Of a stretch of DNA of 64,000 nt, positions 1 through 64,000 are shown in pieces (the stretch's first letter is position 1; every line of letters begins with the position of its first letter). The translations under genes were made by a program, and so were the position numbers. The DNA lies in IMG/VR virus record IMGVR_UViG_2574180442_000002, positions 9,823 through 73,822 of that record; one strand, written 5' to 3'. The notes below the pieces were generated by a model, which made no database searches, was not told where the DNA came from, and worked only from the letters and a program-made list of their open reading frames with translations. This DNA is from a virus.

Positions 1-187
1 CGAGGATGTTCACCTGCACCCAGTCGGAGAACTCCTTCGGCGTGCCGGTGTGTTTGATGCGCAGCAGCTCGGAGCGGGTCGTTTTCTTCGATAAGCCGAG
101 CATCGCGGCGGCTTCGCTGGCGCCGTGGTGGGTCAGGCGGAATGCTTGCCATTCCGGGCTGCCCTGGACAAGTTCGTGGATTTTCAT
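1..187 (-). CDS. YqaJ-like viral recombinase/exonuclease, N-terminal part (runs off window)
   Basis: Manual translation from ATG at 187: MKIHELVQGSPEWQAFRLTHHGASEAAAMLGLSKKTTRSELL, the QGS.EW..R...GASE.A..LG motif of YqaJ/lambda-exonuclease proteins. Start overlaps stop of the upstream gene. Confidence 0.8.
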   Translation of the reverse strand, partial: MKIHELVQGSPEWQAFRLTHHGASEAAAMLGLSKKTTRSELLRIKHTGTPKEFSDWVQVNIL

Positions 188-1317
188 TGCTGCGCACCCC
201 CTTCAGTCGCCCACGACGCGATTTCCATCTTCTGGTCGTCGGTGAGCAGTTCCTTGGTCTGAATCATTGCGATCAGGTCGTTCACCGACTTGCCGCCCTC
301 GATGGCCTTGCGCCACCCGGCTTTCTTCTTCTCGAAGGCTTCATCGCTGCACGTCGGCAGCGAGCTGCCCTTAGAGCCGTTGCCGGCGCCAGCCCCGCCG
401 CCGGCATTGCCCGTGCCGCCGTTCTTGCCGGCCTGCTGTTCGGCCTTGTTCTCCATGACGCTCTTCCACGAGGATTCGCCGTCGCGGATGGCGCCATAGA
501 TGCCGCGCAAATTGACCAGCTCGGCGGGCGAGCAGGTGTCCAGCGTGTGGCCCAGGTATTCGGTCAGGTCGGCGGCCTTGACGCCGATTTCGCCGAAGGC
601 ATCGGCGATGCGCTTGCGCTCGGTGTCGGGGTCGCGCGCGGCTTCGTCAAGGCGGATGGCTTTGATGATGGCCTCGGCCTCGTCCTGCAAGTCGCCGGGG
701 ATGATGCGCAGGCCCAGGGTGCGAATGGCCTTGGAAATCTGCGCGGCGCGCTTGTTCAGCAGGTCGTCGTCGGTGGCGGGCACCGTATAGACGTTGCGGT
801 TGTAGCTGTTCTTGCGAACGCTGATGTAGGTGCCGTCGTCGGACGGCTTCGACCGCTCCACCGTCTTCGTGACACGCACGTCCAGCGGGTAGGTCAAGTT
901 CGATTCCAGGTCGGTGACGCTGACGCGGTGGATTTCCTTGCCCTCGTCCTCGAAGATCATGCTGGTTTCGACCAGCACGTTCGTCATGCAGCGCAAGGCC
1001 ACCTCGACAAAGCGAATGCCCAGGCCCTCCACGCCGTCGCCGATGGGCTTGCGGTAGTAGGCGGACTTGTTGTTGGCGAAGCTGGGGCGCTTGCACTCCT
1101 TGAGCAAGTCCTGGCGCACCTGATCCCACTGGCGCGGGCGGCGCAGCGCCATCACGTAGCGGGCCTCGACAACGGCCTTGGCCTGGGCGGCCACGTAGGC
1201 CGATGCGGTTTCCTGGGCGGCCACGTAGGCCGATGCGGTTTCCTGGGCGGCCAGGGTCGAGCTGGTGCCGCCGAAGTCCTGGCGCACGGCCAGGGCCTGA
1301 TTCACGGGGTAGTTCAT
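184..1317 (-). CDS. Putative single-strand annealing/recombination protein (partner of YqaJ exonuclease)
   Basis: ORF 184..1554; likely start MNYPVNQ at 1317 after GGAGAACCCCT. Directly upstream of YqaJ gene, typical exo/SSAP pairing; function inferred from context. Confidence 0.55.
   Translation of the reverse strand: MNYPVNQALAVRQDFGGTSSTLAAQETASAYVAAQETASAYVAAQAKAVVEARYVMALRRPRQWDQVRQDLLKECKRPSFANNKSAYYRKPIGDGVEGLGIRFVEVALRCMTNVLVETSMIFEDEGKEIHRVSVTDLESNLTYPLDVRVTKTVERSKPSDDGTYISVRKNSYNRNVYTVPATDDDLLNKRAAQISKAIRTLGLRIIPGDLQDEAEAIIKAIRLDEAARDPDTERKRIADAFGEIGVKAADLTEYLGHTLDTCSPAELVNLRGIYGAIRDGESSWKSVMENKAEQQAGKNGGTGNAGGGAGAGNGSKGSSLPTCSDEAFEKKKAGWRKAIEGGKSVNDLIAMIQTKELLTDDQKMEIASWATEGGAQQ
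1182..1253. repeat. In-frame 30-bp tandem repeat, 2.4 copies (AAQETASAYV)
   Basis: cctgggcggccacgtaggccgatgcggttt at 1182-1211 and 1212-1241, partial copy 1242-1253. Confidence 0.95.
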
Positions 1318-1343
1318 GAGAGGGGTTCTCCGGTAGGTTTCGA

Positions 1344-1739
1344 TCAGTCGGCCTCGCAGCGGCGGCAGCCGCGCCCACGGCACCGGCGGCACGCGCTGTC
1401 CGCTTCGGCGTCGATCTGGCGCTCCGCTTCCTTGCGGGCAATGGGTTCCCAGTAGCCGCGCGCCAAGCGCGCCAGCGCCTCGCCAGCCGCCGCCGTGTCG
1501 CCCTCGGCCAGAAGGCGGCAAAGCGGCTCGATCTGCGGGTCGCCCGTTTCGCAAAGGGCTTCGCAGAGGTTGGCGGGGTTGAAGGGCGTGAAGCCGGGCG
1601 CGGTCAGCAGCTCGGCGGCGCGTTCGTCGATGGCCGTGTCGCGGCCTTCGTCGTCGGGTGCCCTGGGGTCGTTGGGGTGGCCGGTGTAGGCCGGCCAGGT
1701 GGCCTCGTCGCCGGGGCCTGGGAGCGTGGCGAGGTTCAT
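1344..1739 (-). CDS. Hypothetical phage protein with C-terminal CxxCxxxxCxxC motif
   Basis: Start MNLATLPG at 1739 overlapping upstream stop; ends CRRCRGRGCRRCEAD. Confidence 0.6.
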   Translation of the reverse strand: MNLATLPGPGDEATWPAYTGHPNDPRAPDDEGRDTAIDERAAELLTAPGFTPFNPANLCEALCETGDPQIEPLCRLLAEGDTAAAGEALARLARGYWEPIARKEAERQIDAEADSACRRCRGRGCRRCEAD

Positions 1740-1843
1740 AGCGTCACCCCGGCCAGTTCCCAGGCCCGGCGGATGCCGTAGCCGCGTGCGCGGTAGTAGC
1801 GGTAGGCGGCGAGGCGCTTCTTCAGGCGTTTGAGGGCCTTCAT
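1736..1843 (-). CDS. Small basic (Arg/Lys-rich) hypothetical peptide, 35 aa
   Basis: MKALKRLKKRLAAYRYYRARGYGIRRAWELAGVTL; ATGA overlaps with both neighbours. Confidence 0.5.
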   Translation of the reverse strand: MKALKRLKKRLAAYRYYRARGYGIRRAWELAGVTL

Positions 1844-2043
1844 TCGCGCATCGCCTCCACGCTGACCTTGCAAAACCCGAAGCGGTCGAGTGCATCCATG
1901 ACCGCTCCGCAGGTGCTCTTGAACAGGGCGGTGTAGCTGTGCTGCTCGCCCGTCGCCGTTCTCACGCTGACCCGGCACTTGATGAGCCGGGCCGGCCGCG
2001 CGGCAGGCATGGCCGCCGCGCAGGCAGTTGTCGATGCGCTCAT
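1840..2043 (-). CDS. Hypothetical phage protein
   Basis: Start MSASTTAC at 2043 with GAAAGGAG Shine-Dalgarno; translationally coupled to next gene. Confidence 0.6.
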   Translation of the reverse strand: MSASTTACAAAMPAARPARLIKCRVSVRTATGEQHSYTALFKSTCGAVMDALDRFGFCKVSVEAMRE

Positions 2044-2067
2044 GGATGCGCTCCTTTCAGCAGGGGG

Positions 2068-2125
2068 AAATCGAAAGCGCCCCTGACGGGGCGCTTGGGG
2101 CGGCCCGCTCGGCGGGCCTGCCCCT
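2068..2125 (-). other. Two GC-rich hairpins downstream of the CLec-like gene (terminator or DGR-type cruciform)
   Basis: On - strand: ggggc[a]ggcccgc-cga-gcgggccgcccc then aagcgcccc-gtca-ggggcgctt. Confidence 0.6.
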
Positions 2126-2150
2126 GACATGACACAGGTCACAAAAGGCA

Positions 2151-3128
2151 CTACACCTTTGCGAGACGGCCGCCGATGTTGGAGCTCGAGACCCCCGCGT
2201 CGCTGCCGACGTTGAGGTGGAAGAGGCCGGCGTCCCGGCCGTTGCCCCAAAGGCCGCCGTGGCAGGCTACGGCGTTCGGGTAGCTCCAGAAGTAGTCGCC
2301 GAAGGCCGATTCGTCGCGGTCGTCGCGCGTCGTGGCGGGCAGGAACACCGCGCCCAGGTCGAAACCGGCGTCGCGGTCGGTGGCGCGGCGGCGGAACCAG
2401 CCATCGCCCGGCGCCTCGACATCAGTTTCCACGTAGGTCTGGCTGCCGTCGGTGGCCCAGATGCGGTATTCGATGTCGGCATTGGTCTGCAAGCCATCGA
2501 CCATCTGCCAGACGTTGCCCCACAGTCCGGTGATGCCGCGCCATGTGGCTTGAACGACCAGTTCATCATCGACAGGCTGGACGCCGCCGCCATCGACGTG
2601 CCCGCGCCCGATTGCGGCCTGGGCGTCGGGCGTACCCATTTCGATCAGGGCCAGCATTTGGATGGCCGCGAGCTGGTAGATGCTCCAGAGCATCCAGCCC
2701 TCGCCGCACGCGGCGGCGCGCGCCTGCATGGTCGGGAAGTTGATGGAGGTCAACGGCTTCAGGCCGGGCTGGCTGCCCAGCTTGTCGTCGCCGTCCGGCG
2801 TGCCCTGGAATTTCCCGACGTGGAACTGGGCCAGCTCGGCGCCGTGGTGACGGAACGCGGGGTGCAGCTCGAAGCCGGGCGCGGGTTCGGGGCTGACCCA
2901 CAGCGCCTTCTTACCCGCGTGCTCGCCGGCGGGCACGGCGCCGGAGCGGTAGTAGAAGGCCGGCACGCGCACCAGGTGCTGGCCGTCGATCACCTCGTCG
3001 GCGATGCCGGCGTAGGTCGGGTGGGCGTCGAAGTCGCCGGCGGCCGGCGCGATGCTATTGCCCTCGGCGTCGATGCGCTGCCAGTTGCCCAGCGCCTTGC
3101 CGATGATGATGCCGATGATGTTGCTCAT
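2151..3128 (-). CDS. C-type-lectin fold (FGE-sulfatase/Mtd-like) protein with DGR-style variable C-terminus
   Basis: Motifs LHPAF, VGKFQG, GITGLWGNVWQMVDG and terminal HGGLWGNGRDAGLFHLNVGSDAGVSSSNIGGRLAKV parallel the DGR target at 60914-62014 (VHPAF, IGAYQG, GISDLCGNIWEW, RGGSW...IGGRPAFV). Confidence 0.85.
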   Translation of the reverse strand: MSNIIGIIIGKALGNWQRIDAEGNSIAPAAGDFDAHPTYAGIADEVIDGQHLVRVPAFYYRSGAVPAGEHAGKKALWVSPEPAPGFELHPAFRHHGAELAQFHVGKFQGTPDGDDKLGSQPGLKPLTSINFPTMQARAAACGEGWMLWSIYQLAAIQMLALIEMGTPDAQAAIGRGHVDGGGVQPVDDELVVQATWRGITGLWGNVWQMVDGLQTNADIEYRIWATDGSQTYVETDVEAPGDGWFRRRATDRDAGFDLGAVFLPATTRDDRDESAFGDYFWSYPNAVACHGGLWGNGRDAGLFHLNVGSDAGVSSSNIGGRLAKV

Positions 3129-3163
3129 GAGGGTTCCTTTGTGGTTTGAGGTTTGCTGCTTGG

Positions 3164-3352
3164 TCAGGAAATGGGCGTTGGGCTGCCCTTGTCCTTTTTG
3201 TCGGCCAGGACGATGCGACCGCAGGTAACGGCCAGCACGCCCACGCCGGGGTTTGCTTCCATGTGCGCGTTCGCCGCGCGCGTTCCTTCATCGGTGTCAG
3301 GAAATTCCGCGACCACGATGAACGACCGCCCCATCAGAATGTGTCGTTTCAT
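3164..3352 (-). CDS. Hypothetical phage protein
   Basis: Start MKRHILMG at 3352 after AGGAG; in leftward operon. Confidence 0.5.
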   Translation of the reverse strand: MKRHILMGRSFIVVAEFPDTDEGTRAANAHMEANPGVGVLAVTCGRIVLADKKDKGSPTPIS

Positions 3353-3354
3353 GG

Positions 3355-3600
3355 CTACTCCTGGCCGTGGCCGAAGTAGCCGGATGCAAATGGGTGGCCT
3401 GCCGCATCCATGTCCCGGTCGTAGCCGTCGTCCTGGGTGCAGCAGGCCTTGTGGGCCGCATGCTGGCCGGTGCGCTTCTCTTGCTTGATGGCCTTGCAGG
3501 ACTTCGAGCAAAAGCGCGCCCAGCCACGTTTCACGTCGGCCGTTCTGGCCTCGAAGGTGCCGCCGCAGTTTTCACAACGGCGTTGGGTCATGCTGGGCAT
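3355..3600 (-). CDS. Small zinc-finger phage protein
   Basis: Start MPSMTQRR at 3600 after AAGGAGG; CxxC...FCSKSC motif. Confidence 0.7.
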   Translation of the reverse strand: MPSMTQRRCENCGGTFEARTADVKRGWARFCSKSCKAIKQEKRTGQHAAHKACCTQDDGYDRDMDAAGHPFASGYFGHGQE

Positions 3601-3839
3601 GGGGCCTCCTTGGGTGTTGGGTGCTTCGTTCCCGATGCGCTCGGGCGGGCGGTGCCGGGATTCCAACCGGCTGTAACCGTTGCTGCTCTTGGCCGTCTGC
3701 GCCTCACTCTCTTGCCCCGTGTACCGACTTTGCGGACTGGGAACGGCAGAGACACCGCGCACCGACCAGCCATGCCCAGGCGGTGCCATTTGTGCCGGAC
3801 GAACACCCACAGGAGGGTGAGCAACATCGGCGGATTCGT

Positions 3840-3851
3840 TGTTAAAGAGCG
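3840..3851 (-). promoter_or_regulatory. boxA antitermination element in PL leader
   Basis: CGCTCTTTAACA on - strand about 50 nt downstream of PL; matches lambda nut / rrn boxA consensus. Confidence 0.7.
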
Positions 3852-3898
3852 GGTGCGTTGCCGGGGGTTGCCCGCCGTTGCGCGTGTTGATGGAGTGC

Positions 3899-3943
3899 AT
3901 TACACCAAATGGTGAAGTTACTGTCAACACCATTTGGTGTAAT
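3899..3943 (-). promoter_or_regulatory. Leftward early promoter PL overlapped by two repressor operators (OL)
   Basis: - strand TTGACA(3927-3922)-N17-TGTAAT(3904-3899). Operators tacacc-aaat-ggtgaa (3901-3916) and aacacc-attt-ggtgta (3926-3941); 16-bp inverted repeat 3899-3914/3928-3943. Confidence 0.85.
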
Positions 3944-3950
3944 TCGGGCA

Positions 3951-3979
3951 AAATAAAAGCCCGGCGACATGCCGGGCTT
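3951..3979 (-). terminator. Rho-independent terminator ending the cI/accessory operon
   Basis: - strand aagcccggc-atgtc-gccgggctt followed by ttattttg. Confidence 0.8.
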
Positions 3980-3992
3980 GCGGAGATGGACG

Positions 3993-4439
3993 ATGGGGAA
4001 CTGGTGGTGGGCGTGGTTCGCGGTGGCCGTGGGCCTGAACCTGGGGGCGGCGGCCTGGAATGTCTTGGCGGCTCGCCGTCACTTGCGCGCGGTAACGGCA
4101 CAGGGGGCGGGGAAGCCGCCCGCAGAGGTGGCGGTCGGCGATCAGGCGACAAAGAATGGGGGGGGCGAGTGGTTGTGGGGGGCGTGGGAAGAAGCAAGGA
4201 AACGCGATCAGGCGGTGCTAGACGATCTGCGCGCCCGCACCGAAGCTATCACGAAGGAAGGCGCTGCCGCAGTTCTTCGAGAAGCGCGTTCGCAGTTGGC
4301 AAAAGAGATTGAACCTCTGCTTCTGACCATTCAGAAAAGAGCGCAAAGCCTTCAATGTCTTCACACCGACTCAGGAGGCGTGCAAGAGCTACTTGAGGAT
4401 GTTCGGCTTCTGTCAGAAGCGATAGACAGAACGCCTTGA
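3993..4439 (+). CDS. Hypothetical membrane-anchored coiled-coil protein
   Basis: MGNWWWAWFAVAVGLNLGAAAW N-terminal TM segment, GGAG SD; overlaps a - strand ORF by about 190 bp and has no evident promoter. Confidence 0.4.
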   Translation: MGNWWWAWFAVAVGLNLGAAAWNVLAARRHLRAVTAQGAGKPPAEVAVGDQATKNGGGEWLWGAWEEARKRDQAVLDDLRARTEAITKEGAAAVLREARSQLAKEIEPLLLTIQKRAQSLQCLHTDSGGVQELLEDVRLLSEAIDRTP

Positions 4440-4539
4440 GTAGCGCGTTCTCACGCTGGAAGGTAGTGATGGTCGATTCATATTCGGCGCGCATCTCTGC
4501 TTGTAGTTGTCGCAGGATGTCCGCGATTTGCTCATTCAT
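4249..4539 (-). CDS. Hypothetical helical protein in cI operon
   Basis: Start MNEQIADIL at 4539, 20 nt downstream of the preceding - strand gene; coiled-coil-like. Confidence 0.5.
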   Translation of the reverse strand: MNEQIADILRQLQAEMRAEYESTITTFQRENALLKAFCLSLLTEAEHPQVALARLLSRCEDIEGFALFSEWSEAEVQSLLPTANALLEELRQRLPS

Positions 4540-4558
4540 GTCTGTCCACCCATGCGCC

Positions 4559-5413
4559 TCATGCAGCCGACACCTGAGCCAGCTCAACGCGGTGCAGGAC
4601 GATGGAGCGCATTTCTTCTTCCCATTCGGGGACAAGGCGCGTGCGCAATACCTTTGCCCATTCGCTCGCATCCCAATCGGTGGCAAGGTCTTCAACGTCC
4701 ACCATCGGCAGCAGCAACACCACTTGCTCGTCGTCGTCCAGCTCGGCGACGGCCTGGAAGATCATTTGGTCGAGTTGCAGCATCGTGGCGTCGTACAGGC
4801 CGTGCTCGCTGCCTTCTTGCAGAAGAAGGGCCAGGAACGCGAGACCGTTTTCAATGCCCTCGCGCGGTTCTGGCGGCGGCGCGGCGCGGAAATGCGCGAT
4901 CACCTTGTCGCACACGCGACGCTTCAGCTCCGCCCGGTCGAACTGGAGCCATGTGCGAGCAGCCGAACCCAGCAAGCGCAGACGATTGAAAAGCTCGTCG
5001 TTGAGGGTTTGTAAATCTCGATCCCCCTCTTCATCATCGCTGACGGTTCCGGCCGGGAGATGCAGATCGTCCCGGCGACTCATGATGAACCGGGTGTTGT
5101 AGGGCGGCTCATCCGGGGTGGCTTCGGCTACCACGACCTCGAAGGCTAGGCGCGGCGCGTCCGGGCCGGCGCCCAGCAGCAGGTACATCACGTCATGGTT
5201 GCGAACGTCGAACCAGTCGGGATGACCCGACGGCTCTTCCGGGGAAACAAAAAAGCAGAATAAATTGTCTTGGGTTATGGTGCCTTTGTTGGCTTGCAGC
5301 GCATATCCATTGCCAACAAATGTGTATTCGGATTTGTTTTTCTTCGTTTTCCTGAATACTTGGCAGCTAAAGCACTCATCGTGGTCATAAATATTTTCTG
5401 GCATAGAAAGCAT
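4559..5413 (-). CDS. Accessory protein: N-terminal domain paralogous to the virion gene at 22287-22817, plus C-terminal helical domain
   Basis: Shares PEEPSGHPDWFDVRNHDVMYLLLG and flanking motifs with 22287-22817; 47 bp identical (5172-5218 rc = 22617-22663). Start at 5413 (AAGGTG SD) or 5404. Confidence 0.85.
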   Translation of the reverse strand: MLSMPENIYDHDECFSCQVFRKTKKNKSEYTFVGNGYALQANKGTITQDNLFCFFVSPEEPSGHPDWFDVRNHDVMYLLLGAGPDAPRLAFEVVVAEATPDEPPYNTRFIMSRRDDLHLPAGTVSDDEEGDRDLQTLNDELFNRLRLLGSAARTWLQFDRAELKRRVCDKVIAHFRAAPPPEPREGIENGLAFLALLLQEGSEHGLYDATMLQLDQMIFQAVAELDDDEQVVLLLPMVDVEDLATDWDASEWAKVLRTRLVPEWEEEMRSIVLHRVELAQVSAA

Positions 5414-5423
5414 CAATTTCACC

Positions 5424-6323
5424 TTACTGCCAGAATACGAGATAGACCGCTTCAAATACCGGAGCTAATTTTTCCTGTCCGGCAACCGTCTTATATTTCG
5501 TGTTCGAGATGTAGCGCCCAACAAGATCGAACCCGCCTTCTATCTTTGCGCCATCGAAGTAGTATTTCTGCAATTGATCTGGAATAATCACAGCGAAATA
5601 GTCAGTGCTTTCGCCCATTCCGCGCGAACGGCGCAGGGCATTGGCAAGCAACTCATTGTCCTGTGAAGACGAAAGGGCTGCGAGGAATTCCGGCTTATCC
5701 CCGGCCATCTTTATTTTGCCATTCATGTAGTACATGGCGCCGTCGGGTCTGATTTTGGGCGCGCTGGCGAGCGATCCGCCGTGCTCGGCGTTGTAAACGA
5801 TGGTCGCTTCTTTCAGGTTGCTCGGCTTGACTTGGCCCGCCTTGAGCGCGGCCACCCTTGCGGCCTCGGCTTGTTGTTGCTCAGCCGCTCGGCGCTCTTC
5901 TTCCTGGCGAACTGTAATTCGCTTTGCTTCGGCTTCCCTTTTTGCCTCTTTGACCTGATCGAAATATTCGCGGTACTGAGATTCGCAACTGGCGTAGCAC
6001 GGCGCATCTAACTTATTGGTACTAGCACGCAAGTCAGAGCAGAACGATTCTATGGTCGGCGTTTTTGCTGGATTGATGTCGTTTAGCAATCTTATTGCCC
6101 ATGAATTCGCCCGTTCTTCTTGTCCTCCGCTGCATGTGTTTCCCGCCTTGAAAAACAACGAGTCCCCGGATTTGCCGTGTGCGATTGGCGCTGGCGCAGA
6201 ATTCCCACTAGCGTTCTTGGTCATTTCATTGATCGCCGCACCCAGTAATTCATCAAGCGGCCCGGCCATTACCGCCGGCGGGGCGAATGCCACGGTCAAC
6301 GCCAAAAAGCGAGTGAATTTCAT
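5424..6323 (-). CDS. Secreted/periplasmic accessory protein (lower GC) downstream of cI
   Basis: Signal-peptide-like N-terminus MKFTRFLALTVAFAPPAVMA; central coiled coil; AT-richer than the phage backbone. Confidence 0.75.
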   Translation of the reverse strand: MKFTRFLALTVAFAPPAVMAGPLDELLGAAINEMTKNASGNSAPAPIAHGKSGDSLFFKAGNTCSGGQEERANSWAIRLLNDINPAKTPTIESFCSDLRASTNKLDAPCYASCESQYREYFDQVKEAKREAEAKRITVRQEEERRAAEQQQAEAARVAALKAGQVKPSNLKEATIVYNAEHGGSLASAPKIRPDGAMYYMNGKIKMAGDKPEFLAALSSSQDNELLANALRRSRGMGESTDYFAVIIPDQLQKYYFDGAKIEGGFDLVGRYISNTKYKTVAGQEKLAPVFEAVYLVFWQ

Positions 6324-6359
6324 GCGATTTCCTTTCCATCAGACCACACAAGCCGCAAC

Positions 6360-6845
6360 CTAGGCTGCGGTTTTCTTTTTTCTCTCGGGCATCCATTCCT
6401 TGATGTCAGCCAGCAACCCGTCGATGAACCGGCTTGCCGTCTGATTCATCCAGGGCGGCGCTGGCTGCGCCACGCCAAGGACAACATCAACAAGAGCTTT
6501 TGTTTCTTCGGTCGCGTGCTCGTAGGCAACCCTGATCCGCTCTGAACCGGTATCAGTCGTACTTTTGAAATCCTGTGACGGCTCCATTGCAGCCAAAGGC
6601 TTAGTGTCATGAGTGGGAGCCTCGTCCCCGCTCTTGGAGCGCTCAACATCAAGCCATCCAGTTGGCTTTTCGGGCGAGAGTTTCTTTTCTATGGCGCGAG
6701 CAACCTTTTCTCCGAAGGATTTTCGACCAGCAAGCATGTCGTTGATTTGGCGGTCGGGCTTCCCGCATTTGCGGGCGACAACCGAGAGGCCCTCTGATTG
6801 GACAAGGCGCTGCAAGTTTTTCCGGCGGGTGTCTGCAATATCCAT
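6360..6845 (-). CDS. cI: CI-like phage repressor (N-terminal HTH, no evident S24 peptidase domain)
   Basis: MDIADTRRKNLQRLV...GRKSFGEKVARAIEKKL...GWLD, typical lambdoid repressor HTH; divergent from cro; putative PRM TTCACC-N17-TGTAAT ends 6 nt before the ATG (leaderless). Confidence 0.85.
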   Translation of the reverse strand: MDIADTRRKNLQRLVQSEGLSVVARKCGKPDRQINDMLAGRKSFGEKVARAIEKKLSPEKPTGWLDVERSKSGDEAPTHDTKPLAAMEPSQDFKSTTDTGSERIRVAYEHATEETKALVDVVLGVAQPAPPWMNQTASRFIDGLLADIKEWMPERKKKTAA

Positions 6846-6851
6846 CTGGAC

Positions 6852-6931
6852 ATTACAGCAGCTTGTAACCATTTGGTGAATTCCCTAAGCGGTGTTTGGT
6901 GTTGAGATTCATACACCGTTTGGTGTATGCT
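6852..6931. promoter_or_regulatory. OR region: three operators, PR (TTGAGA-N18-TATGCT) and PRM
   Basis: gtaacc-attt-ggtgaa (6865-6880), half-site gttt-ggtgtt (6894-6903), perfect catacacc-gttt-ggtgtatg (6910-6929); right halves spaced 23-24 bp; same core as OL. Confidence 0.85.
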
Positions 6932-6938
6932 GCGCGGC

Positions 6939-7190
6939 ATGGAACTGAAAAACTTCATCAAGACCTTGACGGCAGAAGAACGGGAGGGGTTCGCGTCGAG
7001 ATGCGGCACCACCTACGCCTTCCTACGGAATGTCGTCTACGGCCACAGGCGCGCAGGCGAAAGCCTCTGTATCAACATCGAGCGCGAATCCGCTGGTTCC
7101 GTGACGTGCGAAGAGTTGCGCCCTGACGTGGATTGGGCGTACCTGCGCGGCACCAGTTCGGCCACCACCAAGGAGATGCCCCATGCCTGA
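6939..7190 (+). CDS. cro: Cro/YdaS-like HTH regulator
   Basis: MELKNFIKTL...CGTTYAFLRNVVYGHRR...IERESAGSVTCEELRPDVDWAYLRG, YdaS/Cro pattern; divergent from cI. Confidence 0.85.
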   Translation: MELKNFIKTLTAEEREGFASRCGTTYAFLRNVVYGHRRAGESLCINIERESAGSVTCEELRPDVDWAYLRGTSSATTKEMPHA

Positions 7191-7364
7191 AGCCAAGGTA
7201 GCCGTCGGCACGCCCACCGAAGACGCGCAGCAGCGCGTCGGCGTTCCGGCCGTTTCGCCAGAGTCCGCTCATTCCCAGCCCGACGGTCTGTCCGGCGAGC
7301 CAGAGGGGTGGGCGCCCGCACTGATTCAGATCGGGCCTCTCGATGTCTAAACCCTGGGCCGCGT

Positions 7365-7619
7365 CTATGGATGCAATGGCACGACTTCTGGGTCTGCTTC
7401 CTGATGCCCAACCATGTCCCACGCAACATGAAACGCCACAAGCGTTTGCTCCGGGTATGGCTGCGCCAACAGGTGAGAAAGCGTTTCCTGCTTCTGAAAG
7501 TTCAGTGCAGAAAGCAGTGCGGCCTGATCTGGGTTGGTCGATATGAAAGCCCGCGTCACCGATCCGATGGCCGCAAGCGCACCCATCAAGAAAGCCTTGT
7601 TGTCCAACTCTTCGTTCAT
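7365..7619 (-). CDS. Small hypothetical protein antisense to the PR operon
   Basis: Start MNEELDNKAF at 7619 after GAAAGGGG; protein-like composition; opposite strand between cro and cII-like gene. Confidence 0.55.
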   Translation of the reverse strand: MNEELDNKAFLMGALAAIGSVTRAFISTNPDQAALLSALNFQKQETLSHLLAQPYPEQTLVAFHVAWDMVGHQEADPEVVPLHP

Positions 7620-7768
7620 GTCTGCCCCTTTCGATGGCTGTGGTTGTGTAGGAGCTTCCATTGTCCTGAGAGAGCGGGCGGGCATCCCTACTGTTGCTGG
7701 CGTTCATGGGATGCCAGTTTCTAAAAAAGCAGCCTACGAAGGTAGGCGAATCTGAAAGGGCGTTCGTC

Positions 7769-8233
7769 ATGCGCAGACCGATCAAGCATTCACACCGCGC
7801 GTTGTTCCTGGCGCTCCAGGCCGACGCCAAGGAATACCCCGGCGGCGTCCGCGCCATCGCGGAAGCGATGGGCATAAACGGGAACACGCTGGCGAACGGC
7901 ATCAACCCCGACCACGACGCGCCGCCGCCCAGCTTCGGCGTCATCCTCGAAATCGTCATCGTGGCCCAGGCCCGGCGGACTGTGTTCGCGCTGGCGCATC
8001 TCGTCGGCCAGGTGCCGATGGACTTTGAGCTGGAGCCGCGCGAGCCGGCCGAGGCGGTGCGCCTGTTCCTGTCGCTGGTGTCGTCGGCGTCGGAGCTGCT
8101 GGGCGTGGGTTCCGAGGCTGCCAAGGACGGCCGTTTCTGCGCGGATGAGCGTCGCGCCCTCGAACCCCTGTTGCTGGCGCTGATGAAGGCCACGGGCGAA
8201 CTGCTGCAAGCCATTCGCGGGGGTGCGCTATGA
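7769..8233 (+). CDS. CII-like (YmfL/CP76-type) phage regulatory protein
   Basis: YPGGVRAIAEAMGINGNTLANGINPDHD...P motif; position after cro. Confidence 0.75.
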   Translation: MRRPIKHSHRALFLALQADAKEYPGGVRAIAEAMGINGNTLANGINPDHDAPPPSFGVILEIVIVAQARRTVFALAHLVGQVPMDFELEPREPAEAVRLFLSLVSSASELLGVGSEAAKDGRFCADERRALEPLLLALMKATGELLQAIRGGAL

Positions 8234-8460
8234 ACCAATGCGACCGACTGCTGGAGCGGCTGAAGCGCGGCCCCATCACGCCGCTGGAGGCGTGGAGCGA
8301 ACTGGGTATCTATCGTCTGGGTGCGCGCGTCTATGACCTGAAGGAACAGGGGCACGACATCGCCAAGGATCTGGTTGCCGTGCGCAATCGAAACGGCGAA
8401 GAGTGCCGGGTGGCGCAATACAGGCTGGTGCCAGCCGCCGAGCGGAGGGCGTCACGATGA
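8230..8460 (+). CDS. Winged-helix (HTH_39-like) phage protein
   Basis: ITPLEAWSELGIYRLGARVYDLKEQGHDI motif. Confidence 0.75.
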   Translation: MNQCDRLLERLKRGPITPLEAWSELGIYRLGARVYDLKEQGHDIAKDLVAVRNRNGEECRVAQYRLVPAAERRASR

Positions 8461-9323
8461 AGCACGACGAACTCGCTAACGACCTGGCGCAGCACCTGCG
8501 CGAAAGAACGGGGCGCATTGTCTGGACTGATATGCAGCTCGGCCCGGTAGGTTCCCCGCGCCCCGACGCCTACAGCATCGAGCCGTCGTTCACGAAATTC
8601 AGGCCCATGGCTTATGAGGTGAAGGTTTCGCAGTCGGATTACCGGCGCGACATCACGGCAGGGAAGTGGCAGACCTATCTGCCGTTCGCCGCCGGCGTGA
8701 TTTTCGCTGTCCCTGCTGGTCTGGTTGAACGATCGGCCTTGCCCGAAGGCTGCGGGCTGATTGTCCGCAATGCGGATGGATGGCGAACCATCAAGGCGCC
8801 GACCTTGCGGCCTATCGAGACGCTGCCACATACGGCATGGGTCAAGCTGTTCATCGACGGCATGAGGCGCGAGGTTGCCCGCCTGCTGGCCGAGAAGCGC
8901 CCGGAACTGGCAGATGAGTGGTCGATGCGTCGCAAGATCGGCCAGCGACTTGGCAACGATGTGCGCAATGTTCTCGACGACAGGGCGACCGCAGAGAACC
9001 GCTACAAGCATGAGACGCAGCGCCTGCTCGATGTCACGGAAGGAATTTCCAAAGAAGTCAGGGAGCAAGAGCAGCGGATACGGCAGCGCATGGAAAGGGA
9101 TTCTGCCGCAATTGACGCGGTGCGTGCCGAGCTGGCCCAGGCCCTGGGGCTGCCGGCCAATGCCAACGTGGGCCGCATACAGATGGCTGCCGCCGAGCAG
9201 GCGCTTCGCTTGTCGCAGGACGGCGAAGTGCAGGGCTTGCGGCATGCGCTGTCAATGACCCAGCGGGCGCTTTCAGAGGCACTGTCTGTGCCTGCCCTAG
9301 CTCTTGGAGGGCAGGCGACATGA
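8457..9323 (+). CDS. MmcB-like PD-(D/E)XK nuclease with C-terminal coiled coil
   Basis: RPDAY...AYEVKVSQSDYRRD...KWQTY motif; start MKHDELA at 8457. Confidence 0.7.
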   Translation: MKHDELANDLAQHLRERTGRIVWTDMQLGPVGSPRPDAYSIEPSFTKFRPMAYEVKVSQSDYRRDITAGKWQTYLPFAAGVIFAVPAGLVERSALPEGCGLIVRNADGWRTIKAPTLRPIETLPHTAWVKLFIDGMRREVARLLAEKRPELADEWSMRRKIGQRLGNDVRNVLDDRATAENRYKHETQRLLDVTEGISKEVREQEQRIRQRMERDSAAIDAVRAELAQALGLPANANVGRIQMAAAEQALRLSQDGEVQGLRHALSMTQRALSEALSVPALALGGQAT

Positions 9324-9826
9324 ATGTTTTGTTTGAAACTGGTGCCGCTGGTTCCGAGGCCACATCACACGACTGGCTGACTCCGCCGGAGATTCTGGCT
9401 CCCCTTGGTGAATTTGATCTTGACCCCTGCGCCAGCGAGTTTCAGCCGTGGCGCACGGCAAAGCAGCAGCTCACGATCCGCGACGATGGCCTGGCGCATG
9501 AATGGGCTGGTCGCGTCTGGTGCAACCCGCCATACGGCCCGCATGCGGCTGAATGGCTGGCGCGGTGCGCAGCCCATGGCGATGCGATTGCCCTGGTGTT
9601 CGCCCGTACCGAAACCGCGTCCTTTCACGAGCACGTCTGGCCCAAGGCCGACGCGCTGCTGTTCCTGCGCGGGCGAATCAAGTTTCACCTTCCTGGTGGG
9701 CGGCGGGCAACCAGTAATGCTGGCGCGCCGTCTGTTCTGGTCGCGTTCGGCAAGGCCAACGCTGACGTTCTGGATTCCTGCGGCTTGGCGGGTGCATTCG
9801 TACCGCTGCGGGAGGCCAGGGAATGA
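9320..9826 (+). CDS. Phage DNA N6-adenine methyltransferase (Dam-type phage family)
   Basis: WLTPPE, FDLDPC, VWCNPPYG, FARTET motifs. Confidence 0.85.
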   Translation: MNVLFETGAAGSEATSHDWLTPPEILAPLGEFDLDPCASEFQPWRTAKQQLTIRDDGLAHEWAGRVWCNPPYGPHAAEWLARCAAHGDAIALVFARTETASFHEHVWPKADALLFLRGRIKFHLPGGRRATSNAGAPSVLVAFGKANADVLDSCGLAGAFVPLREARE

Positions 9827-11049
9827 CGGAACAAATCAAACACCTGTCGGCTGAAGCGGTCATGGCGCCGTTCGTTGGCCGCGACCGCCTGACGAATCGT
9901 GAGTTGTTCGGCCAGCTTGCGCTACAGCTTGACCTGCCGGAGAGCGTTCTTGATGCCCGTTCGCCTGTTGGCAAGTCGGGCAAAGAGTGCAACCTGTTCG
10001 AGCGCAAGGTGCGCTGGCATCAGCAGACGCTGAAGCGCCTGGGTGTCCTGGAGCGAGTGGATCGAGGAACCTGGAGGTTGAGCGGGGAGGCGCAAAAAGA
10101 GCTGACGCCCGCGCCCAAGCGTTCCGTCCTGCTGGCCTTTTCAACGGGCTTGGGGTGCGCCCTGTGGGCAAGTGCGGAAGACGTTTTCAGCGGCCTGGGG
10201 GAAGAAATAACCCTGGCCTTCACGTCGCCGCCGTACCCGCTGGCAAAGCAGCGCGCATACGGCAACGTTGACCAATCGGCCTATATCGACTGGCTGCTAC
10301 CGATCATGGAGCCGGTCGTAAAGAGCCTGCGGCCAGGCGGGAGCATCGTTCTGAACGTCGGCAACGATATTTTCATGCCCGGTTCCCCAGCAAGATCGCT
10401 GTACGTTGAGCGGCTGACGCTGGCTCTGCACGACAGCCTGGGGCTTCACCTCATGGAGCGCTTTGTCTGGCACAACCCGACGAAGCCACCCGGCCCCGTT
10501 CAGTGGGCGTCCATCAAGCGAGTGCATCACAACACGGCCTACGAGCATGTCCTGTGGTTCACCAATGACCCAGAGCTGGTGCTGGCCGACAACCGCCGGT
10601 GCCTGCAAGAGCACAAAGAGAAGCACAGGCGCTTCGTGGAGTCTGGCGGCGTGAAGCGGTACGCAAGGAACACCGGCGGCGCATACACGCTGCGAGAGGG
10701 CAGCTTTGGCGCGCACACCGAGGGCGCAATAGCCCGGAACGTGCTGACTATCCCGCACCGATGCCCCGACCAGCAGCCTGCGCGTGATTTCGCCTCTGCC
10801 AATGGCCTGCAAGCCCATCCGGCGCTGATGCCGGTGAGGCTGGCGGAGCACTTTGTTCGATTCCTGTCCGAAACAGGAGATTTGATTGTTGACCCGTTCG
10901 GTGGCTGGGCCACAACGGGCCGTGGCGCCGAGCTGAATGGCAGGCGCTGGCTTGTCACCGAACGATGCCGGGAATACCTGATGGCTGCTGCGCAGCGTTT
11001 CAGGGATGCGCCTGGCTTCTATTCGCCGATGGAGTGCAGCAATGCGTGA
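9823..11049 (+). CDS. Beta-class amino-methyltransferase (SPPY, probably N4-cytosine) with N-terminal winged-helix extension
   Basis: FTSPPY, HPALMP, DPFGG.ATTG motifs; about 90-aa N-terminal extension ending KVRWHQQTLKRLGVLERVDRGTWRL resembling Mrr_N. Confidence 0.85.
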   Translation: MTEQIKHLSAEAVMAPFVGRDRLTNRELFGQLALQLDLPESVLDARSPVGKSGKECNLFERKVRWHQQTLKRLGVLERVDRGTWRLSGEAQKELTPAPKRSVLLAFSTGLGCALWASAEDVFSGLGEEITLAFTSPPYPLAKQRAYGNVDQSAYIDWLLPIMEPVVKSLRPGGSIVLNVGNDIFMPGSPARSLYVERLTLALHDSLGLHLMERFVWHNPTKPPGPVQWASIKRVHHNTAYEHVLWFTNDPELVLADNRRCLQEHKEKHRRFVESGGVKRYARNTGGAYTLREGSFGAHTEGAIARNVLTIPHRCPDQQPARDFASANGLQAHPALMPVRLAEHFVRFLSETGDLIVDPFGGWATTGRGAELNGRRWLVTERCREYLMAAAQRFRDAPGFYSPMECSNA

Positions 11050-12040
11050 TTACTCAAAGGTCGGCCCGAAGTTCTGGATTGGAGCCACTGGCAAGCGGCT
11101 GCGGACAGCGGGCGTGGAGGCGCAGATCGTCGCCATGTACCTGCTGACCAGCCCACACGCCAACATGCTGGGCCTGTATTACTGCCCTGAAATGTTCATT
11201 GCGCACGAGACTGGATTGGGCTTGGAAGGGGCTTCAAAGGGGCTTCAAAGGGCCATCGAAGCGGGGTTTTGTGAGTATGACGAGGCTTCGGAGGTGGTGT
11301 GGGTGATCGAAATGGCTTCGTACCAGATCGGGGACGCACTCAAACCCAATGATTTGCGTGTAAAGGGGGTGCAGAACGAGTACGGATCACTGCCCGATAA
11401 CCCTTATTTGGTGCGGTTTTACGAGAAATACAAGGACGCTTTCTGCATGTCCGTATGCAGGGGAAAACAAAGCCCCATGGAAGCCCCTTCTAAGCCCCTA
11501 CGAAGCCAAGAACAGGAACAGGAGAAAGAACAGGAACAGGAGAAAGAAATACAGGGCGCTTCCGCGCCCCGCACCCCAGATTCCGATTCTGCCGATGGCG
11601 TCGTGGCTGAAAACCCGGACGCCCCTGCTGCTGACGGCGAAACCCGTCCGGGGGCTGGGCCTGCCGGACAGGTCGCCGGACAGGTCGGCGATGGCGCGGG
11701 TAGCCCTGCCGACGACAGCTTGCCGCGCGCCCTGGGCGTCCGTGAGCTGGTGGCAGAGGGCGTCGAGCGCCAGCACGCGCTGGACTGGCTGAAGGTGCGC
11801 AAGGAGAAGAAGGCCCCCCTGACGCCGACCGCATGGGACGACGTGAAGGGCGAAGCCAAGAAGGCCGGCCTCACACCTGCCGAGGCGGTGAAGGTGTCCG
11901 CGACGAACTCGTGGCAGGGCTTCAAGGCGAAGTGGTACGCCCGCCTCCAGCAGGAAGGCCAGTCCATGCCGCCGCCCACGCGCAGCACCGCCCACGGCGG
12001 ATTCGATCAACGCGATTACGGAACTGGAGGCCGCCTGTGA
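11042..12040 (+). CDS. Replication initiator (lambda O-like)
   Basis: Start MRDYSKVGPKFW at 11042; internal QE-repeat linker and iterons; C-terminal helical domain; upstream of DnaC-like gene. Confidence 0.8.
   Translation: MRDYSKVGPKFWIGATGKRLRTAGVEAQIVAMYLLTSPHANMLGLYYCPEMFIAHETGLGLEGASKGLQRAIEAGFCEYDEASEVVWVIEMASYQIGDALKPNDLRVKGVQNEYGSLPDNPYLVRFYEKYKDAFCMSVCRGKQSPMEAPSKPLRSQEQEQEKEQEQEKEIQGASAPRTPDSDSADGVVAENPDAPAADGETRPGAGPAGQVAGQVGDGAGSPADDSLPRALGVRELVAEGVERQHALDWLKVRKEKKAPLTPTAWDDVKGEAKKAGLTPAEAVKVSATNSWQGFKAKWYARLQQEGQSMPPPTRSTAHGGFDQRDYGTGGRL
11226..11548. repeat. Putative replication origin: 11-bp periodic iterons and 18-bp tandem repeat
   Basis: aaggggcttca x2 (11226-11247); inverted aagcccc at 11470, 11481, 11492 and partial 11503; aagaacaggaacaggaga x2 (11508-11543). 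Confidence 0.7.
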
Positions 12041-12816
12041 AAGCCATCGCCGACCTGGGGTTGCATGCCCCGCCCAAAACCCAAATCGCCGTGTGCGAGA
12101 AGCACGGCGAGTACGAGAGCCGTTGCTTCCTGAGCAATGTCTGGACGAAGTGCCCGGCGTGTAGCGCTGAGGCTGTCGCCAAAGAGCGCGAAGCCGAAGA
12201 AGCAAAGGTGCGCGCCGAGCGCATGGCCGCCTGGCAGCGCAAGATCGGCGACGCCGGCATCCCCGAGCGGTTCCGCGACCGTCGGCTGGAAACCTACGTG
12301 GCCCGCACCGAGGGGCAGCGCCGCGCCTTGGCGTTCGCCCGGAGCTACGCCGACGGCTTCGACGCTGCCCTGAAGACCGGCCGCTCCGCGCTGTTCATCG
12401 GCAAGCCCGGCACGGGCAAGACGCACCTGGCCGTGGGCATCGGGTTGCAGATCATGGAGCGCGACAGCCGTAGCGTGCTGTTCATGACCGTCATGCGTGC
12501 GGTGCGCCGGGTGAAAGACACCTGGGGGCGCAACAGCACGCAAAGCGAGAGCGAGGCCATCGCGTCGCTGGTGTTCCCCGACCTGCTCATCCTCGACGAG
12601 GTGGGCGTCCAGTTCGGCAGCGACGCCGAGCGGCTGATTCTGTTTGACGTGCTCAACGAGCGGTACGAGAAGCGCCGTCCGACGCTGCTGCTGTCGAACT
12701 TCACCCGCGACGAGGTGCAGGCGTTCCTGGGCGAGCGCATCTTCGACCGCCTGCGCGAAGACGGCGGCGAGTTCATCCCGTTCGACTGGGAGAGCCACCG
12801 GGGAGGCATGGCGTGA
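12037..12816 (+). CDS. DnaC/IstB-like AAA+ helicase loader
   Basis: GTG start at 12037; CEKHG...CPAC zinc motif, Walker A GKPGTGKT, Walker B LLILDEVG, PTLLLSN. Confidence 0.9.
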   Translation: MKAIADLGLHAPPKTQIAVCEKHGEYESRCFLSNVWTKCPACSAEAVAKEREAEEAKVRAERMAAWQRKIGDAGIPERFRDRRLETYVARTEGQRRALAFARSYADGFDAALKTGRSALFIGKPGTGKTHLAVGIGLQIMERDSRSVLFMTVMRAVRRVKDTWGRNSTQSESEAIASLVFPDLLILDEVGVQFGSDAERLILFDVLNERYEKRRPTLLLSNFTRDEVQAFLGERIFDRLREDGGEFIPFDWESHRGGMA

Positions 12817-12938
12817 TCGAGACGATCTTCCTGGCCGTCGTGGGCGGCCTGCTGCTGGTGGCAGGCCTGCTGGGCCTCGTCGTGTCGGCCCTGGCTGCCG
12901 CGTACCGCCGCGAGCGCGACGAATGGGAGGGCGACTGA
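12813..12938 (+). CDS. Small single-TM protein
   Basis: Manual translation IETIFLAVVGGLLLVAGLLGLVVSAL...; coupled overlaps on both sides. Confidence 0.5.
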   Translation: MIETIFLAVVGGLLLVAGLLGLVVSALAAAYRRERDEWEGD

Positions 12939-13411
12939 TGGACGTGGTGCTGGTCAAGACCCCCAACGGCGCGCTGGCACCGGCCGACGAAGAAGCCCGC
13001 GCGCTGATCGAGAAGCTGAAGGCCGGCCAGGGCGTGCGCGCCACCATCCGCCGCGCCCGCAACGTCAAGTTCCACCGCAAGGCGTTCGCCCTGTTCAAGC
13101 TGGCGTTCGACGTGTGGGAGCCGGTGACGCCGCTGGAGTACCAGGGCCTGCCCGTCGCCAAGGACTTCGACCGCTTCCGCAAGGACATGACCATCCTGGC
13201 CGGCTTCTACAAGGCCGTTTACAACGCGCGCGGCGAGGTGCGGCTGGAGGCGGAAAGCCTGTCGTTCGCCGCCATGAGCGAAGAGCGGTTCGAGACGGTG
13301 TTCCGGGCTGTGCTGACCGTGGTGTGGAACCGCGTGCTGAAGGCCGCCGGCTACGCCAGCGAGGAAGAAGTCGAGCGCGTCGTCAATGAGCTGATGAGGT
13401 TCGACCAATGA
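12938..13411 (+). CDS. DUF1367/NinB-like phage protein
   Basis: RNVKFHRKAFAL...FDRFRKDMTILAGFY...SLSFAAMSEERFE pattern. Confidence 0.7.
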   Translation: MDVVLVKTPNGALAPADEEARALIEKLKAGQGVRATIRRARNVKFHRKAFALFKLAFDVWEPVTPLEYQGLPVAKDFDRFRKDMTILAGFYKAVYNARGEVRLEAESLSFAAMSEERFETVFRAVLTVVWNRVLKAAGYASEEEVERVVNELMRFDQ

Positions 13412-13710
13412 AGCGCGCCGCCACCGCCGCCGAGAAGCGCCACATGGGCCGCGTGGCCGCCCTGGGCTGCATCCTGTGCGATCACCTGGGCTTGGGCGCC
13501 ACGCCGGCGCAGGTTCACCACGTCCGCGAAGACCAGGGCGGCGCCCAGCGCGCCAGCAACTACCTGACCGTGCCCCTGTGTCCCGAGCACCACACCGGCA
13601 AGACCGGCCTGCATGGGCTGGGCACCAGAGCCTTCGAGCGCACCTACGGCCTTTCCGAACTCGACCTGCTGGCCCTGACCCTCGAACGACTGGAGGGCGG
13701 ATGCCGATAG
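13408..13710 (+). CDS. Ref-like HNH recombination-enhancement nuclease
   Basis: GCILC...QVHH...VPLCPEHH motif. Confidence 0.75.
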   Translation: MKRAATAAEKRHMGRVAALGCILCDHLGLGATPAQVHHVREDQGGAQRASNYLTVPLCPEHHTGKTGLHGLGTRAFERTYGLSELDLLALTLERLEGGCR

Positions 13711-13922
13711 CCCAGAAGACCGTCCGCTGCATCGACTGCGCCCACTACCGAATGAAGGACGCCGGGCAAATGGGGCGTCTCGGTTTCGGTCTGTGCGCCA
13801 AGAGCACCAGCACGGCCACGTTCGAGAGTTCGACGTATCCCCGGCAGTGTCCGATGTTCGGCCCGGCGGCTGAAAACGTGAAGGCTGCCAGGCTGGACTG
13901 GCTCAACGGGTGCAGGGGGTGA
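13701..13922 (+). CDS. Small Cys-rich hypothetical protein
   Basis: MPIAQKTVRCIDCAHY...LC...C; overlaps neighbours. Confidence 0.55.
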   Translation: MPIAQKTVRCIDCAHYRMKDAGQMGRLGFGLCAKSTSTATFESSTYPRQCPMFGPAAENVKAARLDWLNGCRG

Positions 13923-13924
13923 CG

Positions 13925-14365
13925 ATGGCGAACGCATTGCGATGGAGCGAAGAGCAGTTGGCCGCCCACCTGCGCCGTAACCCGGCGCCGGAGGCCGCAC
14001 CGTTGCCCCAGGCCCAGCCGGAGGCGGCCTGCACGTACACGGCGCCCACGGAAAACCCGGCCATGAACAAGACAGAGGCCGAATACGCCGGGATGCTGGA
14101 AGCCCAGCGCCTGGCCGGTTCGGTTCTGGCGTGGCAGTACGAGGCTGTCACGCTCAAGTTGGCGCACAACACCCGCTACACGCCTGATTTCATGGTTGTG
14201 GCGGCTGATGGCGCCCTGGAGTTCCACGAAACCAAGGGCGGTTTCATTCGTGAGGATGGTTGGTTGAAGCTGAAGATGGCGGCATCCATGTTCCCGTTCC
14301 GTTTTTTTCTGTGCCAGAAGGCGGCAAAGAAGGATGGTGGCGGCTGGTCGATAAAGAGGATTTAG
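13925..14365 (+). CDS. DUF1064-like PD-(D/E)XK nuclease (putative resolvase)
   Basis: MNKTEAEY...YEAVTLKL...RYTPDF...ETKG motif. Confidence 0.7.
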   Translation: MANALRWSEEQLAAHLRRNPAPEAAPLPQAQPEAACTYTAPTENPAMNKTEAEYAGMLEAQRLAGSVLAWQYEAVTLKLAHNTRYTPDFMVVAADGALEFHETKGGFIREDGWLKLKMAASMFPFRFFLCQKAAKKDGGGWSIKRI

Positions 14366-14367
14366 GA

Positions 14368-15000
14368 ATGGCAGAAAGAAAATCGGCACCCAACACGCGC
14401 ATGGAGCAGGCGGCAGCGGTGAGAACCATCGGAGCGCGGATGCGGCAGGCCAGAGAGCTGTGCAACCTGTCGCAGAGCGCGGCGGCCAAGCGCCTGGGCT
14501 ACAGCAACAGCTCGAAGCTGTCCAAGGTGGAGGGGGCGACGGACACCAACAGCGTACCGCTGTGGCTCATCACGAGGGCCGCCAAGGTGTACGACGTGTC
14601 CGTGGATTTTCTTTTCGGCGTGAACGATGACTGGGAAACCGGCGCGCGCATGACGCAAGAGCGCGAGGTTTCCGCCTGGTTGTGGGAGGCGATGGAAAAA
14701 GCGCGGCTGCGGGACGTGGCGACTCTGAAAAAATTACACGACAAGCTCGAAGCCATGGGGGAGTCCACCGCGATGATGCTGGAAACCACGGGCGATGCTT
14801 CGGCGGCGCTGGCCCGGTTCATCGAACTGAACCCAGGATTCGAGGACATGCCGGGCGGCGCGCGGCTGATGAGTTCCGTCGGGCGGGCGAACGGCGCGGC
14901 AAAGGGGGTGAAGGTCAAGCTGGAGCGGTTCAGGATGGAATGCAAGATGGCCGCAAGCGATACCCTACAGCAAAGCCTGCCCCTGTGGGATGAGGATTGA
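14368..15000 (+). CDS. XRE-family HTH regulator, candidate late-gene activator
   Basis: IGARMRQARELCNLSQSAAAKRLG...LSKVE HTH_3 motif; directly upstream of and overlapping terminase small subunit. Confidence 0.8.
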   Translation: MAERKSAPNTRMEQAAAVRTIGARMRQARELCNLSQSAAAKRLGYSNSSKLSKVEGATDTNSVPLWLITRAAKVYDVSVDFLFGVNDDWETGARMTQEREVSAWLWEAMEKARLRDVATLKKLHDKLEAMGESTAMMLETTGDASAALARFIELNPGFEDMPGGARLMSSVGRANGAAKGVKVKLERFRMECKMAASDTLQQSLPLWDED

Positions 15001-16228
15001 TTGTATGGCAGCAAGACCAAAGCTGACGCCCGAAGAGTGGGCGAAGGCGCGAAAGCACTGGGAGAGCGATTCACGCGACGGATACGCATGGCTGATTGCC
15101 GAGCTGGAGTTGCCCGTGTCGGGGCCAGCCGTGCGCAAGACGGCGTTGCGTGATGGATGGACGAAGGCGGAAGGGGCGGTAGCGGCAGAGAAGCCAGAGG
15201 CACCAGCCAAGGTAGAGGCCAAGCCAGCCACCAAGAGGGCGGCAGCAAAGAAGGTAGCAGCGAAGAAGGTTGCCGCCAGGGGCGCCAGCACCCAGATAGC
15301 CGCCAAGCAAGCAAGCAAGGTTTCCAAGGTTTCCGAGAACCATAAGGTTTCCGAAACCATGAGCAAGGCGAAAACCATAGAAACCTTGCCCACGACAACT
15401 TTGGACTCTCTGGAGGAAGACCCCGACCAGTTTGGGGTGCTGGAAGACCTGACCGATATGCAGGAAGTTTTCGTCCGGGAATACATGGTGGACTGGAATG
15501 GCACCAAGGCCGCAATCAGGGCAGGGTACAGCCCGAAGAGCGCATCAGAGATTGCTTACCAGCTCCTACAAAAAACTCCAGTCAGGGATGCGATACAGGC
15601 GCTGGCGTCAGTGCGCGCCCGCCGTCTTGGCATAGACGCGGACGGGGTGATGATGATGTGGGCGGCCATCATCGAGCTGGACGCCAACGAGCTTTCGCAA
15701 CTGCGCCGGGTGTGCTGCCCGTACTGCCATGGAGAGAACCATGAGCGCCAGTACACGCCGTCTGGATTGGAGGGTGCAAGGCTGAAGCATGAGCGGGAGC
15801 GTCAGCGCCGCCTGAAGGCTGACCAGAACGATGACATCGGCGACTTCCCGGAATATGAAGGGGAGTGGTACGACAAGCGCCTGCCGCCAGCCGAGGATTG
15901 CCCGGAGTGCCACGGCGAGGGAGTGGAAGAGGTCTGGTTTGCGGATACGCGCCACCTGTCGCCTGCTGCCCGTCTGGCGTACTCCGGCGTGAAGGTGGGC
16001 CGTGATGGCATTGAGGTGCTGACCATGAGCAAGGAGAAGGCAGCGGACAACCTTGCCCGCGCGCTGGGGTTGTTCAAAGACAAGGAGGCTGATGTCAACA
16101 TCAACATGGTTGCCAGTGAAGACCTGTACCGCGTGTTCGATGAGAAGATGCAGGCCGCCCGCGAGCGCCAGGCGCGAATCATGGAAGAGCGCGGCATGCT
16201 TAATGATGGCCGGGGAGGGGGCGAGTAG
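14990..16228 (+). CDS. pacA: Terminase small subunit, P1 PacA-like
   Basis: LTDMQEVFVREYMVDWNGTKAAIRAGYS terminase-small motif; CPYCHG/CPECHG zinc pair; Ala/Lys-rich linker; precedes large subunit. Confidence 0.85.
   Translation: MRIDCMAARPKLTPEEWAKARKHWESDSRDGYAWLIAELELPVSGPAVRKTALRDGWTKAEGAVAAEKPEAPAKVEAKPATKRAAAKKVAAKKVAARGASTQIAAKQASKVSKVSENHKVSETMSKAKTIETLPTTTLDSLEEDPDQFGVLEDLTDMQEVFVREYMVDWNGTKAAIRAGYSPKSASEIAYQLLQKTPVRDAIQALASVRARRLGIDADGVMMMWAAIIELDANELSQLRRVCCPYCHGENHERQYTPSGLEGARLKHERERQRRLKADQNDDIGDFPEYEGEWYDKRLPPAEDCPECHGEGVEEVWFADTRHLSPAARLAYSGVKVGRDGIEVLTMSKEKAADNLARALGLFKDKEADVNINMVASEDLYRVFDEKMQAARERQARIMEERGMLNDGRGGGE
15317..15387. repeat. Candidate pac site: clustered AAGGTTTCC and GAAACC repeats within pacA
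   Basis: aaggtttcc at 15317, 15326, 15344; palindrome ggtttc-c-gaaacc 15346-15358; further g(a)aacc at 15370 and 15380. Confidence 0.5.
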
Positions 16229-16230
16229 GA

Positions 16231-17805
16231 ATGGCCCGCCGTAGAAAAAACCGGAACCTGCTTGAAGATCCCCGCTACGGTGATTTCGTGGAGCGTTACC
16301 ACGCCGACCCGCTGCGCTTTGCCGTTGAGGTGACGGGGTTCCTGCCGAGCGAAGACCAGGAAGCGCTGTTCCAGGGAATCACCGAGCCGAACGCCAAGGT
16401 GTCCGTGGTGTCCGGCACCGGCACCGGCAAGACGGCGGCGTTCGCCCGGATTGCCCTGTGGCACCTGCTGTGCTTCCCGCTGGCCTTCTATGAGGGCAAG
16501 GTGGAGATCGGCAGCAACACGTACATCGGTGCGCCGTTCATCCAGCAGGTGGCTGATGGCATTTGGAAGGAAATGCAGGACGCCAGGGTGGCTATCGGCA
16601 ACGGGCCGCATGCCTGGATACTGGATTTCTTCACCATCACGAAGACCCGCGTCCACGTCAACGGGTACGCCGATCAGTGGTTTGTGACCCAGATCGCCAT
16701 GAAGAAGGGCGAGGCCATCGGGGTAGCAGGTAAGCACCGCTACTGGCAGCTCATCATCATTGACGAAGCCGCTGGCGTGCCGGACGAGCATTTTGACGTG
16801 ATCGACGGCACCCAGACCCAGCCGGGGAACCGCACGCTCATGGCGTCCCAGGGCGCGCGCAACGCCGGGCGTTTCTACGACTCGCACCACACCTTGAAGC
16901 TGGAGAACGGTGGGAGCTGGCTGGCGCTGCGCTTCAATTCGGAGCTGTCGCCGTTCGTCACGACCAAATGGCTGCGGCAGCGGGAATCGGAGAGCGGCGG
17001 CCGGCATTCCGTCGAGTACCAGATTCGGGTGTTGGGCCTGTTCGCGCAGTCCAGCAGCAACGTCCTGATGACGCGCGCCGACATCGAGACGGCGTTCCAA
17101 CCCCGGAAGATCATCGGCGACGACGAGCCTTTCGGCCTGGTGGTGCTGTCCGACGTGGCCTTGGGCGAGTACCGCGACGACTCGGTGGCCATCGTCGCCA
17201 AGGTGATCGGCGACGCCGACCACGGCCCGGACGCGCGGCGGGTGGAGTTCATCGAAATCCCCATCGCGGCGAACGACAAGAACGAAATCGACCTGGCTGG
17301 CGACTTGGTGAATCTGGTGGGCAAGCTGTCCAACGCCACCCTGTACGTGGATGCCGGCGGTGTGGGTGCGACCGTCTGCAAGCTGATTGAGCGTTCGGGG
17401 GCCACGGTGACGCGGGTGAACTGGGGCGCCCCGTGCTTCAAGAACGAATACAAGGCACGGTTCTACAACCTGCGCGCCTGCGCGATGGTGCGCTTCCGCG
17501 ATGCCATCCGCCAGGGCCGCGTGGTGCTGCCCCAGAACATCTCCAAGAAACTGCGCGAGAAGATCATCGACCAGGGTTCCCGGCTGCCGTATCACTTCAG
17601 CGAGGCTGGCGGCCTGCGCTACGTCATGGAGAGCAAGGAGAACATGCGCCGCGACGGCATCAAGTCGCCTGACTTGATCGACGCCATGAGCTTCATCTTC
17701 TTGGAAGGCGCGACCTATATGGTGGCCGGTGGTGCGGCCAGCGTCGCCACCAGCCTGACCGAGACGGTGCTGGAGAAGGCCGAAGGGCTGTTCGCCGACG
17801 TGTGA
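16231..17805 (+). CDS. pacB: Terminase large subunit, P1 PacB-like
   Basis: Walker A SGTGTGKT, Walker B IIDEAAG, RNase H-like nuclease motifs (SDVALG..D, YVDAGG, SPDLIDA). Confidence 0.9.
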   Translation: MARRRKNRNLLEDPRYGDFVERYHADPLRFAVEVTGFLPSEDQEALFQGITEPNAKVSVVSGTGTGKTAAFARIALWHLLCFPLAFYEGKVEIGSNTYIGAPFIQQVADGIWKEMQDARVAIGNGPHAWILDFFTITKTRVHVNGYADQWFVTQIAMKKGEAIGVAGKHRYWQLIIIDEAAGVPDEHFDVIDGTQTQPGNRTLMASQGARNAGRFYDSHHTLKLENGGSWLALRFNSELSPFVTTKWLRQRESESGGRHSVEYQIRVLGLFAQSSSNVLMTRADIETAFQPRKIIGDDEPFGLVVLSDVALGEYRDDSVAIVAKVIGDADHGPDARRVEFIEIPIAANDKNEIDLAGDLVNLVGKLSNATLYVDAGGVGATVCKLIERSGATVTRVNWGAPCFKNEYKARFYNLRACAMVRFRDAIRQGRVVLPQNISKKLREKIIDQGSRLPYHFSEAGGLRYVMESKENMRRDGIKSPDLIDAMSFIFLEGATYMVAGGAASVATSLTETVLEKAEGLFADV

Positions 17806-17818
17806 CCACGGCCAGGGC

Positions 17819-17860
17819 CGGAAAACGGCGCGCTTTCGCCCCCTGGGCGGCTCCTACCAT
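17819..17860 (+). promoter_or_regulatory. Late promoter 1 (CGGAAAA-N29-TACCAT)
   Basis: One of ten copies with identical 29-nt spacing; upstream of protease gene. Confidence 0.8.
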
Positions 17861-17881
17861 CCTCCGAAGAAGGAGGTTCCT

Positions 17882-18709
17882 ATGCAAACCAAGGTCATCA
17901 CCTACAACCTGCGGGAGCGGGGCCGCCAGTTCCGAGGCAAGGAACGGAATTTCAACATCCGCGCCATCTGCGACGCCATCAACGGCCCGGCCTGCCAAGA
18001 GCGGGTCAAGAACCGCGACATGCTTGGCTACTACGGGCACTGGCCCCGCATCAAGTTCGGCATGAACCCGGCCGAGGGCGGACTGGACGACGGCCGCCCG
18101 TCGCTGGTGGAGCCGGCCCTTGTCACGACCCTGCTGCGCGCCAGCCCGGACGGCACTATCGAGCATCAGGCCGAGTTCCTGAACAACGACCCCGGCCAGG
18201 TGGCGGCGAAGCTGTACGCCGGCCGCGTGGGCGGCTTCAGCTCGGCCATCGACCAGCACCGCCCCGAGTTCTTCGGCTTCGACTACGTGCTGGAGCCGAA
18301 CTATTCCACGAACCGAGGCTACACCCTGGACGACGTGCGCGACATGACGCTGGACGACATCGAGGCGGCCATCTACGACGAGCAACTGCGCGGCGTGTTG
18401 CGCCTGCTGGATTCGGCGAATGCGGAGCGCGACACGGCAAGCGAGGTCATCGAGCACCTGCGCGCGGAGAACGAGCAACTGCTGTCCATGCTGGCCGCCA
18501 AGGGCATCGACGCCGGTGCGGCGTTGGACGCCGTGGCCGTGGCGCCCATCGCCGTTTCCATCGACCCGGTGGAGCGGATGCGCCGGGATGCCGCCGCCTT
18601 CCGTGGCGCCGCGTCCCTGCCGCAGTTCGTCGAGCCGCAAAGCAACGCCGACCCGGCCGAGCATGTGCCCCTGTACGGCCGCTTGCTCGGCCAGTTCCTC
18701 CGCCGGTAA
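17882..18709 (+). CDS. pro: Prohead protease, P1 Pro-like
   Basis: GYYGH, HQAEFL, GGFSSA, DYVLEPNY motifs match recalled P1 Pro (GYYGH...GGWSWA...DYVTTPNY). Confidence 0.8.
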   Translation: MQTKVITYNLRERGRQFRGKERNFNIRAICDAINGPACQERVKNRDMLGYYGHWPRIKFGMNPAEGGLDDGRPSLVEPALVTTLLRASPDGTIEHQAEFLNNDPGQVAAKLYAGRVGGFSSAIDQHRPEFFGFDYVLEPNYSTNRGYTLDDVRDMTLDDIEAAIYDEQLRGVLRLLDSANAERDTASEVIEHLRAENEQLLSMLAAKGIDAGAALDAVAVAPIAVSIDPVERMRRDAAAFRGAASLPQFVEPQSNADPAEHVPLYGRLLGQFLRR

Positions 18710-18715
18710 GCGCCC

Positions 18716-19501
18716 ATGCTCCAGCCCGTCAAGATCGCCCTCGGCCAGTTCATGGGCCGCTACTTCGCTTCCATCGTGCCGACCACGAAGCCCCTAGAGG
18801 GCTTTGTCGCGCGCCCGCTCGCCAAGGCCATCGCCTGGGCGCCGGCGCGCATGATCGACGCGGCGGAGGAAATGCTGTCCCTGTGGCTGCGCTCCGACTT
18901 GGAGAACGCGCCCACGACGCCGCCCGAGTTGCCCGCGATCATCGTGGCCGTGGCGAAGGACTACACGCCGACCGGGCGCGACTACACCCGCCAGGTGGCC
19001 GACCGCCAGATGGTCATGATTCCCGATGACCCCAAGGAGCGGCTGTTCGGCCTGCGTGCCGTGGCGGGCGACGTGCGCGCGCAGGTCGTGGTGTTCGCCA
19101 CGGATGAGCCGTCGGCGCACTCCTTGGCGGCGCAGTTCCTGCTGTTCCTCGACGAGACGGAGAACCGCCGGTTCGAGGCGTCCTACCGCTTCGCTGGGCT
19201 GGATACAGCTTGGCCGGTGCAGGTCGAATCGCCGGACATGCCGGCCATGTCCATCGCCACCGACGCCAAGAACCTGACCATCCTTGCCATCGACCTGACC
19301 CTGCGCGCGGAAATCCCGCTGTTCGATGCTCCAAAGGCTGGCGAGCCGAACGACGGTAAGGGCGAGCCTGGCACGGACGACCCCGCAGGGTATCCGCTGG
19401 TGCAGACAGTGCATGTGGAAAGCGCCGAGGCCGGCGGCAAGGGCGGCAAGGCCGAAATCCGGCCCTACGAGGTGTCCGCCGACGATGGGGGTGCGCCGTG
19501 A
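18716..19501 (+). CDS. Virion neck/tail-completion protein (PmgC-like, tentative)
   Basis: Late operon position, 261 aa; identity inferred from context only. Confidence 0.5.
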   Translation: MLQPVKIALGQFMGRYFASIVPTTKPLEGFVARPLAKAIAWAPARMIDAAEEMLSLWLRSDLENAPTTPPELPAIIVAVAKDYTPTGRDYTRQVADRQMVMIPDDPKERLFGLRAVAGDVRAQVVVFATDEPSAHSLAAQFLLFLDETENRRFEASYRFAGLDTAWPVQVESPDMPAMSIATDAKNLTILAIDLTLRAEIPLFDAPKAGEPNDGKGEPGTDDPAGYPLVQTVHVESAEAGGKGGKAEIRPYEVSADDGGAP

Positions 19502-19986
19502 TCCAGATTCAGGCCACCTTTACCGGGTACGGCGGCCGTCCGTGCTCGCTGTTCTCGGTCTATGACCCAGACGCGCGCGTGCTGGTGGTTGGCGCCGAGG
19601 CCGACTATCGGGCCGAGCGCCGCGAGGGCTGCATCGTCCTGACCAATGTGCCGGACATCGCCCGCGACGGGCTTTTCACCGATTCCGACCTGATGCCGGG
19701 CATTGCCGCCTTCTACTCCCTCAGGGCCGGCGTGGCGGCCGACGGCAAGAGCGCCAGGCTGGTATTCGGCGACCGCGCCGCACGCGCGAACCCCGAGCAG
19801 TCCATCGAGCGCGACGGCATCGACACCAACGGCCCCAAGTACCGCTTGTCCGACACCATCACCTGCGGCCAGATCGCCGCGCTGGCGACGTGCCTGCACG
19901 CGACCCGCTCCGACACCGTGGAGCGCACCGTCAAGCTGGCCGAGTCGTTCCGGCACCTGCTGGGCGGCGGAATCATGACCATCTGA
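19498..19986 (+). CDS. Hypothetical late protein
   Basis: GTG start coupled to upstream stop; strong phage codon bias. Confidence 0.6.
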   Translation: MIQIQATFTGYGGRPCSLFSVYDPDARVLVVGAEADYRAERREGCIVLTNVPDIARDGLFTDSDLMPGIAAFYSLRAGVAADGKSARLVFGDRAARANPEQSIERDGIDTNGPKYRLSDTITCGQIAALATCLHATRSDTVERTVKLAESFRHLLGGGIMTI

Positions 19987-19997
19987 AGGGGGATGCC

Positions 19998-20336
19998 ATG
20001 ATCGACAAGGACACCCGCGCGGCCAAATCCTTCTACCGGGAGGTGCGCAAGTTCGCGGAGAACACCAAGCCGTGGGACACCACGGCCATCTTCTACGAGA
20101 CGAAGCCGGACGAGATGTACGACCTGACGCTGGTTTCCCAGCGCGTCTATGGCCGGCGTGACGAGTTCCTGGCCGTGATGGCTGCTGCGGGCCTGGATAC
20201 CGTCGATCAGCCCCTGCCGCAGAAGCGCATCGCCCTGCCCAACGAAGGGCAGCTCATCGACATCAAGCGCCGTGCGGGCTTCGAGTCCATCGACGACCTG
20301 CGCGAGAACTTCGCGCCCACCTGGGCGGAGGCGTAG
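19998..20336 (+). CDS. LysM-like baseplate protein (P1 gp26/tail X-like)
   Basis: YDLTLVSQRVYGRRDEFLAVMAAAGL...LP pattern; start MIDKDT at 19998. Confidence 0.65.
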   Translation: MIDKDTRAAKSFYREVRKFAENTKPWDTTAIFYETKPDEMYDLTLVSQRVYGRRDEFLAVMAAAGLDTVDQPLPQKRIALPNEGQLIDIKRRAGFESIDDLRENFAPTWAEA

Positions 20337-20347
20337 GCATCAAATAT

Positions 20348-20389
20348 CGGAAAACGTAACGGTATCGACATTTTCCAGACCCATAGGAT
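20348..20389 (+). promoter_or_regulatory. Late promoter 2 (CGGAAAA-N29-TAGGAT)
   Basis: Same 29-nt spacing; ATG of GIY-YIG gene 6 nt after the -10 box. Confidence 0.8.
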
Positions 20390-20395
20390 GGCTGA

Positions 20396-21193
20396 ATGAA
20401 AGAGAAAATCATCGGCGTCTATGCCATCCAAGCCCCTGACGGGCGGCTGTATATCGGCTCATCCGTGGATGTGGAGAAACGATGGGGCGAGCACAAGTCG
20501 CGCCTCCGGCACGGGAAGCATGACAACCCCATCCTTTCCCATATCGCCGCCGCGACTGGTGTGGATTCGCTTCGCTTTCGACTGTTGCTGCGGTGCTATC
20601 TGGACGAACTGAGGGCCTGCGAGCAGGCTGCCATTGACCGGCTGAAGCCCGCCCTGAATATCCTTCCCACTGCCGAGCGCCTGCTGACTGAGCAGTGGAA
20701 GCGTCCCGACTTCCGCGCCAGAAACACCGCACGCGCAGCCAAGCAGAACGCGGAGCTATGGAGCGACTCTGCCTTTGTTGAGAAGGCCCGTGCAAGGGTT
20801 GTGGTCATGCAGACCGCCGAGGTCAAGGAGAAGGCGGCGTCTTCCCGTCGTCGCGCGATGAAGGAGCGTGGGCAGGCATATCGAAACGTAGCCGAGGCGT
20901 CAGCGGCGACCCTGAAAAAGCTGCACGCTGACCCTTCTTTTGCCGCCGCTCATTCGGAGCGGATGCGGGAGAACATGAAGCGGTTGAGCCAAGACCCGGA
21001 GTTCCAGCGCAAGCGCAATGAGGCGGCCAGGGCGCGGCACCAGAAGAAAATTCGCTGCATCACCACGGGCGAAGTGTTCCCCAGCAGGGGGGCGGCCGCC
21101 AAGGCGAAGGGCATCAGCGAATCGGTCATCAGCAAACAGCTTCGCGGGCTGCCTACCCGCTCGGGGCTTGAATGGGAGTACCTGAATGGCTGA
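20396..21193 (+). CDS. GIY-YIG homing endonuclease with C-terminal NUMOD1-like HTH
   Basis: GVYAI...LYIGSS...R...H GIY-YIG motif; KKIRCITTGEVFPS..AAAK..GI NUMOD1 motif. Confidence 0.9.
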   Translation: MKEKIIGVYAIQAPDGRLYIGSSVDVEKRWGEHKSRLRHGKHDNPILSHIAAATGVDSLRFRLLLRCYLDELRACEQAAIDRLKPALNILPTAERLLTEQWKRPDFRARNTARAAKQNAELWSDSAFVEKARARVVVMQTAEVKEKAASSRRRAMKERGQAYRNVAEASAATLKKLHADPSFAAAHSERMRENMKRLSQDPEFQRKRNEAARARHQKKIRCITTGEVFPSRGAAAKAKGISESVISKQLRGLPTRSGLEWEYLNG

Positions 21194-22280
21194 TTGGTTC
21201 GGCAAGGTCAAGGGCCACGTAGGGGAAGCGAATCGGCGCTTCGATGCTGACGCCAAGCAACGTGCGGAAGCCGAGGCCGCTGCGAAATCCACCATCCTGA
21301 CTGACAAGATGCTTCAGTCGGGGCAGTGGGACTCCGGCAAGGTGTTGTTCACCACGCTGAACGGTGGCGTGACTCAAATCACCGCCAACGAACTTGCCAC
21401 CTTCCGGCACAACATGCAGATCGCCAAAAAGCAGGCGGGGTTTGCGACCGGGAAAGGCATCACGGCGCGGCAGGTCATCGACCTGGCATCGGCGAAGCCA
21501 TTGGTGTATCTGTCCGACAGGTCGGACGGGGCAAGAAGCGACATCGACCGGGCGCGCAAGGAAATCACGATGGGCGTGCCGGTATCGGCGCTCCATGATT
21601 CCGTGCGGTTCATCACGAACGCCGGCGGCTCGACGCCGGGCGTGACGCGGCACCATGTCACGATTCAGTTGATGGAATTCCGAAATGCGGTGGATGCCAT
21701 CATCGCCTCTGGCGGCGACTCGGCCGCCGTGCGCAGGGAAGCCAACAAGATGCGCAAGGGTGGGCTGAAATTCGATTGCAGTTGCGACCGCCATAGGTAC
21801 TTCCTGCGCTATGTGGCCACCATTGGCGGCTTCAATGCAGGGCGCGATGAGACAGGCTTCCCCAAGATTCGCAATCCCGGCCTGAAGGGAGTGGCATGTA
21901 AGCACGTCCTGCGGGTCATGACCGAGCTGGAATCGTCCAATTCCGTCTTGCGGTTCCTTGAGCGGCATTTGCAGGGCGTGTCAGCTTACAAGGCAAACAC
22001 CACAGTCAAGCAGACGGAGGCCGAGGAAGCTATCCAGTCCAAGGCCCCAGCGCGAATCAAGACCAGCGAGCAGAGAAAGGCTGAAGCCGCGAAGGCACGC
22101 GACCGGCGCGCCAGCAAACGGGCGGCATCAGCGCCGAAGGCCAGACCGCCAAAGAAAATCGACCCCTATACGCGCCGCATTGAATCGGCACTCAAGGGCG
22201 GTTCTCTGACCCCAGATCAAGTTTCCCAAATGCGTTCATGGGGATGGAACGACAGACGAATTGCCAATGCTGCGGAGTGA
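21186..22280 (+). CDS. P1 gp25-like SWIM zinc-finger virion/tail protein
   Basis: FDCSCDRHRYFLRY.AT...FPKIRNPGLKGVACKH matches recalled P1 gp25 motif. Confidence 0.7.
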   Translation: MADWFGKVKGHVGEANRRFDADAKQRAEAEAAAKSTILTDKMLQSGQWDSGKVLFTTLNGGVTQITANELATFRHNMQIAKKQAGFATGKGITARQVIDLASAKPLVYLSDRSDGARSDIDRARKEITMGVPVSALHDSVRFITNAGGSTPGVTRHHVTIQLMEFRNAVDAIIASGGDSAAVRREANKMRKGGLKFDCSCDRHRYFLRYVATIGGFNAGRDETGFPKIRNPGLKGVACKHVLRVMTELESSNSVLRFLERHLQGVSAYKANTTVKQTEAEEAIQSKAPARIKTSEQRKAEAAKARDRRASKRAASAPKARPPKKIDPYTRRIESALKGGSLTPDQVSQMRSWGWNDRRIANAAE

Positions 22281-22286
22281 AAAACC

Positions 22287-22817
22287 ATGCTGAACAACGT
22301 ACCGACCGGGATCAACCGCATGGCGCGCAACGTCGTCATGAACCACCCGAACACCATGAATTGCGAGGTGTATCGCAAGACCATCACCCGCACGGCGCCG
22401 GATTCTGTCGCCGGCGCGCCGACGATGGGCGGCCTGGGCGTGCTGGATTCGATGGACGAGGAACAGTACGAATACACCTTCCTCGGTTACGGCCACGCCA
22501 TGCCGGCGGATGGCGGCTTCGCGCCCGCGCCGATGGTCAAGCGCGGGGATGCCAACATCGGCTCCGGCGACGAGTTCCGGTTCCTGATCGAGCCGGAAGA
22601 ACCCTCCGGGCACCCGGACTGGTTCGACGTTCGCAACCATGACGTGATGTACCTGCTGCTGGGAACAGGGCCGACACCGCCCAAGCTGGCGTTTGAGGTT
22701 GTCGGCATCGAAACCACGTCCAACATCCCGCCCTATACGACGCGCTACATCACCAACCGCCGCAACGATCTCGACTTGGTGACGCCGGGCGACTACGAGG
22801 ATGCGCAAGGCGGGTAG
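22287..22817 (+). CDS. Putative neck/head-closure or tail-completion protein (P1 gp7 position); paralogue of 4559-5413
   Basis: Late operon after gp25-like gene; beta-rich pattern; identity tentative, paralogy seen directly. Confidence 0.6.
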   Translation: MLNNVPTGINRMARNVVMNHPNTMNCEVYRKTITRTAPDSVAGAPTMGGLGVLDSMDEEQYEYTFLGYGHAMPADGGFAPAPMVKRGDANIGSGDEFRFLIEPEEPSGHPDWFDVRNHDVMYLLLGTGPTPPKLAFEVVGIETTSNIPPYTTRYITNRRNDLDLVTPGDYEDAQGG

Positions 22818-22823
22818 CAAACC

Positions 22824-22865
22824 CGGAAAAAGCGCCGTCTGGCGCCTTCGTGCCCCTTTGAGAAT
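22824..22865 (+). promoter_or_regulatory. Late promoter 3 (CGGAAAA-N29-GAGAAT)
   Basis: Same spacing; upstream of major capsid gene. Confidence 0.8.
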
Positions 22866-22928
22866 AGCTGGCAGTCGGCTACCAGCCGGCGTTCCAGTGT
22901 TTGAACTTCTCCGAAAGGACACGAAACC

Positions 22929-24611
22929 ATGACCAAGCGCATCCATCAGGATTACTTCAAGCGCGAGACTGCCGAAGTAGCCCAATTCGTCGATTCTCTG
23001 AAGGAAAACGCCACCAAGGGTGGCACCTTCGATTCCGCTGCCGCCACCGATTTCCTGGCGACGGCCACCAGCCAGAATACGGGCGTCAAGGTGCCCGAAA
23101 CCCTCCAGACCGTGCTGGACGAGGCGAAGGGCGACGATGCGGCCGCTCTCGTTACTCGCGCTGTTCTGGACGGCGTTGCCGTCTATGAAGCCCAGCACGG
23201 CACTCCGGCCCCGGCCGACGTGATCGAGCTGGCGATGCACTCCGCCTACGCCACGACCGAAAGCGCCCGCCGCAAGTTCAGCCTGGACTCGGCCACCTCG
23301 GCACACCACGACCAGCTTTCGCTGCAACCGAACCGCGCCGTTGTCGCGATTTTGGCCGCCCTGGGCGAGGCCATCCCGTTCGCGCACTATCTGCCTGCCG
23401 ACATCGGCTCCAACGAGGCCCGCCTGGCGATCATGACGCACCAGGCCGGCAACACCTTCGGCTCCTACGCCCAGGGCGCGCTGCTGGACGGCGTGGATTC
23501 CGGCGACGCCTACATCAGCTCCAGCCGCGTGCATACCTCCATGCCGGCCGCCGCTGGCGAAACCACCCCTGGCGCCGTGGCGGGCAAGATCACCGCCATC
23601 CAGGCCACCGCCGACACCTGCGACCAGGACGCCGCTGCCCTGAAGCTGCTGCGCGGCCGCAGCATCGTCTATGTGGATGGTCGCGTGGCCGCCCGCGAGG
23701 TCGATTCCGCCGGCAGCGGCAATTCGGCCGTGTCCGGCACCATCATCGTTGCCGGCACCAGCTACGCCATCGGTGGCACGATCAACACCGACACCGGCGT
23801 CTATGTGCTGACCACGACCCCGGCCCTCCCGGCCACCGTGCCCGTGGTGGTCGAAGGCTTCATCGACTTCGAGCGCACGCCCGAGCTGACCCCGACCATC
23901 ATCTCGGCGGTCAATACCTTCTCGCTGTTCGCCAAGCCGTGGCGCGTCACCACGCACCAGACCATCGACAGCCGCACGCAGATGGCGAACGAACTGGGCC
24001 TCGACCCGTACAGCGAAAGCGTCATCGCCATCCAGGCGCAGTTCGCCAACGAGCGCCACTACGACGTGCTGCGCAAGGGCGTTCGCCTGGCCGCGCTGAA
24101 CACCGCGACCTTCGACTTCGGCGCCGCGCAGACGCACGTCGATAGCGGCCGCTTCGGCGTGTGGCCCGAGCTGGCCTACCCGCTGAGTGTCGTGTCGCAG
24201 AAGATGGCCGAGGACACCATGAATCATGGCGTCACCCATCTGTACGTCACCAAGCGCGTGGCCGCGCAGTTCCTGGGCCTGCCCAGCAACCTGTTCCAGC
24301 CCTCCGGCATCGCGCCGCGCCCCGGCATCTACCGCCTGGGCCGCCTGTTCGGCCAGTACGACGTGTACTACACGCCCAAGGGCCTGAACGAAACCGCGAC
24401 CAGCGCCCAGATTCTGGCCGTGGGTCGCGCCACGGACGTGACGCGCAACCCCGTGGTGCTGGGCGACGCCGTTCCGCCGACCGTCATCCCGCTGGCTGTG
24501 AATGCCGACCTGCGCCAGGGCGCCGGTTTCTACGCCCGCAACTTCACCGCTGTGAATCCGCACGACCCCTCGGCGCGCGGCTTCGCCCTCATCAACGTCA
24601 CCAACATGTAA
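22929..24611 (+). CDS. Major capsid protein, P1 gp23-like
   Basis: 560 aa, strongest codon bias, own late promoter and GAAAGGA SD; followed by sheath as in P1; putative maturation site FSLD120-S121. Confidence 0.8.
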   Translation: MTKRIHQDYFKRETAEVAQFVDSLKENATKGGTFDSAAATDFLATATSQNTGVKVPETLQTVLDEAKGDDAAALVTRAVLDGVAVYEAQHGTPAPADVIELAMHSAYATTESARRKFSLDSATSAHHDQLSLQPNRAVVAILAALGEAIPFAHYLPADIGSNEARLAIMTHQAGNTFGSYAQGALLDGVDSGDAYISSSRVHTSMPAAAGETTPGAVAGKITAIQATADTCDQDAAALKLLRGRSIVYVDGRVAAREVDSAGSGNSAVSGTIIVAGTSYAIGGTINTDTGVYVLTTTPALPATVPVVVEGFIDFERTPELTPTIISAVNTFSLFAKPWRVTTHQTIDSRTQMANELGLDPYSESVIAIQAQFANERHYDVLRKGVRLAALNTATFDFGAAQTHVDSGRFGVWPELAYPLSVVSQKMAEDTMNHGVTHLYVTKRVAAQFLGLPSNLFQPSGIAPRPGIYRLGRLFGQYDVYYTPKGLNETATSAQILAVGRATDVTRNPVVLGDAVPPTVIPLAVNADLRQGAGFYARNFTAVNPHDPSARGFALINVTNM

Positions 24612-24626
24612 AGGACGGATGGAGCC

Positions 24627-25160
24627 ATGACCCGCACTGTTGAACTGGGCGCTCCTTCCCTGACCGGGAAGGACGCCAACGACCTCGTATCCGAGGTTTT
24701 CGCCGATGCCGCTTATCCCCTGAAGGTGGTGGTGCAGAACCACATGCCCCAAGACGTAGTGTTTCCCGAGGTCGAGGGCCTGTTCCTTCGCCACGTCGCC
24801 AACGCCAAGGACAGCCAGAAAACGGTCGTGATTGCCGACGCTGATCTGTTCCAGCGCCTGGCGTCGAGCGTCGAGCAGATCGCCGAACTGAGCCGCTGCG
24901 AGCTGGCGCTGACCATCTCGGAAGTGGCCGCCGCCGACACCGGGGCGCCCGCCGGCGACAGCACCGACACCGCCAAGAAGCCGTCCGATGGACTGACCTA
25001 CGACCAGCTCAAGGACGCGCTGAAGGCCAAGGGCATCGAGTTCGCGGCCAACGCCAAGAAGGCCGACCTGGCCGCGCTGCTGGATGCCGCGCCCGCCGAG
25101 GCCGCCACCGACGCCAGCAACGGCACGGACGGCGCCGCCGACACCGGCGCGAACGCTTAA
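24627..25160 (+). CDS. Hypothetical protein with HeH/LEM-like domain
   Basis: LTYDQLKDALKAKGIEFAANAKKADLAALL motif. Confidence 0.7.
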   Translation: MTRTVELGAPSLTGKDANDLVSEVFADAAYPLKVVVQNHMPQDVVFPEVEGLFLRHVANAKDSQKTVVIADADLFQRLASSVEQIAELSRCELALTISEVAAADTGAPAGDSTDTAKKPSDGLTYDQLKDALKAKGIEFAANAKKADLAALLDAAPAEAATDASNGTDGAADTGANA

Positions 25161-25175
25161 TCGAGGGGAGAGGCC

Positions 25176-26840
25176 ATGAGTACCGCTTTCGTGCGACAAC
25201 TGGGTTCGGAATCCGGCGTGCAGCTCAACCCGCTGCGCGACGCTTCCGAAATCCCGACCACCGACAACTCCGATCAGGTGTTCGCCATCATGATGCGGGC
25301 CACCCGTGGCCGCATCGACAAGCCGTTCGCCGTTGATCGCGGCAACGTGTTCAAGAAGCTGGGCAGTGGCGAACAGGTGCGCCTGTCCGCGCTCAACGAG
25401 GCGTGGGTGCATGTGGTGGAAGCCCTGAACAAGGGCGCCTACCAAGCCATCGTCCAGCGTCTGAGCACGTCGGCCGCAACCATCAAGTACGCCGTCGTGG
25501 CGGCCGAGATGAGCACCGGCGAAACCCCGGCCCCGACCGGCAATTTCACCTTCACCGTGTCCGAAGACCTGCCGGCCACGCCGTACCTGTTCGCCGTCAA
25601 GCACTTGGAATGCTTCAACGACGGCATCGTGCTGGAGTTCCGTGCCGAGGAAGTTACCTCCGGCGGGCTGCCGGCCGACAACGACAAGCTGACCCTGCGC
25701 TTGCGCGACAAGGATGGCAACCTGCTGTACGAGTTCTACGGCTCGCTGAAAAACGACGCCAAGGACGACTATGGCAACTCGGCCTACCTGCCCGACGTGG
25801 CGCTGGCGCAGACCGACGCGGTGGAAATCACCACGGGCGTCACCGGCGCCTCGGCCGTGGTCGACTCCGATTCTGTCGCCTACGGCTACGACGCCAACGG
25901 GCAGCAGAAGTGGGCGAAGTCCGGCACGATGGTGTGCTTCACCGAGGGCGGCACGGCGTACACCACCCAGGACTACATGGCGGCGCGCGACAAGCTGCAA
26001 TACACGCAGTTCGATTACGCCTACATCTCGTCTGGTGGCACGCAGGCCCCGGCCCTGCTGGCGCAGCTCGCCCAGCTCGCGTTCGACACGAACCGCCAGC
26101 TCCGTTTCGGCATTCCGGGCAACCTGGCGCCGGAGGCGGTCGTCGCGTTCGTGAATCAGCTCAACATGGGTGCCAGCCAGACCGCGCACCTGATGCACGC
26201 CTTCTGGGCGCCGCTGAAGAGCGACGACCCGACCGGCATCAACCCGCACGGCTACTTCGGCACCGAGACGCTGAACATTGCCTACGGCTGCGGCCGCAAC
26301 GCCCAGAAGAACGCCAAGGGCTTCGCGCCGAAGAACTACCCCATCGCGGGCCGGGAATGGCCGCTCCAGCGCACGCGCATCGTGCAGACCTACTCGCCGA
26401 CCAATCAGGAACTCAACCTGCTGGCGCGGGCGAAGATCAACCCGGTCATCTACGAAACCTACACGGGCGGCGGCCGCTACGTTTTCCGCGATTCGCTGAC
26501 CTGCGCGCTGGTCGAGTCGAGCCTGAAGAAGCTGATCGCGGTGGCGGACATGTCCACCAGCATCGACGAGTCCGTGACGCGCGCGGCCAAGGACTTCCTG
26601 CAACTTCCGATGGACGTGTCCGTGAAGAAGATGCGGGACTTCCTGACCACGCTGTTCGAGGGTGCGCAGGCGTCCGGCTGGCTGGCACCGTCCAACGACC
26701 CGCAGATGAACGGCGCGGCCTGGGCCTACGACGTGCGCCCGAACGAGCAGCGCCCCTATGACGCGATGGACGTGTCGTACTGGCTCCGCTACGACGGCAC
26801 GAACCGCCAGACCTTCGTCACCCAGACGCTGACCAAGTAA
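25176..26840 (+). CDS. Contractile tail sheath protein (P1 gp22-like)
   Basis: 554 aa; C-terminal LNLLARAKINPV...FRDSLT...SMVKKMRDFL-type sheath signature (VSVKKMRDFL). Confidence 0.8.
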   Translation: MSTAFVRQLGSESGVQLNPLRDASEIPTTDNSDQVFAIMMRATRGRIDKPFAVDRGNVFKKLGSGEQVRLSALNEAWVHVVEALNKGAYQAIVQRLSTSAATIKYAVVAAEMSTGETPAPTGNFTFTVSEDLPATPYLFAVKHLECFNDGIVLEFRAEEVTSGGLPADNDKLTLRLRDKDGNLLYEFYGSLKNDAKDDYGNSAYLPDVALAQTDAVEITTGVTGASAVVDSDSVAYGYDANGQQKWAKSGTMVCFTEGGTAYTTQDYMAARDKLQYTQFDYAYISSGGTQAPALLAQLAQLAFDTNRQLRFGIPGNLAPEAVVAFVNQLNMGASQTAHLMHAFWAPLKSDDPTGINPHGYFGTETLNIAYGCGRNAQKNAKGFAPKNYPIAGREWPLQRTRIVQTYSPTNQELNLLARAKINPVIYETYTGGGRYVFRDSLTCALVESSLKKLIAVADMSTSIDESVTRAAKDFLQLPMDVSVKKMRDFLTTLFEGAQASGWLAPSNDPQMNGAAWAYDVRPNEQRPYDAMDVSYWLRYDGTNRQTFVTQTLTK

Positions 26841-26864
26841 CCCATCACCGAGAAGGACATCAAC

Positions 26865-27539
26865 ATGAGCATGAGCGAACTGTTGCGCGGGGCGATGAAG
26901 CGCCGCGAACCCGTCAAGGTGCTGGACTCGACCGGCGACGCGCCGGCGCTGTCCGGCGCCGACGACTACACCATCCGCGACATCTCGCTGTCGGCCATCG
27001 CGGCCGTGCAGCAGTGGGCGGAAACCGACGACCTGGACGACGGCGAAAGCTACTCCGACCGCCTGCTGGCCCTCTTCGTGGGCATCGCCGACGCCAACCA
27101 CGACGGCGACATCACCGAGGACGAACAGGGCGTGCTGGAAGTGGCGCTCAACTCAGCCTGGGATTACCTGGTCAAGGCTGGCGTCACCGAGGAAGACGCC
27201 GGCGCGCTGCTGAACGACTGGGACGATGACGCGGCCGACCGCGTGCGCGACCTGGTGGCCTCTGTGCTGCCGGATGGCGACGACGAGGCCGGCGCCGAGC
27301 TGGACGGCTTCGTGTTCTCGGACGACGACAACGCCCCGGCGCTCGACGCGGTGTATCGCAAGACGCTGGCCGTGCGCGGCGGGAAGAAGGTGCGTATCAA
27401 CAAGCGCGTCTCTGGCACCGTGCGCCTGTCGGCCAAGCAGAAGCTCGCCATCCGCAAGGCCCGCATGAAGAGCCATTCCGCCGGCGCCATGATGCGCCGT
27501 CTGAAGTCGATGCGCCTGCGTCGCAAGGCTGGCCTGTAA
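26865..27539 (+). CDS. Putative prohead core/scaffold protein with EF-hand-like loop and basic C-terminus
   Basis: Acidic body, very basic tail (RKARMKSHSAGAMMRRLKSMRLRRKAGL) like T4 gp68-type core proteins; DANHDGDITEDE loop; VLDS and ALDA motifs. Confidence 0.55.
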   Translation: MSMSELLRGAMKRREPVKVLDSTGDAPALSGADDYTIRDISLSAIAAVQQWAETDDLDDGESYSDRLLALFVGIADANHDGDITEDEQGVLEVALNSAWDYLVKAGVTEEDAGALLNDWDDDAADRVRDLVASVLPDGDDEAGAELDGFVFSDDDNAPALDAVYRKTLAVRGGKKVRINKRVSGTVRLSAKQKLAIRKARMKSHSAGAMMRRLKSMRLRRKAGL

Positions 27540-27601
27540 CCGCTGCTCCGAGGGGGACTTGGGCGCTGCTGTGCTGTTGACGGTAGCGCCCTTTTTTCGA
27601 T

Positions 27602-28414
27602 ATGGCGACCATTCCATCCATCGGCCAAGCGGCCACCTTGGGCGCGAACGCCCTGACTTCCATCTGGGACGGCCTTTCTCCGCACCTGATCGCTACCTTC
27701 TACGAGGTAGCGAAGACGGGCGATGACGCCTGGGATCGCATCGAGGGCAAGACCGACCCCATTGCGGTCATGGCGCCTCTGACCGACGCCAACCTGGAGA
27801 TGGTGCTCAACTGGCAAAGCCCGTTCGAGCAGGCCGGCCCGGAATCGAAGGCGCCGGCGCTGATGGCGATGCTGCAATCCGGCGCGCTCCAGCCTGTGGT
27901 CGATGCGGTCATGGGCAAGTCCAAGGAAGGCACCGCGCAGCAGAAGTCCAACGAGTTCCTCAAGCAGTTCGAGGGGCGCACTGGCATCACGAAGCTGAAC
28001 AGCACGCAGGTGTTCAACGGGATGCCGCCCGTCAAGATCACGGTGACGGTCTTGTTCAGGGCCTGGCGCGACACTGCCAGCGAGGTCGAGGCCCCGTTCA
28101 ACAAGCTGATGGAGTGGGCCTTGCCCATCGAGCTGTCGAAAGACGGTTCCGTGCTCGCGCGCGCGGCGGAGACGGCCAAGGGCGACATGGGCTATGTCGA
28201 GGCACTGATGCCGTCGAAAGCCCCGACCCGGATTGCCCTGAAATACAAGGGCCGCATCTTCTCGCCGCTGGTGATCGAGTCCATCGGAATGCCGCTCAAT
28301 TCCCCGGTGGATGCGAATGGGCGCTTCGTCCAGCTCGCCGTCCCCATGACTCTCTGCACGCTGACCGCGCTCGACCGCAAGGACTGGAGCAATTCGGCGG
28401 TCGTTTCCATGTAG
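27602..28414 (+). CDS. Tail tube initiator/baseplate protein (tentative)
   Basis: Tail cluster; tube-like beta pattern (QVFNGMPPVKITVTVLFRAW). Confidence 0.55.
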   Translation: MATIPSIGQAATLGANALTSIWDGLSPHLIATFYEVAKTGDDAWDRIEGKTDPIAVMAPLTDANLEMVLNWQSPFEQAGPESKAPALMAMLQSGALQPVVDAVMGKSKEGTAQQKSNEFLKQFEGRTGITKLNSTQVFNGMPPVKITVTVLFRAWRDTASEVEAPFNKLMEWALPIELSKDGSVLARAAETAKGDMGYVEALMPSKAPTRIALKYKGRIFSPLVIESIGMPLNSPVDANGRFVQLAVPMTLCTLTALDRKDWSNSAVVSM

Positions 28415-28426
28415 GAGCACCCACCG

Positions 28427-29212
28427 ATGATTCACTTTCCCCTGCTGCGCACGCGACGCCTGACGGTGCAACTGCGCGAGCTTTCCATCAGCGAGTCCGT
28501 CGCCGTCGCAGGGATGCCTGCGCACTTCTCGGAGGCCGAATGCACCGCGTTCTTGCGCGCCGCTGTCCAATCCGCGCAGGGTATCGACGACCCGGCCGGC
28601 TGGACGGTGCAGGAGCGCATGTTAGCCGTGGCGCACTACCTGGCGGCCACGGCCGAGGACGGCCCTGACTTCGCCCTGGGCGAGGGCCGCTATTCGGACT
28701 ACCTGGACGGCGCGAACGACATCCAGACCCAGACCCAGCAGGTCGAGGTGGGCGAGGTAGGCGGCGATGCCTGGAGCATCCGTCACCTGACCGGCTCGAT
28801 GGCCGAATCCATCGAGCGCATGGCGGGCGAGGTACTGGACGCCTCGGGCAATCCGCTGTCTGGCCGACTGCATTGGATTCTGGGTGCGATGGCCGCGCAG
28901 ATGGTGCGCTCGGGCGAAAGCGTGCCGGGCGCCGACCTGGCGGAGGGCGCGTTCGACGAGTTTCTGGTGGCGCGCATGAAGATCATGAGCGCCTTCCCCG
29001 AAAGCGACTTCTCCGCGCTGATGGCTCTCTACTTCGCCGGCCGCGAGAAGCTGCACCACCTGTTCAAGATCGAGTTCAGCAAGGACGGCATCGTGGCTAT
29101 GCCGAAAGGAGGGGCGGCAGCGAACCTGCCGCCGGCCCGATTTCCGGTACGTTCCTGTCTCTCCCGTGTCGCGCTTGAACTGGTCGGAAAACCTGCTGAA
29201 TCTGGCCTCTAG
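28427..29212 (+). CDS. P1 gp24-like tail assembly protein
   Basis: MIHFPLLRTRRLTVQLRELSI... N-terminus and 261-aa size resemble recalled P1 gp24. Confidence 0.55.
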   Translation: MIHFPLLRTRRLTVQLRELSISESVAVAGMPAHFSEAECTAFLRAAVQSAQGIDDPAGWTVQERMLAVAHYLAATAEDGPDFALGEGRYSDYLDGANDIQTQTQQVEVGEVGGDAWSIRHLTGSMAESIERMAGEVLDASGNPLSGRLHWILGAMAAQMVRSGESVPGADLAEGAFDEFLVARMKIMSAFPESDFSALMALYFAGREKLHHLFKIEFSKDGIVAMPKGGAAANLPPARFPVRSCLSRVALELVGKPAESGL

Positions 29213-29423
29213 CCTCACCCTATATTCCTCAACATCCCTGGCCGACGCATTGCAAATGCAGCCAAGCACGGTCAGGAAATTCTTTGAGGGCAAGCCGTTC
29301 GACGACTGGAAAAAAGGAAGGGAGTCCGAATTGAAAACGCAGGCGGCAATTGTGAACCGACTTAACGACGTTATCCGCGCCTGCGGCATCGTCGCTAAGA
29401 CCATTGCGAGGACTCCACGATGA
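29166..29423 (+). CDS. Small hypothetical tail-associated protein
   Basis: Overlaps end of gp24-like gene; protein-like sequence; start uncertain. Confidence 0.45.
   Translation: MSRLNWSENLLNLASSLTLYSSTSLADALQMQPSTVRKFFEGKPFDDWKKGRESELKTQAAIVNRLNDVIRACGIVAKTIARTPR
29185..29226 (+). promoter_or_regulatory. Late promoter 4 (CGGAAAA-N29-TATATT), upstream of lysis cassette
   Basis: Same spacing, best -10 match; intragenic, about 200 nt before the first lysis gene. Confidence 0.7.
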
Positions 29424-29698
29424 CCGAGAGAACATCCCAGCACGATGAGCACTGTTTGCCCACCGATGTTGTTTCCGCCCGTGCGGCAGACCGTGCAGTG
29501 AAGAAGGTCTTCGCCATTCTTGGTGTCGATGTCGATAGGCCGGAGAGTGTCGAGGAATTCCGCGCCGATCTTCGCTTCGGCAGGAAACTGCGCAAGATCG
29601 CCGACCACGGAACCCTGGCCTTCATCGGCGTGGTAGCGGCAGCGCTGGCTGCTGCGGTGTGGGCCGGAATCGTCTCGAACATTTCTGGGGGTAAATGA
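29420..29698 (+). CDS. Putative holin/antiholin (one C-terminal TM)
   Basis: LAFIGVVAAALAAAVWAGIV TM segment; coupled to endolysin. Confidence 0.55.
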   Translation: MTERTSQHDEHCLPTDVVSARAADRAVKKVFAILGVDVDRPESVEEFRADLRFGRKLRKIADHGTLAFIGVVAAALAAAVWAGIVSNISGGK

Positions 29699-30189
29699 TG
29701 AATTTCGACATTGCGTTCGAGCGCCTGATTGGGCACGAGGGCGGTTATGTGAACCACCCGGAAGACCCCGGCGGCGAAACCAACTGGGGCATCACGCTGC
29801 GCACCGCGCGCGAGGCTGGCTACACCGGCTCCATGCGCGACCTGACGCGCGAGCAGGCCAAGGAAATCTACCGGGTGGCCTACTGGGGACGTGCCAAAGC
29901 GGAACAGTACGACGGGGCCGTCGCCTTTCAGGTGTTCGATGCCGCCGTGAATCATGGAATCGGCCAGGCCATCCGCTTCCTTCAGCGCGCCGTAGGCGTG
30001 GCTGACGATGGCGCGATTGGCCCGGTGACGCTCGCAGCGGTGCGCGCCATGTCTGTGACGGACGTGCTCGCGCGCTTCAATGCGGAGCGCCTGGACTTCT
30101 ACACGAAGCTCTCGACCTGGCCGACGTTCGGCAAGGGCTGGGCGCGGCGGGTGGTGGGCAACCTGAAATATGCGGCGGAGGATGCGTAA
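29695..30189 (+). CDS. Endolysin, glycoside hydrolase family 108 with PG-binding domain
   Basis: LIGHEGGYVNHPEDPGGETNWGIT, FDAAVNHG, TFGKGWARR motifs. Confidence 0.95.
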   Translation: MMNFDIAFERLIGHEGGYVNHPEDPGGETNWGITLRTAREAGYTGSMRDLTREQAKEIYRVAYWGRAKAEQYDGAVAFQVFDAAVNHGIGQAIRFLQRAVGVADDGAIGPVTLAAVRAMSVTDVLARFNAERLDFYTKLSTWPTFGKGWARRVVGNLKYAAEDA

Positions 30190-30791
30190 TGGACTGGAAA
30201 GACGTTGCTGGGGTCGTCGGTAAGGCGGCCCCCATCCTGGGCGGCATCCTGGGCGGGCCGGCCGGCGCCGCCGTGGGCAGCCTTGTTGCTACGGCGCTGG
30301 GCACGGATGCCACGCCCGACGCGGTTTCCACCGCGCTGCTGGGCGACCCGGACGCGGCCGTCAAGCTCAAGGAGCTGGAGGTCAATTCCAAGGTGCAGCT
30401 CCAGCAACTCGCCGTGAGCGCGGAACAGAACCGCCTGCAAGCTGCCGCCGCGCAGTACGCAGCCGAGGCGTCCGACCGCGACAGCGCGCGCAAGCTGGCC
30501 GCGCAGCAGCCCAAAGACTGGGTGCGCCCGTCCATCACCGTCCTGTTGTTGCTGGGTGCCGGCGGAATCGTGTTTTTCGTGTTCTCCGGCATGGCCGACA
30601 CGCTGCTGCGCGACGCCACGGCGAGCCTGACCATCGGCACCATCGTGGGCTACTGGTTCAACGAACTGAAGCAGGTGCTCGCGTTCTGGTTCGGCACCAC
30701 GGGCGAGTCCCAACGCACGAACGCCGAGGTGCGGCAGTTCGCGGTTTCGCCGGGCACGGTGACGGTCGAACCGACCCCGCCGCACAAGTAG
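30189..30791 (+). CDS. Holin-like membrane protein
   Basis: Gly-rich hydrophobic N-terminus, RDSARK, two C-terminal TM segments ending FWFG; follows endolysin. Confidence 0.7.
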   Translation: MDWKDVAGVVGKAAPILGGILGGPAGAAVGSLVATALGTDATPDAVSTALLGDPDAAVKLKELEVNSKVQLQQLAVSAEQNRLQAAAAQYAAEASDRDSARKLAAQQPKDWVRPSITVLLLLGAGGIVFFVFSGMADTLLRDATASLTIGTIVGYWFNELKQVLAFWFGTTGESQRTNAEVRQFAVSPGTVTVEPTPPHK

Positions 30792-30831
30792 CCGGCTGGC
30801 CGGCGAAACGGCTGCCATCCCTGCCGGCAGC

Positions 30832-30873
30832 CGGAAAACTGGGCCAGGAAACGCGACAGCCGGGCCATAAAGT
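30832..30873 (+). promoter_or_regulatory. Late promoter 5 (CGGAAAA-N29-TAAAGT)
   Basis: Same spacing; upstream of tail tube gene. Confidence 0.8.
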
Positions 30874-30914
30874 GCAGGGGTGAATCCCATCACACCGAAC
30901 CGAAAGGACACGAA

Positions 30915-31436
30915 ATGACTGTTTCCAATGCCGCCTATCTCAAGGGCTTCTATGACCAGACCCGCGCCATGGGCGCCAAGGTCATTTCCAGTGACTTCAC
31001 CTTCGAGATTGAAGGCTTTGAAGGCAATTTCCTGCTGTGCAAGCAGGCACCGTGGCCCGAGCTGTCTTCGGCAGGTGAAATCGAAATCCCGACGCCGCTT
31101 GGCGCCACGATGTGGCAGCCGCAGCAACTGAAGGTTGCCCAGCAAGGGCAAATCTCCATGTTCGAGACGATTGCCGGCAATATCGACCAGATGCTGGTCA
31201 ACCTCATCACGCGCGGGGGCACCTACGCCAGCGGCGGCGCCACCTTCAACGCCAAGATTTACGAGGGCACGCCCCAGAAGTTCCTGCGCGCCAAGCGCAT
31301 CGTCGATGCGTTCATTCAGATGGACGTGCCTGACCGCGACTGGGAGAACCGCTCGCAGCCGCTGACCTTCAGTGGCACGCTGTTCTACCACTACTTCGGC
31401 GAAATCATCGCCGGCAACTCGGGCGACTACCGGTAA
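30915..31436 (+). CDS. bplB: Tail tube protein, P1 BplB-like
   Basis: YLKGFYDQTRAMGAKVISSDFTFEIEG aligns with recalled P1 BplB FIKGRYTANAAKGERLVSSEFLLTFAG; similar length. Confidence 0.75.
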   Translation: MTVSNAAYLKGFYDQTRAMGAKVISSDFTFEIEGFEGNFLLCKQAPWPELSSAGEIEIPTPLGATMWQPQQLKVAQQGQISMFETIAGNIDQMLVNLITRGGTYASGGATFNAKIYEGTPQKFLRAKRIVDAFIQMDVPDRDWENRSQPLTFSGTLFYHYFGEIIAGNSGDYR

Positions 31437-31819
31437 TGGCGAAGCTGGCCGACCTGGCGCAGACCTTCGCCACGCAAGAGCGGCCGGCCGGCAACCTGCT
31501 GGACGATGAAACGGTGCTGGCGCAGGCCGTCGCGGCGACCCGGATCTATGCCGGGTTCGCCGCATTGCGCGCGCACGAGGGCGCCGACCCCGTGCCCGAC
31601 ATCGACGGCGACACCAACATCACCACGTCCGAATGGGCGCTGATTCGGCCCCTCTTCATGCTCTACGCGGAGCGGGAGACGGCCTTGCAGCTCGAAGCCT
31701 CGCGCGGCATGGGCATCGACCCGTTCGGCCGCTCGGCCAGCGAAATCGCGGCCGAAGTCGCCCAGGCCGAGGCCGACATGCCGCATAGGGCCTTCTGCCA
31801 GCCCATCATCACCGTGTAG
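31436..31819 (+). CDS. Small morphogenesis protein (PmgF position)
   Basis: Coupled to bplB as in P1; function tentative. Confidence 0.55.
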   Translation: MAKLADLAQTFATQERPAGNLLDDETVLAQAVAATRIYAGFAALRAHEGADPVPDIDGDTNITTSEWALIRPLFMLYAERETALQLEASRGMGIDPFGRSASEIAAEVAQAEADMPHRAFCQPIITV

Positions 31820-31828
31820 GGGTGGGCC

Positions 31829-32728
31829 GTGATTCTCTTCCTCGCCGACGGCAAGCAAATTCGCGGCGACCTCATCAAGTCCGCCGTGCTCCGCTCCGAC
31901 CTGGCGCCGGTGCCGATGACGCTGGAAGCGGACATTCGGGCTGGTGACGCCAGCCTAGACAAGGCCCTGGCCGAAGGGCAAACCCTCTCCATCAGCAGTG
32001 GCGACGCGCTGCACATCGTCAAGTCCGTGCGCGTGGCCGAGCGCAGCGCGCAAGGCGAGCGCGAGATGGCGGGCTACCGCATCACGGCGCTGCTGGATTC
32101 TTGCCTTGGTGTTGCCTACGTGCGCAGCCGCGCCATCATCAAGGAAAGCGCGGCCCTGTCGGCGATCTACAAGGCCGCCGGCGCCACGATCAAGGCGGTG
32201 GATGCCGATTTCCCCGTGCCGCGCTTTTACTGTCCCGTGGGCGAGACGCCGACCTTCCACATTGCTCGCGTGCTGCAAGAGGAAGGCGGCGTGGTGCGCT
32301 GGAAGACGGGCCGACTCCAGTTCGTCCGGCTGCCCGATCTGTTCAAGCAGTCGCCCGTCAAGACGCTGCCCGATAACGCATCCGACGACGTGGATGGGGG
32401 CTTTCTGGAGCGCCACGAGGTTCCCTGGTTCTTCTCCCTGGACGCCAACGGCGCTGCCGTGTTCGGCAACCGCGAGAAGCCGCGCACGGTGCGTTACGCC
32501 CCATTCAAGGATGCCCAGCGCCTGCGCAACATGACGCGCTGCCTGGTGCATCGGAAGACCGTGCGTATCGACTACGACGGCCGCATCGGCGCGGGCGACC
32601 TGATCACCTTTACTGGTGGCGAAAAGCTGGTGGTCGTCACGGCCGCGCACGTCTTCGGCAGCGGCACCGACGACGGCGGCGCCAGCGACACCTATACCCG
32701 GCTCTGGCTGGGCGCACTGGAGGAATGA
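31829..32728 (+). CDS. Baseplate hub protein (P1 gp6-like)
   Basis: Precedes spike gene; size and position. Confidence 0.6.
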   Translation: MILFLADGKQIRGDLIKSAVLRSDLAPVPMTLEADIRAGDASLDKALAEGQTLSISSGDALHIVKSVRVAERSAQGEREMAGYRITALLDSCLGVAYVRSRAIIKESAALSAIYKAAGATIKAVDADFPVPRFYCPVGETPTFHIARVLQEEGGVVRWKTGRLQFVRLPDLFKQSPVKTLPDNASDDVDGGFLERHEVPWFFSLDANGAAVFGNREKPRTVRYAPFKDAQRLRNMTRCLVHRKTVRIDYDGRIGAGDLITFTGGEKLVVVTAAHVFGSGTDDGGASDTYTRLWLGALEE

Positions 32729-33144
32729 TGGAATACGGCCTCATGCCCGGCCGATACCCGGCCATCGTGCGCAGCTACAGCCAGGCTAGGCGGACGTGCC
32801 GTGTCGAGATTCCGGGCCTGACTGATGGCGCCGACGTGTTGCCCGAGGCGGAAATCGAATACCCCATCGGGGACAAGTCGCGCGCGGGAGCGAACACCAC
32901 CGAAATCGAGATGCTGGCCGGCGATACCGTCTGGATTGCCTTCGTGGGCGGCGACCCGCGCTACCCGGTCATCACCGGATACCGGAACCCGCAGGCGGGC
33001 AACTCGGCAGACTGGCGGCGCTGGCACCATCGGAACATCGAGTTGCTGGCCGACGGCACCATGCGCCTGGCCGTCGGGCCGTCCGAAATCGTGCTGACCC
33101 AGGGTGGCATCGCCATTCGCGGCCCGCGCATCGACCTGAACTGA
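32725..33144 (+). CDS. Baseplate spike protein (gpV/gp5 OB-fold)
   Basis: YPAIV...CRVEIPG...GDTVWIAFVGGDPRYPVITG motif. Confidence 0.85.
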   Translation: MMEYGLMPGRYPAIVRSYSQARRTCRVEIPGLTDGADVLPEAEIEYPIGDKSRAGANTTEIEMLAGDTVWIAFVGGDPRYPVITGYRNPQAGNSADWRRWHHRNIELLADGTMRLAVGPSEIVLTQGGIAIRGPRIDLN

Positions 33145-33145
33145 C

Positions 33146-33643
33146 ATGCCCCTGACCTGGACGCCCGACCCGGCTACCGTGCCCTGGCATGACGTGCAGG
33201 CCGACGAGGTTTGGACAGAAGGCCCGATCACGGCCGCCGATGCCGAGGCGCTGCTGACGGTGACGGGGTATAGCTGCGAGGTCGTCGGGCTGGAGCCGCT
33301 GCCGGGCCTGCTCGTCCAGGCCGACGCCGCCGGCGTCACCGCGTCGGCGCCGAAGGCTCTGGCCGGCGTATTTCCGCCGCTGGACATCGAGTACCAGATC
33401 AAGGGCGTCACCGGGCACTGCGCGGCGTTCGCCGACTTGCCAGCCGAGGCCGACGAGGTAATCCGTTTCGTGCCCAACCCGGCCAACACGAAGGATTGGA
33501 CGCTGCGCGTGACGGCGCACTGCGCTGATGCCCTGACCGGGGCCGCCCAGGACTTCACCGCCGATTTCATCCTGCGCGTCTGGGCCAACTTCGACCCTGG
33601 CCGCGACGCACTCAAGGAGGCCGTCAATGCCCGCCGCCGCTAG
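33146..33643 (+). CDS. Hypothetical baseplate-associated protein
   Basis: Coupled between spike and PAAR genes. Confidence 0.6.
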   Translation: MPLTWTPDPATVPWHDVQADEVWTEGPITAADAEALLTVTGYSCEVVGLEPLPGLLVQADAAGVTASAPKALAGVFPPLDIEYQIKGVTGHCAAFADLPAEADEVIRFVPNPANTKDWTLRVTAHCADALTGAAQDFTADFILRVWANFDPGRDALKEAVNARRR

Positions 33644-33914
33644 ATTCGGAGACACCTGCACCGGCCACGGATGCTTCCCCGCGCGCGCGAACGATCAGGC
33701 GTCCGAGGACGTGTTCATCAATGGCCTGGGCGCGCACCGCCAGGGTGATCACTGGCAGTCCCATTGCTGCGGCCCAACGTGCCATGACTCGGCCCTGGCT
33801 GCCGGCTCGGGAACGGTATTCGTGAATGGGAAGCCGCTCGGCCGTATCGGCGATTCGGTTGCGTGCGGGAGCGCCGTCGCCAGCGGCTCGGGCGACGTGT
33901 TCGCCGGCGGCTGA
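33627..33914 (+). CDS. PAAR-domain spike tip protein
   Basis: MPAAARFGD.CTGH...VFINGLGAHRQGD...VFVNGKPLGRIGD..ACG..VASGSGDVF. Confidence 0.9.
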   Translation: MPAAARFGDTCTGHGCFPARANDQASEDVFINGLGAHRQGDHWQSHCCGPTCHDSALAAGSGTVFVNGKPLGRIGDSVACGSAVASGSGDVFAGG

Positions 33915-33918
33915 CCAT

Positions 33919-33960
33919 CGGAAAACCCAGCGCGGAAGTGGGCCTGCCTGGTTCCACAAT
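33919..33960 (+). promoter_or_regulatory. Late promoter 6 (CGGAAAA-N29-CACAAT)
   Basis: Same spacing; upstream of hdf. Confidence 0.8.
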
Positions 33961-33996
33961 GCACGCAGTTAGATCGCCCCTGGGAAAGACGCCACC

Positions 33997-34491
33997 ATGA
34001 AGAACCTGCTTTTCAGCTTTGAAGACCTGTCGGCCAAGGACAAGGCGGCCAAGCAGGCCGCCCGCTACTTCTCGCGCGCCGGCGCGAACGTCGTCCAGCA
34101 GGACGTGCCCACGGCGGTGAAGCGTTCGTCGGGCATTACCTACCGGGAAATGGCACTGACCTTCGCCGACTCGCAGCAGGTCGTGCTGCGTATCAAGCAA
34201 TCGGGCGACATCTTCCAGGTGCTGCTCAACGGCAAGGTGCTGCCGATCAAGAACCAGGACGACCATGTGAAGGCCATCGCCGAAATCGTGCAGGCGATGG
34301 ACGCGGGCCGTTCCCGCTTCCAGAAACTGCTGGCCGCCGCCCAGGCGCGCCCGCCGGCAGGCATCCGCACCGCCGCGCCGAAGATGGAACAGGTGCTCAC
34401 CGAGAAGCGCGACGCCCTGAAGGCCGCCATCGCCGAGGTGCGCAGCCAGATCGAGGCCATCAAGGGCACCGCTGCACCGGCGGCCGCTTGA
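33997..34491 (+). CDS. hdf: Hdf-like (DarA_N domain) antirestriction/head protein
   Basis: Similar to the DarA N-terminal domain (LTFADSQQV...GDIFQVLLNGK vs FELSDGQTV...WLLNKK); upstream of darA as in P1. Confidence 0.7.
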   Translation: MKNLLFSFEDLSAKDKAAKQAARYFSRAGANVVQQDVPTAVKRSSGITYREMALTFADSQQVVLRIKQSGDIFQVLLNGKVLPIKNQDDHVKAIAEIVQAMDAGRSRFQKLLAAAQARPPAGIRTAAPKMEQVLTEKRDALKAAIAEVRSQIEAIKGTAAPAAA

Positions 34492-34679
34492 TGACGCCTG
34501 CCGAAATCGTCGCGCGCCTGCGTGCCGTGGCCGCCGACATGGAATCCCTGGGCGCGGCGATGGACTACTTCGGTGGCTTCAACGGGCGCATGACGCAACA
34601 CGGCCGCGAGATGGTGGGGGCGGCCGGAATCGCCCGCGAGTGGGCCGACGAGATAGAGGCCGAAGCTCCGCCCCAATAG
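34488..34679 (+). CDS. Small hypothetical protein between hdf and darA
   Basis: Coupled to hdf stop. Confidence 0.55.
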   Translation: MMTPAEIVARLRAVAADMESLGAAMDYFGGFNGRMTQHGREMVGAAGIAREWADEIEAEAPPQ

Positions 34680-34681
34680 GG

Positions 34682-34723
34682 CGGAAAACGCCCCGATTTC
34701 CGCTCCAGGCCGGGCCATACCAT
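34682..34723 (+). promoter_or_regulatory. Late promoter 7 (CGGAAAA-N29-TACCAT)
   Basis: Same spacing; ATG at 34731 is 7 nt after the -10 box. Confidence 0.8.
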
Positions 34724-34730
34724 GCCCTGC

Positions 34731-37700
34731 ATGAGCGATTCCACCTTTCTCCACATCGAGAATGCCGCGCACGGCGGGGCCTTCGGGAACAACACGATTC
34801 CCGAACCCACCGAGGCGCAGTGCATCGCAGGCAACTACAAGGTGGGCCGGGCCAATCTCTACGGCCTGCCCCTCGCCATCGAACAGCCGCGAGGCAGCTA
34901 TCGCACGGGCATTGACGCCAAGACCGGCAAGCGGTGGGCAAGCCGCATGGCAGCCCACTACGGCTACATCAGCGGCACGAAAGGCGCCGACGACGACGCC
35001 GTGGATTGTTTCATCGGCTTCTACCCGCAAAGCGAGACGGCCTACGTCATCAACCAGAACGTGGGCGGCCGCTTCGACGAACACAAGGTAATGCTCGCCT
35101 TCCCCGACGAGGACACGGCCCGCCGGGCCTACCAGGACAGCTACGAGCGCGGCTGGAAGGGCCTCGCCAGCCTGGTGCCAGCCTCGATTTCTCAACTCAA
35201 GTGGTGGCTCAAGAACGGCGACCTGCGCCGCCCGCTCCGCGCCGACAACCTCCCTCATGAAGGACTGGAAACCATGACCCGAAAAGTTCAGTGGAACAGC
35301 GACGCGCTGCCCTATGACAACACCCTCGATCACGTCCTGTACGAAATCCGCTGCGCGGACGCTGGCGAGGGCCTGCTGATGGATGCCGTGACGGCCCAGG
35401 AAATCACCGAGGACGCGGAGGGCCTGCTGGCCTTCGACGCGCTGGTGTCGCCCTATGCGAAGCTGGAGCGCAAGATGGAGCTGCTGCGCGGCGTCATGGA
35501 GCGCGCCGGGGACAAGGTGAAGCCCGTCGCCATGCAGATCACGGAACCGTTCAAGCAGCGCGGCGTCGCCAACGTGGCGGCCATCTTCGAGCTGTCCGAC
35601 GGCCAGACCGTCTCCATCTTCTTCCACAACCCGGACGTGACGCCCGGCAAGATGGCGCCCACCGACGAGGTGATTTCGTGGAAGTGGCTGCTCAACAAGA
35701 AGGACATCACCATCGTGGTGGCACCCGAGCGCGGCGCCGACCTGAACATCCGTGAGGTGGCGCGGCGCATCATGCGCCTGGCCGAGAAGAATAGCCCCGC
35801 CTTCCAGCGGCTCAACGCGAAGCGCGCCGAGCGCATGGGCGCCATCCAGGGCCTGAAGGACGAAATCGCCGGACTGGAGGCCGAACTGGCTGCCGCCCAG
35901 CACGAGCTGGAAGTGGCGAAGGTCGATGCCGAGGACGCCCAGAACAAGAAGAACCGCGCCTACGCCGACGCGGTGCAGCAGGTCAGTACCTTGCAGGACG
36001 CCTACCTGCGCGCCACCCAGAACGGCGGCACCGACCCCAAGACGGGGCAGACCAAGGAGGCCCTGGCTGCCCAGATCGACAACCAAGCGGTCGAGGTACA
36101 GCGCCTGCGCGACATCGCCAACGGAGTGACGCCGGCGGCGCCCGCTACCGAGGATGGGCCGCACTATTCAGAGCAGACCCTGAAGGCCCTGGTCGATTCC
36201 TACGGCTGGGAAGACACGGGCAATGACAGCGTGGTCAAGGCGTTCCCTGGCGTTGGCCCGCTGGGCGGCCAGATGGTGCCGGACGGCACGCGGAAGATTT
36301 ACGCCGGCTACCGTTTCGACGAGCGCAAGCGGTACATCGCGGCGATCTTCGGCGACGACCAGCTTTTCGACATCGACGGCCGCGACCGCGAGCCGGCCGA
36401 CGTGGCGCGCGAACTGAACGAGCGCGTCGAGGCGTGGGTGGCGGAGCGCCAGGCCGCCAACGGCTATGCGAATCCGGCTCCGGCTGCCGCCCCTGCCGCC
36501 GTCGTGCCCGACCTGAGCTACCGCCGCAGCGCCGACGGGCTTTTCACCACGTTCTTGCCCAACACCCCGGAGGGTGAAAAGGCGTGGCGCACCATGAACG
36601 CTACCCAGGGCAGCGAGGGCGGCAAGATTCTGGCGGCTCACACCGAGGCCGTCATCCAGCAAATCCGCGACGCCGGCTACACCGTTGCCGAGGACGCCAG
36701 CGGCCCGACCACGGACGAGGAAGCCGACGCCCTGGCGGCTGCGCTGGAAGAGCCGCCGCAACCCGACGAACAGGCACTGATCGACGCCTATTTCAAGTCG
36801 TGGGGTGAGGAAGCGGCGCAGATCAACGCCGCCGTGGCCGCGATCAACTGGGATGGCATCACTGACACGGCCAGCGCCGCCGCCGAAATGCAGAAGCTGC
36901 GCGACGCGGCGAACAGCGACCGCCCCATCGTGAAGGCCCGCGACGCCCTGGAGGCCGTTGGCATCAAGTCCTGGGACGACCGCTTGGCGAGTGTCACTGA
37001 CAGCCCCGGATTCAAGGCCCAGGGCGACGCGATGGACGCCTATCGCGCGGCCACGGACAAGATTCAGGCCATCGCCAAGGAAAAGCTGATCGAGGCCGGC
37101 AAGGCCGAGCTGGCGGCTCTGCCCGAGGGTGCTCCGCTGGCGGACGTAGCGCGCGCCGTGTTCCGCAAGAACGGCATCGACATCGGCCAGCGCGGCGAGG
37201 GTTGGGTGGCCCGTGTCGTGCAGCAGATCGAGGCGAAGGACGCCGACGGCCTGCGCGAAATCCTGGCTGGCGTCGGCAGCGACAGCAACAAGGCCAGCAT
37301 GGAGATTTTCGAGCGCGCCACCGGCGTGAAGTTGGCGAAGACCCAGCGCGAGCGCGGCCGGCAGATCGACGAGTGGGCGGGCATCACCCCGGAGAAGCGC
37401 TCCGAGATGGACGCCGCGAAGGATGCGGCTTGGCTGGTGCGCCAGCGCGAGAGCAAGGTCAAGGACGCCTGGGACGCCCTGAAGGCCATGAACGTGCGCA
37501 ACAACGGCACCGGCATCGTGTCGGACGGCCAGCAGTACCTGTTGGGCCAGGTGGCCGGCGGCTATGACACGGTGGGTTCCTTCAAGCGCGGCGCGGCAAC
37601 GGTCTATGGCCTGGAAAAGGGCACCGACCTAGTGTTCGTGAACAACCGCACCTTCACCAACTTCCTGAAGGCGGCCATCGCCTTCGGCGGACTGCGCCAG

Positions 37701-39560
37701 GCACTGGAGCTGGTGGGCGCGGTCGAACCCAAGGCCGCCGAGGCCCAGGGCGACGCCGACAAGATTGCAGCCGTGGATGCGGCTTACCCGTTCGAGAGCG
37801 CGACAGACGGCTTCAAGCTGTGGCTGCACGAATCCCTGGACAAGGCTGACTACTCGCCGTTCGTCACCGCGAAGGCGATGGACGAGGCGGTGAAGCGCCA
37901 CGGCGCGACCGTCGAATGGGACAAGGCCCTGGCCGCCCTGGATGATGTGGGCCATGCCGTGGCCTCGCTGGAGGCCAGCCTGGCGGTGGTCGAGAACAAC
38001 GCCCCGATCAACCGGGCCGAGGGCGACATCTTGCAGGCCGGCCTCGAAACGGAGACGGCCAAGAGCATCCGTGAAGCTATCGCCACGCTGACCGAGGCCG
38101 ACTACGCCCCCAGCGAGGAAGACATCGGGGGCACCTTCGAGGCCGAAGCCGTCACGCTGGACAGCACCAACGAGCCGCCCGTCAAGGCGCTGCTGGCGTC
38201 GCTGCGTTCGTTCCTGGGGCAGCAGGCCGCGCTGGACGCGGTGCCGTCCCTGGATGGCACCGAGCACGTCGGCACGATCAAGCTGGCCGGCGAGGTCATC
38301 GGCCGCATCGACATTGCCGACGACGGCAAGGCGATGGTGTATGTCGGCGCCACCGGCGACGCGCGCGTGGTGTTTCCGTCGGGCACGCGCGCGATGTATT
38401 CGGACGACGACGCGGTGCTGATGGTCGATGCGCTGTTCTCCATGCGCGATGCCGCCGCGCCCGCGCCGGCGGTTCCTTACGCCGGCAACGACCCGGAAGC
38501 GCCGGGCATCTACAAGCGCGACGCCGGGTATCTGGCCGTGAAGCAGGCTGCCTCGATTCTCGGGGTGGCCGTGCAGGACGCCGAGGTGGATGCAAACCTG
38601 GTCATCAACACCAGCATCGCCTATGGCGGCAAGAGCCTGAAGGTCGAGATTTCGCCCCACGGCTGGGTCAATGTCGGGGGCGCGCAGATCATGATTGAAC
38701 CGAACGTCACCACGGAATCCACCGCTGCCGACGGCAAGGCCATCGCCGAAGCCGTCAAGACCCAGGCCCAGGCCGAGGTGGCCGCAGCCGAAGGCGACCC
38801 CGCCGGCGGCCGGCCCGAACCTGGTGCCGGTGGCGTCGACGCCGACCTTGTAGCGGCTGCCCTGGCTGCCGTTCAGTCGCGCACGCTGGCGCGGCTGAAC
38901 ATCAAGGGCGGACTGCCTTACTTCATGTTCCCAGTCGATGGGGACGAGGTAATCCTGTCCGACGAGCTGCGCGCCAAGGTCGAGGCCCAGCTCGGCGAGC
39001 CGCTGGTGGAGGCCATTCTTCCCGGCTCGGAAGGTCAAACCACGCTGGTGCCGCAGTCTGCCGCGCCGGCAGCAGTGGCGCCACCCGACGCCCCGCAGGA
39101 CATTCCCGAGCTGATCGCGGCCGGGTTCCGCCGCGTGTTGAACAACGACTATGTGCGCGCGGTGTCGGCTGGAGACAAGAAACTCCAGTTCAACGTCCGG
39201 GTGACGGATGACGGCTTCATCGTGCGCCTCACCGTTGGCTTCAGCGGTGGCATCACGGGCGCGGCTACCGAAATTGGCCGGACGGCCGACGCCGGCGCGG
39301 CTGTTGCTCTGGTGGATGCCGAAGCCGCCAAGCGCGGTGCCGGTGAAAGCCAGTCCGACTCGCAGAAGGACGCCGACCGCGCCCTGTTCCAGTCCGTGAT
39401 AGACGGCACGGTGGCCGACATCCTGGCCCCCGAGCTGGCCGACGACCTGGAGGCCGCCTACACCCGCAACCAGAATGACGCCGAGCTGGTGGCCCTGTTC
39501 GAGCAGGCCGTCACCGCCTACCAGGCCGCCATGATGGCCGCCACCTCCAGCCTCGCGTAA
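34731..39560 (+). CDS. darA: Expanded polyvalent DarA: N-terminal InPase-like domain, DarA_N, inserted domains, DarA_C
   Basis: AGNYKVGR...IEQPRG..R.G...HYGYISGTKGADDDAVDCF...FDEHKVML (InPase-like); FELSDGQTVSIFFH...WKWLLNKKDIT (DarA_N); C-terminal ADRALFQSV...LFEQAV.AY (DarA_C); precedes darB. Confidence 0.8.
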   Translation: MSDSTFLHIENAAHGGAFGNNTIPEPTEAQCIAGNYKVGRANLYGLPLAIEQPRGSYRTGIDAKTGKRWASRMAAHYGYISGTKGADDDAVDCFIGFYPQSETAYVINQNVGGRFDEHKVMLAFPDEDTARRAYQDSYERGWKGLASLVPASISQLKWWLKNGDLRRPLRADNLPHEGLETMTRKVQWNSDALPYDNTLDHVLYEIRCADAGEGLLMDAVTAQEITEDAEGLLAFDALVSPYAKLERKMELLRGVMERAGDKVKPVAMQITEPFKQRGVANVAAIFELSDGQTVSIFFHNPDVTPGKMAPTDEVISWKWLLNKKDITIVVAPERGADLNIREVARRIMRLAEKNSPAFQRLNAKRAERMGAIQGLKDEIAGLEAELAAAQHELEVAKVDAEDAQNKKNRAYADAVQQVSTLQDAYLRATQNGGTDPKTGQTKEALAAQIDNQAVEVQRLRDIANGVTPAAPATEDGPHYSEQTLKALVDSYGWEDTGNDSVVKAFPGVGPLGGQMVPDGTRKIYAGYRFDERKRYIAAIFGDDQLFDIDGRDREPADVARELNERVEAWVAERQAANGYANPAPAAAPAAVVPDLSYRRSADGLFTTFLPNTPEGEKAWRTMNATQGSEGGKILAAHTEAVIQQIRDAGYTVAEDASGPTTDEEADALAAALEEPPQPDEQALIDAYFKSWGEEAAQINAAVAAINWDGITDTASAAAEMQKLRDAANSDRPIVKARDALEAVGIKSWDDRLASVTDSPGFKAQGDAMDAYRAATDKIQAIAKEKLIEAGKAELAALPEGAPLADVARAVFRKNGIDIGQRGEGWVARVVQQIEAKDADGLREILAGVGSDSNKASMEIFERATGVKLAKTQRERGRQIDEWAGITPEKRSEMDAAKDAAWLVRQRESKVKDAWDALKAMNVRNNGTGIVSDGQQYLLGQVAGGYDTVGSFKRGAATVYGLEKGTDLVFVNNRTFTNFLKAAIAFGGLRQALELVGAVEPKAAEAQGDADKIAAVDAAYPFESATDGFKLWLHESLDKADYSPFVTAKAMDEAVKRHGATVEWDKALAALDDVGHAVASLEASLAVVENNAPINRAEGDILQAGLETETAKSIREAIATLTEADYAPSEEDIGGTFEAEAVTLDSTNEPPVKALLASLRSFLGQQAALDAVPSLDGTEHVGTIKLAGEVIGRIDIADDGKAMVYVGATGDARVVFPSGTRAMYSDDDAVLMVDALFSMRDAAAPAPAVPYAGNDPEAPGIYKRDAGYLAVKQAASILGVAVQDAEVDANLVINTSIAYGGKSLKVEISPHGWVNVGGAQIMIEPNVTTESTAADGKAIAEAVKTQAQAEVAAAEGDPAGGRPEPGAGGVDADLVAAALAAVQSRTLARLNIKGGLPYFMFPVDGDEVILSDELRAKVEAQLGEPLVEAILPGSEGQTTLVPQSAAPAAVAPPDAPQDIPELIAAGFRRVLNNDYVRAVSAGDKKLQFNVRVTDDGFIVRLTVGFSGGITGAATEIGRTADAGAAVALVDAEAAKRGAGESQSDSQKDADRALFQSVIDGTVADILAPELADDLEAAYTRNQNDAELVALFEQAVTAYQAAMMAATSSLA

Positions 39561-39574
39561 GGAAAGCGAAGATC

Positions 39575-42500
39575 ATGCAGAACCGTATCTCCCTCGACGA
39601 CGTGGCCGCTGGTGGCGCGCTGGCCCGCCTGAAATTGGTGGGCGAACTGGCCCGCATCAAGGCCGGGCTGAAGGACGCGGGCGACGGCCCGCTGGCCGCC
39701 GTCAAGCGGCTGAAGCTGGTGGCGCGCGCGAACCAGATTCGCGTTGCGCTGGGCGCTGCCGCGCCGCAGCCGAAGGCGACCCCGCCGGCGGCCGGCCCGA
39801 ACCTGGTGCCGGTGGCGACGACGCCGACCGAGCCGCAACCCCAGGGCGAGGACGAACCGCAGGCTCCACGCAACCAAACCGCGCAGTATTACGAGTTCGA
39901 CCCGAACCGCAAACCCGCACAGCGCAAGAAGGACAATGCCGCCGCGATGGCGCTGCTGAAGCGCATCGACGCCGGCGAGGTCGATGCTGCCCGGCTGTCT
40001 CCCGAGGAAAAGCTGACGCTGGCGAAGTATTCCGGCACCGGCGGCGCGCTGATCGGGGCCGACGGCAAGAAGGGCAGCGCCTACGAGTATTACACCCCCA
40101 AGCCCATCGCAGAGGGTATTTGGGGCTTGATGGCCGAATTGGGCTTTGCCGGCGGAAAGGTGCTCGACCCGTGCGCCGGCGTCGGCATCTTCGGCGCCAC
40201 CGCGCCGCTGAACGCGGCCATCGACGCCGTGGAGCTGAACGAAACCTCCGGCCGCATCAACGGCCTGGTGAATGCCGGCCCTGGCTACACCGCCACCGTG
40301 GCGCCCTTCGAGCGCGTGGCCGCTGCTACGCCCGACGAGCAGTACGACGCCGTTGTCACGAACGTGCCGTTCGGCGGCGTTGCCGACCGGGGCGGAAACC
40401 AACTGCTGGACGGACGATACCAGAAGGAGCCGCTGCAAAACTACTTCATCCTGCGCACGCTGGAGAAGCTGAAGCCGGGCGGCCTGGCCGTGTTCATCAC
40501 GCCGCCGCGCTGCGTCTCCGGCAAGGGCGGCAAGGAGGAAGAGCTGCGCGTCAAGGCCAGCTACATGGCCGAGTTCCTGGGCGCCTACCGCCTGCCGAAC
40601 TCGGTGTTCGGCACGGCCAGCGCCGACACCATGACCGACGTGATCGCTTTCCGCAAGTATGGCCGGGAGGCGCTGGACAAGATCGCCGAGCTGCGCGAAC
40701 AGTCGCCCAAGGCCCTGATCGACGCCAACGCGCAGTGGCAGCCCTTCGTCGAGGGGCGCTACTTCGATGGCGAAGGTAAGCGGTTCATCCTGGGCGAGTT
40801 CGTGCCCAAAGACCCCAACAAGTTCCGTGACGTTGATCGCGTGACGACTACCCAACCCATCGCCGAAATCGCCCGGATGCTGAAGAAGTTTCCCGGCTCC
40901 CGCGTGGATTGGGACATGCTGGGCACGGTCGAAACCACGCCCATCACCTACCGCGACGGCGACACCATCACCCAGGCCGGCCAGACCCTGCAAATGCAGG
41001 ATGGCCGCTGGGTGCCGATGGCGAGCGGCGAGGACAGCGCCAGCATGGCCGAGCTGGTGGGCAAGCTGACGACGCCCTACGCGGCCTTCGAGGGCCGCAT
41101 CCAGTGGGCCGACGCCGAGCGGTGCGTCGATTACATGATTGAAACCTCGCAGTCGCTTGACATTCCCGACTGGCTGCGCGGTGCGATGACCGAAATTCGG
41201 CACCTGAAGGACGAAGGCGACCGCGCCCAGTTCTGGAATGCCGGCGTGGTCGGTATGGCCGCCGCGCAGGTGCTGCAAGAGCGCCTGGGCGAGGAAACCG
41301 GGGTGAACTTCGCCGAGGAATACCCGGCGCTGACCGACGCCATGCAGCGCGTCTCCACCACGGCGAAGAAGCGCCCGGCGGCGCTCGGGGGCAAGCTGCG
41401 CGATGGCCTGGTGCTGATCGGCAACCATTACCAGAAGAAGACGGGGCTTTCCGCTGTCTGGCGCGGCGACGTGCAGCAGCAGGCCCCGACGGTCGAAATC
41501 ACGGCCGACGCCAGTTTCGAGGGCCTGCGCTACAAGACGAAATCCGCCTGGGTGAGCCTGGAGGACGCCAAGGGCATCTACGGCGATGGCTTCGACCCCT
41601 ACGCAGACCCGACCTGGTGCCTGTCGCCGGACGGCAAGAGCGTCACGCGCGCCGACGACTACTACGTGGGCAACTACGCCGAGTTCCTGCGGCGCGTGGA
41701 TGCGGACATTGCCAGCGCGGCCAGCGACGACATCCGGGCCAAGCTGTTGCGCCAGAAGCTCGACGCCGGCGCGCGCATCGACAAGGTGGATGTGTCGAAG
41801 CTGACCTTCAACCTGTTCAGCCCGCATGTCACCCTGGAGGAAAAGGCCGAGTTCCTGCGCCGGTTCGTGCATCCGTCGGCCGCCGTCATCTACGACGAGC
41901 GCACGGGCGAGAAGCGCGTGGACATCGACGTGCCGGGCAGCAACCTGACCGACCGCGAGAAGCTGCTGAACCGCATCGGCGACTACCTGAAGAATGGCAC
42001 GATCACACTGGGCGGCGTGAAGCTGGGCATGGACGACGCCAAGGCGCTTCAAGAGCTGCGCCGGATGGTGAATACCGCCAACGAGCAGTTCAACGGCTGG
42101 GTGCGCGGCAATCGCCCCATCGTCGCGCGTCTGGAGGCGGTGGCGGCCGACCCTGCGAAGCTGCGTTTCCGCCAGGTCGAGGATGAGGCACCCATGCCCA
42201 TCCCCGGCATGAACGACGGCCTGACGCTGCACGGCTACCAGAACGCCTACGTGCGCAAGACCAGCCGCGAGTTCGGCGGCATCAACGGCTTCGGCGTGGG
42301 CCTGGGCAAGACCTTCACGGCGCTGGCGGCCACCCAGTACGCCCAGAGCATCGGCGTCAAGTCCAAGACCTTTTTCGTGGTGCCCAATTCGGTGCTGTCG
42401 AACTGGCGCAAGGAAGCTGCCCGCGCCTACGCGAGCACGGACGATTGCCTGTTCGTGGGTCTGCGCGTGGGCAAGGATGGCAAGGCCACCATCAGCGCCA

Positions 42501-45500
42501 CCAACTTCGACGCCGACCTGACGGCCGTGATGGAGAACCGGCACAGCAAGGTGTTCATGACGCTGGAAGCCTTCGAGCGCATCCGTTTGCGCGACGAAAC
42601 CATCGGCGCCTACGAGGCGTTCATGCGCCAGGCGGACGCCAGTTTCGCCGAGAGCATGGACAAGAAGGAGGACGAGCGGGCCAAGAGCAAGCAGGCCGGC
42701 CTGCTGTCCGTGTTGTCCAACAAGCGCGGCGGCGCGCCGTACCTGGAGGACATGGGCGTCGATAGCATCGTTTTCGACGAGGGGCACGTCTTCAAGAACT
42801 CCGCCCAGACGGTGGATTTCAAGGGTGCCAAGTTCCTGTCCCTGTCGCCGGCATCCCGGCGCGGCATCGACGCCCAGGCCAAGGCGTGGTTCATCCGGGG
42901 CAAGTCCGAGCTGAAAGACGGCGTGATGGTGCTGACCGCCACGCCAATCACCAATAGCCCGCTGGAAATCTACGCGATGCTGTCGCTGGCCGTCGGCCAT
43001 GAGCGCGTGAATGACGTTTGCCTGGGCATCCGTGGTGCCGACGACTTCATGGAGATGATGTGCGCCAAGGAGAACCAGGACGACGTGACGATGGACGGCG
43101 TGGCGCGCGCCACGGACGTGTTCGTCGGCCTGAACAACGTCGGCGTGCTGCGCAAGGCCATCGGCGAGGTGGCGACGATCAAGAGCGCCGAGGACGTGGG
43201 CGAGCAGATCGCGGTGCCCGACCGCGAGGAAAAGGCCGCGCCCGTGGTGCTGCCGCCCGACGTGGTGGAGCGCCTGAAGCTCTACAAGAGCGCGTTCCGC
43301 TACGCCATCGACGAGATTTCGGAGAAGTCGCCGAACCGTGGCGACCCGGAAGCCTACGCGCAGGTGGCGCAGCACTTCGGCGAGGAACTGAACCTCATCG
43401 GGCACCCGTTCAACCTCATCAACAAGATGACGCTGCTGATCGCCGACCCCGAACTCGACCAGCGCGCCACCTTCTACAGCTACCTTCCCACCCAGGCCGA
43501 CAAGGCCAAGGCGGCCATTGAGCAGTTCAACGCCCGGAAATTCACCGAAGAACGCCCCAGGCCCAGCCCCATGACCGACGAAACGGCCATCGTCGGCCAC
43601 AAGACGGTCAAGGATTCCGGCGGCAACGAAACCGAGTTGCTGAAGATCGAGGTTCGCGCCAAGGCCATCGACGGCAGCCGCGTGGTGCTCGACACCATCA
43701 ACCCGGATGTGCAGAGCGCGTTCGAGGCCATCGCGGAGAAGCTGGGCCTTGATCTGGACGTGTCCGTGCCGCCGAAGCTGGCCGCCATGCTCGAAAACTT
43801 TCAGCATGAGCAGGCCAGCCCGCGCGGCATCGACGCCGACGGCCAGCGTTCGCCCATCGTCAAGCAGATCGTGTTCTGCGACATCCTGCCGCTGCACAAC
43901 AAGATCAAGCGCCTGCTGACCCGTCGCGCCGGCGTACCGTCGTCCGCCATCGCCATCATCACGGGCCGCACCAACAACACGCCCGACGAAATCCTGGCCG
44001 TGCAGGATGGGTTCAACGGCACCGGCGAGGACAACAAGTACCAGACCGTCATCGCCAACGAGAAGGCCGAGGTGGGCATCAACCTCCAGAAGGGAACCCA
44101 GGCCATCCATCATCTGACCATCGGCTGGACGCCGGACAGCCTGGAGCAGCGCAACGGGCGCGGCGTGCGCCAGGGCAACCTGACCGCGCGCGTGAGCGTC
44201 TACTACTACGACGCCGACGGCACTTTCGACACCAGCAAGCGGGCGATGGTGAACAAGAAGGCCGATTGGATTGGGCAGGTCATGGACGTGAACGGCTCCG
44301 ACAGCGTGGCCGTCACCGGCGGCCTGTCCAAGGAGCAGATGGAGGCCCTGATTGACGTGGTGGGCGACGCCGACGCCATGCGCCGGATGCAGGACACCAT
44401 CGCCGCCAAGGAGGCCGCCGCGCGCGCGTCGAGCAACCGCGACCGGCAGATGATTAACCTGGACACGATTCGCAAGCAAAACGCCTTCCTGAACGACAAC
44501 CAGACGGCGGCCAGCTTCGTCATCCGCAAGATCATCGGCCTGTGGGGGCTGGAGAAGCAGGCCGAGAAGCTGCGCGACCGCATCAGCAATCCGAAGGCCA
44601 CGGCAACCGCCGTCGCCAAGAACGAAAGCCTGCTGGCCGAGCTGATGGCGAGCGTCGGCGGCCTGCGCCGGCAGATCGAGCAGTCCGCAACCCTGTTCCG
44701 CACGGAATGGCGCGCCGGCGGCTCGACCTCGGAGCCGGCCACCTTGGACAGCTTCTTTGCCGCAGTGCGCGGCGGGAAGAAGCAGAAGGACGACGACATC
44801 GAATCCATGCTGTTGGGCCGGTCGTATCCGTCCTTCGGGCTGAACGTCATCGAGGGCGGCCCCATCGGCAACGAATGGCAGGCCGAGGTGGATATGGCCC
44901 GGTCGATGATCGACGAGGCCAAGGCCGCGTTCGCGCGTCAAGCCGGGGAGTCCGGCGGCTACCCGGCCGGCGTGGCTGATGCCATCGCGCGCGGCGAGGG
45001 AATCATCTACAACGGTAAGCCGCTCATCCACGGAACCTTCGTGCGCGTGCCCGACGGCTTGGCGGTGCTGAAACTGGAAAGCAGCCGTCCTGGCGCCTTC
45101 GGCCGCAGCCTTGACGGCACCCCGCTGGCCGCGAACACGGCCGCCGTCATGGCCGGCGAGTGGTTCTACCAGGGCACGGCCGGCTACGACGCCTGCCTGA
45201 CGGACGCGGCCCAGATCGAGGACACCATCAACGCCTCTGGCACCGTCGAAAACGGCTTCAACTCGGTAGTGCCCGAGGTGGCGCAGCGCCGCAAGGTGGA
45301 AGCCCTGGCGGCATACAGCACCCACGATTACCGGCTGCCGCAGCCGCATTTCCCCTTCGCTATCTCGCCGGCGGACGCGGACAAGTCCGAAGTGAAGCGC
45401 CGCATCTTCGATGCCCAGAAGGCCATCATCCGGTCGTTCGACGATGGGAAGTTTGTGGTGCCCAGCGACACGCCGGTGACGCGCCGAGCCAGCAACGAGG

Positions 45501-46039
45501 ATTCCACCGCTCGGCATGACGCCCTGCGAGAGTTCGCCACGGCCAACGGCCTGAAGCTGACCGTGGCCGACCTCGACGACTTCGACCTCTGGGTGCAGAA
45601 GCAGATCGAGAAGACGGTTTCGCTGGATGACCTGAAGGCGGCGCTGACCGGCAGCACCGAGCCGGAGGTGATCGAACAGGCCACCGCGTTCATGCGCGCG
45701 GCCTCGCCGTGGTTCGACTGGCAGGGGAAAGACCCGGCCAGCGACTACCTGCCGTATGGCTTCAAGGCCGCTATCGCCGCCGCCGTGCGCCAGGTTGTGG
45801 CCGGTGACGACCGTTCGGCCGGGCCTTCGCCGTCGGACGTGGTGGGCATCCGGGGCAACACCAAGGTCTGGAAGGAAACCATCAAGCGGTGCGCCAACAT
45901 GGCCGGCTTCGGCAAATACAAGTGGGACGGGGATGCCCTGGCGTGGAACGTGTACCGTTCCGCCTGGGACTACCTCATCGCCAACTACCCTCAAGCCGCC
46001 GATCAGCTCGAACTGACCGGCGCGACCCGCTCCCTGTAA
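39575..46039 (+). CDS. darB: DarB-like N6-methyltransferase/SNF2 helicase virion protein
   Basis: VLDPCAGVGIF and NVPF MTase motifs; GVGLGKT, DEGH, LTATP, GINLQ, EQRNGRGVRQGN helicase motifs; 2154 aa; followed by ulx. Confidence 0.9.
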   Translation: MQNRISLDDVAAGGALARLKLVGELARIKAGLKDAGDGPLAAVKRLKLVARANQIRVALGAAAPQPKATPPAAGPNLVPVATTPTEPQPQGEDEPQAPRNQTAQYYEFDPNRKPAQRKKDNAAAMALLKRIDAGEVDAARLSPEEKLTLAKYSGTGGALIGADGKKGSAYEYYTPKPIAEGIWGLMAELGFAGGKVLDPCAGVGIFGATAPLNAAIDAVELNETSGRINGLVNAGPGYTATVAPFERVAAATPDEQYDAVVTNVPFGGVADRGGNQLLDGRYQKEPLQNYFILRTLEKLKPGGLAVFITPPRCVSGKGGKEEELRVKASYMAEFLGAYRLPNSVFGTASADTMTDVIAFRKYGREALDKIAELREQSPKALIDANAQWQPFVEGRYFDGEGKRFILGEFVPKDPNKFRDVDRVTTTQPIAEIARMLKKFPGSRVDWDMLGTVETTPITYRDGDTITQAGQTLQMQDGRWVPMASGEDSASMAELVGKLTTPYAAFEGRIQWADAERCVDYMIETSQSLDIPDWLRGAMTEIRHLKDEGDRAQFWNAGVVGMAAAQVLQERLGEETGVNFAEEYPALTDAMQRVSTTAKKRPAALGGKLRDGLVLIGNHYQKKTGLSAVWRGDVQQQAPTVEITADASFEGLRYKTKSAWVSLEDAKGIYGDGFDPYADPTWCLSPDGKSVTRADDYYVGNYAEFLRRVDADIASAASDDIRAKLLRQKLDAGARIDKVDVSKLTFNLFSPHVTLEEKAEFLRRFVHPSAAVIYDERTGEKRVDIDVPGSNLTDREKLLNRIGDYLKNGTITLGGVKLGMDDAKALQELRRMVNTANEQFNGWVRGNRPIVARLEAVAADPAKLRFRQVEDEAPMPIPGMNDGLTLHGYQNAYVRKTSREFGGINGFGVGLGKTFTALAATQYAQSIGVKSKTFFVVPNSVLSNWRKEAARAYASTDDCLFVGLRVGKDGKATISATNFDADLTAVMENRHSKVFMTLEAFERIRLRDETIGAYEAFMRQADASFAESMDKKEDERAKSKQAGLLSVLSNKRGGAPYLEDMGVDSIVFDEGHVFKNSAQTVDFKGAKFLSLSPASRRGIDAQAKAWFIRGKSELKDGVMVLTATPITNSPLEIYAMLSLAVGHERVNDVCLGIRGADDFMEMMCAKENQDDVTMDGVARATDVFVGLNNVGVLRKAIGEVATIKSAEDVGEQIAVPDREEKAAPVVLPPDVVERLKLYKSAFRYAIDEISEKSPNRGDPEAYAQVAQHFGEELNLIGHPFNLINKMTLLIADPELDQRATFYSYLPTQADKAKAAIEQFNARKFTEERPRPSPMTDETAIVGHKTVKDSGGNETELLKIEVRAKAIDGSRVVLDTINPDVQSAFEAIAEKLGLDLDVSVPPKLAAMLENFQHEQASPRGIDADGQRSPIVKQIVFCDILPLHNKIKRLLTRRAGVPSSAIAIITGRTNNTPDEILAVQDGFNGTGEDNKYQTVIANEKAEVGINLQKGTQAIHHLTIGWTPDSLEQRNGRGVRQGNLTARVSVYYYDADGTFDTSKRAMVNKKADWIGQVMDVNGSDSVAVTGGLSKEQMEALIDVVGDADAMRRMQDTIAAKEAAARASSNRDRQMINLDTIRKQNAFLNDNQTAASFVIRKIIGLWGLEKQAEKLRDRISNPKATATAVAKNESLLAELMASVGGLRRQIEQSATLFRTEWRAGGSTSEPATLDSFFAAVRGGKKQKDDDIESMLLGRSYPSFGLNVIEGGPIGNEWQAEVDMARSMIDEAKAAFARQAGESGGYPAGVADAIARGEGIIYNGKPLIHGTFVRVPDGLAVLKLESSRPGAFGRSLDGTPLAANTAAVMAGEWFYQGTAGYDACLTDAAQIEDTINASGTVENGFNSVVPEVAQRRKVEALAAYSTHDYRLPQPHFPFAISPADADKSEVKRRIFDAQKAIIRSFDDGKFVVPSDTPVTRRASNEDSTARHDALREFATANGLKLTVADLDDFDLWVQKQIEKTVSLDDLKAALTGSTEPEVIEQATAFMRAASPWFDWQGKDPASDYLPYGFKAAIAAAVRQVVAGDDRSAGPSPSDVVGIRGNTKVWKETIKRCANMAGFGKYKWDGDALAWNVYRSAWDYLIANYPQAADQLELTGATRSL

Positions 46040-46049
46040 GGAAGGAAAC

Positions 46050-46463
46050 ATGGCCTACACCGAATACAAGTTCGACAAGGACGCCATCAAGGCCCTGGTT
46101 TCGGAGCGCGCGGCTGCGCTGCGTGCCAACCGGGGGTTCTCGAACCTGCTGGCCTTCGGCCTGGGCGTGGTGGCCGAGCGCCTGAGCAAAGACCCGCGCC
46201 GCTACCGCGACTATGGCCCGTATTGGTGGGCGCTGAAGGATGCCATGATCGCCGGCGGCTACAACCTGGGCAGCCAGACCGACCCGCTGGTGAAGAAGGC
46301 GTACCGGGGCGAAACTGACGTGGAAACCCTCATCATGGCCGACGAATTCCGCACGGCCTACCTGAAGCAGAACATGATCTACACCAACCAGTTTCTGCTG
46401 GACGCGGCCAGCCCGGACTTCTGGACGCTGTACGACGCGGACATGGAGTTTCCCGCCTCGTAG
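46050..46463 (+). CDS. ulx: Ulx-like DarB packaging chaperone
   Basis: RLSKDPRRYRDYGPYWWALK..MIAGGY matches recalled P1 Ulx RLLKNPRLYRSYGPYWPEIK..LERGY; same position. Confidence 0.8.
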   Translation: MAYTEYKFDKDAIKALVSERAAALRANRGFSNLLAFGLGVVAERLSKDPRRYRDYGPYWWALKDAMIAGGYNLGSQTDPLVKKAYRGETDVETLIMADEFRTAYLKQNMIYTNQFLLDAASPDFWTLYDADMEFPAS

Positions 46464-46482
46464 CGCGGGCGCCACCCTATAG

Positions 46483-46524
46483 CGGAAAACCGCCCCAAGG
46501 AAGCCATACCGGGAAGCCTACCCT
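46483..46524 (+). promoter_or_regulatory. Late promoter 8 (CGGAAAA-N29-TACCCT)
   Basis: Same spacing; portal ATG 6 nt after the -10 box. Confidence 0.8.
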
Positions 46525-46530
46525 TCCCGT

Positions 46531-48600
46531 ATGGCCGACACTCCCAACATCCCCGCTCCGACCAAGCCAGGTTTCCTGGCCCGATTCGGCTTGTCCCGCA
46601 AGCGATGGGCTTCTACGCACGTCGCGCCGGCCAAGGAAATCAACCAGTCCGACACCTACCTGTACGGTGCCGGCACCACGACTGTTGCCTCGCTGCTGGG
46701 TTCCGGCAGCCGGGGCGCTCGCTCGCGCCAGATCATCTACGAGAAGTGGATGCGGATGGAGGGCGACCCGATCATCTCCAGCGCGCTCCAGCTTCTGGTG
46801 ACTTCGGCCCTGGGTGGGCACGAAACCAGCGGCGACCTGGTGTTTGTGGAGAAGACGGCCGAAGCGAAGAAGGACAAGCGCCTGGCGGCCATCGCCGATG
46901 AAATCGCCGCCGACTTGGCGCCGCTGTTCGACCGCGTGGCGTTCCAGATGGCCTACACCGGGGCGGCCTACGGGGATTCCTACGCGCGCATTTACACCGA
47001 CTCGCGTGGCGTGGTCGATCTTCACTCCGACGAGATGGTGCGCCCGCAACTGGTACAGCCCTTCGAGCGCGGCAGCCGCACGGTTGGCTTCGCGGTGTCC
47101 ATCGGCGAGCGCAACTTCGAGAGGCTGGACGTGTCGCAGCTCGCGCGACTGAAGATGCCGCGTACCCAGTGGATTCCCCAGTTCGGCGTGGTCGAGAAGT
47201 CCCTGAAGGTGGCGATCACCGAGAACGACATCGACAGCCTGCCGATCATGCCCAGCATGGTAGGCGGCTCACTGCTCTACAACGCCGAGGAACCCTACGA
47301 CAACCTGACCGCATCGCTGCTGGGCCTGGTGGGCCAGCGGTGGATGGACTCCATCGACGAGCAGATGGTGGCCGTCAATCTGGAGTCGATGACGCTGGAG
47401 CAGCAGGAGCGGTTCGTCGAGTCCGTGAAGGGGATGCTGCTGGCGTCGAAGAGCTACGCCGAGCAGGCCGTCAAGCGCGGGCGCCCGATTATGGAGCGAA
47501 TCCGCCACATCATCCCGGTTTTCAACGAGAAGCAACTGACCACGGTAGGCCCGTCGAACGGCGGCCAGCCGGGCCGCGCGGCAACCATCAGCATCGAGGA
47601 TGTGCTGTTGCACGCCCGCTTGCTCTCTGGTGCGCTGGGCGTCGATCTTTCCATGCTGGGCTTCGCCGACCAGCTTTCCGGCGGCCTGGGCGAAGGCGGG
47701 TTCTTCCGCGTGTCGGCGCAGGCAGCCGAGCGGGCGCGGGTCATCCGCGTGGCCCTGGCCGAGTTCTTCAACCACGTCATCGACATTCACACCTACCGCC
47801 GCTACGGCATCGTGTTCAACGCCAAGGAGCGGCCCTGGGAAATCAACTTCTTCGGGTCGATTTCCGCGCTGGAAGCCGAGAAACAGCGCACGCGCGCCGA
47901 CTCCATGAATGGCGGCATGTTGCTGGTGCAGGCCATGCAGATGCTGAAGGAGATGGGCGCCAGCAAGGACATCATGACCGAGTTCCTCGCCAAGACGATG
48001 CTGCTGGATGAAGACCAGGCGAAGCTGTACGCGGCCATCGTTGATGCCAAGCCGCAGGACGACGGCGGCTTCGGTGGTGGCGGGTTTGGCGGTGGCGGCG
48101 GTGGATTCGGCGGCGGTGGTCGAGGCATGGACAGCGTGCTCGACGCGGCCGCGCTCGACGCCGTGGGTAAGATGGAAACCATCACCATCCCCCGGCGCAC
48201 CGTGGAATGGCTTGGCTTCGGCGGTGGGATGACGCTGCGCGCCGACTTGCAGGCCCTGGCCGAGCGGCACCCTGAGTATTACCACGCTGACCCCGACGCG
48301 GTGCTGGCCGACATTCAGTTCGTGCTGGAGCGGCCCGACGACTGGTACATCCACAGCGGCGCGCGCGTGGCGATCTTCAGGGAGCGGGTGGGCAGCGGCT
48401 CTATCCCGCTGGTGCGTATCGAGCTGGACGTGGTGGGCGGCGCCCTGGTGGCGCGTTCCGTCTATGAGAGCGGGAAGCGGCAGATCGCCGGGAAGATGAA
48501 GGAGAAACAGAAGGTGGTTGCGCGCCTTGCGCCGGGAGCGATGCGCCCCGGAGTGCTGTCCGTCGCCGAGTATCTGCGGATGATGGGCGGCAGGTCATAG
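46531..48600 (+). CDS. prt: Portal protein (P1 Prt-like) with Gly linker and C-terminal PBECR-like domain
   Basis: YEKWMRMEGDPIISSAL...YGDSY...GGLGEGGFFR portal pattern; GGFGGGGFGGGGGG linker at 48064-48120; extra about 150-aa alpha/beta domain. Confidence 0.8.
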   Translation: MADTPNIPAPTKPGFLARFGLSRKRWASTHVAPAKEINQSDTYLYGAGTTTVASLLGSGSRGARSRQIIYEKWMRMEGDPIISSALQLLVTSALGGHETSGDLVFVEKTAEAKKDKRLAAIADEIAADLAPLFDRVAFQMAYTGAAYGDSYARIYTDSRGVVDLHSDEMVRPQLVQPFERGSRTVGFAVSIGERNFERLDVSQLARLKMPRTQWIPQFGVVEKSLKVAITENDIDSLPIMPSMVGGSLLYNAEEPYDNLTASLLGLVGQRWMDSIDEQMVAVNLESMTLEQQERFVESVKGMLLASKSYAEQAVKRGRPIMERIRHIIPVFNEKQLTTVGPSNGGQPGRAATISIEDVLLHARLLSGALGVDLSMLGFADQLSGGLGEGGFFRVSAQAAERARVIRVALAEFFNHVIDIHTYRRYGIVFNAKERPWEINFFGSISALEAEKQRTRADSMNGGMLLVQAMQMLKEMGASKDIMTEFLAKTMLLDEDQAKLYAAIVDAKPQDDGGFGGGGFGGGGGGFGGGGRGMDSVLDAAALDAVGKMETITIPRRTVEWLGFGGGMTLRADLQALAERHPEYYHADPDAVLADIQFVLERPDDWYIHSGARVAIFRERVGSGSIPLVRIELDVVGGALVARSVYESGKRQIAGKMKEKQKVVARLAPGAMRPGVLSVAEYLRMMGGRS

Positions 48601-48716
48601 CTTCGCGCACTGAGCCAGACACGGAGCAAGCCGTTCATGGCCCGTGCAGTTCCAGGGAACCACATTACCCAACCCTCCGGCTGGGCCGCAAAGCGCACAG
48701 AAGGATTTTATAGCGT

Positions 48717-49634
48717 ATGAGCCTCTACAACAACATCGCCGAAAGCCTGTCAAGTAGCGGGCTGCTGGGTTCCATCCGCTCGGGGCTGAACGCGGCCCTT
48801 GGCGGCGTGACGGACTCGGCCACCCAGGCCCTGGGCGGCGGCAAGCTGGCCAAGACCGTGGTGGGCATGGGCAAGAGCGCAGCCGTCAATGCCGGCATGA
48901 ACGCCGTGAACAAGCACATTCCCATCCAGGCGCAGCGCGCGATCAACGTGGGCGCGGGCGCCGTGGGCGACCTCATGAACGGGGATTGGAACTCGGCTGG
49001 CCTGCGCGTGCTGGATTCCGGCCTGCTCAACGAGCTGCTGCCCGGCTTCGGTGGCGGCGTCGCCTCGCAGGTGGCGTACTGGGGCGCGGCCACGCCGCTG
49101 CTGGGCGGCATCAGCCCGACCGAGGCCAAGCGCATCTACGACCAGGTGCGCGACGAGCGCCTGGCGAAAAAGAACCTCTGGCTGCTAGAAGTGACGAGTC
49201 GGCTGGGCGGCGGCGGGATGAACATGCCCGACCGCTTCAACCTGTTCGCTACCGAGGTCGAGTATGCGCCTTTCATCGTCGCCGGCGACAAGCTCCGCGT
49301 CGGCGGCGCGGTGATCGACGCCGTGCAGGGGGCGGAGCCGGTCGAGCTGCGCATGACGACACTGGACGATCAGGCCGGCTCCCTGAAAAAGTGGTTCGCC
49401 GCGCACCACGGTGCAGCTGCCGCGCGCGATGGCACTGTCGGCGTGCCTGACAGCTTCGCCATCACCATCCGCGTGGTGCATTCGTTCATCACGGAAGAAA
49501 GCAACCGGGGCGGGTACGAGGACATCGGCCTGTTCCGCCCGGTGAATCTCGATGTGAGCCTTTCCCGCCGCGAAGACGGCCTTGAAGAGGTGCAGATGAC
49601 GTTCTCGCAGCTCGACACCTTCATGAGGCCGTGA
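48717..49634 (+). CDS. PmgB-like tail/baseplate protein
   Basis: Directly upstream of tape measure as in P1; tube-like C-terminal half. Confidence 0.55.
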   Translation: MSLYNNIAESLSSSGLLGSIRSGLNAALGGVTDSATQALGGGKLAKTVVGMGKSAAVNAGMNAVNKHIPIQAQRAINVGAGAVGDLMNGDWNSAGLRVLDSGLLNELLPGFGGGVASQVAYWGAATPLLGGISPTEAKRIYDQVRDERLAKKNLWLLEVTSRLGGGGMNMPDRFNLFATEVEYAPFIVAGDKLRVGGAVIDAVQGAEPVELRMTTLDDQAGSLKKWFAAHHGAAAARDGTVGVPDSFAITIRVVHSFITEESNRGGYEDIGLFRPVNLDVSLSRREDGLEEVQMTFSQLDTFMRP

Positions 49635-52600
49635 TGGCACTGAAGCATGACGCACAAGGGTTCCTGGTAGGCGACCCCATTGACCTGAGCAAGGCTGTTG
49701 CCGACTGGGCAGCCATCCGCGACGACGTGCACGCAATTCGACAGGCCGTGCTCGGCATCGAAAGCGCCATGAACCGCGCTTCGCCCGAGGCGCGCGCCAG
49801 CGTGCCCGCGACGCCCGGCCGGGGAGCCGGCCTGGAGGAAGCCGACCCGACGGTCAAGGCGTTCAACGAGGTGGCCCAGCCGATGGCGCGGGACGCACGC
49901 CAGGGCGCCGACACCGCGCACGCACCGCAGAACCCGCAGGCCACCCCGGCCCGCCAGGCCCTGACCGGGCAGCCGGCCCAGGCCGCGCGACGCGAGCGCC
50001 AGATTCCGGTGCTGCTGCGCGCGCCTGCCGTGCCGCAAACCGGCGGCGCCGGCGGCAATGCCGCCCGCCGCGACACCGAGAGCGCCGCCGCCGTCACCCG
50101 CGCCGTGGCCGAGCTGCGCGCCACGCGCCAAGCCGTCACGCGCGCGCCGGCGCAGCCGATGGGCCGCGATAGCCGGGGCCGGTTCGTGCGCGGCGCTGCC
50201 GCTGTCCGGCCTGCTGCTGGCGGCGGGCGCGGCGCTGGAACCGGAGGCCCGGCCGATGGAGAGCGCGACGGCCAGGACGAAAGCGCGCTGCGCTCTCTGG
50301 GCGACCGCATCGTGGGCGCATTCAAGGAATCGGGAGCCGGCCTGGAGGAAGCCGACCCGACGGTCAAGGCGTTCAACGAGGTGGCCCAGCCGATGGCGCG
50401 GGGCTACGAGCTGCTGACCGGCGGCGACAGCCAGAAGAAGCAGGAAGGCTGGCTGCGTCGCATCTACGGTTCGCTGACCGGCTTCAGGAAGGATGAGGGC
50501 CTGTTCAACAAGGTGGCCGCCAAGCGGCTGAAGGCCATCGAGGAAAAGCCCGTCGCCGAAGCCGGCGGCGGTGGCGGCCTGTTCGGCGGGCTGCTGGGAA
50601 TGCTGGGTGGCCTGCTGAAGCGGATTCCCGGCGTCGGCGCGCTGGCTGCCGGCGCGGGCGGGCTGCTCGCGCGCGGCGGTGGGTTGCTGGCCGGGGCCGG
50701 CCGGATGGCCGCCGGAGCTGGGCGCGGCTTGCTGGGCCTGGGCCGTGGCGCGCTGCGCCGCATCCCGATCATCGGCGCGTTGCTGGGCGGCATCGGGGCG
50801 GCCACCGACATCTACAACTCGGAGACGGACGACACCCTGACCCGGCGCGAAAAAGACCAGCGCACCGGGAAGGCGGTGGGCGGCCTGGCCGGAACGATGG
50901 GCGGCATGTTCGCCGGCGCGAAGCTCGGCGCGATGGTGGGGGCCTTCGCCGGCCCGGTGGGCGCGGCCATTGGTGGCGCCATCGGCGGCGCGGCGGGCCT
51001 GTTCTTCGGCGACCAGGCCGGCCAGATCATCGGGACGACCGTGGGCGGCTGGGTGTCCGACCTGCGCGACGCCGACATCCCCGGCAAGATCGCGGCGGCC
51101 TGGTCGGCCACTACCGAGGCCGTCATGTCGGCGTGGAACGCCACGGTCGAGGGGGTGAAAAAAGGCTGGAATTCTGTCGTGTCCGGCTTCACGGCTGTGG
51201 GCGATGGTATCGGCAAAGCCTGGGGCGGCTTCGTCGACGCGGCGAAAGCGGGGTGGGAGTCCTTCACCGGGCTGTTCGCCTCGATTTTCGATGCGCTCAA
51301 GTCCATTCCGGTAGTTGGCCCTGCCATTGAAGCCGCGCAAGCGGCGATGGAGAAGGCCGCCGATGCAGTGGGCGGCGTGGTGACGGGCGCGAAGGAGATG
51401 GCGGGCGCTGCGGCGACTGCGATCAAGGAAAAGGCGGTCGAACTCGGCACCAAGGCGGTCGAGGGCGTCAAGTCTGGCGTCGAGTACCTGGGCAACAACA
51501 CGACCGTCGGCAGGGGCATCAAGGCGGCGGGCCAGGGTGCGGCAGCCCTCGCCGAGAAGGCCGCGCCTGCGGCGGAGCGGGCCTACAACGTCACGGCAGC
51601 GGCGGCGGGTTCCGCGCTGGAGGCCATCATGCCCAAGGGCTATCGCCACAAGGCGATGTTCGACGGCATCAAGGGTGGCGATGCCCTGACCAAGTACGGC
51701 AGCTACACCGACGAGGAAGCCGCCCGGATTCGGGAGCTGAAGACCAGCGGCGCAAACACGTCGGCGAACGTGGCCGGCGGCATGTCGCTGGAGGTGCAGG
51801 ACAAGATTTCCGCCCAGGCGAAGAAGGCCGGACTCGACCCGGTGATGATGCAGAAGATCGCTGCGATGGAGAGCGGCGGCAATGCCAACGCGATCAGCAG
51901 CACCGGGGCCATCGGCATCTACCAATTCACCGGGCAGACGGCATCGGGCGTCGGCATCAAAAACCGCTTCGACGTAGATCAGAACATCGAAGGCGGGATG
52001 AAGCTGACCCGGCAGAACCAGGCCGTCTTGGAGAAGTCCGGCCTGCCTGTGACGGCGGAAAACCTCTACATGATGCACCAGCTTGGGCCGAAGGCTGCCC
52101 AAGAGGTGATTCGCGGCGCAGCCGAGGGGAAGACCAAGGAGGAACTGTCGGCTAGCACCCAGCAGGCCATGAACCTGAACTACGGCGCGAACAGCAGGAC
52201 TGCCGCCGACTACATCGCCACCAACAAGAAGGCCCTGGATGACCGCTACGCCAGCGTGACGAAGGACGCCGGCGGCGTGCAGACCTCTGTTGCCAAGGCC
52301 GGTAGCCCCAGCCCGGCCGTGGCTGCTGCATCGCCCGCGCAGTCCCCGGCTCCGGCGGCAAAGCCGGGTGCCATGCCAGAGGCGCCCGCCACACCAGCGG
52401 TAGCCCAGGCCGTCGCGCCGCCTTCGACGCCCAACTACGCCGGGCCGGCCGCCTCTGCGGTCGTCGCCTCCGTGGCCGTGCCGCCGGCTCCGGTTGCACC
52501 GGCACCCGCGCCGGTTGCGGAAGCGCCGCAAGTCACGGTGCCGATGGCATCCAACAACAGTCGCCCGTCGCCCGTCGTGGTGGCAGGCGGCAGCGATGCC

Positions 52601-52666
52601 GGGCAGGACATGCGTGATCGTGGCATTGCCCACATTGCGACGGGAGGCTTGAGTGGCCGCGCTTGA
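49631..52666 (+). CDS. Tape measure protein with soluble lytic transglycosylase domain (P1 Sit-like)
   Basis: Gly/Ala-rich TM-like repeats; IAAMESGGN.NA...GAIGIYQF...NRFDVDQNIEGG SLT motif. Confidence 0.85.
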   Translation: MMALKHDAQGFLVGDPIDLSKAVADWAAIRDDVHAIRQAVLGIESAMNRASPEARASVPATPGRGAGLEEADPTVKAFNEVAQPMARDARQGADTAHAPQNPQATPARQALTGQPAQAARRERQIPVLLRAPAVPQTGGAGGNAARRDTESAAAVTRAVAELRATRQAVTRAPAQPMGRDSRGRFVRGAAAVRPAAGGGRGAGTGGPADGERDGQDESALRSLGDRIVGAFKESGAGLEEADPTVKAFNEVAQPMARGYELLTGGDSQKKQEGWLRRIYGSLTGFRKDEGLFNKVAAKRLKAIEEKPVAEAGGGGGLFGGLLGMLGGLLKRIPGVGALAAGAGGLLARGGGLLAGAGRMAAGAGRGLLGLGRGALRRIPIIGALLGGIGAATDIYNSETDDTLTRREKDQRTGKAVGGLAGTMGGMFAGAKLGAMVGAFAGPVGAAIGGAIGGAAGLFFGDQAGQIIGTTVGGWVSDLRDADIPGKIAAAWSATTEAVMSAWNATVEGVKKGWNSVVSGFTAVGDGIGKAWGGFVDAAKAGWESFTGLFASIFDALKSIPVVGPAIEAAQAAMEKAADAVGGVVTGAKEMAGAAATAIKEKAVELGTKAVEGVKSGVEYLGNNTTVGRGIKAAGQGAAALAEKAAPAAERAYNVTAAAAGSALEAIMPKGYRHKAMFDGIKGGDALTKYGSYTDEEAARIRELKTSGANTSANVAGGMSLEVQDKISAQAKKAGLDPVMMQKIAAMESGGNANAISSTGAIGIYQFTGQTASGVGIKNRFDVDQNIEGGMKLTRQNQAVLEKSGLPVTAENLYMMHQLGPKAAQEVIRGAAEGKTKEELSASTQQAMNLNYGANSRTAADYIATNKKALDDRYASVTKDAGGVQTSVAKAGSPSPAVAAASPAQSPAPAAKPGAMPEAPATPAVAQAVAPPSTPNYAGPAASAVVASVAVPPAPVAPAPAPVAEAPQVTVPMASNNSRPSPVVVAGGSDAGQDMRDRGIAHIATGGLSGRA
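49822..50402. repeat. 71-bp exact direct repeat (49822-49892 and 50332-50402), in frame
   Basis: Both encode GAGLEEADPTVKAFNEVAQPMAR; offset 510 bp. Confidence 0.95.
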
Positions 52667-53258
52667 ACTGCATCAATACCGCGCCATGCTGTATCGGCTG
52701 ACGCTGGACAGCATCGACGAGTGGGACGAAAGCGAGCACCCGCGTGATGATGGAGGCCGTTTCACGGCTGGCGCGCGGGACTGGCGTAGGGCCAGAGATG
52801 CGGCGCTGGAGAAGATCAGGCAGGACTACAAGAAGCCAGTTGAGGTTCCGTCGGGCGACGGCGACCCGATCATTGTTTCCTACGCGGGCCTGAAACATGC
52901 GCTGAACAAGGGCATCCCGACCGTGGAGAAAACCTTGCTGGCCCTGCACATCCAAGAGGCGATCAAGTCCGCCAGCAAGACGCGCACCTTCCCCGACCGC
53001 CTGGGACGCAAAGACCCGGCCAGCACGACCTATTACGAAACCAAGGTGGAGATAGACGGCGAGCCGCACGATGTGACCATCGTGGTGCGCAACCATAGTG
53101 ACGGCAAGCGCCACTACGATCACGCCACCGTAAAAGGAAAAGCCCACCAGGGCTATTTCGAGAGTGACCAGGGCTTTCGCACCGGGGCACCTACTCGACC
53201 GTTTGGCGGGCTTTCGTTAAGTCTAGGCGAAATTGACGAAATGCTCAAGATGAGCTAA
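52653..53258 (+). CDS. LPD3/PBECR-like polyvalent-protein domain with N-terminal WDESEHPR..GRF motif
   Basis: GLKHAL...IQEAI...YYETKVEIDGEPHDVTIVVR..DGKRHY pattern; overlaps tape-measure stop. Confidence 0.6.
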   Translation: MAALELHQYRAMLYRLTLDSIDEWDESEHPRDDGGRFTAGARDWRRARDAALEKIRQDYKKPVEVPSGDGDPIIVSYAGLKHALNKGIPTVEKTLLALHIQEAIKSASKTRTFPDRLGRKDPASTTYYETKVEIDGEPHDVTIVVRNHSDGKRHYDHATVKGKAHQGYFESDQGFRTGAPTRPFGGLSLSLGEIDEMLKMS

Positions 53259-53463
53259 GGCTTGCTCCAACGGCCGGCAGCCCCCACCGAGTCCGCACGC
53301 TGTTGATGAAGCTGCGGCGGTTCTCATACGGGATGCTCTGGTCGAGAAAGAAGCGCGTGAGCTTGTCAAAATGCGCAAGCGGAATATCAACGCCTTCAAG
53401 CTGTCCGACGGGCGTCGCCGTTCTGTCCGGCGCGGGGCGGCGCAACTGCACGACGTTACCCAT
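53245..53463 (-). CDS. Small hypothetical protein at end of antirepressor operon
   Basis: Coupled to antirepressor stop. Confidence 0.5.
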   Translation of the reverse strand: MGNVVQLRRPAPDRTATPVGQLEGVDIPLAHFDKLTRFFLDQSIPYENRRSFINSVRTRWGLPAVGASLSSS

Positions 53464-54208
53464 GCGCCACCTCCCGGCTGAACGCCTCGGCCAGTTTCGC
53501 CAATCCCTTCTGGGTGATGTGGCAGTACGGCCGATAGACTTCCTGCCCGGTCTGTTCGTCGGTGTAACGCGCCTCCTTGTAGAGCAGTCGCCCGTTCTGG
53601 ATGTGCTGCTGGTACGCCACCCAGCTACCGTTTTGCCGGTACATCCAGCCGTTGGCCGACAGCCAGTTGGTCAGCGTCTCGCGCTTGACGCCCAGTACCT
53701 TCGACGCCTGGGTGACGGTCAGAGCCTTGTCGTCGGCCGCGATGCGGTCGAGCGCCTGGGCCTTGGGCGCGGCTATCGCCAGCGCCTCGCTGCTGGCCTT
53801 GTGCGCCAGCGCCAGCCGGTCGCGTTCCTCGATGGCTTCGGCGGCAAGGCGCAGGGCTTCGGGCAGCGTCTGCGGGATGGCCGGGGCGGCGGGTTGCGCC
53901 ACCAGCGCGTCGTAGGCCCGGATGACCTTCAGGTGGAACACCGCCGAAATCCACATCGCGTAGGCATAGACCAGTTCCTTGGCGACGTAGGTGCCGCCGC
54001 CAGCCCCTTCAATCGAGGCGACGGGCGAACTCTGCAAATTTGCAGAGTTGCCGATTTCTTCAATCAGGGCGCGGGTTTGCGCGTTCCGAAGCCAGAACGC
54101 TGGCTGATGCTTGGATTCCGCGCCGCTGGCCCGGTGCAGGTCGTTGAGGCAGTAGCGGCCCTCGGCATCCTGGCGGATGGCGGTGTCGGCGATGGTGAGT
54201 GCGTTCAT
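53456..54208 (-). CDS. Antirepressor, KilA-N plus ANT(KilAC) domains
   Basis: IRQDAEGRYCLNDLHRASG...GGTYVAKELVYAYAMWIS; IPQTLPEALRLAA; APKAQALD...ITQKGLAKL. Confidence 0.9.
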   Translation of the reverse strand: MNALTIADTAIRQDAEGRYCLNDLHRASGAESKHQPAFWLRNAQTRALIEEIGNSANLQSSPVASIEGAGGGTYVAKELVYAYAMWISAVFHLKVIRAYDALVAQPAAPAIPQTLPEALRLAAEAIEERDRLALAHKASSEALAIAAPKAQALDRIAADDKALTVTQASKVLGVKRETLTNWLSANGWMYRQNGSWVAYQQHIQNGRLLYKEARYTDEQTGQEVYRPYCHITQKGLAKLAEAFSREVAHG

Positions 54209-54543
54209 GCGGCACCCCCTTCCTGGGCTTCCGCCGCCTCGATGGCCTCGGCCATCTTGTCGTACTCCGCGCCGATATGGTTGCTCATGTCGGAGCTGAC
54301 GTAGCGCCCCAGACCCGCCAGGCGCTTGATGTGGATTTCGCCGCCGCCCTTTTCGTGCAGCACTTCGATGGCGTGGAACACGGCTTCGAGCCAGTCCAGC
54401 GTTTCATGGCCGATTTCGGCGTACAGGATGGCGTCCTTCGGATGCCGGCCGAGCACGGTCTTGGCGGCCTCGATGGGCGAAGGGCTGGGAAGGGTGATGG
54501 TTTGTGCGCGAGCTGCGCGGGTGGTGGTGACGTTCGTCGTCAT
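54205..54543 (-). CDS. Hypothetical protein preceding antirepressor (icd/ant1 position)
   Basis: Start MTTNVTT at 54543 after GGAG; immediately downstream of C4 target site a2. Confidence 0.65.
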   Translation of the reverse strand: MTTNVTTTRAARAQTITLPSPSPIEAAKTVLGRHPKDAILYAEIGHETLDWLEAVFHAIEVLHEKGGGEIHIKRLAGLGRYVSSDMSNHIGAEYDKMAEAIEAAEAQEGGAA

Positions 54544-54589
54544 GGCTTGGCTCCGTTTCGACACGGGTTCGGCTGCCACGAAATGAGGC

Positions 54590-54666
54590 GGCCGGGAGGG
54601 TCGAAACTGTGCCAGCACAGTGCAGCGTATTCCCCGAAGGTCTTGTATTCCGCCGCCCTCCCGGCC
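54590..54666 (-). ncRNA. c4: C4-type antisense RNA (P1 immI/P4-like)
   Basis: 77-nt unit closed by 11-bp stem ggccgggaggg/ccctcccggcc; internal loop GTTTCGAC complementary to GTGTCGAAAC copies upstream (54758-54767) and downstream (54555-54564), upstream of an antirepressor. Confidence 0.75.
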
Positions 54667-54868
54667 ATAAACAGGCGCGGGCGCACGCAGTCCGGGCGGA
54701 CTACGGGCGTAAAAAATCCACGTCTGACGGGCGCGGAGGGTTCCGGCTGGCAAAAGGGTTTCGACACCCCGACGCCGAATTTACCACGGCAAGCACGCGC
54801 CGCCAACGTGGGAAGGAATTTACCGGGCGGCGGATGGTGGCGGTAGGCGAACTTTCCGGGTTGTTCGC

Positions 54869-55645
54869 CTACAGGAGCAGGCCGCGCGAGCGCATGAAGT
54901 CGATGGGGTGGCGGTCGGACTTCTTGAGGTTGCACGTCGGGCAGAGCAGTTGCAGGTTGCTCTTGTCGTTGGAGCCGCTGCGCGCCAGCGGCTGGATGTG
55001 ATCGACGTGGTAGCCGCGCTTGATGCTGGCGTGGCAGCAGGCGCACTTGCCGCGCTGGAGCAGGTACAGGGCGGCGATGTCGTCCTGGGTGTGCGTGCCT
55101 TCGGCGGCCCGTTTCCTGGCCCGGCGGTTGGCCTCGTTGGCGCGGCGCTGCTCCGGGTGTTGAGCCTGGTGGGCGGCGGTTGCCGCGCGGCTCTTGTCGG
55201 GGTTGGCGGCGCGCCATTTTACCGAGGCGGCGCGGTGCTTCTCGGGGTGAGCCTCGCGGTAGGCTGCGTGGCGCAGCCTGTCCTTTTCCGGGTTGGCCTG
55301 CCGCCACGCCCGCTCCGCTGCGTGCTTTCTGTCGGCGTTTTCCACCGCCCAGCGGGCGTTGTATTCCTTGCGCTGTTCGGTAGTGGAAGCGCGGTAGGCC
55401 GCCCTGGCGGCCTTGACCTTCTCGGGATTGCGGGCGCGCCATGCGGCGGTTGCGGCATTGCGTTTTTCCGGGTTTTCCCGGTACTTCTGGGCTTGCTCGG
55501 CGCGCAGTCGTTCGGCATTGGCCGCGTAGTGGGCAGCCGATGCGGCTTTCCGGCACGCCTTGCAGGCGGGCTTGTAGCCGCGCTGGGCGTCCTTATGGAA
55601 CTCGGAGAAGGGCTTTTCTTGCCCGCACTTGGAGCAGGTTTTCAT
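54869..55645 (-). CDS. HNH endonuclease with N-terminal zinc ribbon and helical repeats
   Basis: MKTCSKCGQEKPFSEF; repeated W..ANP(E/D)K units; KCACC...HVDHIQPL...NDKSNLQLLCPTCNLKK. Confidence 0.9.
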   Translation of the reverse strand: MKTCSKCGQEKPFSEFHKDAQRGYKPACKACRKAASAAHYAANAERLRAEQAQKYRENPEKRNAATAAWRARNPEKVKAARAAYRASTTEQRKEYNARWAVENADRKHAAERAWRQANPEKDRLRHAAYREAHPEKHRAASVKWRAANPDKSRAATAAHQAQHPEQRRANEANRRARKRAAEGTHTQDDIAALYLLQRGKCACCHASIKRGYHVDHIQPLARSGSNDKSNLQLLCPTCNLKKSDRHPIDFMRSRGLLL

Positions 55646-55680
55646 GGGCAAATCGTAGCAATGGCCTTCTGGTGCGAAGG

Positions 55681-55722
55681 CGGAAAATTTCCAGGTTTCG
55701 GCCATCACCGGCCCGCCAGAAT
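55681..55722 (+). promoter_or_regulatory. Late promoter 9 (CGGAAAA-N29-CAGAAT)
   Basis: Same spacing; ATG 5 nt after the -10 box. Confidence 0.8.
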
Positions 55723-55727
55723 GGGCT

Positions 55728-56018
55728 ATGGCTACGATCACCGGCAATGAAATTCAGGGCATGGTTCGCCACTGGTTGAACACACCCGTTGGCGCTTACC
55801 TCGGCTCGGACTATGGGCAGGACACGAAATCCTTGCTCCAGCGTCCGCACGCCGATGGTGCGCCGGATTCCTTCTTGCGCAAGATGCGCGGCGACGTGCC
55901 CGTGCTCCAGGCGCTGCCGGCCGGTTCCCTGAACCTCTACGGCGTGCCATCGGTGCCCGACCGCCTCGACCTGATCGTGGAAGTCGCCGGCCAGACCATC
56001 GAAGTGACGGGGGGCTGA
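55728..56018 (+). CDS. Baseplate wedge protein (PmgA/gp25-like)
   Basis: HWLNTPVGAYLGSDYG; precedes J-like protein as in P1. Confidence 0.7.
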   Translation: MATITGNEIQGMVRHWLNTPVGAYLGSDYGQDTKSLLQRPHADGAPDSFLRKMRGDVPVLQALPAGSLNLYGVPSVPDRLDLIVEVAGQTIEVTGG

Positions 56019-56019
56019 C

Positions 56020-57516
56020 ATGCTGACCAAGGCCGACTTTCAGCGGGCCATCCGCGACACGATTGCTTCCTACCCCTCCATCGCCCCCCTGTATCAGGCG
56101 GGCGACCCGCGCATCACGCAGCACCTGGACGCGATGGCGACCATGCTGGGGATGCTGTCGGCGCAGATAGAGGCAGCGCACGCCGAGCCGTTCGAGAAGA
56201 CCCGCGATGCAACTGTGCTGGCCGACGCGGCCATGCGCGGCATCGTGCGCAAGGGAAAGTCCGCGCGCGTGCGCGTTCGGGCCATCAATACCGGCTCCAG
56301 CGCCTTCACGGTGGAATCGGCCCGCACGCTGCTGGATTCGTCGGGCCTGCTGTGGCGCGTCGAGACGCCGGCCGCCGTGCCTGCCGGCGGCGAAGCCACG
56401 TTCGAGGCCAGCCAGGTGCGCTCCACGACCATCACGCACGTTGTCAGTGGCACGGAGCCGTTCTACGCCATCGAGATTCCGGCGCCCGAGGACGATTCCT
56501 ACCTGTGTGCCATCGCCGTTAGCGACGTTGATGGCAGTTTCGAGTACCGCGACCGCTACGTGAACACGGCGCCCGATGAGCGCGTGTTCCACGTCGAGGC
56601 CGACGACCGCCAGCGCACCTACGTCCGGTTCGGCTTCGATGGCGTGGTGGGTGTGCAGCCCAAGGACGGCGCGGAAATCACCCTGACGGTTTTCTACACC
56701 TCTGGCGAGGTCAGCCCGGCCTATGACAGCCCGTTCTCGTTCGAGTACCTGGGTTCGCCGGCCGAGTCCGCCATCGAGATGCGTATGGATGCGCTGCTGA
56801 TCGCCGGCCAGAACCCCATGCCCATGTCGGTGCTGCGCGACCTGGCGCGCTACCCGTCGGTGTACGACAACAACGCCGTGTTTCTGGCCGAGTTCGACTT
56901 CCTGGTGCGCCGCAACTTCCCGACGCTGCAATTCCTGTCCGTCTGGAACGAATCGGCCGAGGAACAGGCACGCGGCCCGGCCTTCGACAACATCAATGCC
57001 ATCTTCGTGGCTTGCTTGTCCAGCGAGGGCGGCGAGTCCGTGCTGATCGAGGACAACCCGGACGCACCCGTGCCGCCGGCGGTGATCGCCGACGCCGACC
57101 TGACTGCCACCCAGCAGTCCATCAAGGCCGCCATCCTGGCTGCCGACGACAGCTACCGGGTGCGCTTCTTCACGCCCGTGCGCTCGAAGATCCGCATGAG
57201 CATCAATGCGCGCGTCTCCACGTCCTATGTTGCGTCTGATGTTCGGGAGAAGATGGTCGAGGCACTGATGGCAGAGTTCGGCCCAGCTTCGGCGGCTTCT
57301 CGGCGAGGCCGCCAGCGCCCGCTGTACCAGCGCGTCTATGCGCTGCTGCGCAAGAAGGTGGGGGCGCTGTCTGATGGCGAGGCCGATTTGACTGTGAATA
57401 TCGTTGAGCCGGAGTCGTTGCTGGCGCGGCCGGAAATGTGGCGCTATCTGGATACCGACACCTTGAGCATCAACGTCGAGACGGTCAATATCGTCACGCC
57501 GTCCTGGGGGGGGTAG
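56020..57516 (+). CDS. Baseplate J-like protein (P1 BplA-like)
   Basis: 498 aa; VRFGFDGVVG.QP motif; baseplate operon. Confidence 0.8.
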   Translation: MLTKADFQRAIRDTIASYPSIAPLYQAGDPRITQHLDAMATMLGMLSAQIEAAHAEPFEKTRDATVLADAAMRGIVRKGKSARVRVRAINTGSSAFTVESARTLLDSSGLLWRVETPAAVPAGGEATFEASQVRSTTITHVVSGTEPFYAIEIPAPEDDSYLCAIAVSDVDGSFEYRDRYVNTAPDERVFHVEADDRQRTYVRFGFDGVVGVQPKDGAEITLTVFYTSGEVSPAYDSPFSFEYLGSPAESAIEMRMDALLIAGQNPMPMSVLRDLARYPSVYDNNAVFLAEFDFLVRRNFPTLQFLSVWNESAEEQARGPAFDNINAIFVACLSSEGGESVLIEDNPDAPVPPAVIADADLTATQQSIKAAILAADDSYRVRFFTPVRSKIRMSINARVSTSYVASDVREKMVEALMAEFGPASAASRRGRQRPLYQRVYALLRKKVGALSDGEADLTVNIVEPESLLARPEMWRYLDTDTLSINVETVNIVTPSWGG

Positions 57517-57519
57517 GGC

Positions 57520-59121
57520 ATGGCATCCTTGGATTTCCCGAGCGCCGAGCTTCCCCGGTTGCTGCCGCTTGAGCAAAGCTACGCTGAAAGCGAGGTCGAA
57601 TCCGACCTGAAGCGGCTATTCCTTGACCTGTTCAATGCCAATATGGCAGCCGACACATTCGATGTGAATGTGCTTGGCGCGGCGCACTTGGGCAGCTTTG
57701 ACCTGGTGCGCCGCGCGGTGAATGCTGACGGCTTGGTGCTGATGCAGGGCGACCGGGAGGAAGCGGCCACTCGATACCTGTACCGGGCTTGGAAGTCAGG
57801 CAATCTGCAAGGCCGTGGCCTGCATTTCCTGCGCACCTACCTTCAGATGCTGTTCCCGAACCTGTGCCAGGTGGATCAGCTTTGGCACGACAAGAACATG
57901 CCGTATCCGACGGGCTTGTACTCGTCAAAGCCGCGTTTCTCATGGTGGCTGCATCAGATCGGCGAGCCGGGTTTGAAACTTGACGGCTCATGGGGGGTTG
58001 GGCGCCGCATCCAGGACGCTGACGAAGGGAGGGCGGATCGGGAAATCGACACCGACCTGATGTACCTGACCAGTCGTGTGGAAATCGTTCTGGACTTCAG
58101 CGTGAACGTGCGCTCCGTGGCGTCGCTCATGCACATCATCCGGTCAGTGATCCCGGCGCGTCTGCTACCGCTCTTCCGGTTCTGGCTGAATTTTGTCCTG
58201 CACGTTGAGATTTTCGCGTCGTCCAGCCTGTTGATGCAGAAGAATGCCCGCATGCGCTTCCCCTGGTGCGGGCGCGTTATCGGCGAATCTGATGATGTGC
58301 GCTGGAAGCTGGGCCGGGATGGTGAGCTGGTCAAGCTGCCATTGCCTTTCGGTTCCTTCCGACTGGGCGAGGTTCGCGGCGGCAAGTCGGTATGGCGTCT
58401 GCGGAATTGCCGTATCGACAGCAGCCTGTTGATGGAAAGCGAATCCAGCGCATCCGTTTACAGGCTGCCGAAGCTGGGCGAGACGGCCCGACGGCTGGAT
58501 GGCACCTGGCAGCTTGGCGGTCGATCCTTGCATGTCGGCAGCTATGCCAGCATGGACAAGCGCATTGACTTGCCGGCCAGTACCAGCCTGGAGACAACCT
58601 ACCACGAGCAATATCAGATCAAGTACCCGGCCAACCCCTCGCGGCTTGGCTCAAGGGTGCGCCTTTCCTCGTGGCGCCGGCTTGATGGCCGCTGGGGTGT
58701 TGGCGGCCTGTCGTCCCCGCGTCCGTTTGGGTTTCCGCTCGTTCGCGGGGAGCCGTTCCTTGCTGAGTCAGAGTTGGGCATGGCGTCCACGGCAAATGCC
58801 TGGGCAATGCCAGAGCGCCTGACGACTCCGGTAGCCACCAAGCTGGCATCGAAACCGCGCAAGCTCAATGGCGGTTGGTTCTTAGGGGCTGAGAGCCGCC
58901 TGGGTCGCTTCCGGCTTGATGGTCGGCGCTTGCGCGCCATGAAGATGGTCGAGTGCCCACGCATTGGTGGCTTCAGGGTGATGACAGAGGTTCCTGGGGC
59001 CGTGTACGCCACCGGCGAGGCGCGCCGCCTCCGGCTGGATGGCGCTTGGCGCATCGGCGGCCCGGCAGCCCCAGAGTTCAAGCTGGACGTTTTCAAAGTG
59101 TCTGCCGCCGACCAGGGGTAG
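57520..59121 (+). CDS. Baseplate wedge I-like protein (P1 gp16-like) with LDGxW repeats
   Basis: GRGLHFLRTYLQML N-terminal domain; repeated (R/K)LDGxWxxGG units. Confidence 0.7.
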   Translation: MASLDFPSAELPRLLPLEQSYAESEVESDLKRLFLDLFNANMAADTFDVNVLGAAHLGSFDLVRRAVNADGLVLMQGDREEAATRYLYRAWKSGNLQGRGLHFLRTYLQMLFPNLCQVDQLWHDKNMPYPTGLYSSKPRFSWWLHQIGEPGLKLDGSWGVGRRIQDADEGRADREIDTDLMYLTSRVEIVLDFSVNVRSVASLMHIIRSVIPARLLPLFRFWLNFVLHVEIFASSSLLMQKNARMRFPWCGRVIGESDDVRWKLGRDGELVKLPLPFGSFRLGEVRGGKSVWRLRNCRIDSSLLMESESSASVYRLPKLGETARRLDGTWQLGGRSLHVGSYASMDKRIDLPASTSLETTYHEQYQIKYPANPSRLGSRVRLSSWRRLDGRWGVGGLSSPRPFGFPLVRGEPFLAESELGMASTANAWAMPERLTTPVATKLASKPRKLNGGWFLGAESRLGRFRLDGRRLRAMKMVECPRIGGFRVMTEVPGAVYATGEARRLRLDGAWRIGGPAAPEFKLDVFKVSAADQG

Positions 59122-59136
59122 GCGATGGAATGGATT

Positions 59137-59178
59137 CGGAAAATGCCGCCATACGGGGCAGCTCCGGGCAACCAGAAT
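59137..59178 (+). promoter_or_regulatory. Late promoter 10 (CGGAAAA-N29-CAGAAT)
   Basis: Same spacing; upstream of fibre/DGR target operon. Confidence 0.8.
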
Positions 59179-59211
59179 GGCTGACATCACGACGTTCATA
59201 GGGGGACTGGC

Positions 59212-59592
59212 ATGGCCGAAGCCGTGGTAGCCAATATTTATCGCCGTCGCTTGGCCGCTCGCATGGCTGGCGGCGCAAACATCGCACCCATCGCGTTCAT
59301 GGCGTTCGGGGATGGCGGGCATAACGCGGACTTGACCCCGAAGGCCCCCTCCGCTGCCGCCACCTCGCTCAATCACGAGATTCTGCGCAAGCCGCTGGCC
59401 GGCATCACGCAAGAAGACCTTTATTCGGTGACGGGTAAGGGGGTGATTGAGGCGAGCGAGGTGATTGGCGCGGGAATCTCCGAGGCTGCGCTGCTCGACG
59501 CCAATGGTCAGCTTGTCGGCCTGAAGACGTTTGCGCCGAAGTTCAAGGAGAACGACGAGCGTTACGAAATCAGCATCAAGCTGCGCTTCTAA
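59212..59592 (+). CDS. Tail-collar/fibre attachment protein
   Basis: MAFGDGG...L.HE.LRK...ISEAALLDANGQLV.LKTF tail-collar motif. Confidence 0.75.
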   Translation: MAEAVVANIYRRRLAARMAGGANIAPIAFMAFGDGGHNADLTPKAPSAAATSLNHEILRKPLAGITQEDLYSVTGKGVIEASEVIGAGISEAALLDANGQLVGLKTFAPKFKENDERYEISIKLRF

Positions 59593-59603
59593 GGAGTTTC
59601 CAA

Positions 59604-60521
59604 ATGGCATTGAAAAAGTACCCGATTACCAAAATTCCCAACAACGAGCCTGATGCGGTTCCGTCGCTGTGGAACACCCGCTATGAAGAAATCGACGAGA
59701 ACTTCGACGATTTGGACAAGCGCCTGGCCGCCCGCGAAAGCGAGCTGAATGCAGCTCGCGGTGGGAAGCCCAACCTTGGCGCCCGAATGGACGAGTTGGC
59801 GTCCAGCGTCTCCGGCCAATCGGAAGAGGCCGACAACAACAAGATCGCGGTTCTGCTGTTCGCCCTGCAACAGGCGGCGCTGGCAAATTCTGGCGTCCAG
59901 GCCCTGAAGGACGTGGCACAGCAGCAGGGCGAGTTCGTCATTACGAATCGCGGCCTGATTCGCGGCTGCCAGGCCAGCAAGTCCACCACGGCCACGCGCA
60001 ACCTGAACTTCACTGAAGGTGCTTGCTTTGCCCAGGGGCGTGTTTTTGCCGTGTCCGGCACTGAGAACGCAGCAAGCGTGCCGAGCAACCCGTCCAGCGC
60101 ATCCGTCACCGTCCGCGCGTATCTGTTCCAGAACGGCAATGGTGTGTGGCGGCCGGCTATCACCCCGGTTGGCACCGATGTGCCTGAAGGCGCGATCACG
60201 CTTTACCAACTGACGATTCCCGCCGGCAATACCGACGCAACCGACCCGAATCTGGGCAATGTCACGCTGACCAGCGTGCGCCGCTTCGAGCCGCAATTCC
60301 CGATTCTCCTGGACAGCCCGCCGACCCAATCTGTGGCTATCAACACGGTGAACGCTTCCGACTACCAGCTCACGTTCGATGTCGTGTCCGCCCAGGGGGC
60401 GCCATGTGGCGCTGATGCCGTAGTGGCGCGCAGCCGCGCAACCAACGGCTTTTCTGTGGAGCTGCACAGCGCCGCCGACAACGTGCGCCTGCGCTGGAAG
60501 CTCTCTCGACTGAGCAACTAA
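59604..60521 (+). CDS. Tail fibre-like protein
   Basis: N-terminal coiled coil (LAARESELNAARGGKPNLGARMD); beta-rich C-terminal part; position. Confidence 0.6.
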   Translation: MALKKYPITKIPNNEPDAVPSLWNTRYEEIDENFDDLDKRLAARESELNAARGGKPNLGARMDELASSVSGQSEEADNNKIAVLLFALQQAALANSGVQALKDVAQQQGEFVITNRGLIRGCQASKSTTATRNLNFTEGACFAQGRVFAVSGTENAASVPSNPSSASVTVRAYLFQNGNGVWRPAITPVGTDVPEGAITLYQLTIPAGNTDATDPNLGNVTLTSVRRFEPQFPILLDSPPTQSVAINTVNASDYQLTFDVVSAQGAPCGADAVVARSRATNGFSVELHSAADNVRLRWKLSRLSN

Positions 60522-60545
60522 CCTACCTTCCAAGGAGAAAAATCA

Positions 60546-60881
60546 ATGGCACGCATTGAAACCAAGCAGCCCGGCCAGGCTGTAGCCGATTTCTCGGTGA
60601 ACGGCCACCTCATTACCGTTTCCGGCGTCCAGGTGGACTGCCGGGCCATGCAGCAGGACAGCGAACGCATCGTCGAGGTGCGTCAGTCAGGCGGCAGCGC
60701 GCATGTCGGAGGCGACGGCGCATACCTGGCGCACATCACCATTCCCGCCAAGGTCTATATCGAAGTCCCGTCCGAAGAGGGCGAAGAGGGCGAGGAAGGT
60801 GAAGGCGGCGGTGTCGAGCGTGTTGCGCAAGAACTCGACCCGAACGCCGTTGCCATCACCCTTTGGCCCCTGGCGAACTGA
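60546..60881 (+). CDS. Small tail-fibre-associated protein
   Basis: Between fibre and DGR target; acidic loop. Confidence 0.6.
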   Translation: MARIETKQPGQAVADFSVNGHLITVSGVQVDCRAMQQDSERIVEVRQSGGSAHVGGDGAYLAHITIPAKVYIEVPSEEGEEGEEGEGGGVERVAQELDPNAVAITLWPLAN

Positions 60882-60913
60882 TCGCCCAACGATTACTGAT
60901 TGGAGAAACCAAC

Positions 60914-62014
60914 ATGCCCAGCATTTATGTGAAAGACGAGCTGCGCGCGGCCGTCGAAGCCGCCAGCGGCGGAAAGCAAACCGTGCTCTACACGTCCGGT
61001 GGACAGCCGAGCATCATGAACGTCGTGCCGAAGTTCATGATGGAAGACATTGATGTCAGTCTTGGCACCGGCGTCCATCCCGCATTCATCGTCGGCGGCG
61101 TCGAGAAAAGCGAGCTGTTCATTGGCGCGTATCAGGGAATCATCAAGAACGGCGAGCTGGTTTCTCTGGCCGGTGTTGACCCCAGCGCCTCCGCCAATCA
61201 CGACACATTCGTGAGTGCAGCGCGGGCAGCCGGGCCTGGCTTTCACCTCACCACGAACGCGGAGTACGCTGCGCTGGCCCTGTGGTGTCAGAAAAACGGT
61301 TTCCAGCCGCGCGGCAACAGCGACTACGGTCGCTCCCACGAAGCCACGCACGAAACGGCCCGCCGTCAGGATGGCGGCACCCCCGGAGCCAGCAGCGGCA
61401 CCGCCCGCACCTTGACCGGCTCTGGCCCTGCGTCGTGGCGTCACGACAATACGCCGAATGGTATTTCCGACCTGTGCGGGAATATTTGGGAATGGTCGCC
61501 TGGAATGCGCCTGATGGATGGCGAAATTCAAGTCATCCCCAACAACGACGCCGCACTGCACACCACGGACTTGGCGCGCACTTCCAGTGCCTGGCGCGCT
61601 ATCCGTGCAAGCGACGGCGCCCTGGTGGCTCCCGGCACCGCTGGCACCCTCAAGTACGACGCCTCAAGCCCGACCGGCGGCAACATCGTCCTTTCCGACG
61701 CCATTACCAACCGTCTTGGCGAGCTGGACGACGACGCGAACTCCGGTAACTCGGCGTCTGTTGCGCTGAAGAGCATGACGGCCAAGGCTGGCCTGAATGT
61801 TCCTGCTATCGCCAAGGCGTTGGGCCTGTATCCGGCTGTGCCTGAAACGATGAAAAGTGAAAGCGCCTATATGCGCAACTATGGCGAACGTCTTCCGTTT
61901 CGTGGCGGCAGCTGGCACAGCGGCGCGAATGCCCGGGTGTTCGCCGTGAACTTGGGCAGCTCGCGGGGCTACTCCAGCACGCGCATCGGCGGTCGGCCCG
62001 CTTTTGTGATCTGA
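60914..62014 (+). CDS. DGR target: Mtd-like C-type-lectin receptor-binding protein
   Basis: Start MPSIYVKD at 60914; GVHPAF, ISDLCGNIWEW, RGGSW...IGGRPAF; VR at the 3' end. Confidence 0.9.
   Translation: MPSIYVKDELRAAVEAASGGKQTVLYTSGGQPSIMNVVPKFMMEDIDVSLGTGVHPAFIVGGVEKSELFIGAYQGIIKNGELVSLAGVDPSASANHDTFVSAARAAGPGFHLTTNAEYAALALWCQKNGFQPRGNSDYGRSHEATHETARRQDGGTPGASSGTARTLTGSGPASWRHDNTPNGISDLCGNIWEWSPGMRLMDGEIQVIPNNDAALHTTDLARTSSAWRAIRASDGALVAPGTAGTLKYDASSPTGGNIVLSDAITNRLGELDDDANSGNSASVALKSMTAKAGLNVPAIAKALGLYPAVPETMKSESAYMRNYGERLPFRGGSWHSGANARVFAVNLGSSRGYSSTRIGGRPAFVI
61888..62002 (+). repeat. DGR variable repeat (VR)
   Basis: 115 bp, 12 mismatches to TR 62775-62889; 11 at TR adenines, 1 at a G. 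Ends in GC-rich IMH cggcggtcggcccgct. Confidence 0.97.
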
Positions 62015-62034
62015 AATCTGCGGTGTGCAATCTG

Positions 62035-62060
62035 ATGGGGTGGGCGGTAGCCCGCCCCAT
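62035..62060 (+). other. DGR target-recognition hairpin (11-bp stem, GGTA loop)
   Basis: atggggtgggc-ggta-gcccgccccat, 20 nt after the target stop; loop fits the GRNA consensus of DGR cruciforms. Confidence 0.85.
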
Positions 62061-62078
62061 TCAAACAGGAGCTTTGCA

Positions 62079-62378
62079 ATGAATATCACGCATCTTGAGC
62101 ATGCCGTCGTCACGCTCATCGCCCAGGCGCTATTTGGCCTTGCGTTCGGGAACTGGTTTATCGGCGGTGTGATGGCTTGCTGCTGGTGGATGGGCCGCGA
62201 ACATGCGCAGGCTGAATATCGCTGGGTTGGCCGGTTCGGCCAAGGTCGCCGCGCGAACATGCCATGGTGGGGCGGATTCGACCCGAAGGCGTGGCATATG
62301 GACGGCCTGCTGGATTGGGTTATTCCGATTGTCGTGGCCATTGTGCTGTACGTGGTTTCGCTGGTGATCGGAGCATAG
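62079..62378 (+). CDS. Small multi-TM membrane protein inside the DGR cassette
   Basis: Start MNITHLEH at 62079 after AGGAG; hydrophobic segments at both ends. Confidence 0.75.
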   Translation: MNITHLEHAVVTLIAQALFGLAFGNWFIGGVMACCWWMGREHAQAEYRWVGRFGQGRRANMPWWGGFDPKAWHMDGLLDWVIPIVVAIVLYVVSLVIGA

Positions 62379-62382
62379 GCTT

Positions 62383-62769
62383 GTGTCGGAGCTGGTTGAG
62401 CAGGTTCAGAAAAACGATCTGTTAATTCGCCAAAAATGCGAAGCGATGATCGCTTATGGATATACGGTGCTGCGCCACTTCCCGAAGGTCGAGCGCCATG
62501 TGCTGGGCGCGGAGATTCGCACGACGATGTGGGCGCTATTGCGGCTGATCGTGGTGTGCAATAAGCGCTATCACAAGAAAACGACCCTTCAGGAACTGGA
62601 CGCAGAGCTTGACCTGCTTCGGTCACAAGTCAGAACCGCAAAGAACCTTGGCTATCTGGACTTCGGCAAGTACGAAAACTGGGCCAAGCTGAACGACGAA
62701 ATAGGCCGCATGGTAGGCGGCTGGGTCAAATCCATCGCCGGAGACGGCGGCGGTGGGGGTGTGCGTTGA
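62383..62769 (+). CDS. avd: DGR accessory variability determinant (four-helix bundle)
   Basis: FPKVERHVLGAEIR...LQELDAELDLLR...EIGRMVGGW motif; directly before TR. Confidence 0.92.
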   Translation: MSELVEQVQKNDLLIRQKCEAMIAYGYTVLRHFPKVERHVLGAEIRTTMWALLRLIVVCNKRYHKKTTLQELDAELDLLRSQVRTAKNLGYLDFGKYENWAKLNDEIGRMVGGWVKSIAGDGGGGGVR

Positions 62770-62774
62770 AAACG

Positions 62775-62889
62775 ACGTCTTCCGTATCGTGGCGGCAACT
62801 GGAACAACGGCGCGAATGCCGGGGTGTTCGCCGTGAACTTGAACAACTCGCGGGGCAACTCCAACACGAACATCGGCGGTCGGCCCGCT
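62775..62889 (+). ncRNA. DGR template repeat (TR)
   Basis: Invariant AAC-rich copy of VR: 24 adenines, 10 AAY codons in the VR frame; IMH* diverges after cggcccgct. Confidence 0.97.
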
Positions 62890-63067
62890 CTTGGGGAAAG
62901 TCAGAAGCGCCAGGCTCACGGGCCTGGTGACAGTACACCCCTCAAAAGGACGCATATCCCCCGGCAACAGGAATCCTGAAGCCGAAAGATTAAACAGGCG
63001 GCCCTAGACAGTAGCTTTGTAAGCGACCCCTAGCAGCCGCCGCCCTTCGGGGCTGGTTTGTGGTGTT

Positions 63068-64000
63068 ATGGCTAAGACGTACAGCAACATTTATCCAGAG
63101 ATTTACAGCTTCGAGGCTCTTCACGCGGCCTATATCCGCGCCAGGCGCGGCAAGCGTGACAGAAGGGAAGTTCAGCAATTCGAGCTTGACCTTGAGGGCA
63201 ACCTGATTCAGCTCCAGAACGAGCTGATCTGGGGCATGTATAAGACGGGACGGTATCGAACCTTCGAGGTGTATGAGCCGAAGCAAAGGACGGTGGCCGC
63301 GCTGCCGTTCCGCGACAGAGTGGTTCAGCATGCGATGGTGGCGGCCATTGAGCCGATCTGGGAGCGGCGGTTCATCCATGACAGCTTTGCGTGTCGGCCC
63401 GGCAAGGGGACGCATCGCGGCGCCGACCGCGCCCAGCAGATGCTGCGCAAGGTGAAGCGGGAGCACGGCCATGTCTACGTGCTGAAAGCTGACATCGCCA
63501 AATACTTTTACTCCATCGACCACGGCATCCTGAAACGCTTGCTGCGCCGTCGCATCCGGTGCAAGCGGACGCTGACGCTACTGGATAGCATCATCGACTC
63601 GACGGCGGTGCCGGGCGACCCGAATCCGGTTGGGCTGCCCATTGGGAATCTGACATCGCAGCTTTTTGCAAACCTGTATCTGCATGAGCTGGATGAGTTC
63701 GTGAAGCACGGACTGTGCGAAAAATACTACGTGCGCTACATGGACGATTTCATGATTGCCAGCCACGACAAGGAGCACTTGCACCGGCTCCGGGCGAAGA
63801 TCGAGGCATTTCTGTGGGATACCTTGCGCCTCAAGACGAATGCGAAAACCCAGGTGTTCCCGGTTGGCGAGCGCCGTGGCCGCGCACTGGATTTTCTTGG
63901 CTACCGGATATGGACGACACACCGGCGTATCAGAAAAAGCTCAATTTCTCGCATGTCGCGGACGCTCAAGTATCTACGCAAGCGATATGCAGCGGGCAAG
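63068..64000 (+). CDS. DGR reverse transcriptase (3' end outside window)
   Basis: Manual translation from ATG 63068: FRDRVVQHA, SFACRPGKGTH, KADIAKYFYSIDH, GLPIGNLTSQLFAN, YVRYMDD, DFLGY. Missing from the ORF track because no stop codon is in the window. Confidence 0.97.
   Translation, partial: MAKTYSNIYPEIYSFEALHAAYIRARRGKRDRREVQQFELDLEGNLIQLQNELIWGMYKTGRYRTFEVYEPKQRTVAALPFRDRVVQHAMVAAIEPIWERRFIHDSFACRPGKGTHRGADRAQQMLRKVKREHGHVYVLKADIAKYFYSIDHGILKRLLRRRIRCKRTLTLLDSIIDSTAVPGDPNPVGLPIGNLTSQLFANLYLHELDEFVKHGLCEKYYVRYMDDFMIASHDKEHLHRLRAKIEAFLWDTLRLKTNAKTQVFPVGERRGRALDFLGYRIWTTHRRIRKSSISRMSRTLKYLRKRYAAGK

Follow-up and report, generated by a model that had tools for sequence, protein, structure and literature searches.

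A non-adjacent DGR target in the early operon of a provirus, likely put out of step with its own template by module exchange

Results

A second DGR with a remote target. The minus-strand ORF at 2151-3128 of the analyzed stretch of 64,000 nt (the window) is, as we hold with good confidence, a genuine but non-adjacent target of a second diversity-generating retroelement (DGR), cassette 2, and its variable segment and template are out of step in this genome, likely because a module was swapped between related phages. The template of the ORF, TR2, lies 520 nt past the right end of the window. A first-pass annotation of the window had proposed, as one of two readings, a remote target diversified in trans by a second TR elsewhere in the phage or its host; this was right in substance, and the identity of gene 2151-3128 is now settled, the window-limited reading having fallen 520 bases short of the template. 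The features discussed are collected in Table 1.

Table 1. Features of the two DGR cassettes, their target genes and the surrounding control sites. Window positions beyond 64,000 are window equivalents.
Feature	Window position	Strand	Genome position	Evidence and remarks
Second hairpin	2075..2096	(-)		Predicted fold: 9-bp stem, 4-nt loop, then TTTCGATTT; intrinsic-terminator-like
GC-rich hairpin, candidate DGR target-recognition hairpin	2097..2124	(-)		33 nt past VR2; stem of 5+7 bp with a one-base bulge and a 3-nt CGA loop
Target gene 2, 325-aa stand-alone DGR variable protein	2151..3128	(-)		ORF, GC3 0.90
VR2, 102 nt	2158..2259	(-)		TR2 match; ends ...CTCGCAAA before the last two codons and the stop
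Candidate OL/PL, two palindromic 15-nt operator-like sites	3902-3916, 3927-3941	.		4-copy family; ~800 nt upstream of target 2
Terminator-like site closing the leftward repressor operon	3957..3979	(-)		Consensus scan: 9-bp stem, 7 GC pairs, T-rich tail; just upstream of candidate OL/PL
Candidate OR, cI/cro divergent region	6866-6880, 6913-6927			Same 4-copy palindromic 15-mer family (D1, I2, I9)
Target gene 1, Mtd-like, 383 aa	60863..62014	(+)		phrog_2889, E 4e-146; VR1 at 61888-62006
avd1	62383..62769	(+)		PF22296 bAvd, E 2.4e-32
TR1, templates VR1, not VR2	62775..62893	(+)		TR1/VR1 repeat comparison
RT1, cut by window end	63068..64000	(+)		ORF
avd2, 117 aa	64129-64482		73951-74304	ORF, PF22296 bAvd, E 8e-23
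TR2, 104 nt, AAY-rich	64520-64623		74342-74445	VR2 match
RT2, 360 aa	64783-65865		74605-75687	ORF, RVT_1, E 2.6e-21

The target protein. The GC3 of target gene 2 is the usual value for the real genes of this provirus. The encoded protein carries VR2 in its last 34 codons and shares 25% amino acid identity with the Mtd-like target at 60863-62014 (BLASTP E = 7e-14), the C-terminal GGxW...IGGR scaffold included, in agreement with the earlier description of a CLec/Mtd-like protein ending in a VR-like segment. Its PHROG match is phrog_5302, "tail protein" (E = 3e-33). A Pfam search gave no match above the cutoff for this protein (the best being Expansin_C, E = 0.07) and no match for Mtd1 and the fiber proteins. 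When a profile of the target-2 family was searched against the PDB sequences, the sole solved structure retrieved was the DGR variable protein TaqVP (PDB 5VF4; E = 4.9e-11), Mtd not being among the matches; the aligned stretches take in the C-terminal GGxWxxG...G.R variable segment and show an identity of ~20-22%. The same structure was the top Foldseek match of the AlphaFold model of target 2 (E = 1.8e-7), with a TM score of only ~0.39 and the VR part poorly modeled. The model, computed from a 29-sequence alignment, has a mean pLDDT of 65 that falls below 50 from residue 268, across the VR, and the CLec fold of the VR part thus rests on homology, not on the model.

The resident template is not the source of VR2. 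The resident DGR, cassette 1, is real, as TR1 and VR1 differ by 13 mismatches, 11 of them at TR1 adenines; its target gene, ~59 kb from target gene 2, is the one that had been taken for the real target in the first reading. Codon-aligned to TR1 over 33 codons (window 2160-2258), VR2 shows 37 mismatches in 99 positions, 12 at TR1 adenines and 25 elsewhere, so TR1 is not its template. The earlier count was the same, down to the 25 non-adenine positions, and so was the conclusion drawn from it. Of the 10 codons that stand opposite AAY in TR1, 9 are NNC (GGC, AAC, GAC, AAC, GGC, AGC, GTC, AGC and AAC, a list identical to that reported before) and the tenth is CTT. Such AAY codon positions, common to TR1 and VR2, are what could be expected if VR2 were diversified by RT1 and Avd1 or by a TR in the host chromosome, but the identity of TR1 and VR2 is 63%, cassette 1 differs from VR2 in its hairpin (4-nt loop, GGTA) and in the sequence at the 3' boundary, and the phage has a dedicated cassette whose TR fits VR2 far better. 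We consider a diversification of VR2 by either route extremely improbable.

A complete second cassette in tandem. We searched the complete 78.9-kb provirus record, in which the window occupies bases 9823-73822. The best match of VR2 in the provirus was TR2, with 80% identity over 102 nt (E = 5.6e-22; genome 74342-74443), and a sensitive local search of the 78.9 kb recovered a repeat family consisting of VR1, TR1, VR2 and TR2, with no further member. The gene order at the end of the fiber operon is mtd1-avd1-TR1-RT1-avd2-TR2-RT2, that is, two complete DGR cassettes in tandem, the GTG start of avd2 overlapping the stop codon of RT1 (GTGA). The catalytic box of RT2 is intact (YVRYMDDF), and its SQ motif (LTSQL) aligns to RT1. 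Identity is 43% between the two RTs and likewise 43% between the two Avds, and the cassettes are therefore not recent duplicates. The suggestion that a second TR might borrow the resident RT and Avd does not hold, as cassette 2 has a bAvd and an RT of its own. No target gene adjoins cassette 2, and the sole match of TR2 as a template within the provirus is VR2, 62 kb away on the integrated map; across the junction of the circular form the two would be ~13 kb apart. An ARAGORN search of the interval between RT2 and the integrase gave no tRNA.

Compared with their closest relatives, the codon differences are 101 synonymous-only and 67 nonsynonymous in RT2 and 46 synonymous-only and 13 nonsynonymous in avd2, and judged by these substitution counts, cassette 2 is under purifying selection.

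Related genomes carry pairs in step. We identified relatives of target 2 in IMG/VR (53) and among isolate genomes or MAGs (29); their hosts include Pigmentiphaga, Burkholderia, Pseudothauera, Gulbenkiania, Bordetella hinzii and Pseudomonas. The TR could be located in five of the related isolate genomes, and for these we compared seven TR/VR pairs, separating mismatches at template adenines from all others (Table 2). The seven pairs showed 9-15 mismatches at adenine sites and 0-2 at other sites, and the IMG/VR records agree with this, the L068/L006 and L069/L008 pairs included.

Table 2. Mismatches between TR and VR in seven pairs from five isolate genomes.
Genome	Target	Adenine-site mismatches	Other mismatches
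Pigmentiphaga	short	10	1
Burkholderia	short	15	1
Pseudothauera	short	13	0
Gulbenkiania	short, remote	11	2
Gulbenkiania	long, adjacent	11	1
Pseudomonas UMAB-08	short	14	0
Pseudomonas UMAB-08	long	9	0

The allelic variation has the same signature. Between L006 and L007 we found a single difference in the 876 nt outside the VR but 13, a 13-fold higher number, in the 102 nt of the VR itself; 12 of the 13 are at template-adenine sites, and other allele pairs show a like concentration of differences in the VR. The closest alleles of target 2 (in records G001 and G002; 90% amino acid identity) have identical flanks and downstream hairpins and a scrambled VR; no TR was found within these two records, the prophages being split over two IMG/VR records with the TRs in L068 and L069. 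In a protein alignment of the relatives, the variable columns stand amid invariant flanks. The nearly adenine-only pairs and the VR-concentrated allelic differences together indicate that the target-2 family is actively diversified. A comparison of alleles across related prophages had been called for in the first-pass annotation, which would have read the gene as a static CLec protein if the genome held no cognate TR and the homologues were invariant; neither is the case, as TR2 exists and the homologues are hypervariable at template adenines.

The relatives fall into two size classes. Long targets of ~855 aa adjoin an avd-TR-RT cassette; short targets of ~325 aa are stand-alone and remote and match the final third of the long form. 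By sequence, target gene 2 is a short paralogue of the distal third of the ~855-aa tail fiber of related phages. Gulbenkiania and Pseudomonas UMAB-08 have a single cassette, and there a long and a short target share one TR, and the tandem two-cassette layout is common to this genome, L068-L070 and the Pseudothauera prophage.

Hairpins and the 3' boundary. GC hairpins had been noted after the VR-like segment, and there are indeed two of them beyond the stop codon. The one nearer to VR2, at 2097-2124, has an equivalent at the same place after both short- and long-class VRs in 14 diverse loci. Across these loci its inner 7-bp helix is 93.9% paired, with compensatory changes in three pairs, and the covariation score was reached by none of 500 shuffles. 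The other, at 2075-2096, was seen only in loci with the same early-operon context (this genome, L006, L008, L148, L149 and L010). In every pair the identity of TR and VR stops at ...CTCGCAAA, the next base being C in the TR and G in the VR. VR2 shows the IMH-like arrangement of a GC-rich 3' boundary followed by a GC-rich inverted repeat.

TR2 and VR2 are out of step in this genome. Over their 102-nt core, TR2 and VR2 differ by 20 mismatches, of which 9 fall on TR2 adenines and 11 elsewhere. The excess at adenines is still significant (P = 0.008, Fisher test), but the differences in the present pair are not confined to adenines as they nearly are in the homologous pairs elsewhere. The search of the whole genome for a copy differing only at adenines, as proposed earlier, thus yielded a second template, though one with 11 non-adenine mismatches. 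Given these, VR2 as it now stands cannot be a product of the TR2 found here, and no homing event has reached fixation since the two came together. Among the 11, 5 are synonymous third-position changes, and the pattern looks like drift.

The divergence of VR2 itself is unexceptional. At non-adenine sites it differs from the VRs of relatives in 5-8 of 78 positions, which is the background rate, the rest of the gene differing by 6.5-7%. Against TR2 the corresponding figure is 11 of 80 (14%), approaching the divergence of the arm in which TR2 lies. Compared with the Pseudothauera prophage, the identity of this phage changes from block to block along the genome (94, 75-91, 79-81, 93-96, 84, 70 and 79%). 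The block with the exonuclease, RecT and target 2 (genome 7617-12970) shows 94% identity and the 35 kb of structural genes 93-96%, whereas the fiber genes and both DGRs (genome 65550-75635) reach only 84, 70 and 79%. Because identity is low in the fiber/DGR arm and 94% in the target arm, and because the non-adenine divergence of VR2 equals that of its gene, we infer that an arm was swapped: a recombinational exchange would have replaced the fiber/DGR arm by a more divergent allele while the target arm stayed, and VR2 would retain the scaffold of a lost, closer template. Mosaicism, or module swap between related phages, has thus probably desynchronized TR2 and VR2.

We scanned IMG/VR for a TR or VR with the exact non-adenine scaffold of VR2, allowing any base at all adenine sites, and found none, so the lost cognate template is inferred and not observed. 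VR2 is no clean product of the L069 TR, that of the closest known relative, from which it differs at nine adenine and six non-adenine sites. We also considered VR2 as a simple two-parent recombinant of a TR2-type and an L069-type sequence and rejected this, because TR2-like and L069-like sites are intermingled along the VR.

The mismatch between the arms could also hint at an assembly artifact, the left arm of one prophage strain having been joined to the right arm of another, and it is the sole hint of this kind. The identity to the Pseudothauera prophage shifts in several blocks, which points to phage mosaicism and not to a single chimeric join, and the record is classed as a provirus with non-phage genes flanking it; we regard an artifact as highly improbable. 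The same holds for the idea that the pair is active and in step and that the non-adenine mismatches stem from low-fidelity, noncanonical mutagenesis by RT2. Differences other than A-to-N do occur in 23% of surveyed DGRs, with a maximum of 11 in one target (PMC5758913). However, the share of synonymous third-position changes is what neutral drift would give, relatives with an RT 83-84% identical have just 0-1 non-adenine differences, and VR2 has diverged from related VRs no further than the gene background. The arm-specific drop in identity accounts for the number of non-adenine differences without any special mutagenesis, and we give this idea very little credence.

A weightier alternative is that DGR2 is no longer able to home, TR2 having diverged also in the GC-rich 3' homology, and that the product is now a static lectin-fold protein with cassette 2 heading for decay. 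It would agree with the lack of any fixed homing event in the time since TR2 and VR2 were brought together, and 2 of the 11 non-adenine mismatches fall in the ~17-nt GC-rich stretch beside the 3' boundary that is perfect in all seven other pairs, so homing is possibly impaired. On the other hand, avd2 and RT2 are intact and under strong purifying selection, TR2 has retained its AAY codons and shares 89% identity with the L069 TR, compared with ~79% for its flanks, and the last 11 nt before the boundary, as well as the hairpin, are intact. In BPP-1, moreover, short homologies suffice for homing. We see a frozen target as possible, if somewhat doubtful. The term "frozen variant" in the first-pass annotation is apt in part for this genome, with its 11 non-adenine mismatches and no homing fixed. 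Under the favored reading of a genuine target desynchronized by module swap, cassette 2 looks intact, and the chances that TR2 can home into VR2 again are roughly even.

Operon context and expression. Target 2 is approximately the third gene leftward of the candidate OL. Downstream of it lie a gene in the RecT position (phrog_3657, without annotated function), a YqaJ-KTSC exonuclease, RdgC and a 906-aa C5 methylase. The short gene is found at other places in more distant relatives, yet always inside the leftward arm. Its earlier placement in a PL early operon gains support from the OL-type operators, the terminator-like site upstream and this leftward-arm position in relatives. On the operator and terminator patterns, target 2 is probably made early after induction or infection and not with the virion genes. 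No copy of a candidate late-promoter box, itself putative, was found upstream of target 2 on its strand; as the box is unverified, its absence is weak evidence. Target 2 lies in the operator-controlled leftward operon, beside recombination genes, and lacks the ~530-aa N-terminal part of its long paralogues; a virion receptor-binding protein would be expected to be encoded and expressed with the tail genes or to carry a fiber or baseplate attachment domain.

The position of the short gene in the leftward recombination/anti-restriction arm is conserved in several betaproteobacterial genera, in a Pseudomonas isolate and in a Porticoccaceae MAG. This conservation, together with the purifying selection on cassette 2, leads to a more speculative reading, which we think unlikely: the short target might be an early cytoplasmic, hypervariable, non-virion binder, e.g., an adaptable inhibitor of a variable host defense or exclusion protein, for which alone a dedicated DGR was kept after the loss of the fiber target.

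Origin of the two-cassette layout. The N-terminal 73 aa of the long target match the N terminus of a 305-aa fiber protein of this phage (59604-60521). The simplest reading that fits this shared N terminus is a replacement of the old long target by cassette 1: a foreign module consisting of a new fiber C terminus, mtd1, avd1, TR1 and RT1 may have taken the place of the ancestral adjacent long target, which would have left avd2-TR2-RT2 with the remote short target only. In the present layout, cassette 1 rewrites the neighboring Mtd-like gene and cassette 2 would serve the remote VR2. On the BPP-1 paradigm, the TR2 RNA would be converted by RT2 and Avd2 to a cDNA mutated at adenines, and this cDNA would replace VR2 under the guidance of the GC-rich 3' homology and the conserved downstream hairpin. 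The TR/VR pairs of cassette 2 are in step in three isolates; in combination with the purifying selection on cassette 2, this suggests that the diversification of the short protein is seemingly selected in its own right.

Discussion

Our analysis suggests that a clade of P1-like/lambdoid prophages, with hosts including Pigmentiphaga, Burkholderia and Pseudothauera, keeps a complete and selected DGR solely for a small, fiber-tip-like protein of the early operon. It also suggests that module exchange between related phages can put a TR and its remote VR out of step. Some cases with many non-adenine differences, apparent orphan targets and target-less cassettes may share this cause, and DGR callers that require adenine-only differences would leave target 2 and cassette 2 unlinked. 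The findings sharpen the question of the role of the small second DGR targets of phages, and cultivable hosts are available for its study. Non-adjacent and small second phage DGR targets are already published; what is added here is a quantitative case for a module swap that desynchronized a TR/VR pair, and for the maintenance of a whole DGR for an early-operon protein.

The prototype is the DGR of Bordetella phage BPP-1 (mtd-avd-TR-brt). Cassette 2 resembles it in the bAvd, the position of the TR between avd and RT, the YMDD-type RT, the AAY-rich template codons opposite a C-terminal lectin-type VR, the GC-rich 3' boundary and the GC hairpin after the VR. In contrast to BPP-1, the target is 62 kb off in the early-left operon and not at the end of the fiber operon, the hairpin has a 3-nt loop and stands 33 nt from the VR, target 2 is only distantly related to Mtd (25% identity to the Mtd-like gene of this very phage), and the differences between TR2 and VR2 are not adenine-only.

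Closer in layout are the prophage DGRs with non-adjacent targets described by Wu et al. 2018, two of which have only a non-adjacent target, ~20 kb away (PMC5758913). As there, the target lies in the same prophage away from the cassette, and cassette 2 has no adjacent target; unlike there, the target-less cassette directly follows a second complete and unrelated one (RTs 43% identical). In the DGR literature cited here we found no description of such a tandem layout with a target-less second cassette. The assignment rule of that study (A-to-N differences only, with minor exceptions) would miss the link between TR2 and VR2.

Large-plus-small pairs of DGR targets are known from the Faecalibacterium prophages Lelie and CP11 (PMC11792537), and Schillinger et al. 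2012 described multi-VR DGRs in Burkholderia, Ralstonia, Collimonas and Pseudogulbenkiania (PMC3521204). The combination of a long fiber-like target and a short paralogue on one TR recurs in Gulbenkiania and Pseudomonas UMAB-08. The family differs from that of the Faecalibacterium pairs in being TaqVP-like and not DUF6273, and in the present clade the long partner would have been replaced by a foreign cassette and a whole DGR kept for the short protein. TaqVP of Thermus aquaticus (PDB 5VF4; PMC6328139) is matched by both the family profile and Foldseek, the profile match including the variable C-terminal segment, but it is a cellular DGR target at ~20-22% identity and not a gene of a phage early operon.

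Transcription and template use of the DGR cassettes

The two diversity-generating cassettes, avd1-TR1-RT1 and avd2-TR2-RT2, are probably co-transcribed and translationally coupled, as the stop codon of RT1 and the GTG start of avd2 overlap in a shared GTGA.

At the upstream edge of the variable repeat VR2, this genome carries a Cys codon (TGC, in ...AVACHGG) where 28 of 28 aligned relatives have Tyr (TAC). The altered base lies opposite an adenine in the imperfectly matched stretch immediately 5' of the template repeat TR2, and the reach of the template may therefore exceed the clean repeat by a few codons upstream. For the Pigmentiphaga and Burkholderia pairs, we compared the VRs of loci L148 and L149 with the TRs of L179 and L178. 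Their sole non-adenine mismatch is identical, a T-to-G difference (TTC in the TR, GTC in the VR) in the mid-VR codon following GAG; at the same codon in this genome, TR2 has ATC and VR2 has GTC. The pattern suggests a recent A to T change in the TR itself in the Pigmentiphaga/Burkholderia lineage and that older states can persist in VRs.

Regions on either side of the window

To the right of the window, homology to related prophages ends immediately past RT2, at about genome position 75635. The region beyond looks like the prophage end, either abutting or carrying a defence gene.

Locations of the features discussed
Feature	Window	Genome (locus)	Content
Cys codon upstream of VR2	2265-2270(-)
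305-aa fibre-operon protein	59604-60521(+)
RT1/avd2 overlap	64129-64132 (equivalent)	73951-73954 (L002:1110-1113)
Region past RT2		75636-78902 (L190:2637-5903)	Low-GC spacer; tyrosine integrase with Arm-binding domain (PF13356, PF00589); ApeA-type HEPN protein (PF18862, PF18739)
Leftward arm, continued left of window		339-10009 (L189)	RdgC (PF04381, E 3e-109); 906-aa protein containing C5 cytosine methylase domain; 723-aa fusion of YqaJ exonuclease and C-terminal KTSC domain

Target paralogues and fibres in related phages

Several IMG/VR contigs carry a short and a long target paralogue at opposite ends (L009 with L017, L015 with L022, L011 with L035, and L034 with L039). This arrangement fits a single TR serving two targets, and also agrees with circularly permuted or whole-prophage contigs. 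Related phages have DGR-targeted fibres of ~855 aa, to which the first 73 residues of the 305-aa fibre-operon protein are 53-58% identical, with no similarity beyond residue 73; the end of the shared segment is likely a recombination joint, marking the entry point of the Mtd-type module.
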